In this document: positions 1-64,000 of the stretch, piece by piece
Numbering within the stretch: the stretch's first letter is position 1
Layout of the letters: each line of letters begins with the position of its first letter
IMG/VR virus record: IMGVR_UViG_3300025141_000025
Span: 104,486 to 168,485 of that record
Direction: 5' to 3' (one strand)
DNA length: 64,000 nucleotides
Source of the DNA: a virus
Made by a program: the position numbers and the translations under genes
The notes under the pieces: generated by a model
Seen by the model: the letters and a program-made list of their open reading frames with translations, nothing else
The model's database searches: none
What the model was told of the DNA's origin: nothing

Positions 1-126
1 GAGAATAGACATTTCTTCTTGCAAAATAAGTCGCTGCAATTCACGAGAACTTAATCTTGTAATTTTTCTTTTATTGTTTGAAACTTCTTCTTTGTTTAAA
101 CCAAAGATCTCAACTAGTTTTTTCAT
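1..126 (-). CDS. Partial ORF (runs off window), leader-like protein
   Basis: My translation MKKLVEIFGLNKEEVSNNKRKITRLSSRELQRLILQEE; AGGAG SD upstream. Confidence 0.6.
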   Translation of the reverse strand, partial: MKKLVEIFGLNKEEVSNNKRKITRLSSRELQRLILQEEMSIL

Positions 127-178
127 GAAATGTATCTCCTACTCAAACTAAATATCTAGATATCGTAAAAATGATGAT

Positions 179-2284
179 TTATTCGCTAGGAGGCATACAA
201 ATTTCATCTAATATTTCCATGAGATAATTGTACATTTCGACCGTGTTGTTACTTAGCGGATAGTATTTTCCACCACATGAATTGGCAATTTCATCCCATT
301 CCCACTGTTCATTAACTGAAAATGTGTATGTTTTTAATTGTGGTGTTGCCTGACAGGTGCCAATCACATCCGCCGGACTGAGTTGCGGACTCAAATAACT
401 TTGAGGTGCCTCGTCACTAAAAACGATAATAACACGATCTGCCCCGGGTCTCCAGCTTAGTTTAAATTGATCTTTGGTAGGAACTGATTCTCCGACCCAG
501 TTATTCCATGGGGTTATTGCGAGATCTATGGGGGTATTTCCGGAAATATTTTGAAGTGAAAGGTAAATAGCGTCTAGCAGCATTTCGCTACCTGTGTTCA
601 TCCCAGTATTTCCTAAACCTGCAAAATCCCCCAGAAAATCAGGAAACGAAGAAATATCAGAAATCATGTATAATCTTTCTTCAAAATCGCCAGGTGCCTC
701 TCTAGGACCAACAATAAGTCCCCAGTGAAGTTTGTCTTGTAAGGAATAATGTCCAGCAAACTGATTTAAGGCAGTTAACACGGCACTAATTTCATCGCCC
801 ATAGACCCTGACCAATCAATGATAAAAAGAATGTCAGTCTCAGGAACCTCTTTACCCCAGTCAACCATGCCGTCACAGTCATCATCCAGACCATTACATT
901 CTTCATCCTGTGGAACGACCTCATCCATACACATACCAGCCAAGAAATTGTCTTGGTCATCATACCCACCCCAAACACCGGTGAGGCATGTCATCATTCC
1001 AGGTTCGCATATTCCTACATTTAATGTTCCCTCTGGGCCCGTGTAACAACCAACAAATAAATCCTCATCAATTAACTGATTACAATTATCATCAAAATTA
1101 TTACATTCTTCTTCTTGCAGGGGCATACCAACAAGAGAGTCGCAAAGTGGATCAGACCCGGGTGGGTCAGCTAGCCAATGGCATGCAGCAAAGCATTCCG
1201 TCGTTGTTATCTCTAGGCATGCAGGATCTACACATTCACATGTTTTGAAGCCTTGACCACAAAGTAATGGTGGTTCAGCACATGGAAAAAGAGATCCCAC
1301 ATCCTGTATTGTACAAAGACATTCAATTCCATCATCGATCTGCCCGTTACAGTCGTTATCTAGACCATCACAAATCTCTGGTGATGGTTGTTGTGCTGTA
1401 CAACTAGCCCATACACCGTTGGTACAAACTTCAACCCCACTACCACATGATGTTGTGCATACCTTGACCAAATCCTCGTCGGTATCTCCATCACAATCGT
1501 TATCTAGGCCATCACATACCTCAGCTGGGACAGGCCCACACTCGTTACAAACGTTTGTCTGAAATTCATCAATTTCACCATCACAATCGTTATCTAGATA
1601 ATCGCAGATTTCCTCTTGAGGTTCCGGGCCGAAGCACACCTCCTCGCCGTCAACACACACGGCATTACCGGCGCCACAGATTGTTTCGCATGCCATGACA
1701 CCCAAATCTTCGTCCACCAAGCCATCACAGTCGTTGTCCAGACCATCACATTGTTCAGGATTACAGGGTTGACATTCTGAATGATATAATTGCCCTTTGT
1801 CACATGTAACCTGTTGTTTTCCAACAGTCCCGTCGTCCATCTCACACCATTGCCAACCATAATCCAGGCTCTGAGCCATGGGTGAGCATTCGTATGCCTC
1901 GGTACATTCACCCATGAATATAATTTCTGGTGGCGGGCAGTCAGGATCATGACCATACATGCATGGTTCATTATCATCATTGCAAATATCAACAGTAACT
2001 TCTTTTTTGTGATATGTAGGCTGTCCAAATTCAGGAGGACAGAACCATTGCTGTGATTGACAACATTCAGGATAACAGCTACACCAACCAGAATCCGAAA
2101 CACTAATTTGAAGGCAAGGATCTGGTGGGGCTACATCAACATCATTGTGTAGTGTGTCTAGTTCTTCTCGAGGCATTGGATAAATTGGTGTATCCGAATT
2201 TTCTACACCATCATTTTTATCCGAACATCCAAGTGGGTATGTAAAAAAAACTAGAAATAGTAAAGGTATTATCTTCGCCTTCAT
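179..2284 (-). CDS. Lipoprotein with MopE-type Cys/Asp metal-binding repeats and C-terminal vWA domain
   Basis: Signal peptide ending LGC; about 6 repeats of E-x-C-D/N-x-x-D-N/D-D/N-C-D/N-G; MIDAS DWSGS. Confidence 0.8.
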   Translation of the reverse strand: MKAKIIPLLFLVFFTYPLGCSDKNDGVENSDTPIYPMPREELDTLHNDVDVAPPDPCLQISVSDSGWCSCYPECCQSQQWFCPPEFGQPTYHKKEVTVDICNDDNEPCMYGHDPDCPPPEIIFMGECTEAYECSPMAQSLDYGWQWCEMDDGTVGKQQVTCDKGQLYHSECQPCNPEQCDGLDNDCDGLVDEDLGVMACETICGAGNAVCVDGEEVCFGPEPQEEICDYLDNDCDGEIDEFQTNVCNECGPVPAEVCDGLDNDCDGDTDEDLVKVCTTSCGSGVEVCTNGVWASCTAQQPSPEICDGLDNDCNGQIDDGIECLCTIQDVGSLFPCAEPPLLCGQGFKTCECVDPACLEITTTECFAACHWLADPPGSDPLCDSLVGMPLQEEECNNFDDNCNQLIDEDLFVGCYTGPEGTLNVGICEPGMMTCLTGVWGGYDDQDNFLAGMCMDEVVPQDEECNGLDDDCDGMVDWGKEVPETDILFIIDWSGSMGDEISAVLTALNQFAGHYSLQDKLHWGLIVGPREAPGDFEERLYMISDISSFPDFLGDFAGLGNTGMNTGSEMLLDAIYLSLQNISGNTPIDLAITPWNNWVGESVPTKDQFKLSWRPGADRVIIVFSDEAPQSYLSPQLSPADVIGTCQATPQLKTYTFSVNEQWEWDEIANSCGGKYYPLSNNTVEMYNYLMEILDEICMPPSE

Positions 2285-2337
2285 TATTCATAAGTATACA
2301 TTTTTTTTGCGATTTTCATCCAATCAAAAAAAATATC

Positions 2338-2991
2338 TTACAGGTTAGCCTCAAGTAGCCGTAATAAGACAGCCTCAGTGATGTCTGCAATTTTGCTTTG
2401 TTGTAAAGCTATGTCATCTTTTGAGGGACTTCCCGTACCCCAGTCAGGCAACGAGTTATCAGTCATACATGCACTAATATTAATTTTTTTTGAACCCTGC
2501 ACACCGCCTCCGGTGTATAAAATTCCTACATGTCCCTTGTCAGGATACACAAATAAATCTGTTCCAGCGGCATTGGCTATTTGACATGCCTGTTTTAAAG
2601 GAATGGCATCGTCCATACCACCGGCAATAGTAACAGATCCTCCGGGTAAAGTTGGAATGGGAGCGCTGGTCCATCCTCGCAAAGCAGCTGGAGCCATATA
2701 GGTAATCGGTGGAATGGCCGCGGGCATGTATTCGCTTTGCATTGCCCTGTTCAGCGCCGCGGCGCCACGGGAATAAGCAAAAATTCGTTCAGGTCGTTCA
2801 GCTGCAATTTTTTTAGCAATGGCATCAGCTTCTTCATCAGTGACTGGTCCACTTTTTCCTATTTCTATTCCGCCGTATCCAAGCCTGGCTTCAAGATCGT
2901 CCTCTGACATACCGGCGCCATGAAGTCCTAAGGGAACTTCTAACAAACATTGTCTAATAAGATTGGTAAGATCGCTGCGTGTGATAATCAT
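2338..2991 (-). CDS. Leader-tagged alpha/beta hydrolase
   Basis: Leader MIITRSDLTNLIRQCLLE; AYSRGA nucleophile elbow, DDAIP, GH. Confidence 0.65.
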   Translation of the reverse strand: MIITRSDLTNLIRQCLLEVPLGLHGAGMSEDDLEARLGYGGIEIGKSGPVTDEEADAIAKKIAAERPERIFAYSRGAAALNRAMQSEYMPAAIPPITYMAPAALRGWTSAPIPTLPGGSVTIAGGMDDAIPLKQACQIANAAGTDLFVYPDKGHVGILYTGGGVQGSKKINISACMTDNSLPDWGTGSPSKDDIALQQSKIADITEAVLLRLLEANL

Positions 2992-3239
2992 CTTACAAAA
3001 TCTTTTTTAAGCGCCTCTATAGCTTCGCTCAACGCATCTTCAAATTTTGTAAATGCCTCTTTGCTAATCGACACTGAGCCAGGTTCTATCATTGCAACAT
3101 CATCATACAAAACATCATAAAGGTAATTTTTATCAAAAACTCCAAGTGGTGCAGCGTTACCACTTTCATCGTTCTTACTGGAAAACATTGATGATCGTTC
3201 TAAAATAATTTCTCTAATCATGTTTCTGGAAATTTTCAT
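2988..3239 (-). CDS. Leader-tagged hypothetical
   Basis: MKISRNMIREIILE; cargo GVFDKNYLYD resembles 12425..12745. Confidence 0.7.
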   Translation of the reverse strand: MKISRNMIREIILERSSMFSSKNDESGNAAPLGVFDKNYLYDVLYDDVAMIEPGSVSISKEAFTKFEDALSEAIEALKKDFVR

Positions 3240-3256
3240 ATTTTTATTTTATCCAA

Positions 3257-3526
3257 TTATTTGAAAATTTTTTCCTTGGCTGTGTTAAACAATTGCGGCA
3301 AAAAAGACTTTTTTAATCGCAGCAGTCTTTCAAACCTCACACGTTTTCTTGCATCTGTGTAAAGTGTTGTAGGTCGTCTAATCTCGCCATCAATGATTTG
3401 TTCACTAAAGTCGTAAAATTTAGATTTACCACTTGATTTAGGGGGTGCAGCATACGCAACGTTGAAAAAAATAAAAAAGAACAGCAAAAGAATTATAAAT
3501 GAAATTCTTTTGTTGCTGATTTTCAT
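3257..3526 (-). CDS. Secreted CglF/GltF-like gliding motility protein
   Basis: Signal peptide (AYA); YDFSEQIIDGEIRRP...RFERLLRLKKSF resembles the CglF pattern as I recall it. Confidence 0.6.
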   Translation of the reverse strand: MKISNKRISFIILLLFFFIFFNVAYAAPPKSSGKSKFYDFSEQIIDGEIRRPTTLYTDARKRVRFERLLRLKKSFLPQLFNTAKEKIFK

Positions 3527-3792
3527 GATTTATTTTTCACTTTTTTGACGATATTCTTAATTCTACGTCGTAGAAGTCTTTCACCCAAAACTGGACCTCC
3601 TACATCTAATGTCTCTGGTCTTTTTGTGGTCTCTTCACCACCGGCAGCTTTTGAATGATCAATATCCAATTCCAAATTACCTGCCTCGGGACACCCTGCC
3701 CATACATTTTCAATAGGTTCAACTTCTTCCGGGTGATCAGAATCAAGCATTTCTTTAATTAGTTTTCTGAGTTGTCGTTTTGTAATTTTCAC
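3523..3792 (-). CDS. MKITKRQL-leader protein
   Basis: N-terminal leader; C-terminal LGERLLRRRIK. Confidence 0.75.
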   Translation of the reverse strand: MKITKRQLRKLIKEMLDSDHPEEVEPIENVWAGCPEAGNLELDIDHSKAAGGEETTKRPETLDVGGPVLGERLLRRRIKNIVKKVKNKS

Positions 3793-4274
3793 TAGTCAAT
3801 ACTCCTATCGATTGCTTTATATACAGGATACATCTCATCCCATGTCGCCCAGTCAATATCTCCGGATTCTACGGCAGCTTCTAATACATCTGGAATATTA
3901 GAGGTGAAGCCGCCCTTAGGATGAGCGCCCGGTCCTTTGGGTTTGGAAAAAGGATCAACATACATGTTGCCGTCTCTTCCCTCGAAACCTTTATAAAAAC
4001 CAATGTCGATAAGATACTGGTGCACCTTCTGTGTCAGTTCCTGCTTAGATCCTTTCCATTTTTTTCCTGGTCGGCTTGAAGATTGCTGCGATGGTTGCGG
4101 CGCTCTGGATGGTGTGGTTTGACCCGTGGAGCCGGCTTCAAAATCCCTAACAAGCTGCTCATACTCGGCTCGAGTAATCGTGCCGGCCCTATAGTCTTTG
4201 TAATAATCTGCAGGCTCTTCGAGTAAAAGTGATTCTCGAATAATTCTTCTAAGTTGTCTCTTTGTGATTTTCAT
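3792..4274 (-). CDS. MKITKRQL-leader protein
   Basis: MKITKRQLRRIIRESLLLE. Confidence 0.75.
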   Translation of the reverse strand: MKITKRQLRRIIRESLLLEEPADYYKDYRAGTITRAEYEQLVRDFEAGSTGQTTPSRAPQPSQQSSSRPGKKWKGSKQELTQKVHQYLIDIGFYKGFEGRDGNMYVDPFSKPKGPGAHPKGGFTSNIPDVLEAAVESGDIDWATWDEMYPVYKAIDRSID

Positions 4275-4613
4275 TTATAACTCTTCTCGATATCTTGGAT
4301 CAATTGCTATTAACCTTTTATAGTCGTGATCTGTTTCATATCCGTTTGCTTGTAATATTGCTTCAATATCCTGTGCTCGCACACCCATTTTCCTTTCTAG
4401 TCCCATTAGTTCGCCATTGGTGGCGATGTGATACTGCCCCGGAAAATCAGTCGATAAATAAAACTTAAAACCTTTAAGGTCTAGTTCAGTACCAAGCAAT
4501 TGCTCTATTTTATCTAGGTTTGGATCACTATCCCACTTATCATAGTCACTGTATTTTACCTTTTCGATCTCTTCTTTGATGATTCTCTTTAGTTGTCGTT
4601 TTGTAATTTTCAT
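4275..4613 (-). CDS. MKITKRQL-leader protein
   Basis: Start moved to leader ATG. Confidence 0.75.
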   Translation of the reverse strand: MKITKRQLKRIIKEEIEKVKYSDYDKWDSDPNLDKIEQLLGTELDLKGFKFYLSTDFPGQYHIATNGELMGLERKMGVRAQDIEAILQANGYETDHDYKRLIAIDPRYREEL

Positions 4614-4615
4614 AA

Positions 4616-4831
4616 TCAAAATCCTAAGACTGCACCTTCATCGTGATGTCGATCTTCTAGTTCATCGGCTAATTCCCGGAGCGCTTCTGCACGCTCAAGA
4701 TCAGAGCGAAGCGTAGTGCCCACTAACTGATCAATCAATCTCCATTGTTCTTCACGATTGTCGCCGAACATGTTATCCTTATCCCGGGCTTCCTTAATGA
4801 TTCTTCTGAGCTGTCGTTTTGTAATTTTCAT
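4616..4831 (-). CDS. MKITKRQL-leader protein
   Basis: Leader; TAATG coupling. Confidence 0.75.
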   Translation of the reverse strand: MKITKRQLRRIIKEARDKDNMFGDNREEQWRLIDQLVGTTLRSDLERAEALRELADELEDRHHDEGAVLGF

Positions 4832-4935
4832 TAGCTTATTATTCCTTTTATTTTTTCGAGGTAATCATCTGCAATTTCTGGCTTCACTCCCATGCTCTTG
4901 TTCATGAAAGCTGTCTTTATTATATCCTGTATTTG
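4824..4935. repeat. Exact direct repeat, copy 1 (copy 2 at 63889-64000)
   Basis: 112 nt identical by direct reading. Confidence 0.9.
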
Positions 4936-5079
4936 TAGCAATTGCTGGTGAGATGTAGGTGCCATCGAATCTTTCCATTCTTCATATGCACCGGGATTGT
5001 TCGGATCCATACGTTCGGAAATTATTTTAGCGCTCTCTTCTTTGATGATTCGTCTTAGTTGTCGTTTTGTAATTTTCAT
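4831..5079 (-). CDS. MKITKRQL-leader protein (3' end duplicated at window end)
   Basis: Start moved to leader ATG; IIKEESAKIISE. Confidence 0.75.
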   Translation of the reverse strand: MKITKRQLRRIIKEESAKIISERMDPNNPGAYEEWKDSMAPTSHQQLLQIQDIIKTAFMNKSMGVKPEIADDYLEKIKGIIS

Positions 5080-5504
5080 TATGGACATACCCATTTTCCC
5101 ATTCTTTGTTGCCAATACGGCTCAGTAGCCTCTCCGGTCCTTCGATCTTTGCAACCCATTTGTTCTCCAGTGGGTTTTTTATCCCGCCTGCTGGTATCTA
5201 CACGGCCTGACCGGTCTATGCCGGGAGCCCAGTATTCTTCTAAATCATCTTCTTTAAGGAGGTCGGTTCCATGTGAAAGATCATCGATTAGGTTTTCATA
5301 GTCCTCAACAGGTACCTCATGGCCTAGGTCATCCATAAAATCGTCATATAAAAGTGATTTAATTGCGCCTGCTCCACCAGTGGCTAAAGCAGGATCAGCA
5401 TGATAAGATTTTGCCCTATCGGTTAAATAAGTTATGATCTCATCGTTGGACGCAACCATGGCTTCTCTGATTATTCTTCTTAGTTGTCGTTTTGTGATTT
5501 TCAT
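5079..5504 (-). CDS. MKITKRQL-leader protein
   Basis: Leader; internal LLKE. Confidence 0.75.
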   Translation of the reverse strand: MKITKRQLRRIIREAMVASNDEIITYLTDRAKSYHADPALATGGAGAIKSLLYDDFMDDLGHEVPVEDYENLIDDLSHGTDLLKEDDLEEYWAPGIDRSGRVDTSRRDKKPTGEQMGCKDRRTGEATEPYWQQRMGKWVCP

Positions 5505-5791
5505 CGCTTCCAGTCATCCCCCATGAGCTCATCGATCTCGCGCCAGCTTGCCTTCGTGATAAGGTACTTGTATCGAGGGTAAAACTTGCCATCGATATAG
5601 TCACGAATCGCATTCTCACCCTGTAGGACGACCTCGGTGGGGACAACGTAGCTAATCCCTTCACCCTCAGTGTGCTCATGGCCATACCACTCAACCTCAA
5701 CTGAGGTCACTGGTGTACCCACAGGTAAACCAGTCATGCGGTCTATTTCTTCTCGGATGATTCTTCTTAGTTGCCGTTTGGTGATCTTCAT
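5501..5791 (-). CDS. MKITKRQL-leader protein
   Basis: Leader; ATGA coupling. Confidence 0.75.
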   Translation of the reverse strand: MKITKRQLRRIIREEIDRMTGLPVGTPVTSVEVEWYGHEHTEGEGISYVVPTEVVLQGENAIRDYIDGKFYPRYKYLITKASWREIDELMGDDWKR

Positions 5792-6051
5792 GTCTGGTTC
5801 CCTATATCAATTGCTCTTTGTAGCGCGATCTCATATGCGTCGCCACGTTGTCCGCCGAGCCCGGTAATCTTCTCAAGCGCTGTATCAGCTATTTCGGCCG
5901 GGGTTGCATTTCTGTAACCGGGTTCATGTGCTATATGGTCGACCCACATGTGAACCTCTCCGGTCAAACCGGCACCAGGTACTATTCCGCCATCCTTCCC
6001 GACAAACGCTTCTTTGATAATTCTTCGGAGTTGTCGTTTTGTGATTTTCAT
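5788..6051 (-). CDS. MKITKRQL-leader protein
   Basis: Leader; ATGA coupling. Confidence 0.75.
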   Translation of the reverse strand: MKITKRQLRRIIKEAFVGKDGGIVPGAGLTGEVHMWVDHIAHEPGYRNATPAEIADTALEKITGLGGQRGDAYEIALQRAIDIGNQT

Positions 6052-6473
6052 GAATAATACTCCTCAAAAGCACTTGTTCCATCATCTTCACCAGCGTACA
6101 TTTCATCGGGATCTTTTTCCTCAACTTCCTCAACCTGCATTCCATTTTGTTTTGCATAAAGCTGAATGAGTTTATCGACATCTACACCATAGTAATCAGG
6201 GAATACGTCTGAATCCCATCTCTCCAAACCCCCTTGTACACCTTCTGCATCAGCTTTAAGCATTGCAGCGAGACCTTGCTCTGAAGTAAACCCTTGTACC
6301 CCTTCATCCAGAAGTGATCTTACCATCTCACCGAGACTGATCCATTCGCCGCCTTCATCTTCAACACTAAACCCGCCGTATGGAAGGCGCTTGACATAAA
6401 GCGTACCTTCGGACATTACGTTCGAAATTTCTTCTTTGATAATTCGTCTGAGTTGTCTCTTTGTGATTTTCAT
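6048..6473 (-). CDS. MKITKRQL-leader protein
   Basis: IIKEEISNVMSE. Confidence 0.75.
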   Translation of the reverse strand: MKITKRQLRRIIKEEISNVMSEGTLYVKRLPYGGFSVEDEGGEWISLGEMVRSLLDEGVQGFTSEQGLAAMLKADAEGVQGGLERWDSDVFPDYYGVDVDKLIQLYAKQNGMQVEEVEEKDPDEMYAGEDDGTSAFEEYYS

Positions 6474-6481
6474 TTTTTATC

Positions 6482-7114
6482 TCAATCGTACATTGGGGGT
6501 ATGTGCTTGACTGGCTTGCGCTTCTTCCTAAGAGTCGCGCCACCCTTCTCTAACACCTTTATAATCTTGTCTACTGTCGTCCCTGACTGTTTCGCCCATT
6601 GTTCATCAACGACAAAACTTGAACGCCCAAGCGGCATCGTACCCCATGGGGTCTCGTCGTCTTCGACCATAAACGCCACAACTTTACCACCCCTGCGAAT
6701 GGGTTGGTAAGTCAAGTATTTTACCTCGCGAGGCTCGACAGCACCGTAGCTATCACCTCCGATGGCCTTGAGTTCTTTTTTGTCAGGAGAAGCACCAACT
6801 CGTTTTTGATGATCTTTATCCAGTGCCATCGAGATTGCCAACCGGATGTTTTCGAGATCAGGATATGGTGTAACCCCTAAGTCTGCCAACGTACCTCGGT
6901 CGTCGTCGTAGAAAGCGTCGGCCTGATCTAGACCGTATTCATCGATAAAGAGTTGTGCCACTTTTTGATGATCAGCATGGCTCATTTTTGAAGGGTCTTC
7001 AGGGAGGGCATCAACAAGTTTTTTCTCCCATGCATCCAACTCGGCCTGGCGTTCTTTCCAGGATTTCATCTGTTCTTTGATGATTTTTCTAAGTTGTCGT
7101 TTTGTAACTCTCAT
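6482..7114 (-). CDS. MRVTKRQL-leader protein
   Basis: Leader variant. Confidence 0.75.
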   Translation of the reverse strand: MRVTKRQLRKIIKEQMKSWKERQAELDAWEKKLVDALPEDPSKMSHADHQKVAQLFIDEYGLDQADAFYDDDRGTLADLGVTPYPDLENIRLAISMALDKDHQKRVGASPDKKELKAIGGDSYGAVEPREVKYLTYQPIRRGGKVVAFMVEDDETPWGTMPLGRSSFVVDEQWAKQSGTTVDKIIKVLEKGGATLRKKRKPVKHIPPMYD

Positions 7115-7115
7115 A

Positions 7116-7496
7116 TTACATTCTCCACTTGCAGTTTCTAGCTAACCTGTCACATTTAATAAGTGCTTCTTTAATTAGTCTTTCTAACCCAAACAAATTC
7201 GCTGTTTTCCAATCATCAAAATCTTCTAATTGTGAAGCAGATAGTTTTTTATCTGCACACCTCAATAAATGAGCCGCTTCGTAATACTTTGACTCGGCCA
7301 GCGCAAACATTTTGTGTTTGTGATGTTGTTCGGCTTCACTCATGATTGCTGATGCTTTATTATACAATAAAGCGGCGCAGTCTGCTGTAGGACCACATGT
7401 CACGATCGTCGTGCACATTTTAGTTTTATAATCAATGGTACTTGTGGCACAAGAAGTACAAAGTAAAAATAGCATTACCGTGGCAAGAAATCTCAT
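7116..7496 (-). CDS. Putative lipoprotein
   Basis: Start moved to MRFLATVMLFLLCTSC (lipobox-like). Confidence 0.55.
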   Translation of the reverse strand: MRFLATVMLFLLCTSCATSTIDYKTKMCTTIVTCGPTADCAALLYNKASAIMSEAEQHHKHKMFALAESKYYEAAHLLRCADKKLSASQLEDFDDWKTANLFGLERLIKEALIKCDRLARNCKWRM

Positions 7497-7498
7497 TT

Positions 7499-7798
7499 TT
7501 AACTGCCAAGCATCTCGTCTAAACCAAGCATAGATTTGCACATAAAATAAGAATAATGTAATCTTTCGAAAGTTTGCCAAACATATTCAACACTCACAGG
7601 TCTCACGGACATCTTTAACCAGTAATCCGGATTAATGTCGACTGCGACGTCCTCAGCCTCTCTGATGTTTTCTGCCCTGATAAATTGTACATGGCTTTTA
7701 AATTCCCTGTGGGGAGTTTTTTCATATAATTCAAAAATACTGCCTTCCATTTCTTCATTATTTTTGAACAGATCCATCTGTATTGCTAGATTATTCAT
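7499..7798 (-). CDS. Hypothetical protein
   Basis: ORF with GAGGAG SD. Confidence 0.6.
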   Translation of the reverse strand: MNNLAIQMDLFKNNEEMEGSIFELYEKTPHREFKSHVQFIRAENIREAEDVAVDINPDYWLKMSVRPVSVEYVWQTFERLHYSYFMCKSMLGLDEMLGS

Positions 7799-7807
7799 TT
7801 TCGTATG

Positions 7808-7960
7808 TCACTCCTCTTTATTCCACGGTGCGTCTGGGTCTTCCATTATCGATACCATACTTTTTTCGAATCCGCGGGTCGCTATCCAAGCACCCAAGAC
7901 CATTCCCACAGCCGTACAGCCAAGAAATGTAAGTGCCACCAGTATGGAATCCCAGCTCAT
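7808..7960 (-). CDS. Small single-TM protein (not in ORF track)
   Basis: MSWDSILVALTFLGCTAVGMVLGAWIA..., 50 aa, fills gap. Confidence 0.5.
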   Translation of the reverse strand: MSWDSILVALTFLGCTAVGMVLGAWIATRGFEKSMVSIMEDPDAPWNKEE

Positions 7961-7962
7961 CT

Positions 7963-8145
7963 CTACTTAATTCTCACATGCGATTTCAAAATTTCGTCTA
8001 AGCTTTTTACAATTGATGACAATGTGTAGGCAGTGTCTTGTGCTCGCATCATTGCCAATGGATTTTCTTTTCCCTCAATAGTTTGAAAAGATTTTATGGT
8101 AAATTCACGAAGCTGTATTAACATTTGAATTTCTTTTTGTGTCAT
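7963..8145 (-). CDS. Hypothetical protein
   Basis: Coupled ORF. Confidence 0.55.
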   Translation of the reverse strand: MTQKEIQMLIQLREFTIKSFQTIEGKENPLAMMRAQDTAYTLSSIVKSLDEILKSHVRIK

Positions 8146-8828
8146 TATTCATTAGCCCAATCAGACGCGCCTAACAGGTATTGTCCTAAATCACTCGCAT
8201 CTAATTTATCCAAACTCAATCTAAATGAATTACCGAATTCTATGGTGATCATATCTCCCACAACAGAAACCCTTGTTGCATAAGGCGTGTTATTGTCTAG
8301 GTCCCTAAGCGTAACTCTTCGTTCCCACTGAGCCCCGGGCTTTGTAATTGGACTTTCATCAATTCGAGCTTTCTCTTCCTTGATGATTCTTCTAAGCTGT
8401 CGCTTTGAAATTTTCGTTCTGCCTTCTTTAAAGCTGCGCTGGTGAATCTCTTCATCGCTTAAGACACCACCAGCATCGTACTCTTTTCGTGCAATCTTGA
8501 GTTCTCTACTGAGGTCATCATGATCTATACCAAATTCATCAGCCAGAGTCCGGTGATTCCACCCCTGCGTCGCCGGATCATCTCGATCGCGGGAAACAAA
8601 ATATGTTGCCATGACGGAAGATGATGCAGGTGTTATGTGACCGTATTCTTTTGCCCATTTCTTATAGTGATTAATTAATTTTTCCGCCGTCTGATCTCCA
8701 CCCATGGGAGCATCGCCGGTCGGATTATCGCGATACCGTTCGTAGTCTCCAGGAACAGTTGGGTCATAAGGTCGGCCACCATACTCTTTTATGATTCTTC
8801 TTAGTTGTTGCTTTGTGATTTTCATCAT
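8145..8828 (-). CDS. Double-leader protein (two fused cassettes)
   Basis: N-terminal leader plus internal FKE-GRTKISKRQLRRIIKEEKARIDE. Confidence 0.75.
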   Translation of the reverse strand: MMKITKQQLRRIIKEYGGRPYDPTVPGDYERYRDNPTGDAPMGGDQTAEKLINHYKKWAKEYGHITPASSSVMATYFVSRDRDDPATQGWNHRTLADEFGIDHDDLSRELKIARKEYDAGGVLSDEEIHQRSFKEGRTKISKRQLRRIIKEEKARIDESPITKPGAQWERRVTLRDLDNNTPYATRVSVVGDMITIEFGNSFRLSLDKLDASDLGQYLLGASDWANE

Positions 8829-9088
8829 CTAGCTCCATGTACCTTTTCAGCCATAAGCCTAAGTGCCTCTTTTCTAATTCCGGGTGAGCGAAACCCACCG
8901 CCAATACGTTCGGCTGAGATTCGGATAAACTCTATTAGCTCATCAGTCTGCATCTCAACCTCAGCTAGAAAATCAGCACGCATTTCATCTTCATCATCAG
9001 AAATAGTCCCGTCGGGATTCATTTCCCTAACAAGGCGAGATTTCTCTTCTTTGATGATTCTTCTCAGCTGTCTTTTTGTTATTTTCAT
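8825..9088 (-). CDS. MKITKRQL-leader protein
   Basis: IIKEEKSRLVRE. Confidence 0.75.
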   Translation of the reverse strand: MKITKRQLRRIIKEEKSRLVREMNPDGTISDDEDEMRADFLAEVEMQTDELIEFIRISAERIGGGFRSPGIRKEALRLMAEKVHGAR

Positions 9089-9324
9089 CTTGTCGGTCCT
9101 CTTAAATTGTCCTTTAGTTCTCTAATGATCTTTTCTAACCCACCAACGATACCCATTGCCGTCTCGGGATCCTCTAAATTCCATCCCATACCTGCAGCAA
9201 GATCATCAATTGTTGTCCATACACCTTCGAATGTGTCGATATTGACCTGACCACGATTCTCATTGAGAAGTTTAGTTTTCTCTTCTTTGATGATTCTTCG
9301 AAGTTGGCGATCTGTGATTTTCAA
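9085..9324 (-). CDS. MKITDRQL-leader protein
   Basis: IIKEEKTKLLNE; cargo resembles 9321..9560. Confidence 0.75.
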   Translation of the reverse strand: MKITDRQLRRIIKEEKTKLLNENRGQVNIDTFEGVWTTIDDLAAGMGWNLEDPETAMGIVGGLEKIIRELKDNLRGPTR

Positions 9325-9560
9325 CTTTGGTTCCCTTTTCTTAGTTCACTTGCTACAGTTTCCAATGCATCAGCAAATGTACCTTGAACCGCAGGGTCTG
9401 ACATATCTACAGTGCCGGCCATTGCTTCGTCATCGAGCCAACGCCATATACCATCAACTGCATTTTGCCAGAGTCCGCCCTGAACATCTGGTTCGACACG
9501 CATGGATTGCGCTGTTTCTTCCTTGATGATTCTTCTAAGTTGTCGTTTTGTAATTTTCAT
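9321..9560 (-). CDS. MKITKRQL-leader protein
   Basis: Leader. Confidence 0.75.
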   Translation of the reverse strand: MKITKRQLRRIIKEETAQSMRVEPDVQGGLWQNAVDGIWRWLDDEAMAGTVDMSDPAVQGTFADALETVASELRKGNQS

Positions 9561-9667
9561 TTTACGTTACACTTTCCTAAACAGTTACTGCAGCCACAAC
9601 AGCCACAGCAACAACAGCAGTGTGCGGAATTAAATAGGTTCCAAAGGCGGTGAAAAAAAGCTTTCAT
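9557..9667 (-). CDS. 36-aa cysteine-rich peptide (not in ORF track)
   Basis: MKAFFHRLWNLFNSAHCCCCCGCCGCSNCLGKCNVK; TAATG and ATGA overlaps with both neighbours. Confidence 0.6.
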   Translation of the reverse strand: MKAFFHRLWNLFNSAHCCCCCGCCGCSNCLGKCNVK

Positions 9668-10029
9668 TATGAATAATCTCCATTAATAAGCTTATCAGTA
9701 AACTCTTCCATGGTTTTGTACGCCAATTGCCTAATTCTTCTTGTAAGTTCGTTTTCAAGGTCAATTGCTGCGTCATCCACCTGTGCTTTCCATGCAGTTT
9801 TTGCATCGCCGGCCGTATCACCCATAGCCATCATAGAGGGATCACCCTTGTCAAATGCTTTGACTTCTGCATCGTGCCATTTATCGACAAGTTCACCTAC
9901 GTCCTTCCAGTCAACCCGGGGCCAGTGGTGAGCTCGTCGTTCCAAGCTAGGCATATCATCCTGTTCATCAAGGACTTTGGCCTTCTCTTCTTTGATAATT
10001 CTTCTTAGTTGCCTTTTCGTAATTTTCAT
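9667..10029 (-). CDS. MKITKRQL-leader protein
   Basis: IIKEEKAKVLDE. Confidence 0.75.
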   Translation of the reverse strand: MKITKRQLRRIIKEEKAKVLDEQDDMPSLERRAHHWPRVDWKDVGELVDKWHDAEVKAFDKGDPSMMAMGDTAGDAKTAWKAQVDDAAIDLENELTRRIRQLAYKTMEEFTDKLINGDYS

Positions 10030-10469
10030 TTTTTATCCTTAGGGGTTGGCTTTTGTGTTTTTTTGATTTCATAAAATACAATATTAACGAATTCACCACT
10101 CTGTCCAAGCTGATCTAATTTAAGAAACTTGGCAGAGAATATTTCGTCAGATGATGTAGCATTTTGATATTCAACATACATCAGCATTAAAAGTTTAGCA
10201 CCGGTCATATGTTTTTCAGACGAATCACCTGGAAATGTTACCATTAAAACATCATTCACACCTAGACAGTTGCTGTGTCTTATTACCTTCGCGACCATTG
10301 GAAATCTAAAAGCAGGTACATCATGCACCTCGACCGGAGAATTACATTTATCTATCACGGCCTGCACAGTCAGGTGATCATAAGATGGAATCACATTTTT
10401 AGTTGTAGTGGTACAAGATCCGCACCCAATCACAAATGTAAGCAATAAAACTGTTAAAATATTCTTCAT
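10026..10469 (-). CDS. Putative lipoprotein
   Basis: MKNILTVLLLTFVIGC lipobox-like. Confidence 0.6.
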   Translation of the reverse strand: MKNILTVLLLTFVIGCGSCTTTTKNVIPSYDHLTVQAVIDKCNSPVEVHDVPAFRFPMVAKVIRHSNCLGVNDVLMVTFPGDSSEKHMTGAKLLMLMYVEYQNATSSDEIFSAKFLKLDQLGQSGEFVNIVFYEIKKTQKPTPKDKK

Positions 10470-10473
10470 TCAA

Positions 10474-11538
10474 TTAACCTTTCATAAGACCAGATAGCTT
10501 TTGCCACCGCTCCAAGATAATTACATCCTCGGGTCGGAGATTATAAGATTCAGTCTTTGTTTTGTTTCCTAGCGCATTACCTATAGCGGTAAGATATTCC
10601 AGCGTTTTGTCAGTGCCCAGTTTTTTAAGGTCAACTTTGGCTATAGTTTTGATATCAGCACTCGGATCATTAAGCATTGTGGCGGCCCACCGATGATGAC
10701 CATCGAGAATCTCATCGTCGAGAGAGGCATATGCTTTAAGGTTACCACCGGAAACACCATTTACTGCCATTCCGAGTGCCTTGGGTAAGAGAATATTAGT
10801 TTGTGTGGGTACTGCTTTTTGTGCTGCCATACCTCCACCCAGCTTAATTTCAATACTGTCATCACTATCTTCACCGTCATTGGCACCAAGTCCAGCAGTC
10901 ATAAATTCTTCAGCACCGGGTGCGTCCATACCAAGAAATGCATTGGGAGCGGGAGCATCGCGCTCAACCAAATAATGTAACCCCTGTTTCCAGGCTGCCT
11001 CCTTAAACGGTTCAGCAATGTCGATATTGTATTTTCCGCCAGGTGTCAAAGCATCAGCAACATCTTTGACATCACCGGTTGCATCTTTCGGCCCGGGCAA
11101 GAAAGGCATCTTACTTTTTGGAAGTCCGCTACCGGGAATTTTTGAACCAACTGCTTCAACCCTTTTAATAAACGTTCCAGTACCCAGTTCTTCCAACCAG
11201 TCAGCAACCTTATCCGGATCTGGTTTGACAACAGTCTCCTCACCATCATCGCCCTTATCGGTAAATTCCATAGCCTTGAAAATAGGCTGTTCAGGATCAC
11301 GAGTTAAAATTTGAGCAGCGACCTCTTTCGCATCGGCACCTTTAAAGTTTAACTGGTTGTCAAATGCAGTGCCTTTTGGCTCGCCTACATCAACAACCTC
11401 TTTTTCTCCCTCGGCCGATTCTTCTTTTGTTTCTTCAAAAAGAAATGTTGATAACATTGAGCGTGATGATTTAGGTTTACGGTGCTCAAGTATCACATCA
11501 TGAATAATTTTTTGAAGATGTGCCTTTGTGATCTTCAT
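10474..11538 (-). CDS. Leader-tagged ParB/Srx-like domain protein
   Basis: MKITKAHLQKIIHDVILE; PTQ and ILDGHHRWAA motifs. Confidence 0.65.
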   Translation of the reverse strand: MKITKAHLQKIIHDVILEHRKPKSSRSMLSTFLFEETKEESAEGEKEVVDVGEPKGTAFDNQLNFKGADAKEVAAQILTRDPEQPIFKAMEFTDKGDDGEETVVKPDPDKVADWLEELGTGTFIKRVEAVGSKIPGSGLPKSKMPFLPGPKDATGDVKDVADALTPGGKYNIDIAEPFKEAAWKQGLHYLVERDAPAPNAFLGMDAPGAEEFMTAGLGANDGEDSDDSIEIKLGGGMAAQKAVPTQTNILLPKALGMAVNGVSGGNLKAYASLDDEILDGHHRWAATMLNDPSADIKTIAKVDLKKLGTDKTLEYLTAIGNALGNKTKTESYNLRPEDVIILERWQKLSGLMKG

Positions 11539-11540
11539 GA

Positions 11541-11948
11541 TTAAATTTCCCCAGAAAGATCGCCCAAGTTTAATTCAGCACTTTCTGATAGGACATCAAC
11601 TTGAGCTTCTAGCATCTCTTGTAAGGCTGCAGCCTGAGCTGCCAATGCCTCAACAATCGGGGCCTTTTCGTTGATTTCTGGTCCACAATTAGTACAATGT
11701 TGCGCTGCATTTTGAACAGACTCAACAACCAAGTCCAAGGATCTTGCAGCGACCTCCATTTCAGTAAGCATGTCACCGGCTGGATCTTCACTTTCATTTA
11801 CAAGCTCACCCACAGCGTCTGCCACATCCACAGCAGGCAGCTCAAGTGCCACAGCCTCAGGCGCAGGTCCATGATCTCCACATGCTTCCTGTAATTTTCG
11901 GCGTTCGTTTCTAATAATTCTTCTTAGTTGTCGTTTTGTGATTTTCAT
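11541..11948 (-). CDS. MKITKRQL-leader protein
   Basis: IIRNERRKLQE; CxxC. Confidence 0.75.
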   Translation of the reverse strand: MKITKRQLRRIIRNERRKLQEACGDHGPAPEAVALELPAVDVADAVGELVNESEDPAGDMLTEMEVAARSLDLVVESVQNAAQHCTNCGPEINEKAPIVEALAAQAAALQEMLEAQVDVLSESAELNLGDLSGEI

Positions 11949-12038
11949 TTTTTGCTCCTATTTTCATCACATTTATTACAAATAAACTATTTCATCCTTT
12001 GAAATAATTTTATAGTGTTTTTTACCTTTTGATCATTT

Positions 12039-12422
12039 TCAAAAGCTGGCCCCTAAATCAATTTCAATAGATCGATCCTCAGCCCATTGTTCAACATCAA
12101 GTGGACCGATAAAACCATCCTGCGGTGGCTTACTATCAAGCCATGTTCGATTGGGTGCTCCAGCATGCTGAGCCAGGTCATCCAAATCTTCAAACCCTAA
12201 CCCTCTTTGGTCTAGCCATTCACCCCAGCCTTTTTCAAGCTCGGCATCAGTCCTTTGTTCACCTTCGCCTCCAGGTGCGTAGTAATCTTCCTCACCTGGA
12301 GGTGCAGAAAAATCTCGATCATCTGAGTGCCATAGGTCTCTAACTTGGCGATCCACACCCGGCATACCTTCGCTAAGTGACTCCTTGATAATCTTTCTTA
12401 GTTGTCGGCAGGTAAGTTTCAT
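12039..12422 (-). CDS. MKLTCRQL-leader protein
   Basis: IIKESLSE. Confidence 0.75.
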   Translation of the reverse strand: MKLTCRQLRKIIKESLSEGMPGVDRQVRDLWHSDDRDFSAPPGEEDYYAPGGEGEQRTDAELEKGWGEWLDQRGLGFEDLDDLAQHAGAPNRTWLDSKPPQDGFIGPLDVEQWAEDRSIEIDLGASF

Positions 12423-12424
12423 GA

Positions 12425-12745
12425 TTAGCCCTCCACTAAATCCATAACAACGGAATTAGTTGCACTGTTAATTGTTCGTTCAATTAGCTTGGCCTCATCA
12501 GGATCGAGGTAATCAGCGCCAATAGAATTCAAATAATCCATAATTTCTTCTCTAATAATGTCTGACAGATAACTCTTGTCAAAGACACCGTGATCTGGTT
12601 TAGGGTGAAGTGCTTGCATTCTAGCTCGAAAGTCATCATCCATCTTTGCTGCAGCCATACCCATATCAGCTGGAGTCATCTGCTCCATTAGTCTAGCCTT
12701 CTCTTCTTTGATGATGCACCTGAGTTGTCGTTTGGTGATTTTCAT
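12425..12745 (-). CDS. MKITKRQL-leader protein
   Basis: IIKEEKARLME. Confidence 0.75.
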   Translation of the reverse strand: MKITKRQLRCIIKEEKARLMEQMTPADMGMAAAKMDDDFRARMQALHPKPDHGVFDKSYLSDIIREEIMDYLNSIGADYLDPDEAKLIERTINSATNSVVMDLVEG

Positions 12746-12750
12746 GATTG

Positions 12751-13023
12751 TTAACGCTCCTGCAGCGACTGTATGACAAAGTTGATTACTTGGCGGGTTG
12801 TCAAAGGGCCATCTTGATAGTCTAAGTCGACCAGCCCTGAGGCATTTTCAATGGCCTCGTCCACCGCGACCATTAAATCCTCAAGGACAGATTCACCGGG
12901 AGCATATTCACCTTGGATACCCTGATTAAACTTATAGTCCGGCCGGCGGGTAGGCTGTTCATTCATAAGTCTAGCCTTCTCTTCCTTGATGATTCTTTTT
13001 AGCTGTCTTTTTGTGATTTTCAT
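12751..13023 (-). CDS. MKITKRQL-leader protein
   Basis: Start moved to leader ATG; IIKEEKARLMNE. Confidence 0.75.
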   Translation of the reverse strand: MKITKRQLKRIIKEEKARLMNEQPTRRPDYKFNQGIQGEYAPGESVLEDLMVAVDEAIENASGLVDLDYQDGPLTTRQVINFVIQSLQER

Positions 13024-13024
13024 T

Positions 13025-13633
13025 TTAATCCCCTGTGTATCCCACATGTAGTCTTTTGTCTTCCAACGCAGCAATTACCATTTTTTGATCGGAATATTCT
13101 CCACTACTTCGATCAAGAGTCTTCAGAACTCTGTAAGCTGCTTCGATTTCCTCTTGAACTTCCGAGACTGCCTTCTGCTTGCTCTTGTAATAATCAGCAA
13201 TCCCTGCGTCTTCTTTAAAGAGTTTGGCTTTCTCTTCTTTAATGATTCTTCTGAGTTGTCTTTTTGAGATTTTCATTTTTCCTTCTCTAATGACTTCGAG
13301 CGATCCGTTTGGAAAACCCGTCTTAAATCCTAGTTGGTTAAGATAGCCTTGAATCTCATATGTTCTATCGCTACTTCCAAACCCTTCCATGCTGTCTTCA
13401 TATCGCCAAGCTAACTCGTCCGCAAGGTCTATCGCCAATATAGCATGCCTCGTCTCAACGCTCTGAAACTCTTCTGGGGTCAATAGTTGCTCAGCTGCCC
13501 GTGTATATTCATCTGGATACATTATGTAATCGACACCTGGCTCTGGACCTTGTGCAGTCATAGAACCTCTCTCTAAAAGATTCCGCTTTTCTTTTCTAAT
13601 AATTTTTCTTAGATTTCTTTTTGTGATTTTCAT
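13025..13633 (-). CDS. Double-leader protein (two fused cassettes)
   Basis: Leader plus internal IRE-GKMKISKRQLRRIIKEEKAKLFKE. Confidence 0.75.
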   Translation of the reverse strand: MKITKRNLRKIIRKEKRNLLERGSMTAQGPEPGVDYIMYPDEYTRAAEQLLTPEEFQSVETRHAILAIDLADELAWRYEDSMEGFGSSDRTYEIQGYLNQLGFKTGFPNGSLEVIREGKMKISKRQLRRIIKEEKAKLFKEDAGIADYYKSKQKAVSEVQEEIEAAYRVLKTLDRSSGEYSDQKMVIAALEDKRLHVGYTGD

Positions 13634-13938
13634 CAAACGCCTCGCCTCTTCATGTCATGTGCTAAATCTGACATCTCTTCGCCGGCATCCATCAAAAGTT
13701 CTTCCAGTTTGTCATACCTGGACGTACCGAATTCGTTACCGTCATCAAGCCACTCCGGAGGTACAGACTTTATCTTTCGATACTCAAAGAACATTTTGTC
13801 CAATGCTGATCTCATGGCCTCAACCTTATCAACCTCATCCTGGTTGAGGGTCAGTTGTCGGACATCTTTCTCAGCTCGGATCTCATTTACAAGTTTGCCC
13901 TTAATAATTCTTTTTAGTTGTTGTTTAGTAATTTTCAT
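13633..13938 (-). CDS. MKITKQQL-leader protein
   Basis: Start moved to leader ATG; IIKGKLVNE. Confidence 0.7.
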   Translation of the reverse strand: MKITKQQLKRIIKGKLVNEIRAEKDVRQLTLNQDEVDKVEAMRSALDKMFFEYRKIKSVPPEWLDDGNEFGTSRYDKLEELLMDAGEEMSDLAHDMKRRGV

Positions 13939-14234
13939 GAATTTTCCTTCGTGCCAAAGATCCAATTATAAATGCTAGCCGGAATTTCTTCACGCGGAGG
14001 GTACTCTAAAGTTCCAATAAACAACCTTAAATTTTGTGATCCCGTTATTGATCCCGTCTTGATTTCTTCAAGTACCTGGTCCCTGACATATTCCAACGCA
14101 ACGGCATCATCACGATATAACATTTTCATGGTGGCATCTGTTTCTGATAACAGGTGACTACGAATAAACCCTATTTTTCTGTTGATAGCCGCGATGCCGT
14201 TTTCTAATTCTTGGCGTGTAATTCGACTACCCAT
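13935..14234 (-). CDS. Hypothetical protein
   Basis: Start moved to MGSRITRQEL after GGAG SD. Confidence 0.55.
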   Translation of the reverse strand: MGSRITRQELENGIAAINRKIGFIRSHLLSETDATMKMLYRDDAVALEYVRDQVLEEIKTGSITGSQNLRLFIGTLEYPPREEIPASIYNWIFGTKENS

Positions 14235-14751
14235 TGTTTTTCTCCAACATGTGACGAACCATGGTCGTAATGTCCCCACGGGTGATTCGTAAAATTTGTG
14301 ATTTCGATCGAGCTGATTCGGCGATGCGGCGGCCCATACCGGATTGTCTAGGCACATCTTGAAAATCAAATTCACCAGGCATCAGCTCTTCAAGTTCTCG
14401 CCTTTCTTTTTCGATGGCAGCCTGTTGCTCGACATCCAGTTTCTCCTGTTCGATCATGGCGTCGTAATAGTCATCCAAGTCTTTAATGGCTGTGTTGTAT
14501 TCTTCCACAGTCTTGTATGGTCTGTGGCGAGGTCGAAACCCGTGGAGCTCTTTAAAATAATCAGAGTAAGTCTGCCCTAGAACTGATAGAGCCAAATCCT
14601 TACCTGTTACGACGCCCTGCCTCTCCCAAAAGGCTTGGTCTGTCACGTACCCGGCGCCGGTTTGAGCATTTATTTTTTCTGCTTCTTCCTGCGCGGTAGG
14701 TGCGAATTGCATGGCTTCGCGAATTATTCGTTTAAGTTGAGTTCTTTTCAC
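14227..14751 (-). CDS. Leader-tagged hypothetical phage protein
   Basis: MKRTQLKRIIRE; YSDYFKELHGFRPR; C-terminal leader-like helix. Confidence 0.7.
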   Translation of the reverse strand: MKRTQLKRIIREAMQFAPTAQEEAEKINAQTGAGYVTDQAFWERQGVVTGKDLALSVLGQTYSDYFKELHGFRPRHRPYKTVEEYNTAIKDLDDYYDAMIEQEKLDVEQQAAIEKERRELEELMPGEFDFQDVPRQSGMGRRIAESARSKSQILRITRGDITTMVRHMLEKNNG

Positions 14752-14824
14752 TTCATCTCCTCAGCGAACAATGACAACACTGCTAAGTATCGACAAAAAG
14801 CCAGACTTGAACGGTGAAACGAAG

Positions 14825-15238
14825 TTATTTCTTCGGAGCTGACTCTTCCATGGCTTCGAGCGTCTTGGTGAGCAACTGAAGTGCCAGGTTATCCGGATCG
14901 GCGGCTTCACTCATCTTTTGTAGCGCTTCGATGAGGTCCCCGGCTTTTTCTGTGTTTTCTTTGATTCGGGCAATGGCATCATCCAGGGCCTGAAACTGGT
15001 CGTCGTGTGTTTGGGCTTTTAACACCATGAAATCTTGAGTGCTGAGGCTTGGGGCGCTGTAGAAATTGTCGACGGCCTCGGTGTTGCCAGCTTCCGGTTT
15101 TTCCCATTGGGTGTGTTGGTCCCGGGACGGAACTGCTGTCGTCTCAATCTTTTCGGCGTGGGACCTGGTGCGGTCCGCGGCAGAGGTGGGTTGAACGATG
15201 TTGGGATTGTGGGCAGCGCCCACGGAGTTGATACTCAT
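14825..15238 (-). CDS. Hypothetical coiled-coil protein
   Basis: Probable start MSINSV. Confidence 0.55.
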   Translation of the reverse strand: MSINSVGAAHNPNIVQPTSAADRTRSHAEKIETTAVPSRDQHTQWEKPEAGNTEAVDNFYSAPSLSTQDFMVLKAQTHDDQFQALDDAIARIKENTEKAGDLIEALQKMSEAADPDNLALQLLTKTLEAMEESAPKK

Positions 15239-15647
15239 TTTTCGCCTGTTTTTTTCCCTGTCGGGGTCGAATCCTGCCAAAGGTAGGTACATCTAAATAT
15301 CCCTTTTCATTAAGAAAAAATTTTATTTGCGTGTGAGCATCGGTAAAAAGCGTTTCGCTTTAAAAAATTTTTACTCCGGAGAAAGGGGGCATGATTGAGC
15401 GTGCTACCAAGCGAGCCGCGCTCGCAATCCAGCACACTCACAGATTCACCGGTGGCCTCACGTTGGACGCTGGACATGTCTAGAGCGCTCTCTGGCGGCC
15501 CCAACACGCGAATCCGATTTACCCCATGGCTTGGGAGGAAAGCCCCTCCAGAACACACTCCTGCGAAACGGTAAATCCGGGCCCGATGGGCGAACAAACC
15601 GCGACAGGCGGCCGGGGTCTCGGCTTTCAGAAAGGCCGGTTCGACCG

Positions 15648-16058
15648 TCATTCCCCTTCCAGGCCAAAAAGCGTGGCCAGCGTGGGCACCGCGGCCGCAG
15701 GGGCCGGATCGGGTGTACCGGCGTCTTCCGCCTGTTCGGCCTTGTGAAGCTTGTGATCCAGGTGGTTCTTTATCTCGTCCATATCGTCCTGCATGGCTGC
15801 CAGCTTTGACTGTACCCACTCAGGTAGCTCGTCCTCGTCATTCAATCGGTCGTGGAGGGATTGGGCTCCCCGTGAGACGTTGAACAGGGCCGACCGGGCC
15901 ATTTTGGCCGAGCCGCCGTGTCCCATGACTCGACCCTCCTCGTTTTCCGAAGTCTCGTCGGGGTGGTAGAACTCCCTGACCAATTGGCGGATCCTGTCAC
16001 GGCTGCGGGCCGTCTCGGCGTCCACGCCCTTGTCGTCTTTAAAATTATTGTCTTTCAT
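15648..16058 (-). CDS. Hypothetical phage protein
   Basis: DELPEWVQSKL helical motif; RIRQLVRE leader-like segment. Confidence 0.6.
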   Translation of the reverse strand: MKDNNFKDDKGVDAETARSRDRIRQLVREFYHPDETSENEEGRVMGHGGSAKMARSALFNVSRGAQSLHDRLNDEDELPEWVQSKLAAMQDDMDEIKNHLDHKLHKAEQAEDAGTPDPAPAAAVPTLATLFGLEGE

Positions 16059-16064
16059 GTGTGA

Positions 16065-16262
16065 TTACTCCATCGGATGCGTTATCTGCAACGGAAGGTC
16101 CATGTCCAGGTCCGGGCCGCTGGCGCGCGGGGCTGAGGCTTTGGCGGCCGTTTGGCTGGCCTTGCGCTCCGCTCGTGCGTCCATGTGTGCCACCGCTGTC
16201 CACGCTAGTCTCCACATCCAGTACCTTCTCTCCCTGTCACTTAGGTCCATTAGATTTTTCAT
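16065..16262 (-). CDS. Hypothetical protein
   Basis: ORF behind GATATTTA motif and AGGAG. Confidence 0.5.
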   Translation of the reverse strand: MKNLMDLSDRERRYWMWRLAWTAVAHMDARAERKASQTAAKASAPRASGPDLDMDLPLQITHPME

Positions 16263-16514
16263 AGTCTCTCTGCTCCTGTGCCCCTCACAGTGTAAATATC
16301 ACCTACCCGCGTTTTTAGCGGTGCAAGATTATATGCGGCACAACGGATATGGAAACTTTTTCTAGAAATTTTTTTTGTTACAGGGCCCATTTTGAAACCG
16401 AAAACCCCCCAGAAAAAAATTTTCGAAAGAGAGGGCGGCCGAAAGTCAAAAAGTCCCGGGAATTTTTTTTGCTCTGGGGTTTAGCCCAAAGTTGGCCCTT
16501 TTTACACTGAGTTT

Positions 16515-16554
16515 GGGGGCTATTTTAGGGGGTATTTTGGGGGCTCTCTTGGGG
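16515..16554 (+). other. Four phased G-tracts (G-quadruplex-compatible) in a non-coding gap
   Basis: GGGGG-N8-GGGGG-N6-GGGGG-N7-GGGG. Confidence 0.5.
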
Positions 16555-16682
16555 CCCTCTGTGTAGCCCCCTCTATAGGGGCTCTAGAGCAGCTGTCTCA
16601 CACTCCTGTTGGCCATACTAAAAGGGGCCCAGTCTGGCGACCGAACCCCCTCGAAATTCTAGATTACCGTGTCCTGTCCGGA

Positions 16683-17429
16683 TTAGGCGCTCACCTTAGC
16701 AACCACCTTGAACCCGTGACCCTTGAGGTCCAGGTAGTAACGGTGTCCCGCTCCGCCGAACCGGTTCTTGGTCATGGTAAGGATGCGACACCCGTGAAGC
16801 TCGGACCGGATGTCCTCTTCAACAGTAAGCTCCAGCATGGAGTCCACCATGTGCTTGAGGACGTTCCTACCAGCGAACTGACCGTTCTTACCCACCTGAC
16901 CGATGACGATGGCTGAGGTGTTGTGCTCCTTGCACCAGTCGGTGATTAGAGCCAACGCTCGTTCCGGGGTGCGGCTGTTGGTGGTACCGTTCTCGTACTT
17001 GCCATCATCCATGGTCTGCAGCGAGTCAATCACCAGGACGAAGCTTTTATTAGGATTAGCCGCGCGCATCTCGTCGCACTTCTTGAGGAGCGTGGGGACA
17101 TGGGTCTCTTCACCCACCGCAAATCCGTTCTTAAGTCGCAGGCGCTCGCTCGTCATCTTGACCTGGTAGAGGCTCTCCTCTCCGGTGTTGAAGACGCCGA
17201 TGGAGCCGTTGCCGACCAGGCTGTCCACCAGCTTGAGCATCATGGTGGTCTTACCAGCGCCGGGCGTACCGGTGAAAAGGGTGACAGCAGAAGGAGTCAA
17301 CCCCTGTCCGCCGAAGCTTCCGTCGATATAATCCACACCGGTCTTGATTCTAGAACGTAGGGCAGCAGGTACCTTGACGTCGAGGATGTTGGTGCCAAAG
17401 TCGAATCCGTTCTTGGTGTTAAGCTTCAT
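16683..17429 (-). CDS. RadA/Sms-like RecA-fold ATPase (ATPase core only)
   Basis: Walker A GTPGAGKT, TGEES, VIDSLQT, LKHMVD, KNRFG. Confidence 0.8.
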   Translation of the reverse strand: MKLNTKNGFDFGTNILDVKVPAALRSRIKTGVDYIDGSFGGQGLTPSAVTLFTGTPGAGKTTMMLKLVDSLVGNGSIGVFNTGEESLYQVKMTSERLRLKNGFAVGEETHVPTLLKKCDEMRAANPNKSFVLVIDSLQTMDDGKYENGTTNSRTPERALALITDWCKEHNTSAIVIGQVGKNGQFAGRNVLKHMVDSMLELTVEEDIRSELHGCRILTMTKNRFGGAGHRYYLDLKGHGFKVVAKVSA

Positions 17430-17485
17430 GAGGTCTCTCTCCTATTATTTTGAAAACACTCTGTTCCCCTCCCGGGAACATGTAT

Positions 17486-17514
17486 ATTATACCACGGCTG
17501 GGGACATCTTACAC
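17486..17514 (-). promoter_or_regulatory. Class A promoter GTGTAA-N17-TATAAT
   Basis: Extended -10 GTGGTATAAT; 5' hairpin 17462-17480. Confidence 0.8.
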
Positions 17515-17533
17515 AAAAGCGCTACTATTTTAT

Positions 17534-18097
17534 CTAATCTTCTAGCGGCTTTACGCTCAACTTTTTGTGCCACTCTTCGACACCATTGACCAGCAGCTTG
17601 ACGTAGGCATCTTTTAGAACTTGCTTGGCCTGCTTTTTTCTAACTGACGTGCCCCGGGAATACTGGCCCAACACCATACCGATGTCTCCTGACTTGGTCA
17701 TGACCAGGTTGCCGTCACCTAAGGCAGGGTCCCATTCAATGTCGACACGCTGAATCCGTACATCGCGGTGGGCTTCACGGTTGAGGATGACAGTCTTAGA
17801 CTTCACGTTCTTCTTGGACTTTTTCTTAAACCTAGCGCGCTGACGTGCCTTGTCGCGGTAGTTGTCCGGATAGTGCTCGTCAAAGAATGACTGCCACGCC
17901 GTCCGAGCCTCTTCCTCGCGGTCCAGTAACTCCTGGGGAATGGGCAAGCCGGCATTCGTTAGCTCGAACATCTCATCTGCAACCAGTTGAACTGGGCGAT
18001 AGAAGCGTTCGCGGTTCTCTTCAAAGTAATCGTAGCGTGACTCACGGGCCTGCGCTAGCACGCTTTGATATTCAGAATTGGTCAATCGTCTGGGCAT
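17534..18097 (-). CDS. Hypothetical protein with C-terminal SH3-like segment
   Basis: Start moved to MPRR after AAGGAG; GDGNLV...GMV. Confidence 0.6.
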   Translation of the reverse strand: MPRRLTNSEYQSVLAQARESRYDYFEENRERFYRPVQLVADEMFELTNAGLPIPQELLDREEEARTAWQSFFDEHYPDNYRDKARQRARFKKKSKKNVKSKTVILNREAHRDVRIQRVDIEWDPALGDGNLVMTKSGDIGMVLGQYSRGTSVRKKQAKQVLKDAYVKLLVNGVEEWHKKLSVKPLED

Positions 18098-18134
18098 GTA
18101 AACTCTCCTTGCCCTCCTCCCGAAGGACATTTAT

Positions 18135-18163
18135 ATTATACCACACCTACGAGCTTCTTACAC
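18135..18163 (-). promoter_or_regulatory. Class A promoter
   Basis: GTGTAA-N17-TATAAT. Confidence 0.8.
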
Positions 18164-18167
18164 AAAA

Positions 18168-18221
18168 TAAAAAAACCAATCGACTGGCCTCCGGAGAGAG
18201 TGGAAAACCAGTCGATTGGTT
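18168..18221 (-). terminator. Intrinsic terminator
   Basis: AACCAATCGACTGG / CCAGTCGATTGGTT stem with U tail on minus strand. Confidence 0.7.
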
Positions 18222-18270
18222 GGGCAAACACGTGACCATTCGGGAGGGGCCACCTGCGGATTGACCCGGA

Positions 18271-19353
18271 TTACTTACCCAGGTCGCGAGCCTTTCGAAT
18301 CAAAGTGACAATATCCTGTCCGATTCGGGAGTGCAGGCACTTGATTGGCTGCATGTTCTTGGTTGCCATCACGGCATTCCAGAGGTGAACCATCTGCTCG
18401 TCCGGCAGGCACTTGGCAAAGGCGACGACGTTGTCAGCCTCCTCTTCGCTCCAGTCGTTATTACCAGCATGGTCCACAATCTTATCGAGGACAGCCAGCG
18501 ACTCGGAAGCCTTGAGAGACTCAGCAGTATCAGTGTCAACAGACCCGGACAGGACGTCCTGGACTGAAATCTGCTTTTCGTACTTGGCGATGAACTCCAC
18601 GAAGGAGATGGCAGCCTCAGTACCGACAAAGCCCTGTGCCAGAGCGTACACACCATCCTGACGTGTTCCCGCCAGCGAGCTAGGCGCCCAACCCATATGT
18701 TGGAGACTGGTGTCCAACCGGTGCCAAGAGGCAGGGTTAGGAGCAACAGTGCCAGGCTCTACCGAGCCGACGTCCACACGGAGGTGGGCAGGATTCTGAC
18801 GAATAAAGTCGATGGTGACCGAATCAACGGCGTTGTTCTTGGCCCATCCAATCCAATCCTCATTGGTAGGATCGAGGTCAACAGTCCAGAAACGCCGGAG
18901 CAGAGCCGGGTCCATATCGTTGACATCGTACTCGGCACCATGGTTGACAGCAGCGAAGATACGCGTCTCGGGGTGAAGCTCCATGGGGTTACCAGCAGCA
19001 TCATTACCCAGCGAGCGATCCAGGACGACCTGGAAGAAGGCCTGTTGGACCTGCGGCATGGAGCGGTTGAGCTCGTCCAGCATGATGACCACCGGCTCGC
19101 GGCAGCCACGAACGAACCATGAGGGGAGCACGAAGGTAGCCACACCGGACTCCTTGCTCACCTCAAAATCGGGAATACCCGTCACCTTAGACTCGTCCAT
19201 GGTTGACCCACGCACGTCGATGAAAGGAAGCTTGAGCTCCTTAGCCGCTGCTGCAGCCAGGTGACTCTTACCCACACCGGTCGGTCCACGCATGAGGATC
19301 GCGATCTGCGGGGGAAGCTGTGTTGCCAGGTTTTTGAATGTCTTGATGTCCAT
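18271..19353 (-). CDS. MoxR-like AAA+ ATPase
   Basis: GPTGVGKS, MLDELNR, AAVN, MDPALLRRF. Confidence 0.8.
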   Translation of the reverse strand: MDIKTFKNLATQLPPQIAILMRGPTGVGKSHLAAAAAKELKLPFIDVRGSTMDESKVTGIPDFEVSKESGVATFVLPSWFVRGCREPVVIMLDELNRSMPQVQQAFFQVVLDRSLGNDAAGNPMELHPETRIFAAVNHGAEYDVNDMDPALLRRFWTVDLDPTNEDWIGWAKNNAVDSVTIDFIRQNPAHLRVDVGSVEPGTVAPNPASWHRLDTSLQHMGWAPSSLAGTRQDGVYALAQGFVGTEAAISFVEFIAKYEKQISVQDVLSGSVDTDTAESLKASESLAVLDKIVDHAGNNDWSEEEADNVVAFAKCLPDEQMVHLWNAVMATKNMQPIKCLHSRIGQDIVTLIRKARDLGK

Positions 19354-19411
19354 CTAAGCTCTCTCCTATTTCGGACGTTTTCTCTTATCCCCCCTCCCGG
19401 AGGACATTTAT

Positions 19412-19440
19412 ATTATACCACGTCTTGGGCTTCTTTACAC
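19412..19440 (-). promoter_or_regulatory. Class A promoter
   Basis: GTGTAA-N17-TATAAT. Confidence 0.8.
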
Positions 19441-19515
19441 AGAACGACTAACTTTTTTGAGAAGTAGCCTTCCAAATGTAAATAACGGCCGCAAGTCCTA
19501 CAATTAATTCAAACA

Positions 19516-19923
19516 CTAGATCACCTCCAGGAGATCGCGCTTTATATATGTCTCTTCGCCTGTGACAGTACAGACGATTTTGGCCATACCAGGAGTCGGG
19601 TTGCCCCACCCCAGCCGGACCCTGCATCGTGCCCTTTCGACTTGGTACACTCTGTCACGATGAATAAGAACTCGCCTAGACTGGGGCGGGAGCTTTGTTT
19701 CACCGGCACTGGTCATGCCTTTTGAAGCATCGGAGTCATACCACGCTGCTGTCTCTTCCGCGGTTGTAGGTCGGTGAGAAGCTACCGTTCCAGCCTCATC
19801 CATGGCGCTGTTTGTCCATGGATATTGCAGGCCGCCGCCTTGTTTTGTGGTAAAACACTTGTTGATATCAAGCCTGACGAGGCAACCTTTGGAAAGCTTT
19901 TTCACTAACACACCTTTTCGCAA
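19516..19923 (-). CDS. Hypothetical protein (SH3-like ends)
   Basis: KGCLV...LLEVI. Confidence 0.55.
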   Translation of the reverse strand: MRKGVLVKKLSKGCLVRLDINKCFTTKQGGGLQYPWTNSAMDEAGTVASHRPTTAEETAAWYDSDASKGMTSAGETKLPPQSRRVLIHRDRVYQVERARCRVRLGWGNPTPGMAKIVCTVTGEETYIKRDLLEVI

Positions 19924-20023
19924 AAACGAACTGCAACACTTGCAATAAAAACCAGCCAGAACAGAACTTCAAATTTTGTTGTGGCTTCAAATTTCATCCG
20001 GTCCCCTCCCTGGGAACATTAAT

Positions 20024-20052
20024 ATTATACCACAGCGGGAGAAGACTTACAC
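20024..20052 (-). promoter_or_regulatory. Class A promoter
   Basis: GTGTAA-N17-TATAAT. Confidence 0.8.
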
Positions 20053-20066
20053 AGAACTGCAGTTTA

Positions 20067-20315
20067 TTAGAACCCGGGTGGCAGGTTATCAGGCCATGGA
20101 CCGCCGGGCTCTGACAGGGTTGTGGCCTTACGGGGCTCATTGTACGTATACATGTGCGCGGCATGAATGCCAGGAATCATTGCGATAATCTCGGCCTTGG
20201 GCAGTTTTTCCTGCGCAACCCCATGGGCACGTTCAGCGCCATCAGGTGCCTCGATAATACATGCAGCAACGCCGCCGGATCCCTTGAATACACAGGTAAA
20301 GGGTCGCTTAAACAT
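20067..20315 (-). CDS. Hypothetical protein
   Basis: AGGAG SD. Confidence 0.55.
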   Translation of the reverse strand: MFKRPFTCVFKGSGGVAACIIEAPDGAERAHGVAQEKLPKAEIIAMIPGIHAAHMYTYNEPRKATTLSEPGGPWPDNLPPGF

Positions 20316-20538
20316 CGTGTTCTCCTTTTGAACAATTGGAAATCAAAATTGGTAGTCTTCGTAAGCTATTGTAATCATTGAACATTATTGTCTTTACGTT
20401 GGTATCTCTAATTTCTTTCATTTCGCCATTTTCCATTACGACAAAATTTCTACCTACCGTGGTCTCATGAATCTCTAAAACCAACAATATCCTGTCAGCT
20501 ATTCGCCACAATTCACCGGGTAGGGGATCCCAAAACAT
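20308..20538 (-). CDS. Hypothetical protein
   Basis: ORF track. Confidence 0.5.
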   Translation of the reverse strand: MFWDPLPGELWRIADRILLVLEIHETTVGRNFVVMENGEMKEIRDTNVKTIMFNDYNSLRRLPILISNCSKGEHDV

Positions 20539-20552
20539 GTATTTTGATCTTG

Positions 20553-20795
20553 TTAAGCCAATATCTGCAATCTGCCTATTCTGTAAAATTCCAGCAGCAT
20601 TATCTGCGACAACACCATGATCGAACCATTAGATCGCAGCAGCTCATAATTCCAATGATTTCCATCTGAATACGAACGTCGGACATCAACAATTGTGACC
20701 GCCTCACCGGTATCTTCCAATTCAAAGTCATCGGCGCCCACCCACAGGACTTGACCTGAATCAAAGGCAGGTGAGTCTTTTTCTTCTTCGTTCAA
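20553..20795 (-). CDS. Hypothetical protein
   Basis: ORF track. Confidence 0.5.
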   Translation of the reverse strand: MNEEEKDSPAFDSGQVLWVGADDFELEDTGEAVTIVDVRRSYSDGNHWNYELLRSNGSIMVLSQIMLLEFYRIGRLQILA

Positions 20796-20801
20796 CTATA
20801 A

Positions 20802-22037
20802 TCACTCCCCTGCCGGCCACTTCATTCTAGCGACTGAATCCAGCTTGTCAGGGGAGAACAACAGCTTGGTGCCGGGAACCAACATCCAACACCGCTTCAA
20901 CTTGGACGGCTTGGGCTTGGCTGCCTCACCATCTGTGATGATAATGTAACCGTCAAATCGATGCCTGTTCTTGTTGGCATGTTCGGTGACACAACCGAAA
21001 TCGGTACCACCACAGCGTGTTCGACCGGTCTCAGGCGTACGATTCTTCTTCCACGCAGTCTCAGACTTTTCGTCAACCTCCGTGTCGAAGTGGAATGTAA
21101 CGAACTCAGTCCGCCGCGACAGGTTACGAAGCTCACCAAAGGCCAGCTCCAACTCCTTGTTTCCAACCGAACCGCTCTGGTCAATGTAGACAGCGATTGA
21201 GCTGGTGTATCCTCGTTTGGCGCCGGTTGCCAAAGGCCCGTGCTCCGGGTGCATGTGAACCACGTTGACATTGGACCAGGTCGTTGTCCGAGTGCCACGC
21301 TTTGAGAATCCACAAAACTGCTTAAGGATGGCGCGCCAGTCCACTTCGGTGCTCACCATTTCGCGCAGTTTAGAGCGCATGTCACCACCAATGGAACCCC
21401 ACTTACCGGTGCGATCGGCTTCTTTCACAGCTTCCTTGACCGCCTCACGGATCTTGCCCTTGACGAGCTCCTTCTCTTCATCGGTCATTTCTCCCCAACC
21501 ACCATGGTCGTCGAAGCCGTTACCCTCACCCTCTGCTTGTTCCTTGGCTTCCTCGTCCTGCATGATCTTGGTGAAGTACCACTCTTGGGACTTGTGCTTG
21601 GGAAGCGAAGCAATCAGCTTAGCCAGCGGGCTGTCGGCATTAGGAGACTCCGGGTCGATTTCCTTACCCGGGACCAGGCCACCCTCAGGCAACTCGTTCT
21701 CCGGAATGTCTGAATTGATCGCCAGGTCAGCTGCGATGTTTGCGACATTGTGAGGCTCGAGTTTTCGCGAAGTGCAGTGCTCAAACGCCAGGTGAAAACA
21801 CTCGTGCTTAAGCAGGCCCTTGATGTGATTGTCTTCAAGCGCGCTGATGAAATCCGGATTAATCAACATGTGAACGTCCGCTTCCTTCACCATCACACCG
21901 GCGGTCGGAATCTGTTCACCGAACTCGATGTTGATTCCGCGCAGGATACGGGCGAAGAAGGGCTCGTCAAACATCATCCGCAACAGGTGCGGGCTGAGCT
22001 CTTTCTTCGTTGAAATTTTTCGGACAGCTTCGGTCAT
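20802..22037 (-). CDS. DUF2201-type metallopeptidase plus vWA domain (MoxR partner)
   Basis: HECFH (HExxH), NIAADLAIN, DQSGS MIDAS, GGTDF, ITDG. Confidence 0.8.
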   Translation of the reverse strand: MTEAVRKISTKKELSPHLLRMMFDEPFFARILRGINIEFGEQIPTAGVMVKEADVHMLINPDFISALEDNHIKGLLKHECFHLAFEHCTSRKLEPHNVANIAADLAINSDIPENELPEGGLVPGKEIDPESPNADSPLAKLIASLPKHKSQEWYFTKIMQDEEAKEQAEGEGNGFDDHGGWGEMTDEEKELVKGKIREAVKEAVKEADRTGKWGSIGGDMRSKLREMVSTEVDWRAILKQFCGFSKRGTRTTTWSNVNVVHMHPEHGPLATGAKRGYTSSIAVYIDQSGSVGNKELELAFGELRNLSRRTEFVTFHFDTEVDEKSETAWKKNRTPETGRTRCGGTDFGCVTEHANKNRHRFDGYIIITDGEAAKPKPSKLKRCWMLVPGTKLLFSPDKLDSVARMKWPAGE

Positions 22038-22063
22038 TGGCTCCCCTCCCTGGGTTCACCTCT

Positions 22064-22092
22064 ATTATACCACACCCGGGGGCGTCTTACAC
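22064..22092 (-). promoter_or_regulatory. Class A promoter
   Basis: GTGTAA-N17-TATAAT. Confidence 0.8.
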
Positions 22093-22101
22093 AAAACTGT
22101 C

Positions 22102-22136
22102 AAAAAAAAGAGGGGCCGGCATCACCCGAACCCCTC
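22102..22136 (-). terminator. Probable intrinsic terminator
   Basis: GAGGGG/CCCCTC stem with U tail on minus strand. Confidence 0.55.
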
Positions 22137-22161
22137 AAAACACTATTCACCCGAACCGAAG

Positions 22162-22401
22162 TTACGCGTTAATCACGTCGCTGGACTCGCTGGAATCGCT
22201 AAGCGACTCGTTCAAGAAGGACTGAAGCGCAGTCGCCTCCTTGATAGTCATCTGCAGCTGGGTCGTTCCAACCGAATACTGCTGTCCGCTAGCTGGAAGC
22301 GTCGCGATCGTGACGACATTGCTGCCGGCCTTCTTGGCAGTGTTATTTCGGTAGCAACCGAACTCGAATCGACTAGTTGTCTTAGTGTTGTTGTAGCTCA
22401 T
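22162..22401 (-). CDS. Hypothetical protein
   Basis: AAGGAG SD, own promoter and terminator. Confidence 0.65.
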   Translation of the reverse strand: MSYNNTKTTSRFEFGCYRNNTAKKAGSNVVTIATLPASGQQYSVGTTQLQMTIKEATALQSFLNESLSDSSESSDVINA

Positions 22402-22461
22402 AGACGTATCTCCTTATGTGTTGTTTCGTCTTTTTTTTGTCGCCCCTTTGGACGCACGTAT

Positions 22462-22490
22462 ATTATAGCTGAACGTGAGGGCATTTACAA
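22462..22490 (-). promoter_or_regulatory. Class A promoter variant
   Basis: TTGTAA-N17-TATAAT. Confidence 0.7.
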
Positions 22491-22631
22491 AATTAATTCT
22501 TCTGCTTTTCGCGGGGGCTGGAGTCAAAAATTTTCCCATACTGGGCCCGGCAAACTGTACTAGTACTTCTCATGTACCGCTGCCATGTTTTTACAAAAAT
22601 TCTTCTACTTTTAACGGGGGAGAGAGGCATG

Positions 22632-22886
22632 TCAGCCGAGCCAGTCGTGGGTGGGGCGGCCAGGATTATCGGGAATTGCCTCCATCACAGCGTCAATCAC
22701 CTGTGGGATCAGGCGAGCCGGTACGTGTACTTTCCATGACGGATTTTCCCAATTGGCCTTCAGCGAGCATCCGATAGAGACTACTGCCTCCGAACCCTCG
22801 CCGTAGGGGGCCTCCAAGAACTTGACGGTGATACCCGCGCGTTCCCTGTCTCCGTACATCACAACCCTAACGTCGTCTTCTGCCAT
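22632..22886 (-). CDS. Hypothetical protein
   Basis: GAGG SD, downstream of promoter. Confidence 0.6.
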   Translation of the reverse strand: MAEDDVRVVMYGDRERAGITVKFLEAPYGEGSEAVVSIGCSLKANWENPSWKVHVPARLIPQVIDAVMEAIPDNPGRPTHDWLG

Positions 22887-22907
22887 GCCTCTCGTCCTCC
22901 TACCAAT

Positions 22908-22936
22908 ATTATACCACAGCCACCCGGGTTTTACAC
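22908..22936 (-). promoter_or_regulatory. Class A promoter
   Basis: GTGTAA-N17-TATAAT. Confidence 0.8.
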
Positions 22937-23437
22937 AGGGAAAGTGGGTTACGAGGGCACATCTTTTTTTTCTTTATTTTGTGTACAAACGTCTAAGAAA
23001 GGGCCAAACCCCGTTACCCCCTGTCACCGTCCCTGAGGACAGGTCAGCAGCTTCGTCCGGGTCCGAGCTCACCTGGGAAAGTGGGAAAGTGTGATCACAT
23101 GTTACCCGTTTTTCCGTTTTACCGTTACCAGGGTGGGCAGGGCCGGGATCAGCTTCTCCCTGAGGAGTGTTGTCACCAGTGTGCGCTCTTCCCCTACTAT
23201 CAGGTATCTCTCTCCCCTGTTCTCCCCTCTCTCCCTTTTCTGTTTTTACTACTTTATGATGTAGCGCCCGAGAGTTCCAATGGACATTTTGTCATTAGCG
23301 GGAGACAATAGTAATCATACGCAGGCCTCTAGAACCATTCACACGTACATCCAGAGGGCCACGTGTTCTACTTGATTACGAACTATGATGAGGACTGTTT
23401 ACTGGAACAAAAGATCGACCAGGGATGCCCGTGCTCT

Positions 23438-24247
23438 TCATACAATTTTTCTTTGTGCGATCGAAGTTAGCATACCCATACAATCTTGATTTCGAACCCA
23501 TACGGGAACTGCCGATAACAAGAGTCGAAGCATTTCTTCGTAATCATGCTCTTGCATGTTGGTTCGATTTAGAGACATTTTCTGGACGTTCTTAATTTTG
23601 GGTAGCTGTGAGACCTTTGAAGATGCTACCATTCTCCACTGTTTCTCGCCGCGGCCCATGATCGCCATTCGATGGGGATCTTCCATTGCTTCCCTTACAA
23701 AGGGTCCGCAGAAATTCACGTGAATGTCGGACGTTATCATATCATCTGACCATCTTCGAGATCGCCATGGAACGACCTCCATCATGCATACATGTTGCGA
23801 CAAAAAGAGCCAGACTTTCTCATCTTGCCACTGTAACTTTTCTTTAATGTCAGCGTGCAAATCTCGAAAAAGATCAGCATGCCACGTATCTTTATTCCTG
23901 TAATTTGGATGCAAGTGAGGATTGTGATACTCGTCGGAGCCGAATGTACAGTGGGCTGTTTTTTCAAATCTTTCGAAATGATCCGGTTCGGTTACAAGAT
24001 CGAGTGTTTTGATATCCCAGCTTGGATTCTTAAGTAAAAGCAAAACAGTCGCTTCAAAAGGATTTCCTGACCAGCATAAGGGTGGCAAAAGCTTTTGTGT
24101 ATTTGGATGCCTATACAGCAGTTCTAAATCGCTTCCATTTTTTCTATTCTTGACACGGATATTGTGCTCATGAATCAATTTTTCTTCTAATTGTGAAGTA
24201 AAAGATTGATCGCTTCCAATTTTTCTGTCATGGAACGGAAAAACCAA
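23438..24247 (-). CDS. Uracil-DNA glycosylase-like superfamily protein
   Basis: PLCWSGNPFEATVLLLLKNPS and EVVPWRS pattern. Confidence 0.45.
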   Translation of the reverse strand: MVFPFHDRKIGSDQSFTSQLEEKLIHEHNIRVKNRKNGSDLELLYRHPNTQKLLPPLCWSGNPFEATVLLLLKNPSWDIKTLDLVTEPDHFERFEKTAHCTFGSDEYHNPHLHPNYRNKDTWHADLFRDLHADIKEKLQWQDEKVWLFLSQHVCMMEVVPWRSRRWSDDMITSDIHVNFCGPFVREAMEDPHRMAIMGRGEKQWRMVASSKVSQLPKIKNVQKMSLNRTNMQEHDYEEMLRLLLSAVPVWVRNQDCMGMLTSIAQRKIV

Positions 24248-24248
24248 C

Positions 24249-24455
24249 TTACTGCTCCGGTGTAATAAGATGATCAGGGTTTATTTCAATCGCTGCGAGG
24301 TACCTTTTAGAAGAATCAATCCGAGACCCAGGATGAACAGATCTCCATGCCAAAGTATTCGGATCCCATGCCAGCATCATGTCATATCTAATCTGAATTG
24401 TCATTATCTTATGAAAGAAATATCCACATCCAAATCCTATTATGAAGTAAAGCAC
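24249..24455 (-). CDS. Small membrane protein
   Basis: N-terminal TM. Confidence 0.5.
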   Translation of the reverse strand: MLYFIIGFGCGYFFHKIMTIQIRYDMMLAWDPNTLAWRSVHPGSRIDSSKRYLAAIEINPDHLITPEQ

Positions 24456-24683
24456 TTATTTTCCCTTTATTGAATTATCGATAAATGCTCTTATCGTTTG
24501 CGGCAAGATCACGTAAACTGCGCTCAGATACAACTCGTCCCATTTCATCATTCTTCATTGCATTTTTATACAAAAAAGCAGACAGGCACACACCACATCC
24601 AACTGCAATAGAAACATAAAACATAAAAACACCTCTTGGCTAGTTCAATTACATTATATGAACATTATCGGTAATTTTCACTA

Positions 24684-25778
24684 TTAGATTTCGTTGTGAA
24701 ACATGTCATTAAAGGCAGCGAAATTTGGTAATTCATTAAAACCATGAACACCCGCAACGGCCAAGGCAGCACTTGAAACTAGTGAATTGCCGTCCTGTGG
24801 CGTAAACGCAAACCCGACAACATGTGTATTCTCGCCCGCGTGAAACACTGTGATGCTTGGCACACTAACAACGACTTGGTTGTAAATTCTTCCATAGAAG
24901 CCGTGATCCCTGCCAAAACTAAAAATTCTGTTTGCCGATTTATGCCGAGTCAGCGCAACCATTTTGTCGACAGTAAATTTCTCAATTACATCCTGCTTTG
25001 TCATAATTCCGCTAACTTCGATATTGAATCTAATTGTATGCATGTACTGAGAATTTGTTTTCATTGCTGAGGATTTGACATTTTTAAAAATATCTCCGTG
25101 CACAGTTGTCAACAAGTCATGTACATCTCTCGCGTGATGTGTACCAAATTCAGCATCTCCATGCGATCCAGCGGTCGGTGATGGAACGAATCCGTTGTCC
25201 TGACTTGCATCATTTGCCCTTCTGATGCATACAAAATCGCCACTGACAAAACGTTCATAGCCACCATTTTCAGACAAAGCCTTACATAATCGTGAAATTG
25301 CATGTGTATTGCAACTTACGACCTGAACATAATTTGTGTCATTGTTATCAAGTTCATTCACTGCCGAATCATTCAATAAAAATCCGTAAGGTGTTCCAAA
25401 CCCTTTTTCGCTGCCTTGCGCAACGAATAACGCACCAGGCGAAATATTTTGATAAAATGCTTCTTTGTTTTGTAGTCCTGCCGGCGTACAGTCAATCACA
25501 ACCTTGCAACTTTCTATAGTTTTGGAAAAAGTTCCTGCAACTTCCAAGTCGATGGATTGAAAATCATCTTTTCTGTTTTCATCAACAATAAGTTTTGCGC
25601 CCTGGCCTAGAAGACTTTTTACTTTTGGAATCTCATCTAACAAAGGTGTTCTTTTATGAAAATAAACATCACCCAAATCTAATTTTTCTTTTAATCGTGC
25701 CAACATTCCAATCAGCGGTTCGCCAATCGTTCCTGTTCCTACAACTAATACACCCTTTTTATCTTTAACATTACTCAT
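24684..25778 (-). CDS. Type II (archaeal-type) glyceraldehyde-3-phosphate dehydrogenase-like protein
   Basis: GTGTIG Rossmann, IDCTP, QGSEK, VVSCNTH catalytic Cys, RRAND, HHARDV. Confidence 0.75.
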   Translation of the reverse strand: MSNVKDKKGVLVVGTGTIGEPLIGMLARLKEKLDLGDVYFHKRTPLLDEIPKVKSLLGQGAKLIVDENRKDDFQSIDLEVAGTFSKTIESCKVVIDCTPAGLQNKEAFYQNISPGALFVAQGSEKGFGTPYGFLLNDSAVNELDNNDTNYVQVVSCNTHAISRLCKALSENGGYERFVSGDFVCIRRANDASQDNGFVPSPTAGSHGDAEFGTHHARDVHDLLTTVHGDIFKNVKSSAMKTNSQYMHTIRFNIEVSGIMTKQDVIEKFTVDKMVALTRHKSANRIFSFGRDHGFYGRIYNQVVVSVPSITVFHAGENTHVVGFAFTPQDGNSLVSSAALAVAGVHGFNELPNFAAFNDMFHNEI

Positions 25779-25829
25779 GTGAACCTCACTTCATCTGCAA
25801 AAAATATAATTCTTCATTGCAATTTGTAC

Positions 25830-25855
25830 AAAAAAACCCGCGTGAAAGCGGGTTT
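25830..25855 (-). terminator. Intrinsic terminator
   Basis: AAACCCGC/GCGGGTTT stem with U tail. Confidence 0.7.
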
Positions 25856-25881
25856 GAAAGCTTGTTAGTAAAGAACCAGTG

Positions 25882-26334
25882 TTATGTACGTTTTTTTCTA
25901 GTTCCAAAAACCCAGTCAAAAATCGGTGTTGTTACACCCCAATTTGCATTTTGGTTTTTTCCCATATGATGATCGTAATGCCATGGCAGCCATTTTTTAC
26001 CCCACTCGACATCAATGTGGCTCTTTCGATGCAGAAGATAATAAACAACAGCATGAAAGACTAAGCCAAGCCACAAATAAAAACTAAACAGCATGATGGG
26101 TGTGGTGGCAACTACGGCTGAAATTAACAAAACAACCTCTGCTAATCCATTTTCCAAATCCGTAGGAGGAAAATTCAAATAATCATCGTCGAAGTTGTTA
26201 TTTTTTCGACATTTTTTATGGTGCACGCTGAAGTGTGATTTTGAAAAAAGCCTATTTGGCACATTATGTAGCAAGTACTTATGCGCATTCCACTCAATAA
26301 AGATACCTAAAAAAATTCCAATTAGGAAATCCAT
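25882..26334 (-). CDS. Fatty acid hydroxylase / sterol desaturase family
   Basis: His boxes HKYLLH, HFSVHH, HRKSH, HYDHH; NWGV. Confidence 0.8.
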   Translation of the reverse strand: MDFLIGIFLGIFIEWNAHKYLLHNVPNRLFSKSHFSVHHKKCRKNNNFDDDYLNFPPTDLENGLAEVVLLISAVVATTPIMLFSFYLWLGLVFHAVVYYLLHRKSHIDVEWGKKWLPWHYDHHMGKNQNANWGVTTPIFDWVFGTRKKRT

Positions 26335-26607
26335 GACACTCCCGAATCACTGCACCTATAAAAATATTCTCCAATCTTATCAAATTATTATTTGAGTTCA
26401 AAAAATTCTCAAATTCATAATTCACCAACAGCGTAGAGAAGGCAAGCAGTTTAAACTACTCACGCGCTGCATAATCTTGTCGATTCACGGCGAATCAAAC
26501 CAAAATCAAATCACTTCGTACTAAAAATCGATGAAATTTTTCGTACATACAATAACTATTATGAAAAATCGGCACGAACCGGCTTTAAGTCATTTTAGTT
26601 GAAAATT

Positions 26608-26946
26608 TTACGAATTTTTTCCAATGACCTTTTCCAACCACAGCTCGGCTGCCCCAACGCAATTTGAATCTGGCCATTTTCTTCCATCAAAAGCCCCGGA
26701 GTTGAGCGCCGTTTGCAAACGATCAGATAACAGCTTTGCGCTGTGGGCGATGTCGGCCAGCGTTTCAGCACCTGCCTCTGACATCCCAGGGGATGCTAAA
26801 ATCGCTGACCAGTTTACGACATCAAGGAGCTCTTCATTAATTTCCTGAACAAGCTTGGGAACTGGTGCATAAAAAGATTCATCACCGTATTCAATTGCCC
26901 CTGCTTTCAATCTACATAAACATTCATTATAAAATTTATTTGTCAT
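26608..26946 (-). CDS. Hypothetical, possible all-alpha NTP pyrophosphatase
   Basis: GAIEYGD...EEllD-type acidic motif. Confidence 0.4.
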   Translation of the reverse strand: MTNKFYNECLCRLKAGAIEYGDESFYAPVPKLVQEINEELLDVVNWSAILASPGMSEAGAETLADIAHSAKLLSDRLQTALNSGAFDGRKWPDSNCVGAAELWLEKVIGKNS

Positions 26947-26982
26947 TACTTTCCTTTCGATTGTTTATCTACTACATTGATC

Positions 26983-27162
26983 TTATGAAATAACTTCATA
27001 ATTTTCAACCAGAGATGTCCTTATTTTTCCACTCGACTCCATTACCTTGATCGCAGTATATGCCCGTTCAATAACAATTCCAACTTGATCAGAATAATCC
27101 TTTCGAGATCTAAGCTTCCACCACATTTCATACTTCATTTTAACAAGGTCACCGACTTTCAC
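26983..27162 (-). CDS. MKVGDLV-family SH3/KOW-like protein
   Basis: KVGDLV..GIV..YEVIS. Confidence 0.7.
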   Translation of the reverse strand: MKVGDLVKMKYEMWWKLRSRKDYSDQVGIVIERAYTAIKVMESSGKIRTSLVENYEVIS

Positions 27163-27234
27163 GAATTTCTCCAATGATACATAGAAAAATCCATATCAAA
27201 ATTATCAATGCAGCCATTTTACCAAGTGTCAAGA

Positions 27235-27423
27235 TTACCTCCCCATGACAAGGTCGATGGGTCCAAGATCTGAATCAGACACGGTGACGGTTTCACCACG
27301 TGTGAGAACATCATACATTGTCCTCTTTTCATTTTCAAACTTATGAACAATAAGCCCGGGTAATAAAAAACGGGTCGTACCCGTTTCATGTAACCTCACT
27401 GTCACTAAATCTCCAACATCCAT
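27235..27423 (-). CDS. MKVGDLV-family protein
   Basis: MDVGDLV. Confidence 0.7.
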   Translation of the reverse strand: MDVGDLVTVRLHETGTTRFLLPGLIVHKFENEKRTMYDVLTRGETVTVSDSDLGPIDLVMGR

Positions 27424-27436
27424 GCCAATAAATACA

Positions 27437-27667
27437 TCATACTATCTCCAATTCACACTCATGAAACCACTCTGGGTCATTTTGTAACTCCGGTAGCATT
27501 GCCAAGACAGCCATTCCGGTTGGGTTCATTTCCAACGTAATAGACTTATGACCTCGTGCCGGCTTGACCTCGAGAACTAAGCCTGGCGCATCGCAGTAAC
27601 CTTGCGACCACACCACCAAATCACCAACGTTAATCTGTTCTTTTCCCACCCAGTTACGAAATCCCAT
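27437..27667 (-). CDS. MKVGDLV-family protein
   Basis: NVGDLV...ELEIV. Confidence 0.7.
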   Translation of the reverse strand: MGFRNWVGKEQINVGDLVVWSQGYCDAPGLVLEVKPARGHKSITLEMNPTGMAVLAMLPELQNDPEWFHECELEIV

Positions 27668-28016
27668 TTTTTACCTCTTTTAGTTTTTTCTCTAAAAGAG
27701 ATTCAAATGTTTCAGATTCGTTGTTCACGGATTCCAAAATGAGGCAATCTTCAAATCCACCATTTTTATCTTTTTTATCTTGGGCAGCAAACACAACATC
27801 ACAAAAGTTGATGTTGTGTAATTTCAAAATTGTAAGAAAAACTTCGTATATGTCACCTGCCTCTTCTAAGCATGGTGTATCAATAAACTCATCAAATTCT
27901 TCACGCAGCTTTTCATATAAACGAAGTTTAAATTCATCATGTTCGGCCACATGATATTCACATGTCTTCCCATCTCTTTCAATGATTTTAGGGATGTAAT
28001 CTCTAACGAGTTTCAT
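27654..28016 (-). CDS. MazG-like / PRA-PH-like NTP pyrophosphohydrolase
   Basis: KLVRD.IP.II, KLREE..E, EEAGDIYEV, K.GGF. Confidence 0.75.
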   Translation of the reverse strand: MKLVRDYIPKIIERDGKTCEYHVAEHDEFKLRLYEKLREEFDEFIDTPCLEEAGDIYEVFLTILKLHNINFCDVVFAAQDKKDKNGGFEDCLILESVNNESETFESLLEKKLKEVKNGIS

Positions 28017-28200
28017 GAATAATCATAGCCTCATCAGAAAATATTGTTTCAATATCGCCGGAATCCCACAGAACATCAACCCGTGAAGGAACAATTTCAT
28101 TGCCCTCCCAAATTTCATCCATTTTAACAACCATACCCCAGCTATCTAATCGTGTAAGATACATTTCGTCGGTGTAGGCAATTAGATCTCCAATTTTCAT
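28003..28200 (-). CDS. MKVGDLV-family protein
   Basis: MKIGDLI. Confidence 0.7.
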   Translation of the reverse strand: MKIGDLIAYTDEMYLTRLDSWGMVVKMDEIWEGNEIVPSRVDVLWDSGDIETIFSDEAMIIHETR

Positions 28201-28466
28201 CTGTTGTTTTTCTCAAAATATGACGGCGCCAATACAATAACAATTGTTACAATTCCCATAATCACAAAAATCATCCCATCAGTTGGAACTTGCGATGCAG
28301 CAATATCAGCTGCCTGAGTTATGTCATGGTAAAATTTCCACATTAAATTACCCCCACACCATCCATCCTACAATCGATCCAATTATAATTCCAAAAAGAA
28401 ACACAGATAAAAGCTGTCCTGCGTAGTACCTTGTTTCCGCAGTTCTCAATTCTTCAGCCAAATCTT

Positions 28467-28721
28467 TCATGAAATAACCTCCAGGTCATGAGCCTTAAAA
28501 TATTCAGGTAAACTATCAGTCCAACAAACCATCACTCGGTCTTGTTTTCCATTCTTTGTTGGACCATATCCATCAACCATTCCTGGTCTAATACATTTTC
28601 CGCGAGGGATTTTCTTGTAAATCTTGAATGCCTGTCCCGCTCCGTAGTAGTCAACATCAATTTTTTCGACGATCCCGCAGCGGCCAGTCGTTACTTCCCT
28701 AACCAGGTCACCGACTTTCAT
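28467..28721 (-). CDS. MKVGDLV-family protein
   Basis: MKVGDLV...LEVIS. Confidence 0.7.
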   Translation of the reverse strand: MKVGDLVREVTTGRCGIVEKIDVDYYGAGQAFKIYKKIPRGKCIRPGMVDGYGPTKNGKQDRVMVCWTDSLPEYFKAHDLEVIS

Positions 28722-28799
28722 AGTATGTACGACAATATAACCAGAATCGCCGATATCATCCCTGCAATACTAATGTTTTTAGTTATGCAGATCTTTTTC

Positions 28800-28985
28800 T
28801 TACATTGCTTCATTAATCACCATACACGCGTCTGCATCCCACCAATCCTCACCCCACTCTCCCATGACCATAACTGCAGTGTCACCAGTGGGCATGCTGG
28901 GTTCGTCCCCCACGTGTTTGACGACTTTGATCGCAATTGCGTAACCTTCGCCCTGAGGTAGTCTGATCAGGTCACCGACTTTCAA
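28800..28985 (-). CDS. MKVGDLV-family protein
   Basis: MKVGDLI. Confidence 0.7.
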   Translation of the reverse strand: MKVGDLIRLPQGEGYAIAIKVVKHVGDEPSMPTGDTAVMVMGEWGEDWWDADACMVINEAM

Positions 28986-29257
28986 TCGTTTACCTCAATC
29001 TCAGTGGTACAAGTCCTGAGCACATCAAAATCCACATCTAACCAAATCTCGGTCGGCTCATCAGAGTCCTTCATTTTGCAAAACCACTGTGTACGCATTT
29101 CTACGTCATTGTGGGGAAACTGCATGCCTAGCACATGCGTCCCGGCTGGATCTACTGATTGGACAAAACGATCTTCATACACACTCCTGTTACGACCCGA
29201 TGCGTTTGTCACAAGGTGCATGATTCCCGGTGTGTTAGTTACTGTTGCTTTCATCAA
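28982..29257 (-). CDS. Hypothetical protein
   Basis: Coupled ORF. Confidence 0.55.
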   Translation of the reverse strand: MMKATVTNTPGIMHLVTNASGRNRSVYEDRFVQSVDPAGTHVLGMQFPHNDVEMRTQWFCKMKDSDEPTEIWLDVDFDVLRTCTTEIEVND

Positions 29258-29426
29258 TTACCTCTAATCGCCAGTTATACGTAAATTGTTCTTCACAGTC
29301 AAAAGTAGGCCATGAAACTTTAACACGATAAGTTACACTGTCATGAATGTTAGGATCACACCAAGTTATGATACCCGGGCCGCCCGCATGCCCAACTTTA
29401 CGCTTCACCAAATCGCCCACTTTCAT
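29235..29426 (-). CDS. MKVGDLV-family protein
   Basis: Start moved to MKVGDLV. Confidence 0.7.
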   Translation of the reverse strand: MKVGDLVKRKVGHAGGPGIITWCDPNIHDSVTYRVKVSWPTFDCEEQFTYNWRLEVIDESNSN

Positions 29427-29504
29427 ATTGACATCAAAATCATCGTACCGATTGTGCCTATGATGGTAAAGGCTAAACCCCAACCAAAGACGTAGTAAAT
29501 CATA

Positions 29505-29744
29505 TTACGAACCCGCATTTAGCACCTCGCAACTATCTTCGTGAACCATGGTTGTCTTAGTACCAAACATTACATACCAGTAGTTGTCGTCGGTGATCGT
29601 CACGTTCCCAAACGCCGTGTACTTGCCGTAGAGCCCCAGCAGCTCCACGTCGAAGACCAGGGTGCCGTAGGGGCCACCGGGCCGCCCGACCACAATGCCA
29701 AAATCCTTGCCCCACTTGTGTTTAATTAAATCACCGACTTTCAA
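29505..29744 (-). CDS. MKVGDLV-family protein
   Basis: TTG start KVGDLI. Confidence 0.65.
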   Translation of the reverse strand: MKVGDLIKHKWGKDFGIVVGRPGGPYGTLVFDVELLGLYGKYTAFGNVTITDDNYWYVMFGTKTTMVHEDSCEVLNAGS

Positions 29745-29796
29745 TCCATGTTCTCCATGTAACATAACATAAAGAAGAATACTAGTAGCAACAATA

Positions 29797-30006
29797 TCAT
29801 GCTAGCACCTCCAATGCGGTATACGCTAGGGGATGTTCATATCCTCCGAGTTGCGGAAACATAACTTTCGGTGTGCCATAACTGCTAATGCTCACGATGA
29901 TACCCAACTCGCCCTTGATCTTATGCTCCATGCGAATAGCGATATCATTTTCTACCCGTGAAGTTTTGGGTTGAAAAATGCATTTGACGAGGTCACCGAC
30001 TTTCAA
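29797..30006 (-). CDS. MKVGDLV-family protein
   Basis: TTG start KVGDLV. Confidence 0.65.
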   Translation of the reverse strand: MKVGDLVKCIFQPKTSRVENDIAIRMEHKIKGELGIIVSISSYGTPKVMFPQLGGYEHPLAYTALEVLA

Positions 30007-30217
30007 CAGTATACCACCCAGGAGCGTCATTTGACGTCTTGCTAAGATGAATGATTCGATTACCCATGGGTTTTAGAAAATCCTGGTGAATCTGATCGTA
30101 TCCAGAATATCCCTTTGACTGTAGAATCACATCTGCAGGTAGAGAAATTTTACCTTCCTCATAATACGAAATGTCAAAATTGTAACATTGCTCTCTGTCC
30201 AAATAAATTTGTTTCAC
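29993..30217 (-). CDS. Hypothetical protein ending in junction peptide ESR
   Basis: Coupled ORF. Confidence 0.5.
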   Translation of the reverse strand: MKQIYLDREQCYNFDISYYEEGKISLPADVILQSKGYSGYDQIHQDFLKPMGNRIIHLSKTSNDAPGWYTVESR

Positions 30218-30408
30218 TTGAGTACCTCCGCAGTTCTTTTGAGCATGTGTTCAGTCATCCAAGTGTAGCCATTAGCGCATGGTGTATCTTTCAGGACATC
30301 ACCAAGAACATGAAGGCTCATTGATGTATACCCACCCTCCTCAGAGGTTTCAAGAATTAAGGCAATCGCCCCAGTCTTATTGAACTTTACCAGGTCACCG
30401 GTTTTCAT
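30214..30408 (-). CDS. MKVGDLV-family protein
   Basis: MKTGDLV. Confidence 0.7.
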   Translation of the reverse strand: MKTGDLVKFNKTGAIALILETSEEGGYTSMSLHVLGDVLKDTPCANGYTWMTEHMLKRTAEVLK

Positions 30409-30602
30409 GATCTTGTCGTCTTCTCCGCTCGACATACCTCATCAGCCTCGAGGCGACGTTTCATCTCGCAACCTTCTTCGTAACTGTTAACAGGACAGAG
30501 CATACCGCCGCCAACAAAGTACCACCCATCCTTTCGCTGGGTGACTCGATAGGGACCGTCGGTATCGAATGATACGCCATCTGTGAATGTCAGTTTACTC
30601 AT
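30405..30602 (-). CDS. Hypothetical protein, paralog of 31798..31992
   Basis: DGWY.VG.GMLCPV. Confidence 0.65.
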   Translation of the reverse strand: MSKLTFTDGVSFDTDGPYRVTQRKDGWYFVGGGMLCPVNSYEEGCEMKRRLEADEVCRAEKTTRS

Positions 30603-30946
30603 TACGCAGCACGCTCTTCAAACTTTGCCATGTACACCTCCTTAAACCAGGCATCGTGCCCGGCCTTGGTGGTGGGATACCCATCCTGCTTGAGCCACTT
30701 CTTGATGTGGGGGAGGAGATAGCCCGTCGACTCAGCAATGTTGAGGGGACCCTTGCCAGCATCCAGCTCAGCGAAGTAATCCTCGACCGTCCAGTTCTTT
30801 CGAAGGTGAGTCATGAAAGAACCGATGCCACCCACGCGCTTGAACCGAGCCACGAACTTGGCATCAGGGGCATAGGGGTTGCCGGTCGGGCTGTAGAAGA
30901 CGTACGCCCCGTCTTTGACGAGATTCTCTTTAGTGAAGCGAGTCAT
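30602..30946 (-). CDS. Hypothetical phage protein
   Basis: Start moved to MTRFTKEN after hairpin leader. Confidence 0.65.
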   Translation of the reverse strand: MTRFTKENLVKDGAYVFYSPTGNPYAPDAKFVARFKRVGGIGSFMTHLRKNWTVEDYFAELDAGKGPLNIAESTGYLLPHIKKWLKQDGYPTTKAGHDAWFKEVYMAKFEERAA

Positions 30947-30990
30947 GTTTTTCCTTTGTCTTTCGGGGGCCATCCCCACCAGACATTTAT

Positions 30991-31019
30991 ATTATACCAC
31001 AGTAAGGGGAGACTTACAC
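30991..31019 (-). promoter_or_regulatory. Class A promoter
   Basis: GTGTAA-N17-TATAAT. Confidence 0.8.
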
Positions 31020-31036
31020 AGAACCGCATAAACTTG

Positions 31037-31216
31037 CTAATTTGTGTTTATGGATTTAAGTTGTAAATCTGAATACCATCCTACTTCATAGGGGGTTGAG
31101 CAAACAACTTCATACATCGACCATCCATCCTCGCATAGAAGAATATCGGTAACGATACCCACCATTTCCACTGTATAAAGCGGTGAGTCATATTGTACTA
31201 AATCACCGATTTTCAC
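31037..31216 (-). CDS. MKVGDLV-family protein (not in ORF track)
   Basis: GTG start KIGDLVQYDSP, 59 aa. Confidence 0.65.
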   Translation of the reverse strand: MKIGDLVQYDSPLYTVEMVGIVTDILLCEDGWSMYEVVCSTPYEVGWYSDLQLKSINTN

Positions 31217-31427
31217 TTATCACCTGCATTTCAGCCCCGTAAAGCCTCCACTCACCTACATCAAACAGTACAGACCAATACCCTGCGGAATGTTTTACTC
31301 CCTTTTCATTCAATCTTTCAATTATGACACCTATTCGATTGCTGCCATGCGCGCAAAAAAAACAAAAACAATGGGGATCACCAACACAATGAGGGTCTTG
31401 GGCCTCTATAAGATCACCGACTTTCAT
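31203..31427 (-). CDS. MKVGDLV-family protein with Cys/His insert
   Basis: MKVGDLI; HCFCFFC; ends ISENR. Confidence 0.7.
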   Translation of the reverse strand: MKVGDLIEAQDPHCVGDPHCFCFFCAHGSNRIGVIIERLNEKGVKHSAGYWSVLFDVGEWRLYGAEMQVISENR

Positions 31428-31608
31428 AGTATCTTTTCCAGGCTCTTTCAAAAGCATAATGGCATATAGTCAACAGGGCGTGAAGAAATACTGTAATGCC
31501 TGTTGCAGACTTTATATCTCCCGTAACAGCGCTGACAACAATTAAAGTTATCATGATAGAAATTAGTCGCCACAAGGCAACTTTTTTTGCCAAATTATCG
31601 ACTTTCAC
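31414..31608 (-). CDS. DUF2061-like small membrane protein
   Basis: K..LWRLIS...HYAFERAW. Confidence 0.55.
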   Translation of the reverse strand: MKVDNLAKKVALWRLISIMITLIVVSAVTGDIKSATGITVFLHALLTICHYAFERAWKRYYESR

Positions 31609-31798
31609 TTATCACACTGATCCATTTTTCATGCATGTCAACAATTCTTTTTTCATAGGGGTCATACATTTCGTACAGTCGACCCAGTACAACCCCTGTA
31701 GGGTTAGGGATGTTATTTTCTCGCCCGGGATCTTCCCCAATAATCAAATACACACCCGCTTGTGCAGGTTTCACCGTAACGAGATCGCCGATATCCAT
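31595..31798 (-). CDS. MKVGDLV-family protein
   Basis: MDIGDLV...ISESR. Confidence 0.7.
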   Translation of the reverse strand: MDIGDLVTVKPAQAGVYLIIGEDPGRENNIPNPTGVVLGRLYEMYDPYEKRIVDMHEKWISVISESR

Positions 31799-31992
31799 TA
31801 GTCGCAAACAGCTTCGTTTTTCAAACGATCGATTGATCGCATTTCAGCGATCACTTGCTGACCTTCATCGTAACCCCTAACAGGGCACAACATTCCTTTA
31901 CCAACAACGTACCACCCATCATGACGATGTGTTAGATGATAATCGCCTGTCGTTTCAAACTCAATTCCGTCACTAAGCCTAATTTTTTCCAC
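31798..31992 (-). CDS. Hypothetical protein, paralog of 30405..30602
   Basis: DGWYVVGKGMLCPV. Confidence 0.65.
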   Translation of the reverse strand: MEKIRLSDGIEFETTGDYHLTHRHDGWYVVGKGMLCPVRGYDEGQQVIAEMRSIDRLKNEAVCD

Positions 31993-32105
31993 GAGCGAAC
32001 CTCTTTTTATTTCTATATTCTCGATATCTCAACCATAATTCAGCAGGTAAAAGTACCGGTAAGCACAAAATTAAACATGCCATGATAAGACCTGACAAAA
32101 CATAA

Positions 32106-32303
32106 TCACCGATCCGCATTGATAACCTCTAGTGATCTTACACTAACACCTTCAAATACCTGTGTGCCAAAGATAACAGTGGCGACCTGAAATGGAAACA
32201 TTGGAGTGGGCTCTGATAGTTCTGATATCACGCCAACACTTTTATCATTTGTCATCCACAAATCATATCCCCTTTGAAACCTAACAAGATCACCAATTTT
32301 CAT
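32106..32303 (-). CDS. MKVGDLV-family protein
   Basis: MKIGDLV...LEVINADR. Confidence 0.7.
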   Translation of the reverse strand: MKIGDLVRFQRGYDLWMTNDKSVGVISELSEPTPMFPFQVATVIFGTQVFEGVSVRSLEVINADR

Positions 32304-32587
32304 GGTATGCTTACACCTTTTCTGATCACATCAAATTCACTCCTGCAATTGTGAATATTGACGCCGGCGTAGCCATGTTTCTCATTATATTGTCTAGGTG
32401 GGTCGGTCGACCATTCAATCAAAACATTACGTTGGTGTCCCCAATTATCGAGATGGATGTCTAACACAATCCCTACATGTTTCTTGCTTTTATTATGACA
32501 TTCACATACGGGACCCACACCAGCCTGACACGTGACAACCAACATGTCACCAATTTGAGGCATTCTACTTTGTCTTTTTAGGACCAT
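32300..32587 (-). CDS. MKVGDLV-family protein
   Basis: QIGDML...GIV. Confidence 0.6.
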   Translation of the reverse strand: MVLKRQSRMPQIGDMLVVTCQAGVGPVCECHNKSKKHVGIVLDIHLDNWGHQRNVLIEWSTDPPRQYNEKHGYAGVNIHNCRSEFDVIRKGVSIP

Positions 32588-33444
32588 ACACCTGTCGCTT
32601 CCGAACTGTAATATTCAATATTGTTAGATTTGTTATCAAGTACAACTACTGCATAACCGCTTGAATTTCCTAATCCCGCCTGTATTCTTGTATTTCGATC
32701 GACAGTGCAATCACACATTAAATGAGGAATTCCTGCGCGCAGCATAAGTCCATGTCCATTTAGACGATTATCGTGACCATGAACAATGTATTGTACACCC
32801 ATCTTCTTGAAAATACGGGCACCTGCATCCGTTAATGGGTAATCTCTTTCTCTGTATTTAGTGCGAAAAACGGTGCCAAACGGACCATAATAAAAGCTAT
32901 AAAGACCCTCTTTGTCATTTTTTTGTTCTAAAAATTTTGCCTGTAAAATGTCAGGTGTAATTTTTTTCATGGCTACTGCCAGTTCATCACCAACACCTGC
33001 ATGAACAAAAAGGGCACCGTTATCGTAATGAAATAGATACAATGATTCAAAAAACCATCCAAATTTTCCGGATGGATTCAAGAACATTTCCTTCGCGGCG
33101 TCGATGCCTCCACACTCATCAAGAAAAGGCGTAATTCTTTTTTTGTATCTCTTAGGGGTAAAAATTTTTTCTAGTCGAGGGTCTGATTGGTTCTCCCAAT
33201 TTTGTAGCACCATCAACATGCGCAAGTCGTGATTTCCAGCGAGGAGCTTTACTTCAACCCGTTCAGATAGTTTTTTGATTTCAGAAAGTAGTTTAAGATT
33301 GCTAGGACCTTTATCTAAACAATCTCCCCCAATGAGATATAACGCATCTTCATCATCACAGTATTGCAGTGATTTAACAAATGCGTCTCGATCAGCATGT
33401 AAATCAGTAAAAAAATAAGTTTTTCTTTTTACAAGCGTGTTCAT
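32578..33444 (-). CDS. Calcineurin-like metallophosphoesterase
   Basis: DLH, GDCLDKG, GNHD, FVHAG, HGHD. Confidence 0.8.
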   Translation of the reverse strand: MNTLVKRKTYFFTDLHADRDAFVKSLQYCDDEDALYLIGGDCLDKGPSNLKLLSEIKKLSERVEVKLLAGNHDLRMLMVLQNWENQSDPRLEKIFTPKRYKKRITPFLDECGGIDAAKEMFLNPSGKFGWFFESLYLFHYDNGALFVHAGVGDELAVAMKKITPDILQAKFLEQKNDKEGLYSFYYGPFGTVFRTKYRERDYPLTDAGARIFKKMGVQYIVHGHDNRLNGHGLMLRAGIPHLMCDCTVDRNTRIQAGLGNSSGYAVVVLDNKSNNIEYYSSEATGVWS

Positions 33445-33463
33445 CAGAGTTTCAAACCCTTAC

Positions 33464-33730
33464 TCACCATTCCCAGCCCATTAGGGCACAAACTTCCTGG
33501 AAAAAGTCATCGTAATGTCCAGGGTAGTTATAATCACGGATTGACTGCCACTTGATTCCATCTCCATTTTCATCAACTTCAATAGGATCCCCACAGTAGA
33601 CCGCTTCGCCGCCGTCCCCGCCATTCGCCATGTCGGCGTATTGCCATTTAACCTCCCTGAGCATTGAGCTGTTCGGGACACTTTCTTCCATCACCTTATA
33701 ATGAAGCACAGTTTCTAATGCTGATTTCAT
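33464..33730 (-). CDS. Hypothetical protein
   Basis: ORF track. Confidence 0.55.
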   Translation of the reverse strand: MKSALETVLHYKVMEESVPNSSMLREVKWQYADMANGGDGGEAVYCGDPIEVDENGDGIKWQSIRDYNYPGHYDDFFQEVCALMGWEW

Positions 33731-33877
33731 TTAGCACTCCACACACTGGTCGGTACAAACGTCATGTTCAGTTTTCTCTTCACAACCATGACAATAAGTA
33801 ACGTAGTATTCATCATTTCCGCCACGATCCTCATCATGACAGTCATCATCGTAGTGATCATAATTTGACCAACCCAT
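33731..33877 (-). CDS. 48-aa acidic zinc-finger-like peptide (not in ORF track)
   Basis: CHGC...HDVC...CVEC; GGAG SD. Confidence 0.55.
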   Translation of the reverse strand: MGWSNYDHYDDDCHDEDRGGNDEYYVTYCHGCEEKTEHDVCTDQCVEC

Positions 33878-33886
33878 TATTTTCTC

Positions 33887-34099
33887 CTATTTACCAAAAA
33901 TTTGAATCATGTGTAGAATGTTGGGGTGCGCAGTAGCCTTCCAGCCCTTAAGCATTCCGATCAGCTTTACAGCGCTATCGGTGCTCTCCTGGTTCTGGAA
34001 AGTAACAAGCCAGCCATCAGTTCCGCCTAGCTCTTCCACGCCACCAAAAGCCTTGATGATGTGATTGACTGCTTTGACCGGGGCATCTGGATACGTCAT
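33887..34099 (-). CDS. Hypothetical protein
   Basis: AGGAG SD. Confidence 0.6.
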   Translation of the reverse strand: MTYPDAPVKAVNHIIKAFGGVEELGGTDGWLVTFQNQESTDSAVKLIGMLKGWKATAHPNILHMIQIFGK

Positions 34100-34111
34100 C
34101 TTCTTTTCTCC

Positions 34112-34369
34112 TTAGGTTAGTTCGACCGAGTTCGTTTCGCCACCCATCAGTTTCCGTGTACCGTTTACCGGCGGGTAAACCTTTTTCGGCCAAGCATCAC
34201 GCTCCTCACCACCAAAGACAGCGCGTTCGACTGCGATAACATATCGATCGCAGCCACCGTGAGGCTCGATTCCAATAACTTCGCCTTCCACATAACAGGC
34301 TCGTTCACCTGTAAGGTCGCGACAATAATCGAAATCAAAGGAGCGAACTTTAGAACCGACTTGAATCAT
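34112..34369 (-). CDS. SH3-like hypothetical
   Basis: Start moved to MIQVGSKV after hairpin leader. Confidence 0.65.
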   Translation of the reverse strand: MIQVGSKVRSFDFDYCRDLTGERACYVEGEVIGIEPHGGCDRYVIAVERAVFGGEERDAWPKKVYPPVNGTRKLMGGETNSVELT

Positions 34370-34413
34370 GATTTTTCCTTGTCTTTCGGAGTCCATCCCC
34401 TCGAGACATTAGT

Positions 34414-34442
34414 ATTATACCACAAGATAAGCTTGCTTACAC
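34414..34442 (-). promoter_or_regulatory. Class A promoter
   Basis: GTGTAA-N17-TATAAT. Confidence 0.8.
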
Positions 34443-34454
34443 AGAAGTGGTTGA

Positions 34455-34610
34455 TTATTGTAATTTTATCATTTGTGGAAGCACATAACCATAATCATCA
34501 GAACTCTCCCACCGAACCAGGATCGTTCCCTGGAATGCTTGAAAACTGATAATCACTCCTTTTCCAAGGGACGGATTGTTTTTGTGGATAACGATATCAC
34601 CGATTTTCAT
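34455..34610 (-). CDS. MKVGDLV-family protein (not in ORF track)
   Basis: MKIGDIVIHKNNPSLGKGVII, 51 aa. Confidence 0.65.
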   Translation of the reverse strand: MKIGDIVIHKNNPSLGKGVIISFQAFQGTILVRWESSDDYGYVLPQMIKLQ

Positions 34611-34857
34611 TGTAATTAAATCCCACTTTTGTTAGTTCACTTTCATACGCGTGAAAATCAACATCTTCACACAACACATCAAAAACCTTCTCACCTAAAA
34701 GCTCTGCTTCAACTGGACCTTCTCCAAACTCGTATTCTTTTATCACAAGCATGGGGGTTTTATTTTTTGCACAGTTTTTCAGCCACAAGGTGTGATCTCT
34801 TCTTATCGCCGATATTTTAAATCGAACTAAATCACCAGTTTTTATAAAATGTTTCAA
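34597..34857 (-). CDS. MKVGDLV-family protein
   Basis: KTGDLV...NENR. Confidence 0.65.
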   Translation of the reverse strand: MKHFIKTGDLVRFKISAIRRDHTLWLKNCAKNKTPMLVIKEYEFGEGPVEAELLGEKVFDVLCEDVDFHAYESELTKVGFNYNENR

Positions 34858-34958
34858 GCTTATAGTCCCAAAAAACGAAATGGAAAAGTTATGACCGTGA
34901 ATGCGAGCTTTATGATTGCAAAAAACGATTCAATAAAAAATCTTAAAATATTCATGAT

Positions 34959-35156
34959 CTAAACTACCTCCTCAAGCCAGTCTTCCGGAACATTATGCGT
35001 TTCTTGTTTTGTCACCCAAAACACAGTGCATCCTCTCATCGTGTACTCCGTCGGATGAGGACCATTCATAACAACTCCAATGCCTTCAGATGCACCACGT
35101 CTCCAACTGTATTTTGATGATGGTCCTTTCATTTGAACTAGATCACCGGCTTTCAT
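34959..35156 (-). CDS. MKVGDLV-family protein
   Basis: MKAGDLV. Confidence 0.7.
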   Translation of the reverse strand: MKAGDLVQMKGPSSKYSWRRGASEGIGVVMNGPHPTEYTMRGCTVFWVTKQETHNVPEDWLEEVV

Positions 35157-35159
35157 GGG

Positions 35160-35360
35160 TTACCTTCGAAACCTGTCCGGTCCACACACATACACTTTTC
35201 TCCCAGTATCTACATCTATCATAACTTCACACCTCTCTCCTCGCCAATTGGTAGGTCGATTCGAGCTGGTAGCACTTCTTCCGACACTGGGGTAGCGAAC
35301 ATACCAGGAGCAACCCGAAAACAGAGTCAAGACAATTATCACAACGACTAGCTTCTTCAT
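35160..35360 (-). CDS. Small lipoprotein
   Basis: LFSGC lipobox. Confidence 0.6.
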   Translation of the reverse strand: MKKLVVVIIVLTLFSGCSWYVRYPSVGRSATSSNRPTNWRGERCEVMIDVDTGRKVYVCGPDRFRR

Positions 35361-35536
35361 ATAACCTCCACCAGATACTCAATATTGACTTCTTCAGCCC
35401 GGATAGGCGTCATGACAACATACGTCCCCCAAGTCGTTTCTTCTATAATAACACCGGGCATGCCATCAGGCCAGTCCTCTCGCCAATCATGACGGTGAGC
35501 CGGAAAGTCAGACAATACCATGTCACCGACTCTCAT
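35357..35536 (-). CDS. MKVGDLV-family protein (not in ORF track)
   Basis: MRVGDMV...LVEVI, 59 aa. Confidence 0.65.
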   Translation of the reverse strand: MRVGDMVLSDFPAHRHDWREDWPDGMPGVIIEETTWGTYVVMTPIRAEEVNIEYLVEVI

Positions 35537-35690
35537 TTATTACCTCATAACAACGGGCAGCAATCCATTTATTAGGGTGCTCTGGAAATACTTTAACAAG
35601 CGCTTCCCTGTACTTGTTGGGGTACACGTGTTCAATTATCACTGAGTATTTTCCCGTCCTTATATTAACGACAATATCACCTATCTTCAT
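35523..35690 (-). CDS. MKVGDLV-family protein (not in ORF track)
   Basis: MKIGDIV...YEVINESR, 55 aa. Confidence 0.65.
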   Translation of the reverse strand: MKIGDIVVNIRTGKYSVIIEHVYPNKYREALVKVFPEHPNKWIAARCYEVINESR

Positions 35691-35877
35691 CAAATAAATT
35701 CTCTAGTTGCCATGGATACCACTGCAAAATTTTACCATCATCATGCATCACTTCGATCATACCGACCACAGTTGAATTAGGACCATGGATAATGGCGTCT
35801 AGCACTAGACCATACTTTGTAAGAGAACCAGTGCCGAAGCCAGGCGTCTTAGTTTTTACCATGTCACCCATCTTCAT
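35677..35877 (-). CDS. MKVGDLV-family protein
   Basis: MKMGDMV. Confidence 0.7.
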   Translation of the reverse strand: MKMGDMVKTKTPGFGTGSLTKYGLVLDAIIHGPNSTVVGMIEVMHDDGKILQWYPWQLENLFDEDR

Positions 35878-36070
35878 ATTTCAGGTTCCTGTGCAGTTTT
35901 TGTGCTTTCATTTCAAGTTCTTTAACCTCAAGAAATTGATTTCGATTAATTTCATCGCTTCTTAGCAGTTGATGTGCATACCTCACCATTTGCTCAACTT
36001 GACACACAACTTCTGCTGCCTGATTCACGATATCAACCTGTCCCATATCACACCTCCCGTTCATTGACAA
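35864..36070 (-). CDS. Hypothetical helical protein
   Basis: ORF track; start uncertain. Confidence 0.45.
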   Translation of the reverse strand: MSMNGRCDMGQVDIVNQAAEVVCQVEQMVRYAHQLLRSDEINRNQFLEVKELEMKAQKLHRNLKYEDG

Positions 36071-36257
36071 CTTCCAATAAACCCTCTTCGATCCATCTCA
36101 TTCCATCATCAGGCCAGTAGACCTTATGTTGTGTTAAATTCTGTGTGCCTTCAATATTATGCTCCCATGCTTCATCGCGTGTTTCTATAATAATCCCTCC
36201 TGTCCACGGATTATCAAAACATGAAGGGTTATGATTTACCAAATCACCGACTTGCAT
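36048..36257 (-). CDS. MKVGDLV-family protein
   Basis: MQVGDLV. Confidence 0.7.
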   Translation of the reverse strand: MQVGDLVNHNPSCFDNPWTGGIIIETRDEAWEHNIEGTQNLTQHKVYWPDDGMRWIEEGLLEVVNEREV

Positions 36258-36450
36258 TTACAACCTCAAGGTGTTCGGTCTTATAAAGTTTAGCTTCCCC
36301 GCTTCCCAATAGAACTCGTGAAAACTCTGCGTCAGGACACCCGCTACGATTGGTCATCAATTTTGTTTCTAGGAGAATACCAACCTCACCTTCATGTTCA
36401 TACGAAGACCACATGCTCCCCCGCAACAATACTAGATCACCGATTTTCAT
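36244..36450 (-). CDS. MKVGDLV-family protein
   Basis: MKIGDLV...LEVVNASR. Confidence 0.7.
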   Translation of the reverse strand: MKIGDLVLLRGSMWSSYEHEGEVGILLETKLMTNRSGCPDAEFSRVLLGSGEAKLYKTEHLEVVNASR

Positions 36451-36625
36451 TGACGACCTCGATTATAGAGCACGCGATGCCATAAGTGTTACCATCATTT
36501 GTCCAAAGGACGTTTGCACATTTGTGAGAAGGTTTTCCGGCATGATATAATGCCACAATGAAACCGTACCCTCCACAACCCTGATACTCACCTTTCTTTC
36601 TTTTTACCAAATCACCGACTTTCAT
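36437..36625 (-). CDS. MKVGDLV-family protein
   Basis: MKVGDLV...EVVNENR. Confidence 0.7.
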   Translation of the reverse strand: MKVGDLVKRKKGEYQGCGGYGFIVALYHAGKPSHKCANVLWTNDGNTYGIACSIIEVVNENR

Positions 36626-36834
36626 ACTGCTCTCACCAGGTCACGTTCCTTAACCCACACCGGATTCTTCTCTACCTTGGGTGAGCTCCAATAAACTTGA
36701 TGACTATTTAGGTCTCTCCCCCTGAGGCGAACCTGTTCAGTCGACAGGCCATGTATAGAGACCATGGTCTTAGAGTCAAGAATGACTCCGACAAAGAGTC
36801 CTGATTTCGTTGTCACCAAATCTCCAGGTTTCAA
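36622..36834 (-). CDS. MKVGDLV-family protein
   Basis: MKPGDLV. Confidence 0.7.
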   Translation of the reverse strand: MKPGDLVTTKSGLFVGVILDSKTMVSIHGLSTEQVRLRGRDLNSHQVYWSSPKVEKNPVWVKERDLVRAV

Positions 36835-37034
36835 GCCAAAATCTCCAGGTTATGTTCACTCCACGCGAGCTCTTCTCCTGACTCAGGGTAGTGAACTGTG
36901 ACAAGAAGTTCGTCTTCTCGCACGCTGGCCCATCGCGACTGGATGCCAACGACAACCCCCATCCAGCCGTGATGTTTAGTGTCTGAACTAGTTCGGACCA
37001 ATCGCCCAATCTCCATGGAATACAAAGGAGTCAT
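36831..37034 (-). CDS. MKVGDLV-family protein
   Basis: MEIGRLV...LEILA; start adjusted. Confidence 0.65.
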   Translation of the reverse strand: MTPLYSMEIGRLVRTSSDTKHHGWMGVVVGIQSRWASVREDELLVTVHYPESGEELAWSEHNLEILA

Positions 37035-37243
37035 TAGCTCACCACCTGCGTCAAATCTCGTTCCATGACCCACACAACTGTGTAAGAAGGAGCACCCCAA
37101 CACACTTGATGAACGTATGTCGAATTCCCTCGATCCACCCGTCGAGTAGCAGCCACCTTTTTAGAATTGACAATAATTCCAAGAGAACCATCGGGATGGT
37201 AGTTTTTATCCGTACCTACTTGCACGACATCACCGACTTGCAT
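37034..37243 (-). CDS. MKVGDLV-family protein
   Basis: MQVGDVV. Confidence 0.7.
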   Translation of the reverse strand: MQVGDVVQVGTDKNYHPDGSLGIIVNSKKVAATRRVDRGNSTYVHQVCWGAPSYTVVWVMERDLTQVVS

Positions 37244-37587
37244 TAGACACTCTCCCCGTACTTGGCGATGTGGTCAGCGAGGGGGACCGGCTTAAGCCAG
37301 TTCTCGCTCGAACTCCAGCTACGAGGACCGCTATTCCGAAAGGTGTCCGCACGCTCCGGGTCCTTGAGAACCTGCCGGGTGTACTCCGACCGAATCCACG
37401 CAAGGTCATTGAGGAACATGTTGGACTTGCTCCACTCCTTGAGGGCGTCGAAGGTGAGGTAGTACTTGTTGTAGTGCCAGATGTCGCTGCTGAACAGCGT
37501 GAGCGACACACCCTTAGCGTCGAACTCGGCCTCGATGGCCCAGTCCTTCTTCCACTCCGGTCGCAAGCTTCGGTAACCGTAACCCAA
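37243..37587 (-). CDS. Hypothetical protein
   Basis: AGGAG SD; first gene after promoter. Confidence 0.65.
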   Translation of the reverse strand: MGYGYRSLRPEWKKDWAIEAEFDAKGVSLTLFSSDIWHYNKYYLTFDALKEWSKSNMFLNDLAWIRSEYTRQVLKDPERADTFRNSGPRSWSSSENWLKPVPLADHIAKYGESV

Positions 37588-37629
37588 TGTTAGCTCCTAA
37601 TTCGGGGGGCATCCCCAACCAACATTTAT

Positions 37630-37658
37630 ATCATATCACATAAATTGCGATGTTACAC
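37630..37658 (-). promoter_or_regulatory. Class A promoter variant
   Basis: GTGTAA-N17-TATGAT with hairpin leader. Confidence 0.7.
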
Positions 37659-37664
37659 AGGAAG

Positions 37665-38570
37665 CTAAAAATTGTTCAAATAATTCGTATATTTTTGAGG
37701 AGGATTGCCATGAAAGAGAAAAACTAAGGCATGATTACCGATTTTTCCATGGGACCAGGCGCCTGTAAGCACATGTGAAACAGCTTTATGAGAATACTTT
37801 TTGTGCTTTTTTCTCCACTTTACATAGCTTTTCCATGGCTTTTGCCACTTGTCAGTGAGAATGATTAATTTAAGTTGATCCTTTCTAACATGATGACCAA
37901 CACACCCTCTCCACGTTCTTTCCAGCCACCTGCCATATGTTGCATCTGAAAATAAAACAGTCTTTGGATTAACGGCGCACAAATCCCCAACAACAGATGC
38001 AGAAGCAATTGCAGAGCCACCCGCTGAGTGTCCCACAAAGTGCCTTCGAAATTTAATTTGTTTCTTGTAGATGTATTGTGTAATTGTTTCCGCCTCATCA
38101 ACCATGTTAACAAGTTGATTTTTTCTTAGAAAGATTCTGCCCTGCCTACCTCTTGGGGTTGTTGTATAATGACTCCATGGCAACTCAGGAACAATAAGCA
38201 CAACATCTTTACCTAATTTCTTTCTAATATATTCATATTGAGGCATCAATCTTTTTGAAAATGTTTTTTTACTAAAACCATTTAAACCATGAAACCAATA
38301 AACCACATCAACTTCTGTCGTGCTTTTAGAAATTTTAGGTAACATCATCATCACTTGTCTTTTTAGAAACTTATGACGAACATCACGTTTTCCAATTGAC
38401 TCAAATGTCGAGACGAGTAAAAAACCACAAAATTTTCGTGACAATAGTTCATTTTTTGCGATATTGGCAACTTGGGCAGTTTTTGGATTGTCGACGATAA
38501 AAGTAAATGTGCAGGCTAACGCTGCCTGCACACTTGAAAAATACAATAAAACTGCAAAAATGTATTTCAT
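37665..38570 (-). CDS. Secreted alpha/beta hydrolase
   Basis: Start moved to signal peptide MKYIFAVLL; WFHG, GHSAGG, SDATY, H. Confidence 0.65.
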   Translation of the reverse strand: MKYIFAVLLYFSSVQAALACTFTFIVDNPKTAQVANIAKNELLSRKFCGFLLVSTFESIGKRDVRHKFLKRQVMMMLPKISKSTTEVDVVYWFHGLNGFSKKTFSKRLMPQYEYIRKKLGKDVVLIVPELPWSHYTTTPRGRQGRIFLRKNQLVNMVDEAETITQYIYKKQIKFRRHFVGHSAGGSAIASASVVGDLCAVNPKTVLFSDATYGRWLERTWRGCVGHHVRKDQLKLIILTDKWQKPWKSYVKWRKKHKKYSHKAVSHVLTGAWSHGKIGNHALVFLFHGNPPQKYTNYLNNF

Positions 38571-38574
38571 GACA

Positions 38575-38814
38575 TCACTTATTTCTCTTTTTCTTTTTTG
38601 TATTGTTCTTTTCTTGCACTTTTTGTAAATTTCGATAATGCACTGTGAAACAACTGTCAGCATCACGACGTCGAACCTTTGCTTGGGTTCCTTCATTTTT
38701 CAAAATTTTATTTCGCTTTGCATCGGCTTCATCAAATGTATCAAACTTGCCTGCAAGAATCCATGCCTTTCCAAACATGTTGCCTATTTTTTCGTTCGTC
38801 TTTTTCTTACCCAT
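38575..38814 (-). CDS. Basic hypothetical protein
   Basis: ORF track. Confidence 0.55.
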   Translation of the reverse strand: MGKKKTNEKIGNMFGKAWILAGKFDTFDEADAKRNKILKNEGTQAKVRRRDADSCFTVHYRNLQKVQEKNNTKKKKRNK

Positions 38815-38826
38815 AAAAAATCACCC

Positions 38827-39111
38827 TTACTCTAAAATCTTATCTGCAATCTTTTTTGCACAGTCTTTTCGCGTAGTCTCTGATGCCAAGTTCAATTGTT
38901 TATCTGACATTTCATTTAGGCATATCATAATCTTGTGTTCCAGAGCATCTGGTTGTAACAATTTTTCAAGCCTATTACATTTATTTTCAAGCTCTACAAA
39001 AGTGTGTTTGAGAGAGACATAATCCCAGCACGCTTCAGCTAGTTCCCTTTCAACACGATCCAGTTTTTCTAGCTTTTGCTTTACCTCTTGTAAGTTATTC
39101 ATTTTTTCCAC
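38827..39111 (-). CDS. Coiled-coil hypothetical
   Basis: ORF track. Confidence 0.5.
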   Translation of the reverse strand: MEKMNNLQEVKQKLEKLDRVERELAEACWDYVSLKHTFVELENKCNRLEKLLQPDALEHKIMICLNEMSDKQLNLASETTRKDCAKKIADKILE

Positions 39112-39619
39112 CCTTAAAATTAATCATTCTGTCGATATAGAGAATTCCGTCTAGGTGATCACATTCATGTTGAATTACGCCTGCTAAAGGCCAACCAATA
39201 ATGACTTCATGCATTTTACCCGTTAAATCCTGATATGACAGTTTTAATCCTGTACTTCTCACCACTTCTCCAAAATAGCCTGGAACAGAAAGACATGCTT
39301 CGTTCCACTTTGTTGAATCACCCAAAAAATCCATGACAGGATTTATTATCACAATGTGATCACGATACAAATTAAAATGTGCAGCCTCAGAAGGATCAAC
39401 AAATCCTGGAAAATTTGCACAAATTACAACAACTCTTTTTGTAACACCTACCTGCGGTGCTGCCAATCCAATTCCATTTTGTTGTTTAAGCGTATCAATT
39501 AGGTCATCAACCAAGTTCTTGCAAAAGTTAGTTTCAAAATTAATGACACTATCCGAAATGACATTTAAGTTTTCGTCAGGATATGTCAATATCTTTTTGA
39601 TCACCAATTTTTGCCTCAT
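39095..39619 (-). CDS. def: Peptide deformylase
   Basis: GIGLAAPQVG, EACLS, QHECDHLDG. Confidence 0.92.
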   Translation of the reverse strand: MRQKLVIKKILTYPDENLNVISDSVINFETNFCKNLVDDLIDTLKQQNGIGLAAPQVGVTKRVVVICANFPGFVDPSEAAHFNLYRDHIVIINPVMDFLGDSTKWNEACLSVPGYFGEVVRSTGLKLSYQDLTGKMHEVIIGWPLAGVIQHECDHLDGILYIDRMINFKGGKNE

Positions 39620-39655
39620 TTAAATGATATAAATTATCGACTCAAATTACAAAAT

Positions 39656-40708
39656 TTACAGCCCTAATTTAGATATTTTTTTCAATGCCTCATGCTGGTC
39701 GCTGTTTAAAGAATCAGGAACCTCGACAATAATTGTCACAAAATGATCGCCCTGTCCAGGTACCCTTAATTTTGAAATACCCTTTTTGGCTAATCTAAGT
39801 GTAGTTCCTGACTGTGTGCCGGCTGGCAAAACAATTTTTTCATTGCCATGTAAAGTTTCAACCTCGACTTTTGTCCCCAAAGCAGCATCGCTAAATTTAA
39901 CTTTTGCAGTTGAATATATATTTGACCCCTCTCTTTTGAAACGTGGATGGGTGCCTACAGCAACATGAATATAAACATCCCCTCTGTGGCCTCCAGGACC
40001 AGCTTCGCCTTCACCCGAAATCTTTATTCGAGAATCAGCGTTTACACCAGCTGGTATGTTCACGTTAATTGTACATTCTTCAATTCCGGCCCCGGCACCA
40101 TTACAGTCGTCACACGGGGTTTCGGGAAAGATGCCATGACCGTTGCATGCCTGACATGTCATTTGAATGATAAAGGAACCTTGCTGATGTTGGATATTAC
40201 CTGCTCCGCCACACGAACTACACGAAACACTTCGAGTGCCCGGCTTTTCACCGGAGCCTTTACACGTTGTACATACACCTTGTCGTTTGAATGTAACGGT
40301 TTGTGTGCAGCCGAATGCAGCTTCTTCAAAGGTTAGTTGCAGATTACCTTGCAAATCAGCGCCTTTTTGACTTCGGTGACCCCTTTTTGACCTACCAAAA
40401 ATATCGCCAAACATATCACCGAATCCGCCAAAAATGTCTTCAAACCCACCGAATCCTCGGTTGTGACCCGACCGCTGTGTAGATCGAGGACCGGTGTGAC
40501 CAAATTGGTCATACTCTTTTTTCTTTTCGGGATCCCCCAGGACGGCATATGCCTCTGAGCATTGTTTGAATATCTCCTCAGCTTCTTCATTGTCGGGATT
40601 TTTATCAGGGTGATACTTGTGTGCCATTTTACGATAAGCACTTTTAATTTGCGATACATTTGCACTTTTATCCAGACCAAGAATATTATAATAATCTGAT
40701 TTTTTCAT
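39656..40708 (-). CDS. dnaJ: Chaperone DnaJ
   Basis: HPD J-domain, G/F region, four CxxCxGxG. Confidence 0.95.
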   Translation of the reverse strand: MKKSDYYNILGLDKSANVSQIKSAYRKMAHKYHPDKNPDNEEAEEIFKQCSEAYAVLGDPEKKKEYDQFGHTGPRSTQRSGHNRGFGGFEDIFGGFGDMFGDIFGRSKRGHRSQKGADLQGNLQLTFEEAAFGCTQTVTFKRQGVCTTCKGSGEKPGTRSVSCSSCGGAGNIQHQQGSFIIQMTCQACNGHGIFPETPCDDCNGAGAGIEECTINVNIPAGVNADSRIKISGEGEAGPGGHRGDVYIHVAVGTHPRFKREGSNIYSTAKVKFSDAALGTKVEVETLHGNEKIVLPAGTQSGTTLRLAKKGISKLRVPGQGDHFVTIIVEVPDSLNSDQHEALKKISKLGL

Positions 40709-40730
40709 ATTATGCTTACCCTAATATAGA

Positions 40731-40764
40731 ATTTCCCGGGGTTCAAACTTGAACCCCGGGAAAT
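40731..40764. terminator. Perfect 16-bp inverted repeat between dnaK and dnaJ
   Basis: ATTTCCCGGGGTTCAA-AC-TTGAACCCCGGGAAAT. Confidence 0.7.
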
Positions 40765-40784
40765 AAATGACGTGCTAATACGTC

Positions 40785-42647
40785 TTACACAAATTCAGCA
40801 TCAATTACATCATCGTTTGGCGGTGGCGAATTGTCCGGTTGCTCATCATCCGACGTCGTATCATATGCCTGCTTTGCGATTTGTTGCAACACATCATTCA
40901 GCGTAGAAAACGCATCATCAAGTTCTGACTTTGTATCACATGCAAGCTTTGCCTCTGCAGCAGAAACCGCTGTATTGATAGCCGAAACATCCTCATCAGA
41001 CAATTTGTCACCAAGTGCTTCTGTGGAGTTTTTCGCCTGATGTATCAGGTTGTCCAGCATGTTTCTTGATTCGACAACTGCCTTCTTCTTTTGATCCTCA
41101 GCCTCATATTTAGATGCGTCCTTTACCATTTGATCAATTTCAGTATCTGACAGGCCACTTGAGTTTGTAATTGTGATCTTTTGATCCTTACCTGTTGCCT
41201 TATCAACTGCTGCAACCGTCAAGATTCCATTTACATCAATGTCAAAAGTAACTTCAATTTGTGGAACACCCCGGGGTGCAGGAGGAATACCATCCAAAGT
41301 GAAACGGCCCAAGGTTCTGTTGTCGCCCGCCATTTCTCTTTCTCCCTGCAGGACATGTATATCAACTTGCATCTGATTATCAGCTGCCGTTGAAAAGACC
41401 TCAGACTTCTTCGTGGGAATAGTCGTATTCCTAGGGATCAGTTTTGTTGTGACTGATCCCATTGTCTCAATCCCTAGGCTAAGTGGAGTTACATCGAGCA
41501 GGAGCATATCCTTGACATCACCTGTAAGGACACCTCCTTGCACGGCGGCACCTAATGCCACAACCTCATCAGGGTTGACGCCTTGATGTGGAGATTTGCC
41601 AAAGAATTTTTCAACCTTCTGCATAACCAAAGGAATTCGTGTAGACCCACCGACCAAAATAACCTGGTCAATGTCAGTCGCCTTCTTTCCTGCATCTTTC
41701 AGCGCTTGCTTGCAAGACTTAAATGTCTTATCCACGATCCCATCAGCCAGCTGCTCAAATTTAGAACGACTAATCGAACATGTCAAATGCTTAGGACCGG
41801 TAGCATCAGCTGTCAAGAAAGGCAAATTAATGTCTGAAACCTGTGTAGAACTCAGTTCAATCTTTGCCTTCTCAGCTGCTTCACGAATTCTTTGCATAAC
41901 CATTGAGTCACCGCTGACATCCAGCCCTGCCTGTTGTTTAAATTCCTCTAGCAAATGATCGATCAAAGCTTCATCGATATTATCACCGCCAAGATATGTG
42001 TCACCGCTCGTAGATAAAACCTCTACAACATCACCACTTACCTCCAAAACAGAAACATCAAATGTACCACCACCGAAATCGTAAACAGCCACAAGTTGTT
42101 CACTCTTGGCACCTAGGCCATAAGCCAGGGCCGCTGCTGTAGGCTCATTGATGATTCGTTTGACGTTCAATCCGGCAATCTTACCGGCATCCTTAGTGGC
42201 CTGTCGTTGACTGTCATTGAAATACGCCGGAACCGTAACCACAGCTTCGGTGACAGGTTCGCCAAGATACTTCTCAGCAGCTCTCTTTAGCTTCTGGAGC
42301 ACCTTAGCGCTAATCTCCGGTGGTGAATAAACCTTGCCGTCAACATTGATACAGGCGTCACCTGCCGCATTCGCAGTTACATCAAAGGCAACCTTCTCAG
42401 CGGCATTTTTTACCTCATCAAGCTTTGACCCGATGAACCGTTTGGCGGAATAGATGGTTTTATCAGGATTTACGACTGCTTGCCGGCGTGCTGTCACCCC
42501 AACAAGAACATCATTATCGTTAAAAGCAACGACTGATGGTGTCGTTCGACTACCCTCCTCATTGACAATTACATGAGGTTCTCCTCCCTCAACAATTGCA
42601 ACGCACGAGTTTGTCGTGCCCAAATCAATACCAATAATCTTACTCAT
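40785..42647 (-). CDS. dnaK: Chaperone DnaK (Hsp70)
   Basis: [31 protein letters not shown]. Confidence 0.97.
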
Positions 42648-42719
42648 TTTTTATCTCCTTGTTATAAAGCGAGTATCATAAAAGCTAAGCCCCAAGTGGC
42701 AGCTTTACCTTGTAAATTG

Positions 42720-42748
42720 ATTATAAAACATTCATATAATTTTTTCAA
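42720..42748 (-). promoter_or_regulatory. Sigma70-like promoter upstream of dnaK
   Basis: TTGAAA-N17-TATAAT. Confidence 0.6.
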
Positions 42749-42751
42749 AAC

Positions 42752-42940
42752 TCATGGACGATTACATTCAACGACGACCTCCAGGTCCTCATCATGATAC
42801 CACAAGCTCGCAGAGTCCCATTGCACGTGAACGCTGAGATTGTCAGGATCATATTTCTCAATCTGAATCACGATGCCTACACCTCCGTCAACAGACATAC
42901 ATGCACCTTCAGTGCATCTTACCAGGTCACCTACTTTCAT
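42752..42940 (-). CDS. MKVGDLV-family protein
   Basis: MKVGDLV. Confidence 0.7.
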   Translation of the reverse strand: MKVGDLVRCTEGACMSVDGGVGIVIQIEKYDPDNLSVHVQWDSASLWYHDEDLEVVVECNRP

Positions 42941-43121
42941 GAATAACCCTTAGCCTGTCAACGGCGTACTTTATAGTGATACCTCCAAAATTCACTAGTG
43001 CCGCCCCGCCCGGATAGCCTTTTTCGTTTGTAATTTCAATCACAATTCCTGGCCGGGTTTCCCATACGTGCCCCTTCATGGTTTCTCTTAGGCCGAGCCT
43101 TACTAAATCACCCGGTTTCAC
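42927..43121 (-). CDS. MKVGDLV-family protein
   Basis: MKPGDLV...IHESR. Confidence 0.7.
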   Translation of the reverse strand: MKPGDLVRLGLRETMKGHVWETRPGIVIEITNEKGYPGGAALVNFGGITIKYAVDRLRVIHESR

Positions 43122-43351
43122 TTGTGGTGCCTATTTTGTGCATTTATCATGCTAAGATAGTCGTGATACCCTGTAAAATCCATGATTGATCCGCTGTTGA
43201 ACATTACTAAAAATGAATGATCGGAAATTTCTATAACCAACCCAACTTTATTAAAGTGCGTCCATTCAATCGGATTAAAATCAGGAGACAGCGGTTTTCC
43301 GCCATCTAAGATAACCAAATCTCCAATACTGATTTTTTGACTAGTTTGCAA
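43118..43351 (-). CDS. MKVGDLV-family protein
   Basis: SIGDLV. Confidence 0.6.
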   Translation of the reverse strand: MQTSQKISIGDLVILDGGKPLSPDFNPIEWTHFNKVGLVIEISDHSFLVMFNSGSIMDFTGYHDYLSMINAQNRHHK

Positions 43352-43579
43352 TTAAAGAGCTAATGAAAAAACATCAGCCTGGTTATAAATTCTATTTTCA
43401 GAATTGCTTAAGTGAACATGCACAAGCGACCATTTTTTGTTGTATTTTTGAATGTCAATAACAATACCAAATATATTTTCATCCATCTGTGGCTTGAGGG
43501 GCCACGCTGTGCATTTGACAATACTACCAATTTTAATATTGTTATTCACTATATCAACGCCATAAACCTTTTTCTTCAT
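43352..43579 (-). CDS. MKVGDLV-family protein
   Basis: KIGSIV...GIV. Confidence 0.55.
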   Translation of the reverse strand: MKKKVYGVDIVNNNIKIGSIVKCTAWPLKPQMDENIFGIVIDIQKYNKKWSLVHVHLSNSENRIYNQADVFSLAL

Positions 43580-43633
43580 TCCAAATAAATAAGATGATTC
43601 CTGTTATCGGAATTAGCAAACCCAATAACTCCA

Positions 43634-44563
43634 CTAGGCCACCTTTGACATGGAACAAAAGTCATCACGATATTTGAACAATGCCAATTCCTTAGCCTTA
43701 CACTCGAGCACAACATCAGTAGGCTCGTTATACGACTCAAATGGTGTATAAAACCACGTGCTGTGCGCCATTTTATTGGCGGTGTGATCCTCGTACCGCC
43801 GGCGGCTGTTGCTATGGTGACACTGTTGCTTGATACCAACTGGCCACGTACCTCGTGCTAGATAATATGAATCATGATAGTCAAAATCCTGTGGGCCAAT
43901 CTCGAAATGATGCGAGTCAAATACGATAGGAATGCCAATACGACTGTATACACCATCATGCAGCATTTTGGTAGAATACAGGTTAGGTTTATCATCGTTT
44001 TCGACAGTGAGACGACACTGTGCCGAAGGTGAGAGACGTTTGAAATTGTCGCAAAATCGAGCCAACGCCTTTTCATGTTCACCATATGCACCACCTACAT
44101 GAATATTAATTTTAGCGCCTGGTGTGTTTGGCATACCAAGCATATCCATAATTTGTGCAGTTTGATCAAGTTCACGAAGAGACTTAGCAACGGTCGACTC
44201 ATTTGGACTAGCCAGGACGCAGAATTGACCTGGATGAAATGAAAGACGTTGACCACAGGAGCGAGCAATTTGTCCCGCCTCAGCAAGCGTATTTGCAATT
44301 TCTTGATAGTCAGGAAGATCTGTGATTTCGTATTCTGACATCCATGGAAACAAGCAGGACGTAACCCGGTATACACTGATGTCGTTCTTGTTGTTCCAGT
44401 CAACAACAGCACGAAGCCCTTTGACATTTGACAGTGCTAACATACTGGCATAGGGCATGCCCTTGGCCAGCCACGTACGGTTAATCATACCTCGATTGCA
44501 CATAATTTTAGACTGCTTTTGTAGCGTGGTATTAATGCACGCATAACCTAAATTAACTGACAT
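43634..44563 (-). CDS. uvsE: UV DNA damage endonuclease
   Basis: LGYACIN, RLSFHPGQF, IHVGG, VENDDK, FDSHH. Confidence 0.92.
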   Translation of the reverse strand: MSVNLGYACINTTLQKQSKIMCNRGMINRTWLAKGMPYASMLALSNVKGLRAVVDWNNKNDISVYRVTSCLFPWMSEYEITDLPDYQEIANTLAEAGQIARSCGQRLSFHPGQFCVLASPNESTVAKSLRELDQTAQIMDMLGMPNTPGAKINIHVGGAYGEHEKALARFCDNFKRLSPSAQCRLTVENDDKPNLYSTKMLHDGVYSRIGIPIVFDSHHFEIGPQDFDYHDSYYLARGTWPVGIKQQCHHSNSRRRYEDHTANKMAHSTWFYTPFESYNEPTDVVLECKAKELALFKYRDDFCSMSKVA

Positions 44564-44595
44564 ATTTCGACCTGCTTTTTTGTGTATTGTATAAA

Positions 44596-44624
44596 ATTAT
44601 ATCATAATTTGGTGCGTATTACAT
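44596..44624 (-). promoter_or_regulatory. Class A promoter variant
   Basis: ATGTAA-N17-TATAAT. Confidence 0.65.
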
Positions 44625-44629
44625 GCGTT

Positions 44630-44839
44630 TCATGTTGGCATAAAATCTTTTTTTCCGGCCTTTTCTACGAGCTGTGCTCTCACACGAATAGGTTGCCCCT
44701 CATACAAGATAGTAGCTGCCTTGTTTAAACTGTCGTATTCAACTAAGAGACCAATTCGTTTCTTAGGCGTAGTTGACCAATCATTTACATCTACAATATC
44801 TAACCATTCAGCAAATCTAACGATGTCACCTGGCCTCAA
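44630..44839 (-). CDS. MKVGDLV-family protein
   Basis: TTG start RPGDIV. Confidence 0.65.
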   Translation of the reverse strand: MRPGDIVRFAEWLDIVDVNDWSTTPKKRIGLLVEYDSLNKAATILYEGQPIRVRAQLVEKAGKKDFMPT

Positions 44840-45017
44840 CAACGGTCTCCAAGTCTCGTATACGCAATGTTGTTCTTTGATGTGTGCACCCTGGCGCCCA
44901 AAGCACATTAACTAATCCAATTGAGGGGTGTGCCTTACCTCGTTTGATATTGAGCACAATACCTAACTCATCGTCTCGTCCGTCAAAACGATGCCTGACC
45001 ATGTCACCGACTTTCAT
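44826..45017 (-). CDS. MKVGDLV-family protein
   Basis: MKVGDMV. Confidence 0.7.
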   Translation of the reverse strand: MKVGDMVRHRFDGRDDELGIVLNIKRGKAHPSIGLVNVLWAPGCTHQRTTLRIRDLETVVEAR

Positions 45018-45262
45018 TCTGCCTCCGCAAATAAGCTGATATCTTCTTCAAAGTCGGCATCGTCATACCACTGTGCCCAATCCTCAATGGCCTTGCTCCA
45101 CCCAACGTCTTCGATGTCGTCAAGCCAAGTAATTTGAACTCCGTGTGGTTCCTTCAGCGCCATCCCGGACGGGCTCTCCTGCTTAATGTCAGTGATCACC
45201 CCCAGGCCGCCATTTTCCCATGAAGTGTGATTTACGTATTGTACCATATCACCGACTTTCAT
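45014..45262 (-). CDS. MKVGDLV-family protein
   Basis: MKVGDMV. Confidence 0.7.
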   Translation of the reverse strand: MKVGDMVQYVNHTSWENGGLGVITDIKQESPSGMALKEPHGVQITWLDDIEDVGWSKAIEDWAQWYDDADFEEDISLFAEAE

Positions 45263-45401
45263 TTATCACCTCTAGTTCATTTTCAAAACGATTGCTATAA
45301 ACGCCATCAGCCCATTGAACACGAAACATATCACTTCGAATAGACACAATCAACCCGAGCATGTCATTAGCTTTAAATTTTACCAAATCGCCAACACTCA
45401 T
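45249..45401 (-). CDS. MKVGDLV-family protein (not in ORF track)
   Basis: MSVGDLV...LEVINESR, 50 aa. Confidence 0.65.
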   Translation of the reverse strand: MSVGDLVKFKANDMLGLIVSIRSDMFRVQWADGVYSNRFENELEVINESR

Positions 45402-46213
45402 TTTGGGTTTCTCTTGCTAACATTGTCCAGGGGGAGTATTTCTGGGTTTCCATCGATCAGAACTTCAATCGCAGGTTTCCCCCTGTCATCGACAAAAGGC
45501 GAACCAATGATCAATCCGGGGGAACCTTTTGGAATTGCTGGAGCGCTCGAGTGGTGGCCATGCGTTTCACCACGTCGCTTTGTTACAACGAGCGTTCCGA
45601 CCGGCCATCGGTCATAGGCATCGGCGATCAGCTTACGATCGCCCTTGCAGACATTCATCATTTTTTGTGCCGACCACTCTTCCAAGTATTCTATATCACC
45701 ATTCAGCCAGGATTTGCACTCTTGCAATGCCCTTGCTTTTCCTGGTTGGCCGCCTAGGTAATAAGAAGTATATCGCCGACAGAAATTTACACCAATTTCA
45801 ATCTGTGCCTTCTGTTCAGGTGTAGGTTGCCAAATACCATTTTGACGAATATCAGCTGCTTTAGCCATCAGCTTTTTCATGAACTTGTCTTGCTTTTCGC
45901 TTAACGACCAGCCTCGGGCCACTTTTCGAGCGAAATCCCGGAGTGTATTGCTTACTTTTTCCATCCCTGGCGTATCGGCATCGCGAAGAAGCTGCTCTAC
46001 AAGCAGGACATTCTTTGGCTCAGGAGGATCTGAAATCACTGCACTGTCATACCATTCACGCTGGCGCTTTGTCAACGCCCGGCCTCGCTCCAGGCGCGTC
46101 AGCATATCTTCTACAAAACGAACGCTACGATCGTCAGCACAATTTTTTGCCTGCCAACGCTCAACCATGATTTTGCCAAGTTCAATTCTTTTTGCTGCGC
46201 TCATTCGTGGCAT
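45398..46213 (-). CDS. Hypothetical with LTxRQ/LSEKQ repeats and C-terminal SH3-like segment
   Basis: Start moved to MPRMS after GGAG; WPVGTLV. Confidence 0.6.
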   Translation of the reverse strand: MPRMSAAKRIELGKIMVERWQAKNCADDRSVRFVEDMLTRLERGRALTKRQREWYDSAVISDPPEPKNVLLVEQLLRDADTPGMEKVSNTLRDFARKVARGWSLSEKQDKFMKKLMAKAADIRQNGIWQPTPEQKAQIEIGVNFCRRYTSYYLGGQPGKARALQECKSWLNGDIEYLEEWSAQKMMNVCKGDRKLIADAYDRWPVGTLVVTKRRGETHGHHSSAPAIPKGSPGLIIGSPFVDDRGKPAIEVLIDGNPEILPLDNVSKRNPK

Positions 46214-46245
46214 AAAATCTTCTCCCTTCCTCAAAAGACATTAAT

Positions 46246-46274
46246 ATTATACCACATCTTTAGAACACTTACAC
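46246..46274 (-). promoter_or_regulatory. Class A promoter
   Basis: GTGTAA-N17-TATAAT. Confidence 0.8.
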
Positions 46275-46278
46275 AGAA

Positions 46279-46503
46279 CTAAAGCCTCATCGGATCAAAT
46301 AAACATAACGTTTTACACTGTGACAGTGTTTTATTGCAAATATCACCGGAACTATCTAAAAGCATAACTTTATAAGCTGGTTCGTTCATGATTCGGCGTG
46401 CTCTGCCAATTATTACACCAATGGCATGTGTACCAACCCAATTGATTTCTACAATATCACCGGATTTCAAGTCATACTTCCTTATTACTGTTGTTGTTTT
46501 CAC
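46279..46503 (-). CDS. MKVGDLV-family protein
   Basis: KSGDIV. Confidence 0.55.
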   Translation of the reverse strand: MKTTTVIRKYDLKSGDIVEINWVGTHAIGVIIGRARRIMNEPAYKVMLLDSSGDICNKTLSQCKTLCLFDPMRL

Positions 46504-46613
46504 AATGTAATGTAACCACCTTTCCAGCCGGTGGAGTACTTAGAGATTTACATGCCCACCTAAGAGCTGACAAACACTTTGCCTTTATCCAATACATTAA
46601 AACTTTCATATTA

Positions 46614-46964
46614 CTATAGCTCTTCTATTCTTTTTGCTTTGTCATCAATGACAAGGTCAAAATGAGGCTTGGGATTTGTGCTTGTTCCTGTTACAAGGTC
46701 ATGATGTTTGCAACCCCATTCCTCTAATTGACTACGTGTGTGCTCGGTATAATCCTTACCAGAAACCGATCCACGAGCTGTCCAATAAACAACTCTCCAC
46801 CCCTCATCATATAGCTTATTAATTTTAGTGATATTTTCATAATTGGGCTCCGAAAGATTGTATTTTCTCTCACCTGAATAAAAACAAATTGTTTCATCAA
46901 TATCAACCAAAACAGTTTTTTGCTTATCATCATCAGTAAATCTAGATGCTGCGTGAAATTCCAA
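46614..46964 (-). CDS. Small HAD-superfamily phosphatase
   Basis: VDIDET, WTARG, KP, IDDK. Confidence 0.75.
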   Translation of the reverse strand: MEFHAASRFTDDDKQKTVLVDIDETICFYSGERKYNLSEPNYENITKINKLYDEGWRVVYWTARGSVSGKDYTEHTRSQLEEWGCKHHDLVTGTSTNPKPHFDLVIDDKAKRIEEL

Positions 46965-47090
46965 AATATCTCCTTTTATTGTATCATGTGGTGATCACAT
47001 GTCAATAACAATTATAACCATGTGCATAAAGAAATATAAAAGAATACTTATAATTGATGCTGCTGACATTACAAAAGCCTATAACATAAA

Positions 47091-47510
47091 ATGAAAAATG
47101 ACATTTTTAAAGAAGAGGACCTGCTTGCTGTAGTCGGTGGTTCTGTCGGAAAAGAAGATAAAAAAACTGATACTGCAGTTATAGCAACAGTTGTTGCCGT
47201 TGGATTGCATGATCTCATTGTAGAAACACAAAATGGCATTCACAAAGTGTCAAAAGAAATTTGTCAAAAAATTGATTTTTCGCCAGGTGTCCTGAAGCGC
47301 TGCAAAGTTAAAATACCAGAGCTAGGTGATTTAGTACTAAGCTATGAAAAAAAACCATATTCAGTTGACCCACCTAAAAAAACAACAGGTGTTCTCTATA
47401 AGATAAGTTATAAAATGGGTACACCAGATACATGTGTTATTATGTGTGGCACTGATATGGTTGAAACTAGATTTTCTAATATTGTCTTGTTGCAGTCACG
47501 ACAATCTTAG
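47091..47510 (+). CDS. Hypothetical (tandem SH3-like); only convincing plus-strand gene
   Basis: 139 aa in a gap; ELGDLV; ATACTTA motif upstream. Confidence 0.6.
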   Translation: MKNDIFKEEDLLAVVGGSVGKEDKKTDTAVIATVVAVGLHDLIVETQNGIHKVSKEICQKIDFSPGVLKRCKVKIPELGDLVLSYEKKPYSVDPPKKTTGVLYKISYKMGTPDTCVIMCGTDMVETRFSNIVLLQSRQS

Positions 47511-47671
47511 GTTTGCAATTTATCGTATTTTTCCAAATCACCAAAATGTTCTTTTAATATGATATGATCACACCAATTTACTGTGCACCATTTTGTTCCA
47601 TGAATCTTCACAATGGTACCTGTCAATTTATTGATGTTACCACGATATTGTATTTTGTCACCAATCTTCAT
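47507..47671 (-). CDS. MKVGDLV-family protein (not in ORF track)
   Basis: MKIGDKIQY...GTIV, 54 aa. Confidence 0.6.
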   Translation of the reverse strand: MKIGDKIQYRGNINKLTGTIVKIHGTKWCTVNWCDHIILKEHFGDLEKYDKLQT

Positions 47672-47686
47672 GGTGACTAATTATCG

Positions 47687-49309
47687 TTACACCTTAATTC
47701 GGTCTATCAAGCCAGGATAACTAATAGCGAGTTCACGATAAAGCTTCTTTATAACTTTCTTAGAAATGTCGGCGACCTGCTGTTGGGCTGACTTATCCCT
47801 CAACCACTTCTCTGCAGCATCCTGCGTGACGTCTGAGACGAACTTGTTGATGTCACCTTTGGTTCCCATAAAGGTCTTCCCTAAAGCCTTTCTAATGGCA
47901 TCCTCTGCCTGCTTTTTGGCCAACTTTTCAACATCTTTTTTGTCAAGTGAATCTCTCTTGATTGCTATAGCAGCTTGTTTTTTGGCGATAGTTTCGATAG
48001 TCTTTTTATCAGCTGCAGATAATTCTTCCGTTAAAAGCATTTCTCTTATTGTACGCCTTAGTAATTTAGTGTGGTCACTTTTTTCGTTTATAGTTTTTCC
48101 ATGTCGTTTAAAGTGTGCCCACAGTGGTGTGCCCTCTTCATCCCAGTAGGGCCCAATGTCAAAATGACCCTTAGAGCGACCCCAATTTATAGTTTCAGTT
48201 GAAGCTTCAGGGTATTTTGTTATCTTTATCTTGATTTCATTAGGAAGCACATTTCCCCTCTTACTGCCTCTTATCTCAACAGTAAATTTTGCGTCTGTAT
48301 CAGTCTCAATATTAGCAGTAACTTGCTTTGAAGCGTCTTTTCCACCCTTACAATATCGTGGATAGCTAATGTTCACACTGGTAGGGGTACCAACCATATC
48401 AATGGCATCCTGTGGAGTTTCCAATAATTTTATCGTATATCCGCCCTCATGTCTTCTTGCGTATACATAGCCGTAGCCTAAACCTGATGCTAGATATTTT
48501 GCTACAACTGCTGCATCAAAGGTTGAGGGCAGTTTCTTTTTACATGCGTTAGCTTTTGTGGGTGTACCGTTTGCATAATCCGTAATCCCTTGGGCAACTA
48601 ATGACTTGTCAACCCCCAGTGCAGTGACAAACACATCCAAACTATGAGATGCAGGTGTAATTACACCACCATTTTGTACAAATGCGCCGGCATAACCAGC
48701 ATTTGCAAAAGTAGAACCAGTGGGATCTTTCAACGATATATAAAGTGGTTCTGCTTCACCTATGTCTAGGGTAATATCAGAAATAGCACTTCCTACATTG
48801 CTCACTTCCCCAGTAAGGGGTCGTCTACGAGCTGGTTTGAGATCTTCGACCCCCCTAATGCCTGTTGCAGGTAAGTTAAGGGCATCAAGAATTTCATCAG
48901 CCAACGGCCCCATTCGGGCCCGTAATTGTTTATGCAGCTGCTGTTCGAAAACCTCTCCTTTGTTGGGGCTTCCCATCACCACAGAAAAAGTTTCATTCGG
49001 ACCCTGGACTATGTGTGTCTCATATTTATCCGATCTGCTCTGGGCGCCCCCTTTAGGTGGGACAGTATCTACAACATTAAAACCTGGAACTTTATTGATC
49101 GCGGTGGTCGCATCAACTGAAGTGAGTGGAATCGTGGCATCATGTAATCCGAAACGCACTTCTTTTTCGCCTGGCTTTCGCCCTGGATTCATAGACTTAA
49201 AATCTGCGTTGGTTTTTAAAAATTGTTGCTTGAAAGCAGACTTGTCCATGTTCCGGCGCTCAAATAAAAGAACCCGGTTAAGATAATTTCTTAGTAATTC
49301 TTCACTCAC
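47687..49309 (-). CDS. Leader-tagged multidomain protein with PD-(D/E)xK-like nuclease
   Basis: MSEELLRNYLNRVLLFE; ISDITL...YISLK; internal LLRRTIREMLLTE. Confidence 0.55.
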   Translation of the reverse strand: MSEELLRNYLNRVLLFERRNMDKSAFKQQFLKTNADFKSMNPGRKPGEKEVRFGLHDATIPLTSVDATTAINKVPGFNVVDTVPPKGGAQSRSDKYETHIVQGPNETFSVVMGSPNKGEVFEQQLHKQLRARMGPLADEILDALNLPATGIRGVEDLKPARRRPLTGEVSNVGSAISDITLDIGEAEPLYISLKDPTGSTFANAGYAGAFVQNGGVITPASHSLDVFVTALGVDKSLVAQGITDYANGTPTKANACKKKLPSTFDAAVVAKYLASGLGYGYVYARRHEGGYTIKLLETPQDAIDMVGTPTSVNISYPRYCKGGKDASKQVTANIETDTDAKFTVEIRGSKRGNVLPNEIKIKITKYPEASTETINWGRSKGHFDIGPYWDEEGTPLWAHFKRHGKTINEKSDHTKLLRRTIREMLLTEELSAADKKTIETIAKKQAAIAIKRDSLDKKDVEKLAKKQAEDAIRKALGKTFMGTKGDINKFVSDVTQDAAEKWLRDKSAQQQVADISKKVIKKLYRELAISYPGLIDRIKV

Positions 49310-49391
49310 ATCAACCCGCCTACAAGTTTTTCTTTCATAATCATTACCTTAGTAAATATCTGTCATTTGAAAACCTCAAAAAGATGATGTT

Positions 49392-50423
49392 TTATTTTAG
49401 GGTTTGGGATTTTTTGAGTTCTTTATCAATCCACTGCAACGCGGTTTGATTTTTCACAGGTGATAAAATAAAATTACTAATTTTCTTTTCAGCGGTCAAA
49501 TTTTCTTTTTCCCTCAAATTGTCCCCGTCTAAAATTACAATATTACTGCCAAAAAGATCTATGTAGTTTTGCTTGTTTTTGTCGACTGCTGTCCAAGACC
49601 TTGTAAGATCCTTGTCACGCAATCGGCGGCCGCCTCTTTCACCCCGGGCAATGTTTCTTTGTTTTGCAACATCAAGTGAAGTTGCAACGTACACCATAAA
49701 TGTATCATATCCAAGATCTTCAAACTTTTTCTTTTGACTTTTTATTGTCGTATAATTTCCGCCGGTACCATCAATTATTAATCCTAAACGACCGTCAACG
49801 TAGTCCTCTTTTCTTTTCTTTGTTAGAGCTCTTGATTTATTGAACAGTTTTAGTTTTTTAATCCTATTTTCCCTGTCATCATCTTGCATGTCCATGCTTG
49901 AAAACTCACCCGACTCAATTCCTTTTTTCATTAGTAACTCAAAGGCATCATCTACATTTACAATCTTTAGTCCATATCGACCAGGAAAAACTAAATTCTT
50001 GACCGCAGTCGACTTGCCTGATCCGGGACCACCAGCAAGAAAAATTACCTTAAAAATCCCCTGGTCGTGGACACCCTCAGTCAGTAATGACAGGGTTTCA
50101 TAAATTATTTTTCTTATCTGTCGCCGTGTGGTTCTCATGTTTCCTTCATTCAGTTTACCAGGTGCCAACTGGTCTAATGTCTTTTCTAAGACTTCACCTT
50201 TTTTCCATCCTGGCCCCTGGTTCATGCATTGATACTCAGCAGTTTTTCCGGCGTTACCTGGAAGTATGTTAATAGAAATTACAATGCCAACGGAGCCATG
50301 GTGTTTACAGCTGGGATTTACATTGACAACATGGTCACCCACTGCCGGCTCATGAGCATGGCTTTGAAAAGTATCAAGCGCTTCCCGAACAAGGCTTCTT
50401 AGTTTGCTTTTTGTAATTTTCAT
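49392..50423 (-). CDS. Double-leader protein: SH3-like domain plus Zeta-toxin-like P-loop kinase
   Basis: MKITKSKL; internal LNE-GNMRTTRRQIRKII..LLTE; GGPGSGKS, NVDD, IIDGTG. Confidence 0.7.
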   Translation of the reverse strand: MKITKSKLRSLVREALDTFQSHAHEPAVGDHVVNVNPSCKHHGSVGIVISINILPGNAGKTAEYQCMNQGPGWKKGEVLEKTLDQLAPGKLNEGNMRTTRRQIRKIIYETLSLLTEGVHDQGIFKVIFLAGGPGSGKSTAVKNLVFPGRYGLKIVNVDDAFELLMKKGIESGEFSSMDMQDDDRENRIKKLKLFNKSRALTKKRKEDYVDGRLGLIIDGTGGNYTTIKSQKKKFEDLGYDTFMVYVATSLDVAKQRNIARGERGGRRLRDKDLTRSWTAVDKNKQNYIDLFGSNIVILDGDNLREKENLTAEKKISNFILSPVKNQTALQWIDKELKKSQTLK

Positions 50424-50617
50424 TTTTTGTTTGATTTTCTAAACTGTTTTCTAAGTTGTTTAATTTCGATATTTTGTGAGCTTAATTTTTCACTTATCGA
50501 TTCAACCTGTGTTTCAAGACTAGAAAGTCGGTGCTGGGTGGAATAATAAAATCCACCCAGCACCGCGACACAAGTGCCAATTGTAATTAGCGTCTTTATG
50601 TCTAAAGTTATTTTCAC
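50420..50617 (-). CDS. TM plus coiled-coil small protein
   Basis: Single TM. Confidence 0.55.
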   Translation of the reverse strand: MKITLDIKTLITIGTCVAVLGGFYYSTQHRLSSLETQVESISEKLSSQNIEIKQLRKQFRKSNKK

Positions 50618-50618
50618 C

Positions 50619-51065
50619 TTACTTTTCTTTTCCCTTAGATAATTTATCCTTTAGTCCTTTTAGTAAACCTATGAGCCAATTGTACCCACCAGTTAGTTTA
50701 GCTTTGACCCAAGACAAGGTTCCTGTAACGGTTCCCCAAACTGTGTTCCATGCTTTATTAACCCAACCTTTTATGGTTCCCAAAACATCTGATACGACTT
50801 CAACAGCCTGATCCCATGCCAGGTCTAGAATATCAACGATTAATTTAAGGGGTGAGCTTAGTACACGAAGGACTGGATGTCGGTCTCTTCGCAGCAAAAG
50901 CCACGCCAAAAGTACACCAATTAAAAGACCTTCAAGACGAGGGGCATCAGTGTGTAAATGACACAATAAATCCCAGCCCCACGTTGATACGGCTACAAGT
51001 AGCGCCCACGCAGAAACTAAAAGACCATGTAATAAATCCCAGCCTGCAGTCATAACTTCATTCAT
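50619..51065 (-). CDS. Membrane protein with Trp-rich amphipathic repeats
   Basis: AGGAG SD; TM segments. Confidence 0.6.
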   Translation of the reverse strand: MNEVMTAGWDLLHGLLVSAWALLVAVSTWGWDLLCHLHTDAPRLEGLLIGVLLAWLLLRRDRHPVLRVLSSPLKLIVDILDLAWDQAVEVVSDVLGTIKGWVNKAWNTVWGTVTGTLSWVKAKLTGGYNWLIGLLKGLKDKLSKGKEK

Positions 51066-51170
51066 TCGTTTTCTCCTTTATTTGAATTTGAATAATTTTT
51101 TAGTTATTCTCGACGGTGTTTACAGTTCAACCAACTTACCCGTCGTTCATTATCTATTTATCCTTGAGGA

Positions 51171-51506
51171 CTACATTTCATACTCTTCTGCCAAACCCTC
51201 GGAAATTAAAAAATTTTTCAAATCGATATCACCAAGAACGTAAACTGTAGCCAGCCACCGGCCGTATTTACCCTTACCGTGAGTTGTAATAATTACCTCT
51301 TTGTTCAAACAAAGATCCCTAACCCTATCACGGGCTTTGAGGGCCATAACTTTTTCGTCTGGATCTTTTGAACGAATTTCAGGTGTATTCACACCCACTA
51401 ACCTAAGTTTTATTTTCTTCGCCCACATCTTGAAGCCTAGATCAACTTCTGCCGTTAATGTATCACCATCATAGACTTTTGTAATGACAGCTCTGTACTC
51501 ATACAT
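51171..51506 (-). CDS. Thermonuclease (SNase-like)
   Basis: VYDGDT, RLVGVNTPE, GKYGRWLA. Confidence 0.85.
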   Translation of the reverse strand: MYEYRAVITKVYDGDTLTAEVDLGFKMWAKKIKLRLVGVNTPEIRSKDPDEKVMALKARDRVRDLCLNKEVIITTHGKGKYGRWLATVYVLGDIDLKNFLISEGLAEEYEM

Positions 51507-52325
51507 TTACGCCCACCCTCTCGACGTAAATTCTATGTGCGTCATTACAGGAATATCCAGGCCGGCCTTATCTAGTAGCGGTTGCCAAACGATATCAGCT
51601 TCCGCCGTGTCAGGACCGGCAGGCTCCATCTTTTGTAAATCTTCATCCCAGTAACCCGGCTGATTTGACGAGTCAGGTACGATAATCGCCAATGGAGACC
51701 AGTTGTCGACGAGAGCCTCATTATTCTGTGAGCCGCGGGAGCCGCCGACAGAAGGGTTCCAGTCTTCTTTATCCAACACAATAATTTTGTATTCTTCGTA
51801 ACCTTCTGGTTCGTATATCTGCTCAGCGCCTTTGTTGACGCCAGACTGCTTCTTTCTTTCTGGAAAAGCTGCACGGTAAGTATCTGTAGACCCTGTGTAC
51901 AGTTGGTCCATATCATTTGCTAGAAGAGTAATGTGACCCTTGATTAAAATTCCATAGTCCCCAAACCTACCGGCACCCTTTATTTCGCCTGGTAAATACG
52001 CTGCAGCGGATAGTTCATCTTTGGAACTAAATGAACCGCCAATAAACATCCTCATCGTTCTCTGGTCGCGGAACCAATGCACCGTGACCAAACTGCTAAG
52101 GAAATCGCGGTCAGCGGTTTTGGCGAACGCCTTTTTAAGAAGCTTGCCTTGATCGAGAGCACCCTTAACGAGCCTTCTCCTCTCATCAGGATTACTCTCT
52201 ACGGCGTAGGTTCCCGAGAAGTTTGCTTCGCTGTGGCCTGCATCAATGAGGTGTTGAGCAAATTGTTTGCGTCGGGCTGCATCTTCTAGCAGCAAAGACC
52301 TTATGTACTCGCGCAGTAGTTTCAT
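51507..52325 (-). CDS. MKLLREYIR-leader protein, paralog of 58178..59056
   Basis: TVHW, KDELS, KGHITL, NNEALVDNW. Confidence 0.7.
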   Translation of the reverse strand: MKLLREYIRSLLLEDAARRKQFAQHLIDAGHSEANFSGTYAVESNPDERRRLVKGALDQGKLLKKAFAKTADRDFLSSLVTVHWFRDQRTMRMFIGGSFSSKDELSAAAYLPGEIKGAGRFGDYGILIKGHITLLANDMDQLYTGSTDTYRAAFPERKKQSGVNKGAEQIYEPEGYEEYKIIVLDKEDWNPSVGGSRGSQNNEALVDNWSPLAIIVPDSSNQPGYWDEDLQKMEPAGPDTAEADIVWQPLLDKAGLDIPVMTHIEFTSRGWA

Positions 52326-52951
52326 ATCATTACCAATTTTCCTGCTGCTTCGAGTGCATTCATCGTCGTGGGTGGCTTTGTGTATCTTTTACTGAGGGGC
52401 GAGGTTTGCCAATCAATGTTTTTTGGCATGCCGTGATGGTTTGTATAGGAAGCGACACGCTGAACACAATTATCTTCTTCTTCCGGCGTTAGCGTATTTT
52501 CGAGGTCGTCCAATTGAATGCCCGTCACATCACCGCGATTGGATAAATAGTAATCCCACACCCTTCTAGCCTTTGGAGAAACAGCTCCACGATCAGAAAT
52601 CAGGCCGCCACCGTTTTGAGTTGCATACTCCATCGCTACGTCATACAACATAGGGCCCCAACCCTGGGTAGCCTCTGTGTGATAGACTTCCCAAGCACCG
52701 CCACATTCTCCCATTCCGGTTCGACTTGCGACTCGAGGTACTGACGAGATTGCCACGGAGCCACGAGGCTTGAGGTAAAGCATATCAGCCCTCATCCACT
52801 GGTCCGTCTTCGAGTGATACGCGGCATAATAAATCCTGACCTCTGCACCGGTGCCCTCCTCTATCGCGACGGAGATTCCTTCTGGTAAATCAGCAGGTCC
52901 TCTAGCAGCCTCGGTTAACAGTGTTCTTATGTATTCACGTAGCAGTTTCAT
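52322..52951 (-). CDS. MKLLREYIR-leader GNAT-like protein
   Basis: QGWGPMLYDVAME, SD..VSPKARRVW. Confidence 0.6.
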   Translation of the reverse strand: MKLLREYIRTLLTEAARGPADLPEGISVAIEEGTGAEVRIYYAAYHSKTDQWMRADMLYLKPRGSVAISSVPRVASRTGMGECGGAWEVYHTEATQGWGPMLYDVAMEYATQNGGGLISDRGAVSPKARRVWDYYLSNRGDVTGIQLDDLENTLTPEEEDNCVQRVASYTNHHGMPKNIDWQTSPLSKRYTKPPTTMNALEAAGKLVMI

Positions 52952-53286
52952 GATTCTATTCTCAATATTTGAATGGGTAGTTTTTCTACATTCCAGAACA
53001 CAGCGATTCCCCTCTCACGGGTTGGGGCAACAGGGGTGGTAAATTTTATAAAAACAGGAGTCTCTTCGAAACCTCTTCCTCTGTATAAGACAGTTATATC
53101 TTCTTTATTTTCTGCTTCTTCTTCGGGATCATCAAAAAATGCGTGAATAAATCCCCGCTTACCCGGATAAAGACAGTTACATTTTTGAATAGCTTCTAGG
53201 CCGGCTTGAGTTGTACCATGCATATAGATCTGCTGGCCCGACTGTTCTGTGAGCAAGCCTCTTATGTACTCGCGGAGTAGTTTCAT
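52948..53286 (-). CDS. MKLLREYIR-leader protein, possible ART-like
   Basis: Start moved to leader; YMHGT motif. Confidence 0.55.
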   Translation of the reverse strand: MKLLREYIRGLLTEQSGQQIYMHGTTQAGLEAIQKCNCLYPGKRGFIHAFFDDPEEEAENKEDITVLYRGRGFEETPVFIKFTTPVAPTRERGIAVFWNVEKLPIQILRIES

Positions 53287-54350
53287 TTTGGCATCTCCAC
53301 AGGGTGCCCTGCCCAAATTCCAAGATTTTCAACTACCGATGCTGCCTCTTTGGCATCATACCAGCCCCAATAAGTCTTCATAAGTTTCGACAGTTCATTA
53401 TAGATCTCATGGTAAGACTCATTCCAGCGACCTTTTACTCCGCTCGGTGATGTGTAAATCTTTTTGAGACCTTGTTTCACTAACGGATACCAAACCCTTC
53501 TCGCCATGTCCGGTTGGTCCTGCGTCGGTGGCGAGTGACCTCCAACTATTACATCAAGCGCATCAATTACAACCTCCACTACTTCTTTCATCTCGTAGAC
53601 TGCCGGATCATTGCCCAACCCAACCATGCCTGCTAGTTCTATTGCCTGAGCACCACCGTTGACGAACACTTCCTTAATCTTATCGAGCTCGGAGCGTTCC
53701 TGTTCCTGCTCGGTTAGCAGTCCCCTTATGTACTCGCGGAGTAGTCTTGATTCGGTCATGACCTCGGTATATCTATTCTCACCCTCATAAATAAAACTGT
53801 CAATATGGTTGAAACTCAACCCTTGGGCTGTACCAAGTATCTCAACTTCGGCCATACACTCATTTCTGGCACCACCCGCAAGATCTGAACCATTCCATCG
53901 AGGCAAGACTTCTTCTAGTTCTGGCACCCAAAAACCGTAGTCCTCGAGGTCATCAACTAAGAGCTCACTCACACCAATTGCATCCACATCTTCTTCCTCT
54001 AGGTCGCGAATGTCCTGAATGTCATTGTCAATCATGTACTTTACGATCTTTACGATTGAGGTGCGGTCAAAACAAACACTTGAGTCCATGACGTCTCTGA
54101 AAAAGCCGTATCCCTTGTCGAAGAAGGTTGACTTGGAAAGCAGGTCATCAAACGCTTCTTCATCGTAGTCAAGCTTTTCGAAGTAGAAGTCTTTCAATGC
54201 AGATTCTGACACCATGCCTAGTGTGTCTTCTCCATTATACAAGAAAAGAACATCGTCATAATCATTCACAGCGGTGTGTAACATGTCACCAATGTCGAAG
54301 TAGGTGTTACTTTCATACTCGGGTTGTACATCTACGACAATTAATTTCAT
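53283..54350 (-). CDS. Isochorismatase/cysteine-hydrolase-like domain fused through an internal leader to a second domain
   Basis: LIVVDVQ, GGARNEC; MTE-SRLLREYIRGLLTE. Confidence 0.55.
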   Translation of the reverse strand: MKLIVVDVQPEYESNTYFDIGDMLHTAVNDYDDVLFLYNGEDTLGMVSESALKDFYFEKLDYDEEAFDDLLSKSTFFDKGYGFFRDVMDSSVCFDRTSIVKIVKYMIDNDIQDIRDLEEEDVDAIGVSELLVDDLEDYGFWVPELEEVLPRWNGSDLAGGARNECMAEVEILGTAQGLSFNHIDSFIYEGENRYTEVMTESRLLREYIRGLLTEQEQERSELDKIKEVFVNGGAQAIELAGMVGLGNDPAVYEMKEVVEVVIDALDVIVGGHSPPTQDQPDMARRVWYPLVKQGLKKIYTSPSGVKGRWNESYHEIYNELSKLMKTYWGWYDAKEAASVVENLGIWAGHPVEMPK

Positions 54351-55663
54351 AAATCCCCCTCTAACAGAGCATTCTGTATCATGCTTTTGTATGTGTCTTC
54401 TTGTAACCAGTCTTCTTGTGCGCTTTTACTTAGTGCATGAAGGGGGTCAAAATATAAAAACTTTTCCCCAGGTTTAACAGAAGGCGCAGTCCACCCACTT
54501 ATTCCGCTATCTTTATGATACCACTCATAAGAGTGGACGCAGCGTTTACCTCCACCTCCTGGAGCGTCAACAACAAACGTAGGCGTGTTAAATCCGGCTG
54601 TCACACCCCTCACGCACTTTTCTACATCAAGTGCTGTTTGTAAAGATGTTCGCATATCTTCAGTACCGGCCGTTAGGTCATGTATGTAAACATAGTAGGG
54701 TTGAATGTTGATATAGCTTAGTTTTTTCACCAAAGAAATCATGCTATCAGCAGTGTCATTTACATGATTTTGAAACACAGACTGATTTCTGACCTTCACA
54801 CCCCTCGAGAACAAAACGTTCATGGCATCCTGTGTAATTCCTGTAATTTCATTTGAGTGGTTGAAATGGGTATGAATACATACTTCCTTGTACTGCTTTC
54901 TTGCCTTGCTTGTTATCTCACATATTGCGTCGGTCCAGCCTGCGTCAGTCAAGATCTTCATTGGCATAATTGCAAGGCCTTTTGTAGCAAATCGAAATCG
55001 CCTAATGTGATCAATCTTTAACAGCTCTTCACCAATCTCTTTTACTTGAGATGCTTTAAGTCTATAGGAATCCCCTCCAGAAATTACCACGTCTTGGATT
55101 TGCTTGTTTTCTCTCAGGTAATTGAACATAACATTCCATCTATCTCTAGACGCTTTGATAGAAACCTTCTCGGCGGTGTCTGTGTCTCCACCTACCGCAT
55201 AAGCCCTTGTACAATATCGACAGTATACAGGACATGTGTCCAACGCAAGAAATAACACCTTATCTTCATACCGATGCGTCAGGCCTTTCACAGGGGAGTC
55301 TGCTTGTTCACCTAAGCTATCGAATCGCAACATAGGATGGTCAGGTTGGAGATGAGAAGCAAGTGTCAGGAACTGCCTTCTAATGGGACAGTTAGTTGGA
55401 TCCTGCCAGTTCATAAGTGACAATAGATACGGCGTAATCCTGGTGGTCATCGGAGCTTTTTTAAAACCGGCTTTGGCATCTTCTAAAAATTCGTCATTCA
55501 CAAGCTCCTGAATTGTCTTGAGTAATTTTTTGTGATTTGTGATCGCATTCTTTTCTTGCCATTTGTGATCGATAAAAGTCTCATAGTCGACATCTTTCCA
55601 TGCTGGGATCAATCTCCAGAATTCATCTTCCCTAAACTGCGTATACTTGTGAAGTAGATTCAT
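54347..55663 (-). CDS. kamA: KamA-family radical SAM, lysine 2,3-aminomutase-like
   Basis: CPIRRQ, LTHRY, CPVYCRYCTR, ISGGD, NQSV, DAPGGGGK. Confidence 0.85.
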   Translation of the reverse strand: MNLLHKYTQFREDEFWRLIPAWKDVDYETFIDHKWQEKNAITNHKKLLKTIQELVNDEFLEDAKAGFKKAPMTTRITPYLLSLMNWQDPTNCPIRRQFLTLASHLQPDHPMLRFDSLGEQADSPVKGLTHRYEDKVLFLALDTCPVYCRYCTRAYAVGGDTDTAEKVSIKASRDRWNVMFNYLRENKQIQDVVISGGDSYRLKASQVKEIGEELLKIDHIRRFRFATKGLAIMPMKILTDAGWTDAICEITSKARKQYKEVCIHTHFNHSNEITGITQDAMNVLFSRGVKVRNQSVFQNHVNDTADSMISLVKKLSYINIQPYYVYIHDLTAGTEDMRTSLQTALDVEKCVRGVTAGFNTPTFVVDAPGGGGKRCVHSYEWYHKDSGISGWTAPSVKPGEKFLYFDPLHALSKSAQEDWLQEDTYKSMIQNALLEGDL

Positions 55664-56316
55664 TTCGGGTCCCTGATTTTAACAACTTGTATCTCAACAA
55701 TGGGTACACTCTGCAAACTAGTTATTACTTCTGCCTCTTCCCCATAATAGTCGCCCTGAAAGGCGCCAGCATATTGCTGGATTATTTCTTGTAAATCTAT
55801 CCAGTTCTGACCTGCGGCCGTTCCCTTTAGCACAACAGCGTAAGGTGTTTGTCCTTCATAATCGCGGTATTGCCTAGTTATCGCAAAGTCAGTGGCGATC
55901 TCTGGATCTTTTGTCCAGGAATCAATCTCAATACCCACCGGGGCGTAATTGAAATTGACTCTGATCGATTGTCCTTCCTCAAGTCCTTTCTTTTTCCAGT
56001 TTGGAGGTAAATTATTATCCATCCAATCGGGACCTACTGCTATACCACGATAAACTGGACCTGAATATCTCTTTATTACGTCATTGTATCTGGTGTCACT
56101 TGCGGCGTGTAATAGCATTTCCATTGCGCCAGATGAAAGTGAATAGGAGTCTGTATCAACGTGTTGTAAGATGAAACTTCTTAGTGCTTTCTCTTCGCCA
56201 GTGTCAGGCTCATCACCGGAATGTCGGCTCCCCGTGGGGGCGTGATCTGGCCAGAGTTTTTGACCGGCCTCGAACTCAAGAAGCAACCCTCTTATGTATT
56301 CACGGAGAAGTTTCAC
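55660..56316 (-). CDS. MKLLREYIR-leader ADP-ribosyltransferase (R-S-E type)
   Basis: VYRG, SWT, EAEV. Confidence 0.65.
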   Translation of the reverse strand: MKLLREYIRGLLLEFEAGQKLWPDHAPTGSRHSGDEPDTGEEKALRSFILQHVDTDSYSLSSGAMEMLLHAASDTRYNDVIKRYSGPVYRGIAVGPDWMDNNLPPNWKKKGLEEGQSIRVNFNYAPVGIEIDSWTKDPEIATDFAITRQYRDYEGQTPYAVVLKGTAAGQNWIDLQEIIQQYAGAFQGDYYGEEAEVITSLQSVPIVEIQVVKIRDPK

Positions 56317-57962
56317 TTTGGCTCCCGTCTTAGTTCTTCGTACTCATCCTCTCGATCAAAGCCGGCTCGCCTGTACCAAGCCTCGAGTTCCTTTGCTGAT
56401 AAAGTTTCTTGCCCGAATGGAACGGCATCGAGAGTCATCGGAACCTGATGCTTATCTGCTAGTGCAACGATTTTATTCATGACTTCGGAGGCGAAACCTT
56501 TCTTCTCGCATGTGTTACGAGGTACAGTCTGAATAGTGTTAAAACTTATTGCGCCATCGAATATGTTTACATCAGTCAAAACAAGGCAATCCTCATCATC
56601 GACTTTACCCATGTACCAGTATTGTATGCTTGGGTTTATGGGGTTGCGTTCGGACATAGAATAGTATTCTGCCATGAAAGCGTCGAACCTTTGTTGAAGG
56701 CCTTTTGGGGAATGTGTCGAAAGGGAGATGCCTGCTTGCAGTTGCTCCCTGACAATGCCCCTGATAATCACCTCACTCACATTATCGTTGTCCGAGGTGT
56801 CATCACCCACAAAGGCGTTGAGCGCTTCTTTTATTTTTGACAAATGTGGCTTGAGATCCTCGAATTTTTCATTTTTTTCAACTTCATCGAATACTTTATC
56901 GATAGTGCCCTTATTCTTTTTAATCAGGTCCTTTGTTTCATCTATCTTTTTGATAATTTTAGGACCGTGTTTACCTGCAAGTTTTGACCCCTTCGGAAAT
57001 GCCTTTGTAAACCAAACAGCCAATTTACCACCTTTTCCAACAGCATCACCGATAACTGGAACTAATGAAATAAGAGAAAGCGCAGCGAAAAGGTAATCTC
57101 CTTTTCTAGCGTAATCTATCACATTAGCGGCATCAGCAAATTCACCGAGTCCTGGAATCAACCCAGCGAGATCAAGAACAACGTTGTATGCGGATGTTTC
57201 TTCAACTATCAATTCATGTATATACCTGCGAACCACAGCTTCATTCATGCGCTTCTTGAGAAGGTCCAAAAGCTGCTGATCTTTCTCGTCAGGTTTTTTC
57301 TGGAAATGTGGTATCCTCAAGCCTTTTCTGGCATTCGGGTAGGTTATGATCTCATCCGGCTTTACTTCATATTTAGTTGCAAGTTTCTTAAGGACTTTCT
57401 TGATCTCCTCTTGAGACATCATCTTCACGGCAGCCGCAGGATGAGATGTAGCTCTTAAGCCCTCTAGGCTGGGGTGATCTCCGATCGGATCTCGGCTATC
57501 GCTATGTGTACCCTTCCGTTTAGCGTCCCTGGACCATGAGCGACCCACGGTATCCCACAAGTCCTTTTGGCCCATGGTCTTTCCCAGGAACTCTATTTCT
57601 TTTCCGGCCTCTCTCCACACTTCTTCTGGAATGAGAATTTCTGAACCTGTATCGAATCGATGTATACCGCCTGACTTTTCAATAACCCACTCAGGTACTT
57701 TGTAGGCATACACGTTACCGCTTACCCCATGATGCTGAACAATGTCTGTAGGATTGGGGGTCAAAAATACACCAGACTTAACTGAACTGGATAGCCAAGG
57801 TCGATCCCATTCTTGTTCCGGCTGTCCCTGGCTTTGCCATCGCTGCTTTGGCTTGGGCTCAGCAGGGCGAGGTCCGATATGATAGAGAGTACGCTTGCCC
57901 TTTTGGCCGCGAAGCTCTTTTTCCACAAGAAGTGTGACTGTATGTTTGTGTAGAGTTTTCAT
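56313..57962 (-). CDS. Multidomain protein: ART-like, pre-toxin TG-like, GNAT
   Basis: LYHIG/GVFLT/EILI; LDLAGLIPGLGEFADAAN; KGFASEVM...WYRRAGF; leader-like linkers. Confidence 0.6.
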   Translation of the reverse strand: MKTLHKHTVTLLVEKELRGQKGKRTLYHIGPRPAEPKPKQRWQSQGQPEQEWDRPWLSSSVKSGVFLTPNPTDIVQHHGVSGNVYAYKVPEWVIEKSGGIHRFDTGSEILIPEEVWREAGKEIEFLGKTMGQKDLWDTVGRSWSRDAKRKGTHSDSRDPIGDHPSLEGLRATSHPAAAVKMMSQEEIKKVLKKLATKYEVKPDEIITYPNARKGLRIPHFQKKPDEKDQQLLDLLKKRMNEAVVRRYIHELIVEETSAYNVVLDLAGLIPGLGEFADAANVIDYARKGDYLFAALSLISLVPVIGDAVGKGGKLAVWFTKAFPKGSKLAGKHGPKIIKKIDETKDLIKKNKGTIDKVFDEVEKNEKFEDLKPHLSKIKEALNAFVGDDTSDNDNVSEVIIRGIVREQLQAGISLSTHSPKGLQQRFDAFMAEYYSMSERNPINPSIQYWYMGKVDDEDCLVLTDVNIFDGAISFNTIQTVPRNTCEKKGFASEVMNKIVALADKHQVPMTLDAVPFGQETLSAKELEAWYRRAGFDREDEYEELRREPK

Positions 57963-57980
57963 TGTGTATTATCTCATGAG

Positions 57981-58193
57981 TTATTTCTCAAATTTTTTCC
58001 CGTCAGCTGTCATGTGCGGGCCTGCATGTGATTTATGCCTCACACAAACATTGTATTCACAATCACTCATTTTGATTTCTTTGCATAAAATTTTAGGATA
58101 CATGACTGCCCACACAGCCACCCCTACCGCAGCAAATCCCAACAAGACAAATGTCAGTATTACGGTTGTTATAATGTTCATGATGGACTCCAC
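57981..58193 (-). CDS. Small TM protein with Cys/His tail
   Basis: TM; C..C..H..H. Confidence 0.5.
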   Translation of the reverse strand: MESIMNIITTVILTFVLLGFAAVGVAVWAVMYPKILCKEIKMSDCEYNVCVRHKSHAGPHMTADGKKFEK

Positions 58194-59056
58194 AGTTTTG
58201 TTCGACTTGTGTCGTAGATCGGAATACCAAGATCTAGTGATGCCAACATGATCTTCTTCACTACACCTGCCGAGAAATAATCGATGTCTTTAGCTGTGTT
58301 ACCGCTAGGGGCACTTTGTCCACCGGAGACCAGCTTCTCCGCCGTTTTAAGAACAGCCTGCGCAACATCGTCCTTTGCAACGATAATTCCTCGAGGTCTC
58401 CAGTTGTCAACTAGGGCTTCATTATTCGACCAATCTGTATCTGCCGGGTTCCACGTGGACTGGTCTAAAACGTACGGGATTCCATCTCTTGCCATCTTCT
58501 CCATGTACTCGTCTCCGCGCTTGAGTTGACCGTACCGACTGTAATCTTTTGACACAGAGGGTCGTTTGTTTCTGCCAGAAGATCTGTCTCTTTGCGTAAC
58601 AGCCTCTTCGTCACCTTCATGACCGACACCATAGTCACCATAAAACCCTGAGTACATTTTGTCTTGATCGTTTGTTGCCAGCGTTATTCTTCCCTTGATC
58701 CACAACCCGTATGGGAGACCGGCTGCTGGCTCAAAGCTATCACCAGGGAGAGTCATCGTGGTAGAAAGCTCGTCCTTGCCTCTTCCTTTCATGTTCTCAA
58801 TGCCATAGAAATCGCTAGTCCAGTGGACAGTGTCCAGAGTGCTGAGAAACTGGTGATCTGCGTTTTTGTTGAATGCACGCTTGATATCACGACCGGCCTC
58901 TTTGCCGATTTGCCCACCAAAAAACTGGTCACCGAAACTATCGGATGCGGCTAGGTCATGGACAAAACCCATCGGATCTTCTTTTAATAGCATTCGAATT
59001 TCAGTGAGGAGTGCCTCCCTAATCATTTTCCTAAGTTTTGATTCTGAAATTTTCAT
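58178..59056 (-). CDS. MKIS-leader protein, paralog of 51507..52325
   Basis: MKISESKLRKMIREALLTE; shared motifs. Confidence 0.7.
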   Translation of the reverse strand: MKISESKLRKMIREALLTEIRMLLKEDPMGFVHDLAASDSFGDQFFGGQIGKEAGRDIKRAFNKNADHQFLSTLDTVHWTSDFYGIENMKGRGKDELSTTMTLPGDSFEPAAGLPYGLWIKGRITLATNDQDKMYSGFYGDYGVGHEGDEEAVTQRDRSSGRNKRPSVSKDYSRYGQLKRGDEYMEKMARDGIPYVLDQSTWNPADTDWSNNEALVDNWRPRGIIVAKDDVAQAVLKTAEKLVSGGQSAPSGNTAKDIDYFSAGVVKKIMLASLDLGIPIYDTSRTKLWSPS

Positions 59057-61197
59057 TTCTCTTCAAACTCCTCTTTTGATTTTTTGCTCCACCTATCTCT
59101 TGGTAAGAGTTTTTCAACTTTGAATCTTAAAATTGATTTTCCGTTAATCGTAGGATGACCATATTCATCCTTTCCAATTTTTTTTACAATAGTCCTCTTA
59201 TTCTTAAACTTACCCGTGAGTATAATATCGCCATGTTCTAAATCCAACGTGATAGATTCTAGAATATCTCTAAGTTCTATCGGCCAATCTTGTTCTGGCC
59301 AACGCGTCATTAGATAATATTGCCATATTTCTCTAATCTTTTTCATTAATGGGTCTAAATCAGCTTTAGAATAACCGCTATCCAATCCCGTTGCATAAAT
59401 GTTATAAAGCTCTTTGTCAATGACATCGGCGGCAGGTTCACCTTTTCTTTTTGATTTAATGACAAGTCCTGCTACATAAGAAGGAACCTCGGCTTCACTC
59501 GTATAATAATCTTCTGCCCTTTGCAGGGTTTTCCATATCTCAGAATCAGGAACCTTTTTTTGAACATCCATTAACACATCAGTTGATTGACCTGAATGTT
59601 CTAGTTCGTGCCTTATATCACTTTCTATTTCTATTTTGAAACGATGAATTTCTTCATCCTCATAATCGGTCGGCATGTATAATTGTAGCAAAATGTCAGA
59701 CGTCTTTCGTTGCTCATCATCTGCATCTAAGTCAAACTGATATGCCGCTGAGGAATTAAAGTCATCATGAGGAATTAATTCAACAGAGACATTCCTAAGC
59801 CATACGACATTTTTGGGCAATTTTATGTCTACATTAAATTTTAATTGCCCTTGCGTCGCATATGCGTTTCGTAAATCCGGATCAAACAGGTATTCAATAA
59901 CTTCATTTGTTATTGTTTCCGCGACCTTTTCTAATTTTCGACCTGTGAGTGATTTTTCTAACAAGAGGTTTCTAATATATTGACGCAATATAGTTTCTCT
60001 TATGCTGGCCTTCTTCAGCCTGATCTCTACCGGTGATTGTCCGAATCCGTCAAATGCGCTTGTTATCTTGTAACCTAGAGACTCAATACCCTCTGCCTCT
60101 TTTGGAAATTGCTGCACGAAGTCATCGACTTTCATGACTGGTTTTTCAGGCTTGAGACCGGTGTCGAATATCAGCTCCTCAACGCCCTCTTCCTTGTAGC
60201 TTTCGTCGAAGTACTTAAACTCTCCGCCCATAGCCTTGATGTGATCGATGAGTGCTCCATGGTCCACCTGCATTTTCTCTTCGGCTTGCTTCCTTGCTCG
60301 CTCTACTTCACGATGTTCGACCTCAAAGATGTTGAACATTGCCACCTTTCCCTTGAGCGGGTCCAGTACTGTATCGAACAGATCTTTAAATTTCTTTTCG
60401 TATTGCTGCGCTCGCTGATCGTGCTTAGAGTCGGGGTTCAATTCGATGATATCACCGTTCTTCATGCTAAGCTGTTCTGGAACACCGAGGACTAAGTTGC
60501 CATCGTTCTTTAGATAGTCGGCAAATATGTCGCCGAATAGATCAAAATCACCGCTGGGTAGTTTAACACCTGGAAACAAATCACTCAGTAAGATGTCAGG
60601 GTTTGATACACCAAGTCTGCGACCGGTATGTTTCATTGAATCTCGAACCTGTTCAGCTTCCATCGACCCGCCACCGTGAGACAGCCAGACCAGCTCCATC
60701 AAATACTCTTTTATGAGAGAAGTGAATTTGTCTTTTTCTCCTCTTTCACGCCCGGGGGCATTCTCAATCATATGATGAAGATCATGAGCCAGATAGTGAG
60801 GGTTGACATCAGCGATGAATGTATCTCCACCGGCAGGAACCTCAAAAGACTTAGGGTAGACGTAAAGAAGGTTGATTCCGTCTGGCTTCATCGCCTTCTG
60901 TATTTGTGGGTATAACTTTCCGATGTTTGAAATGTCAGTAAGGGTGACTTGACCTCGGCTTTTGAATCCGGATACTTTACCCTGTATTTCGTTTGGTAGT
61001 CTATGCGCCCAGCTAAGATCATCTGTATGAGCGACGTAGATGTTGACGCTCTGGGGAATTGCTTTGAAATAATCGGCAACCTCTTCGCGGACCATCACAT
61101 CATCATCATCTTGTGTGAGATACTCGAAATCGTCGAGAGGAACTTCCATGAGAAGCCCCCTTACGCAACGCCTAAGTTTTTCTTCGAAATTTAACAC
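59053..61197 (-). CDS. Leader-linked multidomain protein with zincin-like motifs
   Basis: HDLHH, HELEH; IRE-TILRQYIRNLLLE linker; C-terminal HGDII SH3-like. Confidence 0.55.
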   Translation of the reverse strand: MLNFEEKLRRCVRGLLMEVPLDDFEYLTQDDDDVMVREEVADYFKAIPQSVNIYVAHTDDLSWAHRLPNEIQGKVSGFKSRGQVTLTDISNIGKLYPQIQKAMKPDGINLLYVYPKSFEVPAGGDTFIADVNPHYLAHDLHHMIENAPGRERGEKDKFTSLIKEYLMELVWLSHGGGSMEAEQVRDSMKHTGRRLGVSNPDILLSDLFPGVKLPSGDFDLFGDIFADYLKNDGNLVLGVPEQLSMKNGDIIELNPDSKHDQRAQQYEKKFKDLFDTVLDPLKGKVAMFNIFEVEHREVERARKQAEEKMQVDHGALIDHIKAMGGEFKYFDESYKEEGVEELIFDTGLKPEKPVMKVDDFVQQFPKEAEGIESLGYKITSAFDGFGQSPVEIRLKKASIRETILRQYIRNLLLEKSLTGRKLEKVAETITNEVIEYLFDPDLRNAYATQGQLKFNVDIKLPKNVVWLRNVSVELIPHDDFNSSAAYQFDLDADDEQRKTSDILLQLYMPTDYEDEEIHRFKIEIESDIRHELEHSGQSTDVLMDVQKKVPDSEIWKTLQRAEDYYTSEAEVPSYVAGLVIKSKRKGEPAADVIDKELYNIYATGLDSGYSKADLDPLMKKIREIWQYYLMTRWPEQDWPIELRDILESITLDLEHGDIILTGKFKNKRTIVKKIGKDEYGHPTINGKSILRFKVEKLLPRDRWSKKSKEEFEEK

Positions 61198-61229
61198 ACT
61201 ACTAAATATCTTACAAAACCTTTAAAGCA

Positions 61230-61259
61230 TTGTGGCCGTGAATTAATTCACGGCCACAA
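61230..61259. terminator. Perfect 30-bp palindrome (terminator or binding site)
   Basis: TTGTGGCCGTGAATTAATTCACGGCCACAA. Confidence 0.6.
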
Positions 61260-61288
61260 ATAAACTTACAACTACTGTATTCGGATAC

Positions 61289-61534
61289 CTAAGGTGTCGA
61301 AACATCCTCGGTCGTCACAACATCTGGTGTTGAATCAGCGGCATCAACATCAGTTGAATCAACTGCATCCGTATCAGAAGATACAGTATCGGTATCATCT
61401 GCAGCTGGTGTGGAATCAGCATCAACTACAATATCAACTATAGGTGCAGAATCGTCTACACTGTTATTCTTATCATCACATGCAAAAAGTGCGAAAGAAA
61501 AAACAATCATCAATAAAACAAAAAAACTCTTCAT
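61289..61534 (-). CDS. Acidic low-complexity lipoprotein
   Basis: LFAC lipobox; D/T/S-rich tail. Confidence 0.65.
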   Translation of the reverse strand: MKSFFVLLMIVFSFALFACDDKNNSVDDSAPIVDIVVDADSTPAADDTDTVSSDTDAVDSTDVDAADSTPDVVTTEDVSTP

Positions 61535-61609
61535 AAAACTTACCCCTTATGGTGTTAGCATATATACTATGCGTCCGAGAGGAAGTGTACAACTAATTTT
61601 TGTTTTATT

Positions 61610-62713
61610 TTATGAGTGCAAACCACCAAGCATAGTAACTGCAATTAGACCAGGTAAATTTTGATTTACATATACGCCAGAGAACAATGTAGAGGCTCGG
61701 CCACCAACATAAGAAAATGCCGATTCAAGCCTGTTACTCACACCAGGATCTGATGCCATTTCGCTAGTTACAACAAGTAACAACACACCTGTCTTTGCAT
61801 TCCCAGATGGATTTGGGCAGGGTGATGAGCGCAGGCAACCCTGAAATACAGTGGCACCGAGATCAGCCCTCGAGACATCTCTAACAACCGTACTACCAAG
61901 TAAAATCCTGCCAGGCTGTTGCAAACATTTTTCTAGATCCTTTGAGTCAAAACTCTGAATTGGAGAACTGTCATTTGCCATTTTTAGAACTACACCTAAA
62001 AGTTTTGCAAAATTTGTGTTGGCCGCTGGATACATGTCTAACATTCCTACTTTACCACGTAACAGCTGCAACTGTTTTTCGTTGTCAATGATAATGTGAG
62101 GGTAGTTTACAATATCTTTTCGGCATGCCTCGAAATTTGCTTTAATGGTTGGATTCAATAGTTCTTGTGCTGTAGGCTTGCTAATCACATAAATGACCTT
62201 TCCGACTGATTCGATTGAACTAAGGTATCGTGTTGCAGAGTCATGTAAGCTAGAACATGCACTGCCTGTTCCGCCGCCGCCGCCAGCCAGTACAAAAATC
62301 CAATCGACCTTACCAATTCGAGTCCTTAGCGCATCTTCATAAAGGGCGCTATTTTCACTTAGGACCTTTTTACCTAGTTTTACGTCTTTACCTACCCCAT
62401 CCGCACCAGGAATAAGCAAAAAATGCTGTGGTTCAACTCCAGCAGGCTGGTCTTTTACTGTTGTATTGACAAGTAGGGTTTTATTAAATCCTACATCCAA
62501 AAATGCCTTTGCTAATTTTCCGCCGCCACCACCAACACCAATAAATGCGCAACTAATTGCACTAGGCGCGGTATTATCAGGCAGTAACCTATCATCGCCT
62601 GCTACAGGCGTATCATCATATGCTTCGACAAATCCAAAATCAAAATCCGATCCTGTACCAGGGTCAGGATTATTAATGTAATTGTCATCATGCGTTTCAT
62701 TACCGTTGCTCAT
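61610..62713 (-). CDS. Tubulin/FtsZ-superfamily GTPase (PhuZ/TubZ-like)
   Basis: IGVGGGG, VNT, GVGKD, GGGGGTGS, IDN, FDxxD. Confidence 0.8.
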   Translation of the reverse strand: MSNGNETHDDNYINNPDPGTGSDFDFGFVEAYDDTPVAGDDRLLPDNTAPSAISCAFIGVGGGGGKLAKAFLDVGFNKTLLVNTTVKDQPAGVEPQHFLLIPGADGVGKDVKLGKKVLSENSALYEDALRTRIGKVDWIFVLAGGGGGTGSACSSLHDSATRYLSSIESVGKVIYVISKPTAQELLNPTIKANFEACRKDIVNYPHIIIDNEKQLQLLRGKVGMLDMYPAANTNFAKLLGVVLKMANDSSPIQSFDSKDLEKCLQQPGRILLGSTVVRDVSRADLGATVFQGCLRSSPCPNPSGNAKTGVLLLVVTSEMASDPGVSNRLESAFSYVGGRASTLFSGVYVNQNLPGLIAVTMLGGLHS

Positions 62714-62782
62714 AATACTCTCCTAAACAAAAGAACAAGTGTCTCTATGCATTTAAATAGGCACTCACTCAATTAACGTAAT

Positions 62783-63217
62783 TTACTTATGTGAATCCTG
62801 TTGCACGTTATCTCCTGCATCAGACTGCATAAGCATTCCTCTTTTTTCCTTTATGTGATCACCAATCGGAACAGGTTCACCATCACCGTCAATTCTAACA
62901 AATGTCATTTCAGTTGTTAATACAACACGTTGTGAACCATTATACGGACTGTGCCTTCGGGCCTCAAGCGTAACGTCAGCTGAACAATTGCCAATTGACT
63001 TAAGCTCACCATAAATTTTAATGATTTGTCCCGGGCGTACTGGTTTACGAAAAAGAACTTCAGCAACCCTTACTGTAACCATCCTCGGTGTATCACACAT
63101 CTGGCACACATAGGCAGCGGCGGCTTCATCAAGCCATGCTAGCATTACGCCGCCAAATAAATTTCCATGAAATCCAACATTTGACTCCTTGCAGACATGT
63201 GTTGAAATTAATTCCAC
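62783..63217 (-). CDS. Acyl-CoA thioesterase (HotDog, YciA-like)
   Basis: HGNLFGG..L.WLDEAA, VT, F.KPV, TFV. Confidence 0.85.
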   Translation of the reverse strand: MELISTHVCKESNVGFHGNLFGGVMLAWLDEAAAAYVCQMCDTPRMVTVRVAEVLFRKPVRPGQIIKIYGELKSIGNCSADVTLEARRHSPYNGSQRVVLTTEMTFVRIDGDGEPVPIGDHIKEKRGMLMQSDAGDNVQQDSHK

Positions 63218-63228
63218 TGACTTTCCTT

Positions 63229-63576
63229 TTATGAGTTGTACATTTCTTCAGCTTCTGAGATTGCGCTGAGTATATCATGTGCATCCTCACTACCACCGGA
63301 AGCCAAAGAAGACAAAGGCCTCTGTAGTCGATTAAATGCCAGGTCTAGGGCGTTGGGATTTATTTGTCCCACAGCATCTTGAAAACCGCTTGATCCACCA
63401 ACATATGCATTTGTAAGATCAAGAATTTGCTCTTGAACAGCACCGCCTAGGCTTGACCAGGCCACGCCAAACGCGATAAGTGGGTTTGCCGCTTCTTTAT
63501 CACCCCATTGTTCTTTAAGCATTCTTTGTTTCTCTTCTTTGATGATTCTTCTGAGTTGTCGCTTTGTAATTTTCAT
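63229..63576 (-). CDS. MKITKRQL-leader protein
   Basis: IIKEEKQRMLKE. Confidence 0.75.
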   Translation of the reverse strand: MKITKRQLRRIIKEEKQRMLKEQWGDKEAANPLIAFGVAWSSLGGAVQEQILDLTNAYVGGSSGFQDAVGQINPNALDLAFNRLQRPLSSLASGGSEDAHDILSAISEAEEMYNS

Positions 63577-63896
63577 TATATAGTATCTCCAGGATCTAGA
63601 TCATCGCGGTAGGTAGGTTGGGATGTGTTCCCCGACTTATACGCCTTGTCTGCCTGAGAGCCGACAGGGGCCATAAGTTTCTTTAGTTGGTTAGAAAAAG
63701 AGAAGAAAGGGTCACCATATTCCTCGTATGCTGGATCGCGTTCAGAGTACTTTACAATTTCTTCTGCAATCATTTGTGCTTTTTTAAGGTGGTCAAGCAT
63801 AAGGTACATCTCATCGACTGGGTCATAGGACTCTTTTAAGAGTTTGACCTTCTCTTCTTTGATGATTCTTCTGAGTTGTCTTTTTGAGATTTTCAT
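63576..63896 (-). CDS. MKISKRQL-leader protein
   Basis: IIKEEKVKLLKE. Confidence 0.75.
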   Translation of the reverse strand: MKISKRQLRRIIKEEKVKLLKESYDPVDEMYLMLDHLKKAQMIAEEIVKYSERDPAYEEYGDPFFSFSNQLKKLMAPVGSQADKAYKSGNTSQPTYRDDLDPGDTI

Positions 63897-64000
63897 TAGC
63901 TTATTATTCCTTTTATTTTTTCGAGGTAATCATCTGCAATTTCTGGCTTCACTCCCATGCTCTTGTTCATGAAAGCTGTCTTTATTATATCCTGTATTTG
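63889..64000. repeat. Exact direct repeat, copy 2 (3' end of a second copy of the 4831..5079 gene)
   Basis: Identical to 4824-4935; truncated by window. Confidence 0.9.

What the first reader, a model, noticed from the sequence alone, without database searches (positions are those of the whole stretch)
63889..64000. Same cassette present twice, 59 kb apart, with the breakpoint inside leader DNA
Seen: 63889-64000 is identical to 4824-4935 (112 nt, running to the window edge). Identity stops within the first codons of the next gene's leader, and the downstream cargos differ (4616 vs 63576 ORFs). Inference: the roughly 45-nt leader-coding repeat acts as a recombination site for duplicating and shuffling cassettes between two arrays. 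An assembly mis-join at the repeat is the alternative.
Basis: partly seen in the sequence, partly recalled or inferred. Interest (0 to 1): 0.75.

Follow-up and report, generated by a model that had tools for sequence, protein, structure and literature searches.

The report
Leader-bounded gene cassette copied at contig end
The last 112 bases of this ocean giant-phage contig exactly repeat the end of a small gene 59 kb away; related assemblies show that gene beside at least four different neighbours, always swapped inside the shared 45-base leader, a known kind of phage gene shuffling.

Summary
Window 63889-64000 equals 4824-4935 exactly. It covers the last 34 codons of an 82-aa orphan gene ("X", 4831-5079, minus strand) plus 8 nt of the next gene's leader. 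Identity ends at leader nt 9, and the downstream cargos (71 aa, 106 aa) are unrelated.

The window end is the end of a 168,485-bp contig, so the repeat cannot be extended. A true two-copy genome is therefore unproven.

The recombination idea is well supported by comparison:
- Three independent metagenome contigs carry the same X cargo (0-1 SNP). Counting the window, X has two upstream and four downstream neighbours.
- Every breakpoint lies inside a 45-nt MKITKRQLRRIIKEE-coding leader, at varying positions, giving in-register hybrid leaders.
- One contig matches the window with 1 mismatch in 4,694 nt, then diverges at the same base as the window-end copy.
- The closest complete relative (284 kb) has an alternative cargo between identical flanks at its two contig ends. 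It also splits cargo homologues differently between two arrays.

This is a coding-leader version of known T4-type modular shuffling (internal-protein loci, PeSL cassettes).

Earlier notes of this scan described the leader arrays here and on another genome. None seen reported this junction evidence.

The parts
4831..5079 (-). Gene X, complete copy: 45-nt leader (MKITKRQLRRIIKEE) plus a 67-aa orphan cargo. It lies in the main leader array, preceded by the 141-aa gene 5079-5504.
   Evidence: ORF; one protein cluster only, seen on 7 contigs; no Pfam or PHROG family.
4824..4935 (-). Internal copy of the exact 112-nt repeat: X codons 49-82, the stop, and the first 8 nt of the next leader.
63889..64000 (-). 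Terminal copy of the 112-nt repeat. The X' stub is open to the contig end (34 codons) and overlaps the ATG of the 106-aa gene.
   Evidence: Contig end shown.
4787..4831 (-). 'Alpha' leader of the 71-aa gene that follows X. Its first 35 nt travel with X in L002 and L003.
4616..4831 (-). 71-aa cargo gene downstream of X in the main array.
   Evidence: seen on 2 contigs.
63852..63896 (-). 'Beta' leader (MKISKRQLRRIIKEE) of the 106-aa gene. Its first 23 nt are identical to the leader after X in L001, nt 22-47 are identical to the leader after X in L003, and it differs by 1 nt in 45 from the internal leader at 13232-13276.
63576..63896 (-). 106-aa cargo gene downstream of X'. Homologues in relatives sit in leader arrays at other positions.
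63229..63576 (-). 115-aa leader-tagged gene, the second member of the terminal mini-array. It is followed by a 4HBT thioesterase (62783-63217) and a tubulin/FtsZ-like gene (61610-62713).
3523..13938 (-). Main array of about 22 leader-tagged genes that supplies the repeated 45-nt homologies. Median identity between leader pairs is 80%.

Best explanation
X is one cassette in a hypervariable array of small genes in an uncultured marine jumbo T4-like phage. Every gene in the array starts with the same 45-nt leader, which earlier notes read as a capsid-targeting tag.

The leaders are about 80% identical DNA repeats in one orientation and one reading frame. The phage's own homologous-recombination machinery can therefore cross over between any two of them, within a genome copy or between co-infecting relatives. 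Each crossover yields an in-frame hybrid leader and moves, replaces, deletes or copies the cargo between two leaders. The unit exchanged is roughly the last 9 nt of a gene's own leader, its cargo, and the first 8-35 nt of the next leader.

The 112-nt repeat at the contig end is the footprint of one such event. It placed X, with the 'beta' junction also seen in contig L001, in front of the 106-aa gene.

The assembler stopped there because X lies in several contexts in the sampled population and acts as a repeat in the assembly graph.

What is shown and what is inferred:
- Shown: the repeat, the multiple adjacencies, and breakpoints inside leaders.
- Inferred: homologous recombination as the mechanism, possibly through excised mini-circles as shown for PeSL cassettes.
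- Not decided: whether the X-to-106 junction sits in the same genome as the internal copy (my estimate about 0.4) or in a co-occurring variant or chimeric path (about 0.5).
For: The repeat:
- It is exact and ends at leader nt 9.

X in other contexts:
- L001-L003 carry the X cargo with 0-1 SNP in other contexts.
- Upstream neighbours are the 141-aa gene or a homologue of the 112-aa gene.
- Downstream neighbours are the 71-aa, 106-aa, 77-aa and 121-aa genes.
- Flanking genes are 93-96% or 73% identical while the X cargo is at least 99.5% identical. This is a mosaic pattern.
- L001 equals the window with 1 mismatch in 4,694 nt and diverges at exactly 4823, the same base as the window-end copy.

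Hybrid leaders, all in register, with crossover points at roughly leader nt 9, 24 and 36:
- The X leader of L002/L003 is the first 36 nt of the window's 160-aa-gene leader plus the last 12 nt of X's own leader.
- The leader after X in L003 is the first 35 nt of the window's alpha leader plus a different 3' end.
- The window-end leader shares its first 23 nt with L001 and nt 22-47 with L003.

The 106-aa protein:
- Its eight variants show all four combinations of leader residue 4 (S/T) with residue 105 (T/I).

The closest complete relative, G001 (284 kb):
- Its two contig ends carry the same upstream gene end and leader, different cargos (84 aa and 75 aa), and then the same 106-aa homologue.
- It has two leader arrays, and homologues of window main-array cargos are split differently between them.
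- It encodes T4 Gp23 and a RecA/UvsX-type recombinase.

The leaders as recombination substrates:
- Leaders are 80% identical in DNA, against 29% for cargo controls. 21 of 300 leader pairs share exact runs of 20 nt or more.
- Codon identity at positions with the same residue is 60%, against 37% expected from codon usage.

Precedent:
- T4-type recombination needs patches of less than 50 bp. PeSL repeats shuffle cassettes and form mini-circles. Similar shuffling was proposed for T-even internal-protein loci (PMC2839356; PMC4122927).
Against: - No reads were available, so neither window junction is verified.
- The X-to-106 junction with its cargo is seen in this contig only.
- The second copy is a 104-nt stub at a contig end, and cargo duplicates are otherwise absent.
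- The arrays are tightly packed and translationally coupled. Selection for intact genes would by itself confine surviving breakpoints to gene boundaries, which here are the leaders.
- The uniform A-rich leader codons may reflect translation initiation rather than selection for recombination.
- A single crossover between the two leaders 59 kb apart would give a 59-kb duplication or deletion. This is unlikely to be viable, so a two-step event is needed for a true second copy.
- The recombinase evidence comes from a relative, not from this contig.
Confidence: 0.7

Rival explanations
1. True recent segmental duplication. One phage genome carries X twice, once in the main array and once in a second array upstream of the 106-aa gene. 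X (perhaps with more upstream genes) was copied by a double crossover, template switching or mini-circle insertion at leaders. The contig stops because the repeat could not be bridged.
For: - The assembler followed the X-to-106 path rather than another one, which suggests solid read support in that sample.
- The X-plus-beta-leader junction exists independently in L001.
- In relatives the 106-aa homologue lies in an array upstream of the tubulin-like gene, so a second array at this place is natural.
Against: - Only 104 nt of the second copy exist.
- No other duplicated cargo is seen among about 25 window cargos or about 120 cargos in relatives' loci.
- Both copies are 100% identical, as expected also if they are one sequence.
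- No read data were available.
Confidence: 0.4
2. Assembly-level effect of strain mixture. Each genome has one X, but co-occurring variants place it beside different neighbours. The contig end either follows a variant junction or is a chimeric path through short shared leader k-mers, and it stops on re-entering the already used X node.
For: - X occurs on 7 contigs, with four different downstream neighbours among the five copies read here.
- L001 is a strain with 1 mismatch in 4.7 kb but a different neighbour after X.
- Three of six ends of L001-L003 lie in or at leaders.
- Three of four viral contigs with the 106-aa homologue end within 500 nt of it.
- The two ends of G001 overlap as alternative alleles of one cassette site.
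Against: - A chimeric join would have to pass through a shared run of only about 23 nt, which is shorter than the usual final k-mers.
- A variant with X directly before the 106-aa, 115-aa, thioesterase and tubulin-like genes implies a large rearrangement, unless the 106-aa and 115-aa genes also sit in the main array of that variant, as in L047.
Confidence: 0.5
3. Terminal or circular overlap of the contig (direct terminal repeat or wrap-around of a permuted genome), unrelated to leaders.
For: - T4-like genomes are circularly permuted.
- The relative G001 does show an imperfect overlap of its two ends.
Against: - The partner of the terminal 112 nt lies about 109 kb from the contig start, not at it.
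- A look-up with the sequence that should follow (4936-5200) found look-alikes only in the three windows that overlap this region. This is weak evidence.
- Relatives are 267-293 kb, so the 168-kb contig is probably a fragment.
- The identity ends inside a leader.
Confidence: 0.03

Closest known systems
Hypervariable internal-protein (IP) loci of T-even phages (Repoila et al. 1994, EMBO J 13:4181), as described in PMC2839356 and PMC4122927
   Same: - Small, unrelated genes for proteins thought to be packed in the capsid share an N-terminal leader.
- Number, order and identity of these genes vary among close relatives.
- Conserved sequences flanking the ORFs were proposed to mediate shuffling of the IP set.
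   Different: - In T-even phages there are two small loci with a few genes. The flanking elements are described as promoter plus stem-loop motifs.
- Here dozens of translationally coupled genes have no intergenic spacers, and the coding leader itself carries the crossover points, mapped to the nucleotide.
- The leader sequence differs from T4's.
- I could not read the 1994 paper. Details beyond searches are from memory.
PeSL (early promoter plus stem-loop) cassettes that mediate modular shuffling in T4-type phages (Arbiol et al. 2010, PMC2839356; Comeau et al. 2014, PMC4122927)
   Same: - Short dispersed direct repeats flank non-essential orphan genes in hyperplastic regions.
- Recombination between them explains insertions, deletions and replacements between near-identical phages.
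- Crossover points vary within the repeat and give chimeric repeats.
- No dedicated recombinase is known.
   Different: - PeSLs are non-coding regulatory units, and each cassette brings its own promoter and terminator.
- Here the repeat is translated, and exchanges must stay in frame.
- Mini-circles were shown by inverse PCR for PeSLs. Nothing of that sort is shown here.
- PeSL-like promoter repeats do exist elsewhere in this window (17.4-46.3 kb).
Integron gene cassettes
   Same: Arrays of promoterless, unrelated cassettes in one orientation that move between arrays at a repeated junction element.
   Different: - Integrons use an integrase and attC sites with a fixed crossover point.
- Here the crossover positions vary within the repeat and no integrase was seen among the proteins scanned.
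- This is an analogy only (own knowledge).
Polymorphic toxin loci (Rhs/CDI) with a conserved coding region used to swap variable ends
   Same: Conserved coding sequence serves as the homology that exchanges variable protein modules in frame (own knowledge).
   Different: - Those swap C-terminal toxin tips of one large gene, together with immunity genes.
- Here whole small genes are exchanged between N-terminal leaders, and no immunity partner is present.

Membership tests
T4-type leader-tagged internal-protein locus | Otherwise unrelated small proteins share a short conserved N-terminal leader | tested here: met
   25 leader genes were found in the window. Their cargos are unrelated by blastp. 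The leader sequence is not T4's own.
T4-type leader-tagged internal-protein locus | Leader removed by the prohead protease, and protein packed into the capsid | not testable with these tools
   Only the hydrophobic-x-Glu ending (IKE/IRE) is visible in the sequences. There are no proteomic data.
T4-type leader-tagged internal-protein locus | Gene number, order and identity vary among close relatives | tested here: met
T4-type leader-tagged internal-protein locus | The phage belongs to the T4 superfamily | tested here: inconclusive
   The closest complete relative has Gp23 (215 bits) and a RecA/UvsX-type gene (217 bits). For this contig itself I rely on earlier notes.
PeSL-mediated modular shuffling | Cassettes flanked by a sigma-70-like early promoter plus a stem-loop terminator | tested here: not met
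   Array genes abut or overlap (TAATG, ATGA) with no intergenic spacer. The promoter-like repeats lie at 17.4-46.3 kb, outside the array.
PeSL-mediated modular shuffling | Differences between near-identical genomes begin and end inside the repeats, giving chimeric repeats | tested here: met
   with the leader taking the place of the PeSL.
PeSL-mediated modular shuffling | Excised circular intermediates | not testable with these tools
   This needs inverse PCR or circular-junction reads.
Intragenomic segmental duplication | Both copies, with all four junctions, on one molecule | not testable with these tools
   The contig ends 104 nt into the second copy.
Integron | Integrase gene and attC recombination sites with a fixed crossover point | not tested
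   No search for an integrase or attC sites was run. The variable crossover positions argue against a fixed site.

The most novel reading that the evidence does not exclude
The leader is a dual-purpose element. Its peptide addresses the protein (presumably to the capsid), and its DNA acts as a recombinase-independent, in-frame 'attachment site'. This would make the arrays an integron-like cassette library in which cargos are copied between two arrays of one genome and between co-infecting phages, possibly through excised leader mini-circles. The window-end X' would be a freshly copied cassette caught in the act.
Probability: 0.25. Interest if true: 0.75.

Novelty: new variant of a known kind. 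Interest (0 to 1): 0.5.

Why it matters
These arrays hold dozens of orphan proteins that are probably delivered into the host with the DNA. How fast the set can be re-dealt bears on phage host range and counter-defence in the ocean.

The data here give nucleotide-level breakpoints showing that the translated tag itself is where cargos are exchanged. This extends the T-even internal-protein and PeSL shuffling model to a coding repeat and to very large arrays.

There is also a practical point. Assemblies of these phages break or overlap imperfectly at such cassettes, so apparent duplications and 'linear' calls at these sites need read-level checks.

Tried and rejected
- The genome search 'own': no genome is held.
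As a result, the other contigs that carry X (3 of 7, plus the one with the 85-aa variant P0002) and the second contig with the exact 106-aa protein could not be read.
- An exact 40-mer from the 106-aa gene found nothing in viral contigs.
- blastn against GenBank phages matched only the thioesterase, at 68%.
- The leader peptide as a text search in papers found nothing.
- The X cargo has no relative in viral contigs.
- Repoila 1994 (PMC395341) is not held.
- Circular or terminal overlap was rejected as the explanation, because the partner copy is internal.
- I tried to read an assembler k-mer size from the 112-nt overlap. It implies k=113, which matches no default I know, so I drew no conclusion. 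A 112-nt match at the end of G001 is 96% identical and appears coincidental.
- Upstream of the tubulin-like gene, relatives L004-L008, L013 and L039 have no leader genes. They therefore gave no guide to what lies beyond the contig end.
- Leader codon uniformity was considered as evidence of selection for recombination. I did not use it as such, because the preferred codons are A-rich, as expected near start codons.

Full report
**1. Observation**

Positions 63889-64000 and 4824-4935 are identical over all 112 nt. The first differences are at 4823/63888 and 4822/63887. With looser matching the repeat is 147 nt at 96% (family D8). The extra 35 nt are leader DNA, which is similar in every gene of the family. 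This is the longest repeat in the window and the only one that includes non-leader (cargo) sequence.

All genes in the window lie on the minus strand. Read on that strand, the repeat is the last 34 codons and the stop of an 82-aa gene that I call X (4831-5079), followed by ATGAAAAT of the next gene. The next genes are a 71-aa ORF (4616-4831) and a 106-aa ORF (63576-63896). Beyond the leader MKI(T/S)KRQLRRIIKE they have nothing in common.

**2. The window edge is the contig end**

No genome is held for this window. Earlier notes place other windows of the same record 40,485 and 8,485 bases before this one, and the earliest note 95,534 bases before it. This fits windows at 0, 32, 64 and 96 kb plus a last one starting at 104,485.

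The protein database reports 168,485 bp as the longest contig carrying X, the 106-aa protein and the 71-aa protein. That equals 104,485 + 64,000. The contig therefore stops 104 nt into a second X, and "extending past the window" is not possible.

The partner copy is about 109 kb from the contig start, so this is not a terminal overlap. A look-up with the sequence expected to follow (4936-5200) found look-alikes only in the three windows that overlap this region (weak evidence).

**3. What the region is**

The window carries Hsp70, a tubulin/FtsZ-like gene, a KamA-like radical-SAM gene and a DUF2201 metallopeptidase-like gene. It also holds about 25 small genes that start with the same 15-residue leader.

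Relatives found through the tubulin-like protein are IMG/VR contigs of up to 267-293 kb. The closest complete one is G001 (IMGVR_UViG_3300030419_008158, 284,429 bp, CheckV 100%). It encodes a T4-type Gp23 capsid protein and a RecA/UvsX-type recombinase. Earlier notes of this scan call the phage T4-like and read the leader as a capsid-targeting tag. I did not retest that reading.

At 168 kb the source contig is probably a fragment. X, the 71-aa, 106-aa, 115-aa and 141-aa proteins match no Pfam or PHROG family. X forms a single database cluster.

**4. The same cargo in other contexts**

A search of JGI metagenome contigs with the X cargo returned three contigs with 100% protein identity. ORF lists and alignments give five copies of X:

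| Copy | Upstream neighbour | Downstream neighbour |
|---|---|---|
| Window, internal | 141-aa gene | 71-aa gene |
| Window end | unknown | 106-aa gene |
| L001 | 141-aa gene | a 77-aa gene absent from the window |
| L002 | homologue of the window's 112-aa gene | contig end |
| L003 | homologue of the 112-aa gene | homologue of the window's 120-aa gene, then a lipoprotein gene in swapped order |

- The X cargo differs by at most one base among the copies. The flanking homologues are 96%, 93% and 73% identical to the window. This mosaic of divergence levels is a mark of recombination.
- L001 equals the window with one mismatch in 4,694 nt, from 9517 down to 4824. It then diverges at 4823, exactly where the window-end copy diverges.

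**5. Breakpoints lie inside leaders**

lines up the leaders.

- The leader in front of X in L002/L003 matches the window's 160-aa-gene leader over its first 36 nt, with two mismatches. In the window that leader follows the 112-aa gene. The last 12 nt match X's own leader.
- The leader after X in L003 equals the window's leader after X for 35 nt and then differs.
- The leader after X at the window end equals that of L001 for 23 nt. From nt 22 to 47 it equals that of L003. It differs by 1 nt in 45 from an internal leader at 13232-13276.

The crossover points thus fall at roughly leader nt 9, 24 and 36, always in register. This fits homologous exchange rather than a fixed site.

Both upstream contexts and both downstream leader types occur in three of the four possible combinations. 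Eight near-identical variants of the 106-aa protein show all four combinations of leader residue 4 (S/T) with residue 105 (T/I).

**6. An independent example in the closest relative**

G001 has 27 leader matches, all on one strand, in two arrays: 184.9-187.8 kb, and 273.1-284.4 kb running on into 0-0.6 kb. Its two contig ends overlap imperfectly. Both ends have the same upstream gene end and a nearly identical leader. They then carry different cargos (84 aa and 75 aa). After a differing leader start, both continue with the same homologue of the 106-aa gene. I read this as two alleles of one cassette site in a circular map. A real tandem arrangement is not excluded.

Homologues of window main-array cargos (13633, 6482, 5079 and 8145) lie in G001's array upstream of the tubulin-like gene, together with the 106-aa homologue. 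The 8825 homologue and the ParB-like gene lie in the other array. In L047 the homologues of the 115-aa and 106-aa genes sit inside the main array and in swapped order. Cargos are therefore dealt differently between two arrays in different phages.

**7. Assemblies break here**

- Three of the six ends of L001-L003 lie in or at a leader.
- Three of four viral contigs with a 106-aa homologue end within 500 nt of it.
- G001 breaks in its array.

**8. Are leaders plausible recombination substrates?**

- Leader pairs have a median DNA identity of 80% over 45 nt, against 29% for cargo controls.
- The median in-register exact run is 11 nt, and 21 of 300 pairs share 20 nt or more.
- Codons at positions with the same residue are identical in 60% of pairs, against 37% expected from codon usage. 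The preferred codons are A-rich, which translation initiation could also explain, so I do not count this as evidence of selection for recombination.
- Published work states that T4-type recombination needs patches of less than 50 bp. It also shows that short dispersed PeSL repeats shuffle orphan cassettes between near-identical T4-type phages, with variable crossover points, chimeric repeats and excised mini-circles. Similar shuffling was proposed in 1994 for the T-even internal-protein loci (PMC2839356; PMC4122927).

**9. What remains open**

Whether one genome holds X twice cannot be settled.

For a true duplication:
- The assembler followed the X-to-106 path.
- The junction of X with the first 23 nt of this leader is independently present in L001.
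- An array upstream of the tubulin-like gene is normal in relatives.

Against a true duplication:
- Only a stub exists.
- No other cargo is duplicated in the window or in relatives' loci.
- Strain variants with other neighbours demonstrably co-exist.
- A single crossover between leaders 59 kb apart would give a 59-kb duplication or deletion, so a viable second copy needs two exchanges or a mini-circle insertion.

I put a true two-copy genome at about 0.4, a variant or chimeric path at about 0.5, and a terminal overlap at about 0.03.

**10. Verdict**

The recombination reading is supported by comparative evidence. The within-genome duplication is unproven. In kind this is a coding-leader variant of known T4-type modular shuffling, so its interest is moderate.

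Earlier notes of this scan had described the leader arrays on this genome and on another one. The junction evidence was not among the notes I saw.

Noticed in passing
L121:1-392 and L049:1-421 (both ends of IMGVR_UViG_3300030419_008158): The two ends of this 284-kb 'linear' contig overlap imperfectly. The flanks are the same, but one leader-bounded cargo differs (75 aa and 84 aa). The record is probably a closed circular map with an allelic cassette, which is why no terminal repeat was called.
   Followed up: partly
L003:907-1730 compared with window 9667-10469: The 120-aa leader gene and the adjacent lipoprotein-like gene (147/153 aa) are in opposite order in L003 and in the window.
   Followed up: no
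window 17455-46281 (repeat families D4-D6): There are eight or so copies of a stereotyped promoter-like element, read on the minus strand as TGTGTAAG, a spacer, then GTGGTATAATA. Several have G/C-rich stems nearby. They resemble the PeSL promoter/stem-loop cassettes described for T4-type phages and were already noted by earlier readers.
   Followed up: no
window leaders, e.g. 4787-4831, 5035-5079, 63852-63896: Leader codons are far more uniform than codon usage predicts (AAA, ACA, CAA, AGA, GAA; Leu only as CTN). Codon identity at positions with the same residue is 60%, against 37% expected.
   Followed up: partly
P0003-P0010 (variants of the 106-aa protein, 63576-63896): Eight near-identical variants differ at leader positions 4, 9 and 17 and at five cargo positions. 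Position 4 and position 105 show all four combinations.
   Followed up: partly
L001:4687-6170: After X, contig L001 continues with genes absent from the window. Four of them carry leaders, three of these with the variant MKLTK(S/T)KLK(Q/R)IIKEE.
   Followed up: no
window 61610-63217: A tubulin/FtsZ-like gene (weak Pfam hit, 42 relatives in IMG/VR) is preceded here by a 4HBT thioesterase and two leader genes. The relatives examined (L004-L008, L013, L039) lack these at that position. Nucleotide similarity to L004 and L005 starts inside the tubulin-like gene (from 62647).
   Followed up: partly
window 179-2284 and 40785-42647: The window also holds a 701-aa protein with MopE-type metal-binding repeats and a weak VWA hit, and a full-length Hsp70/DnaK gene (826 bits).
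   Followed up: no
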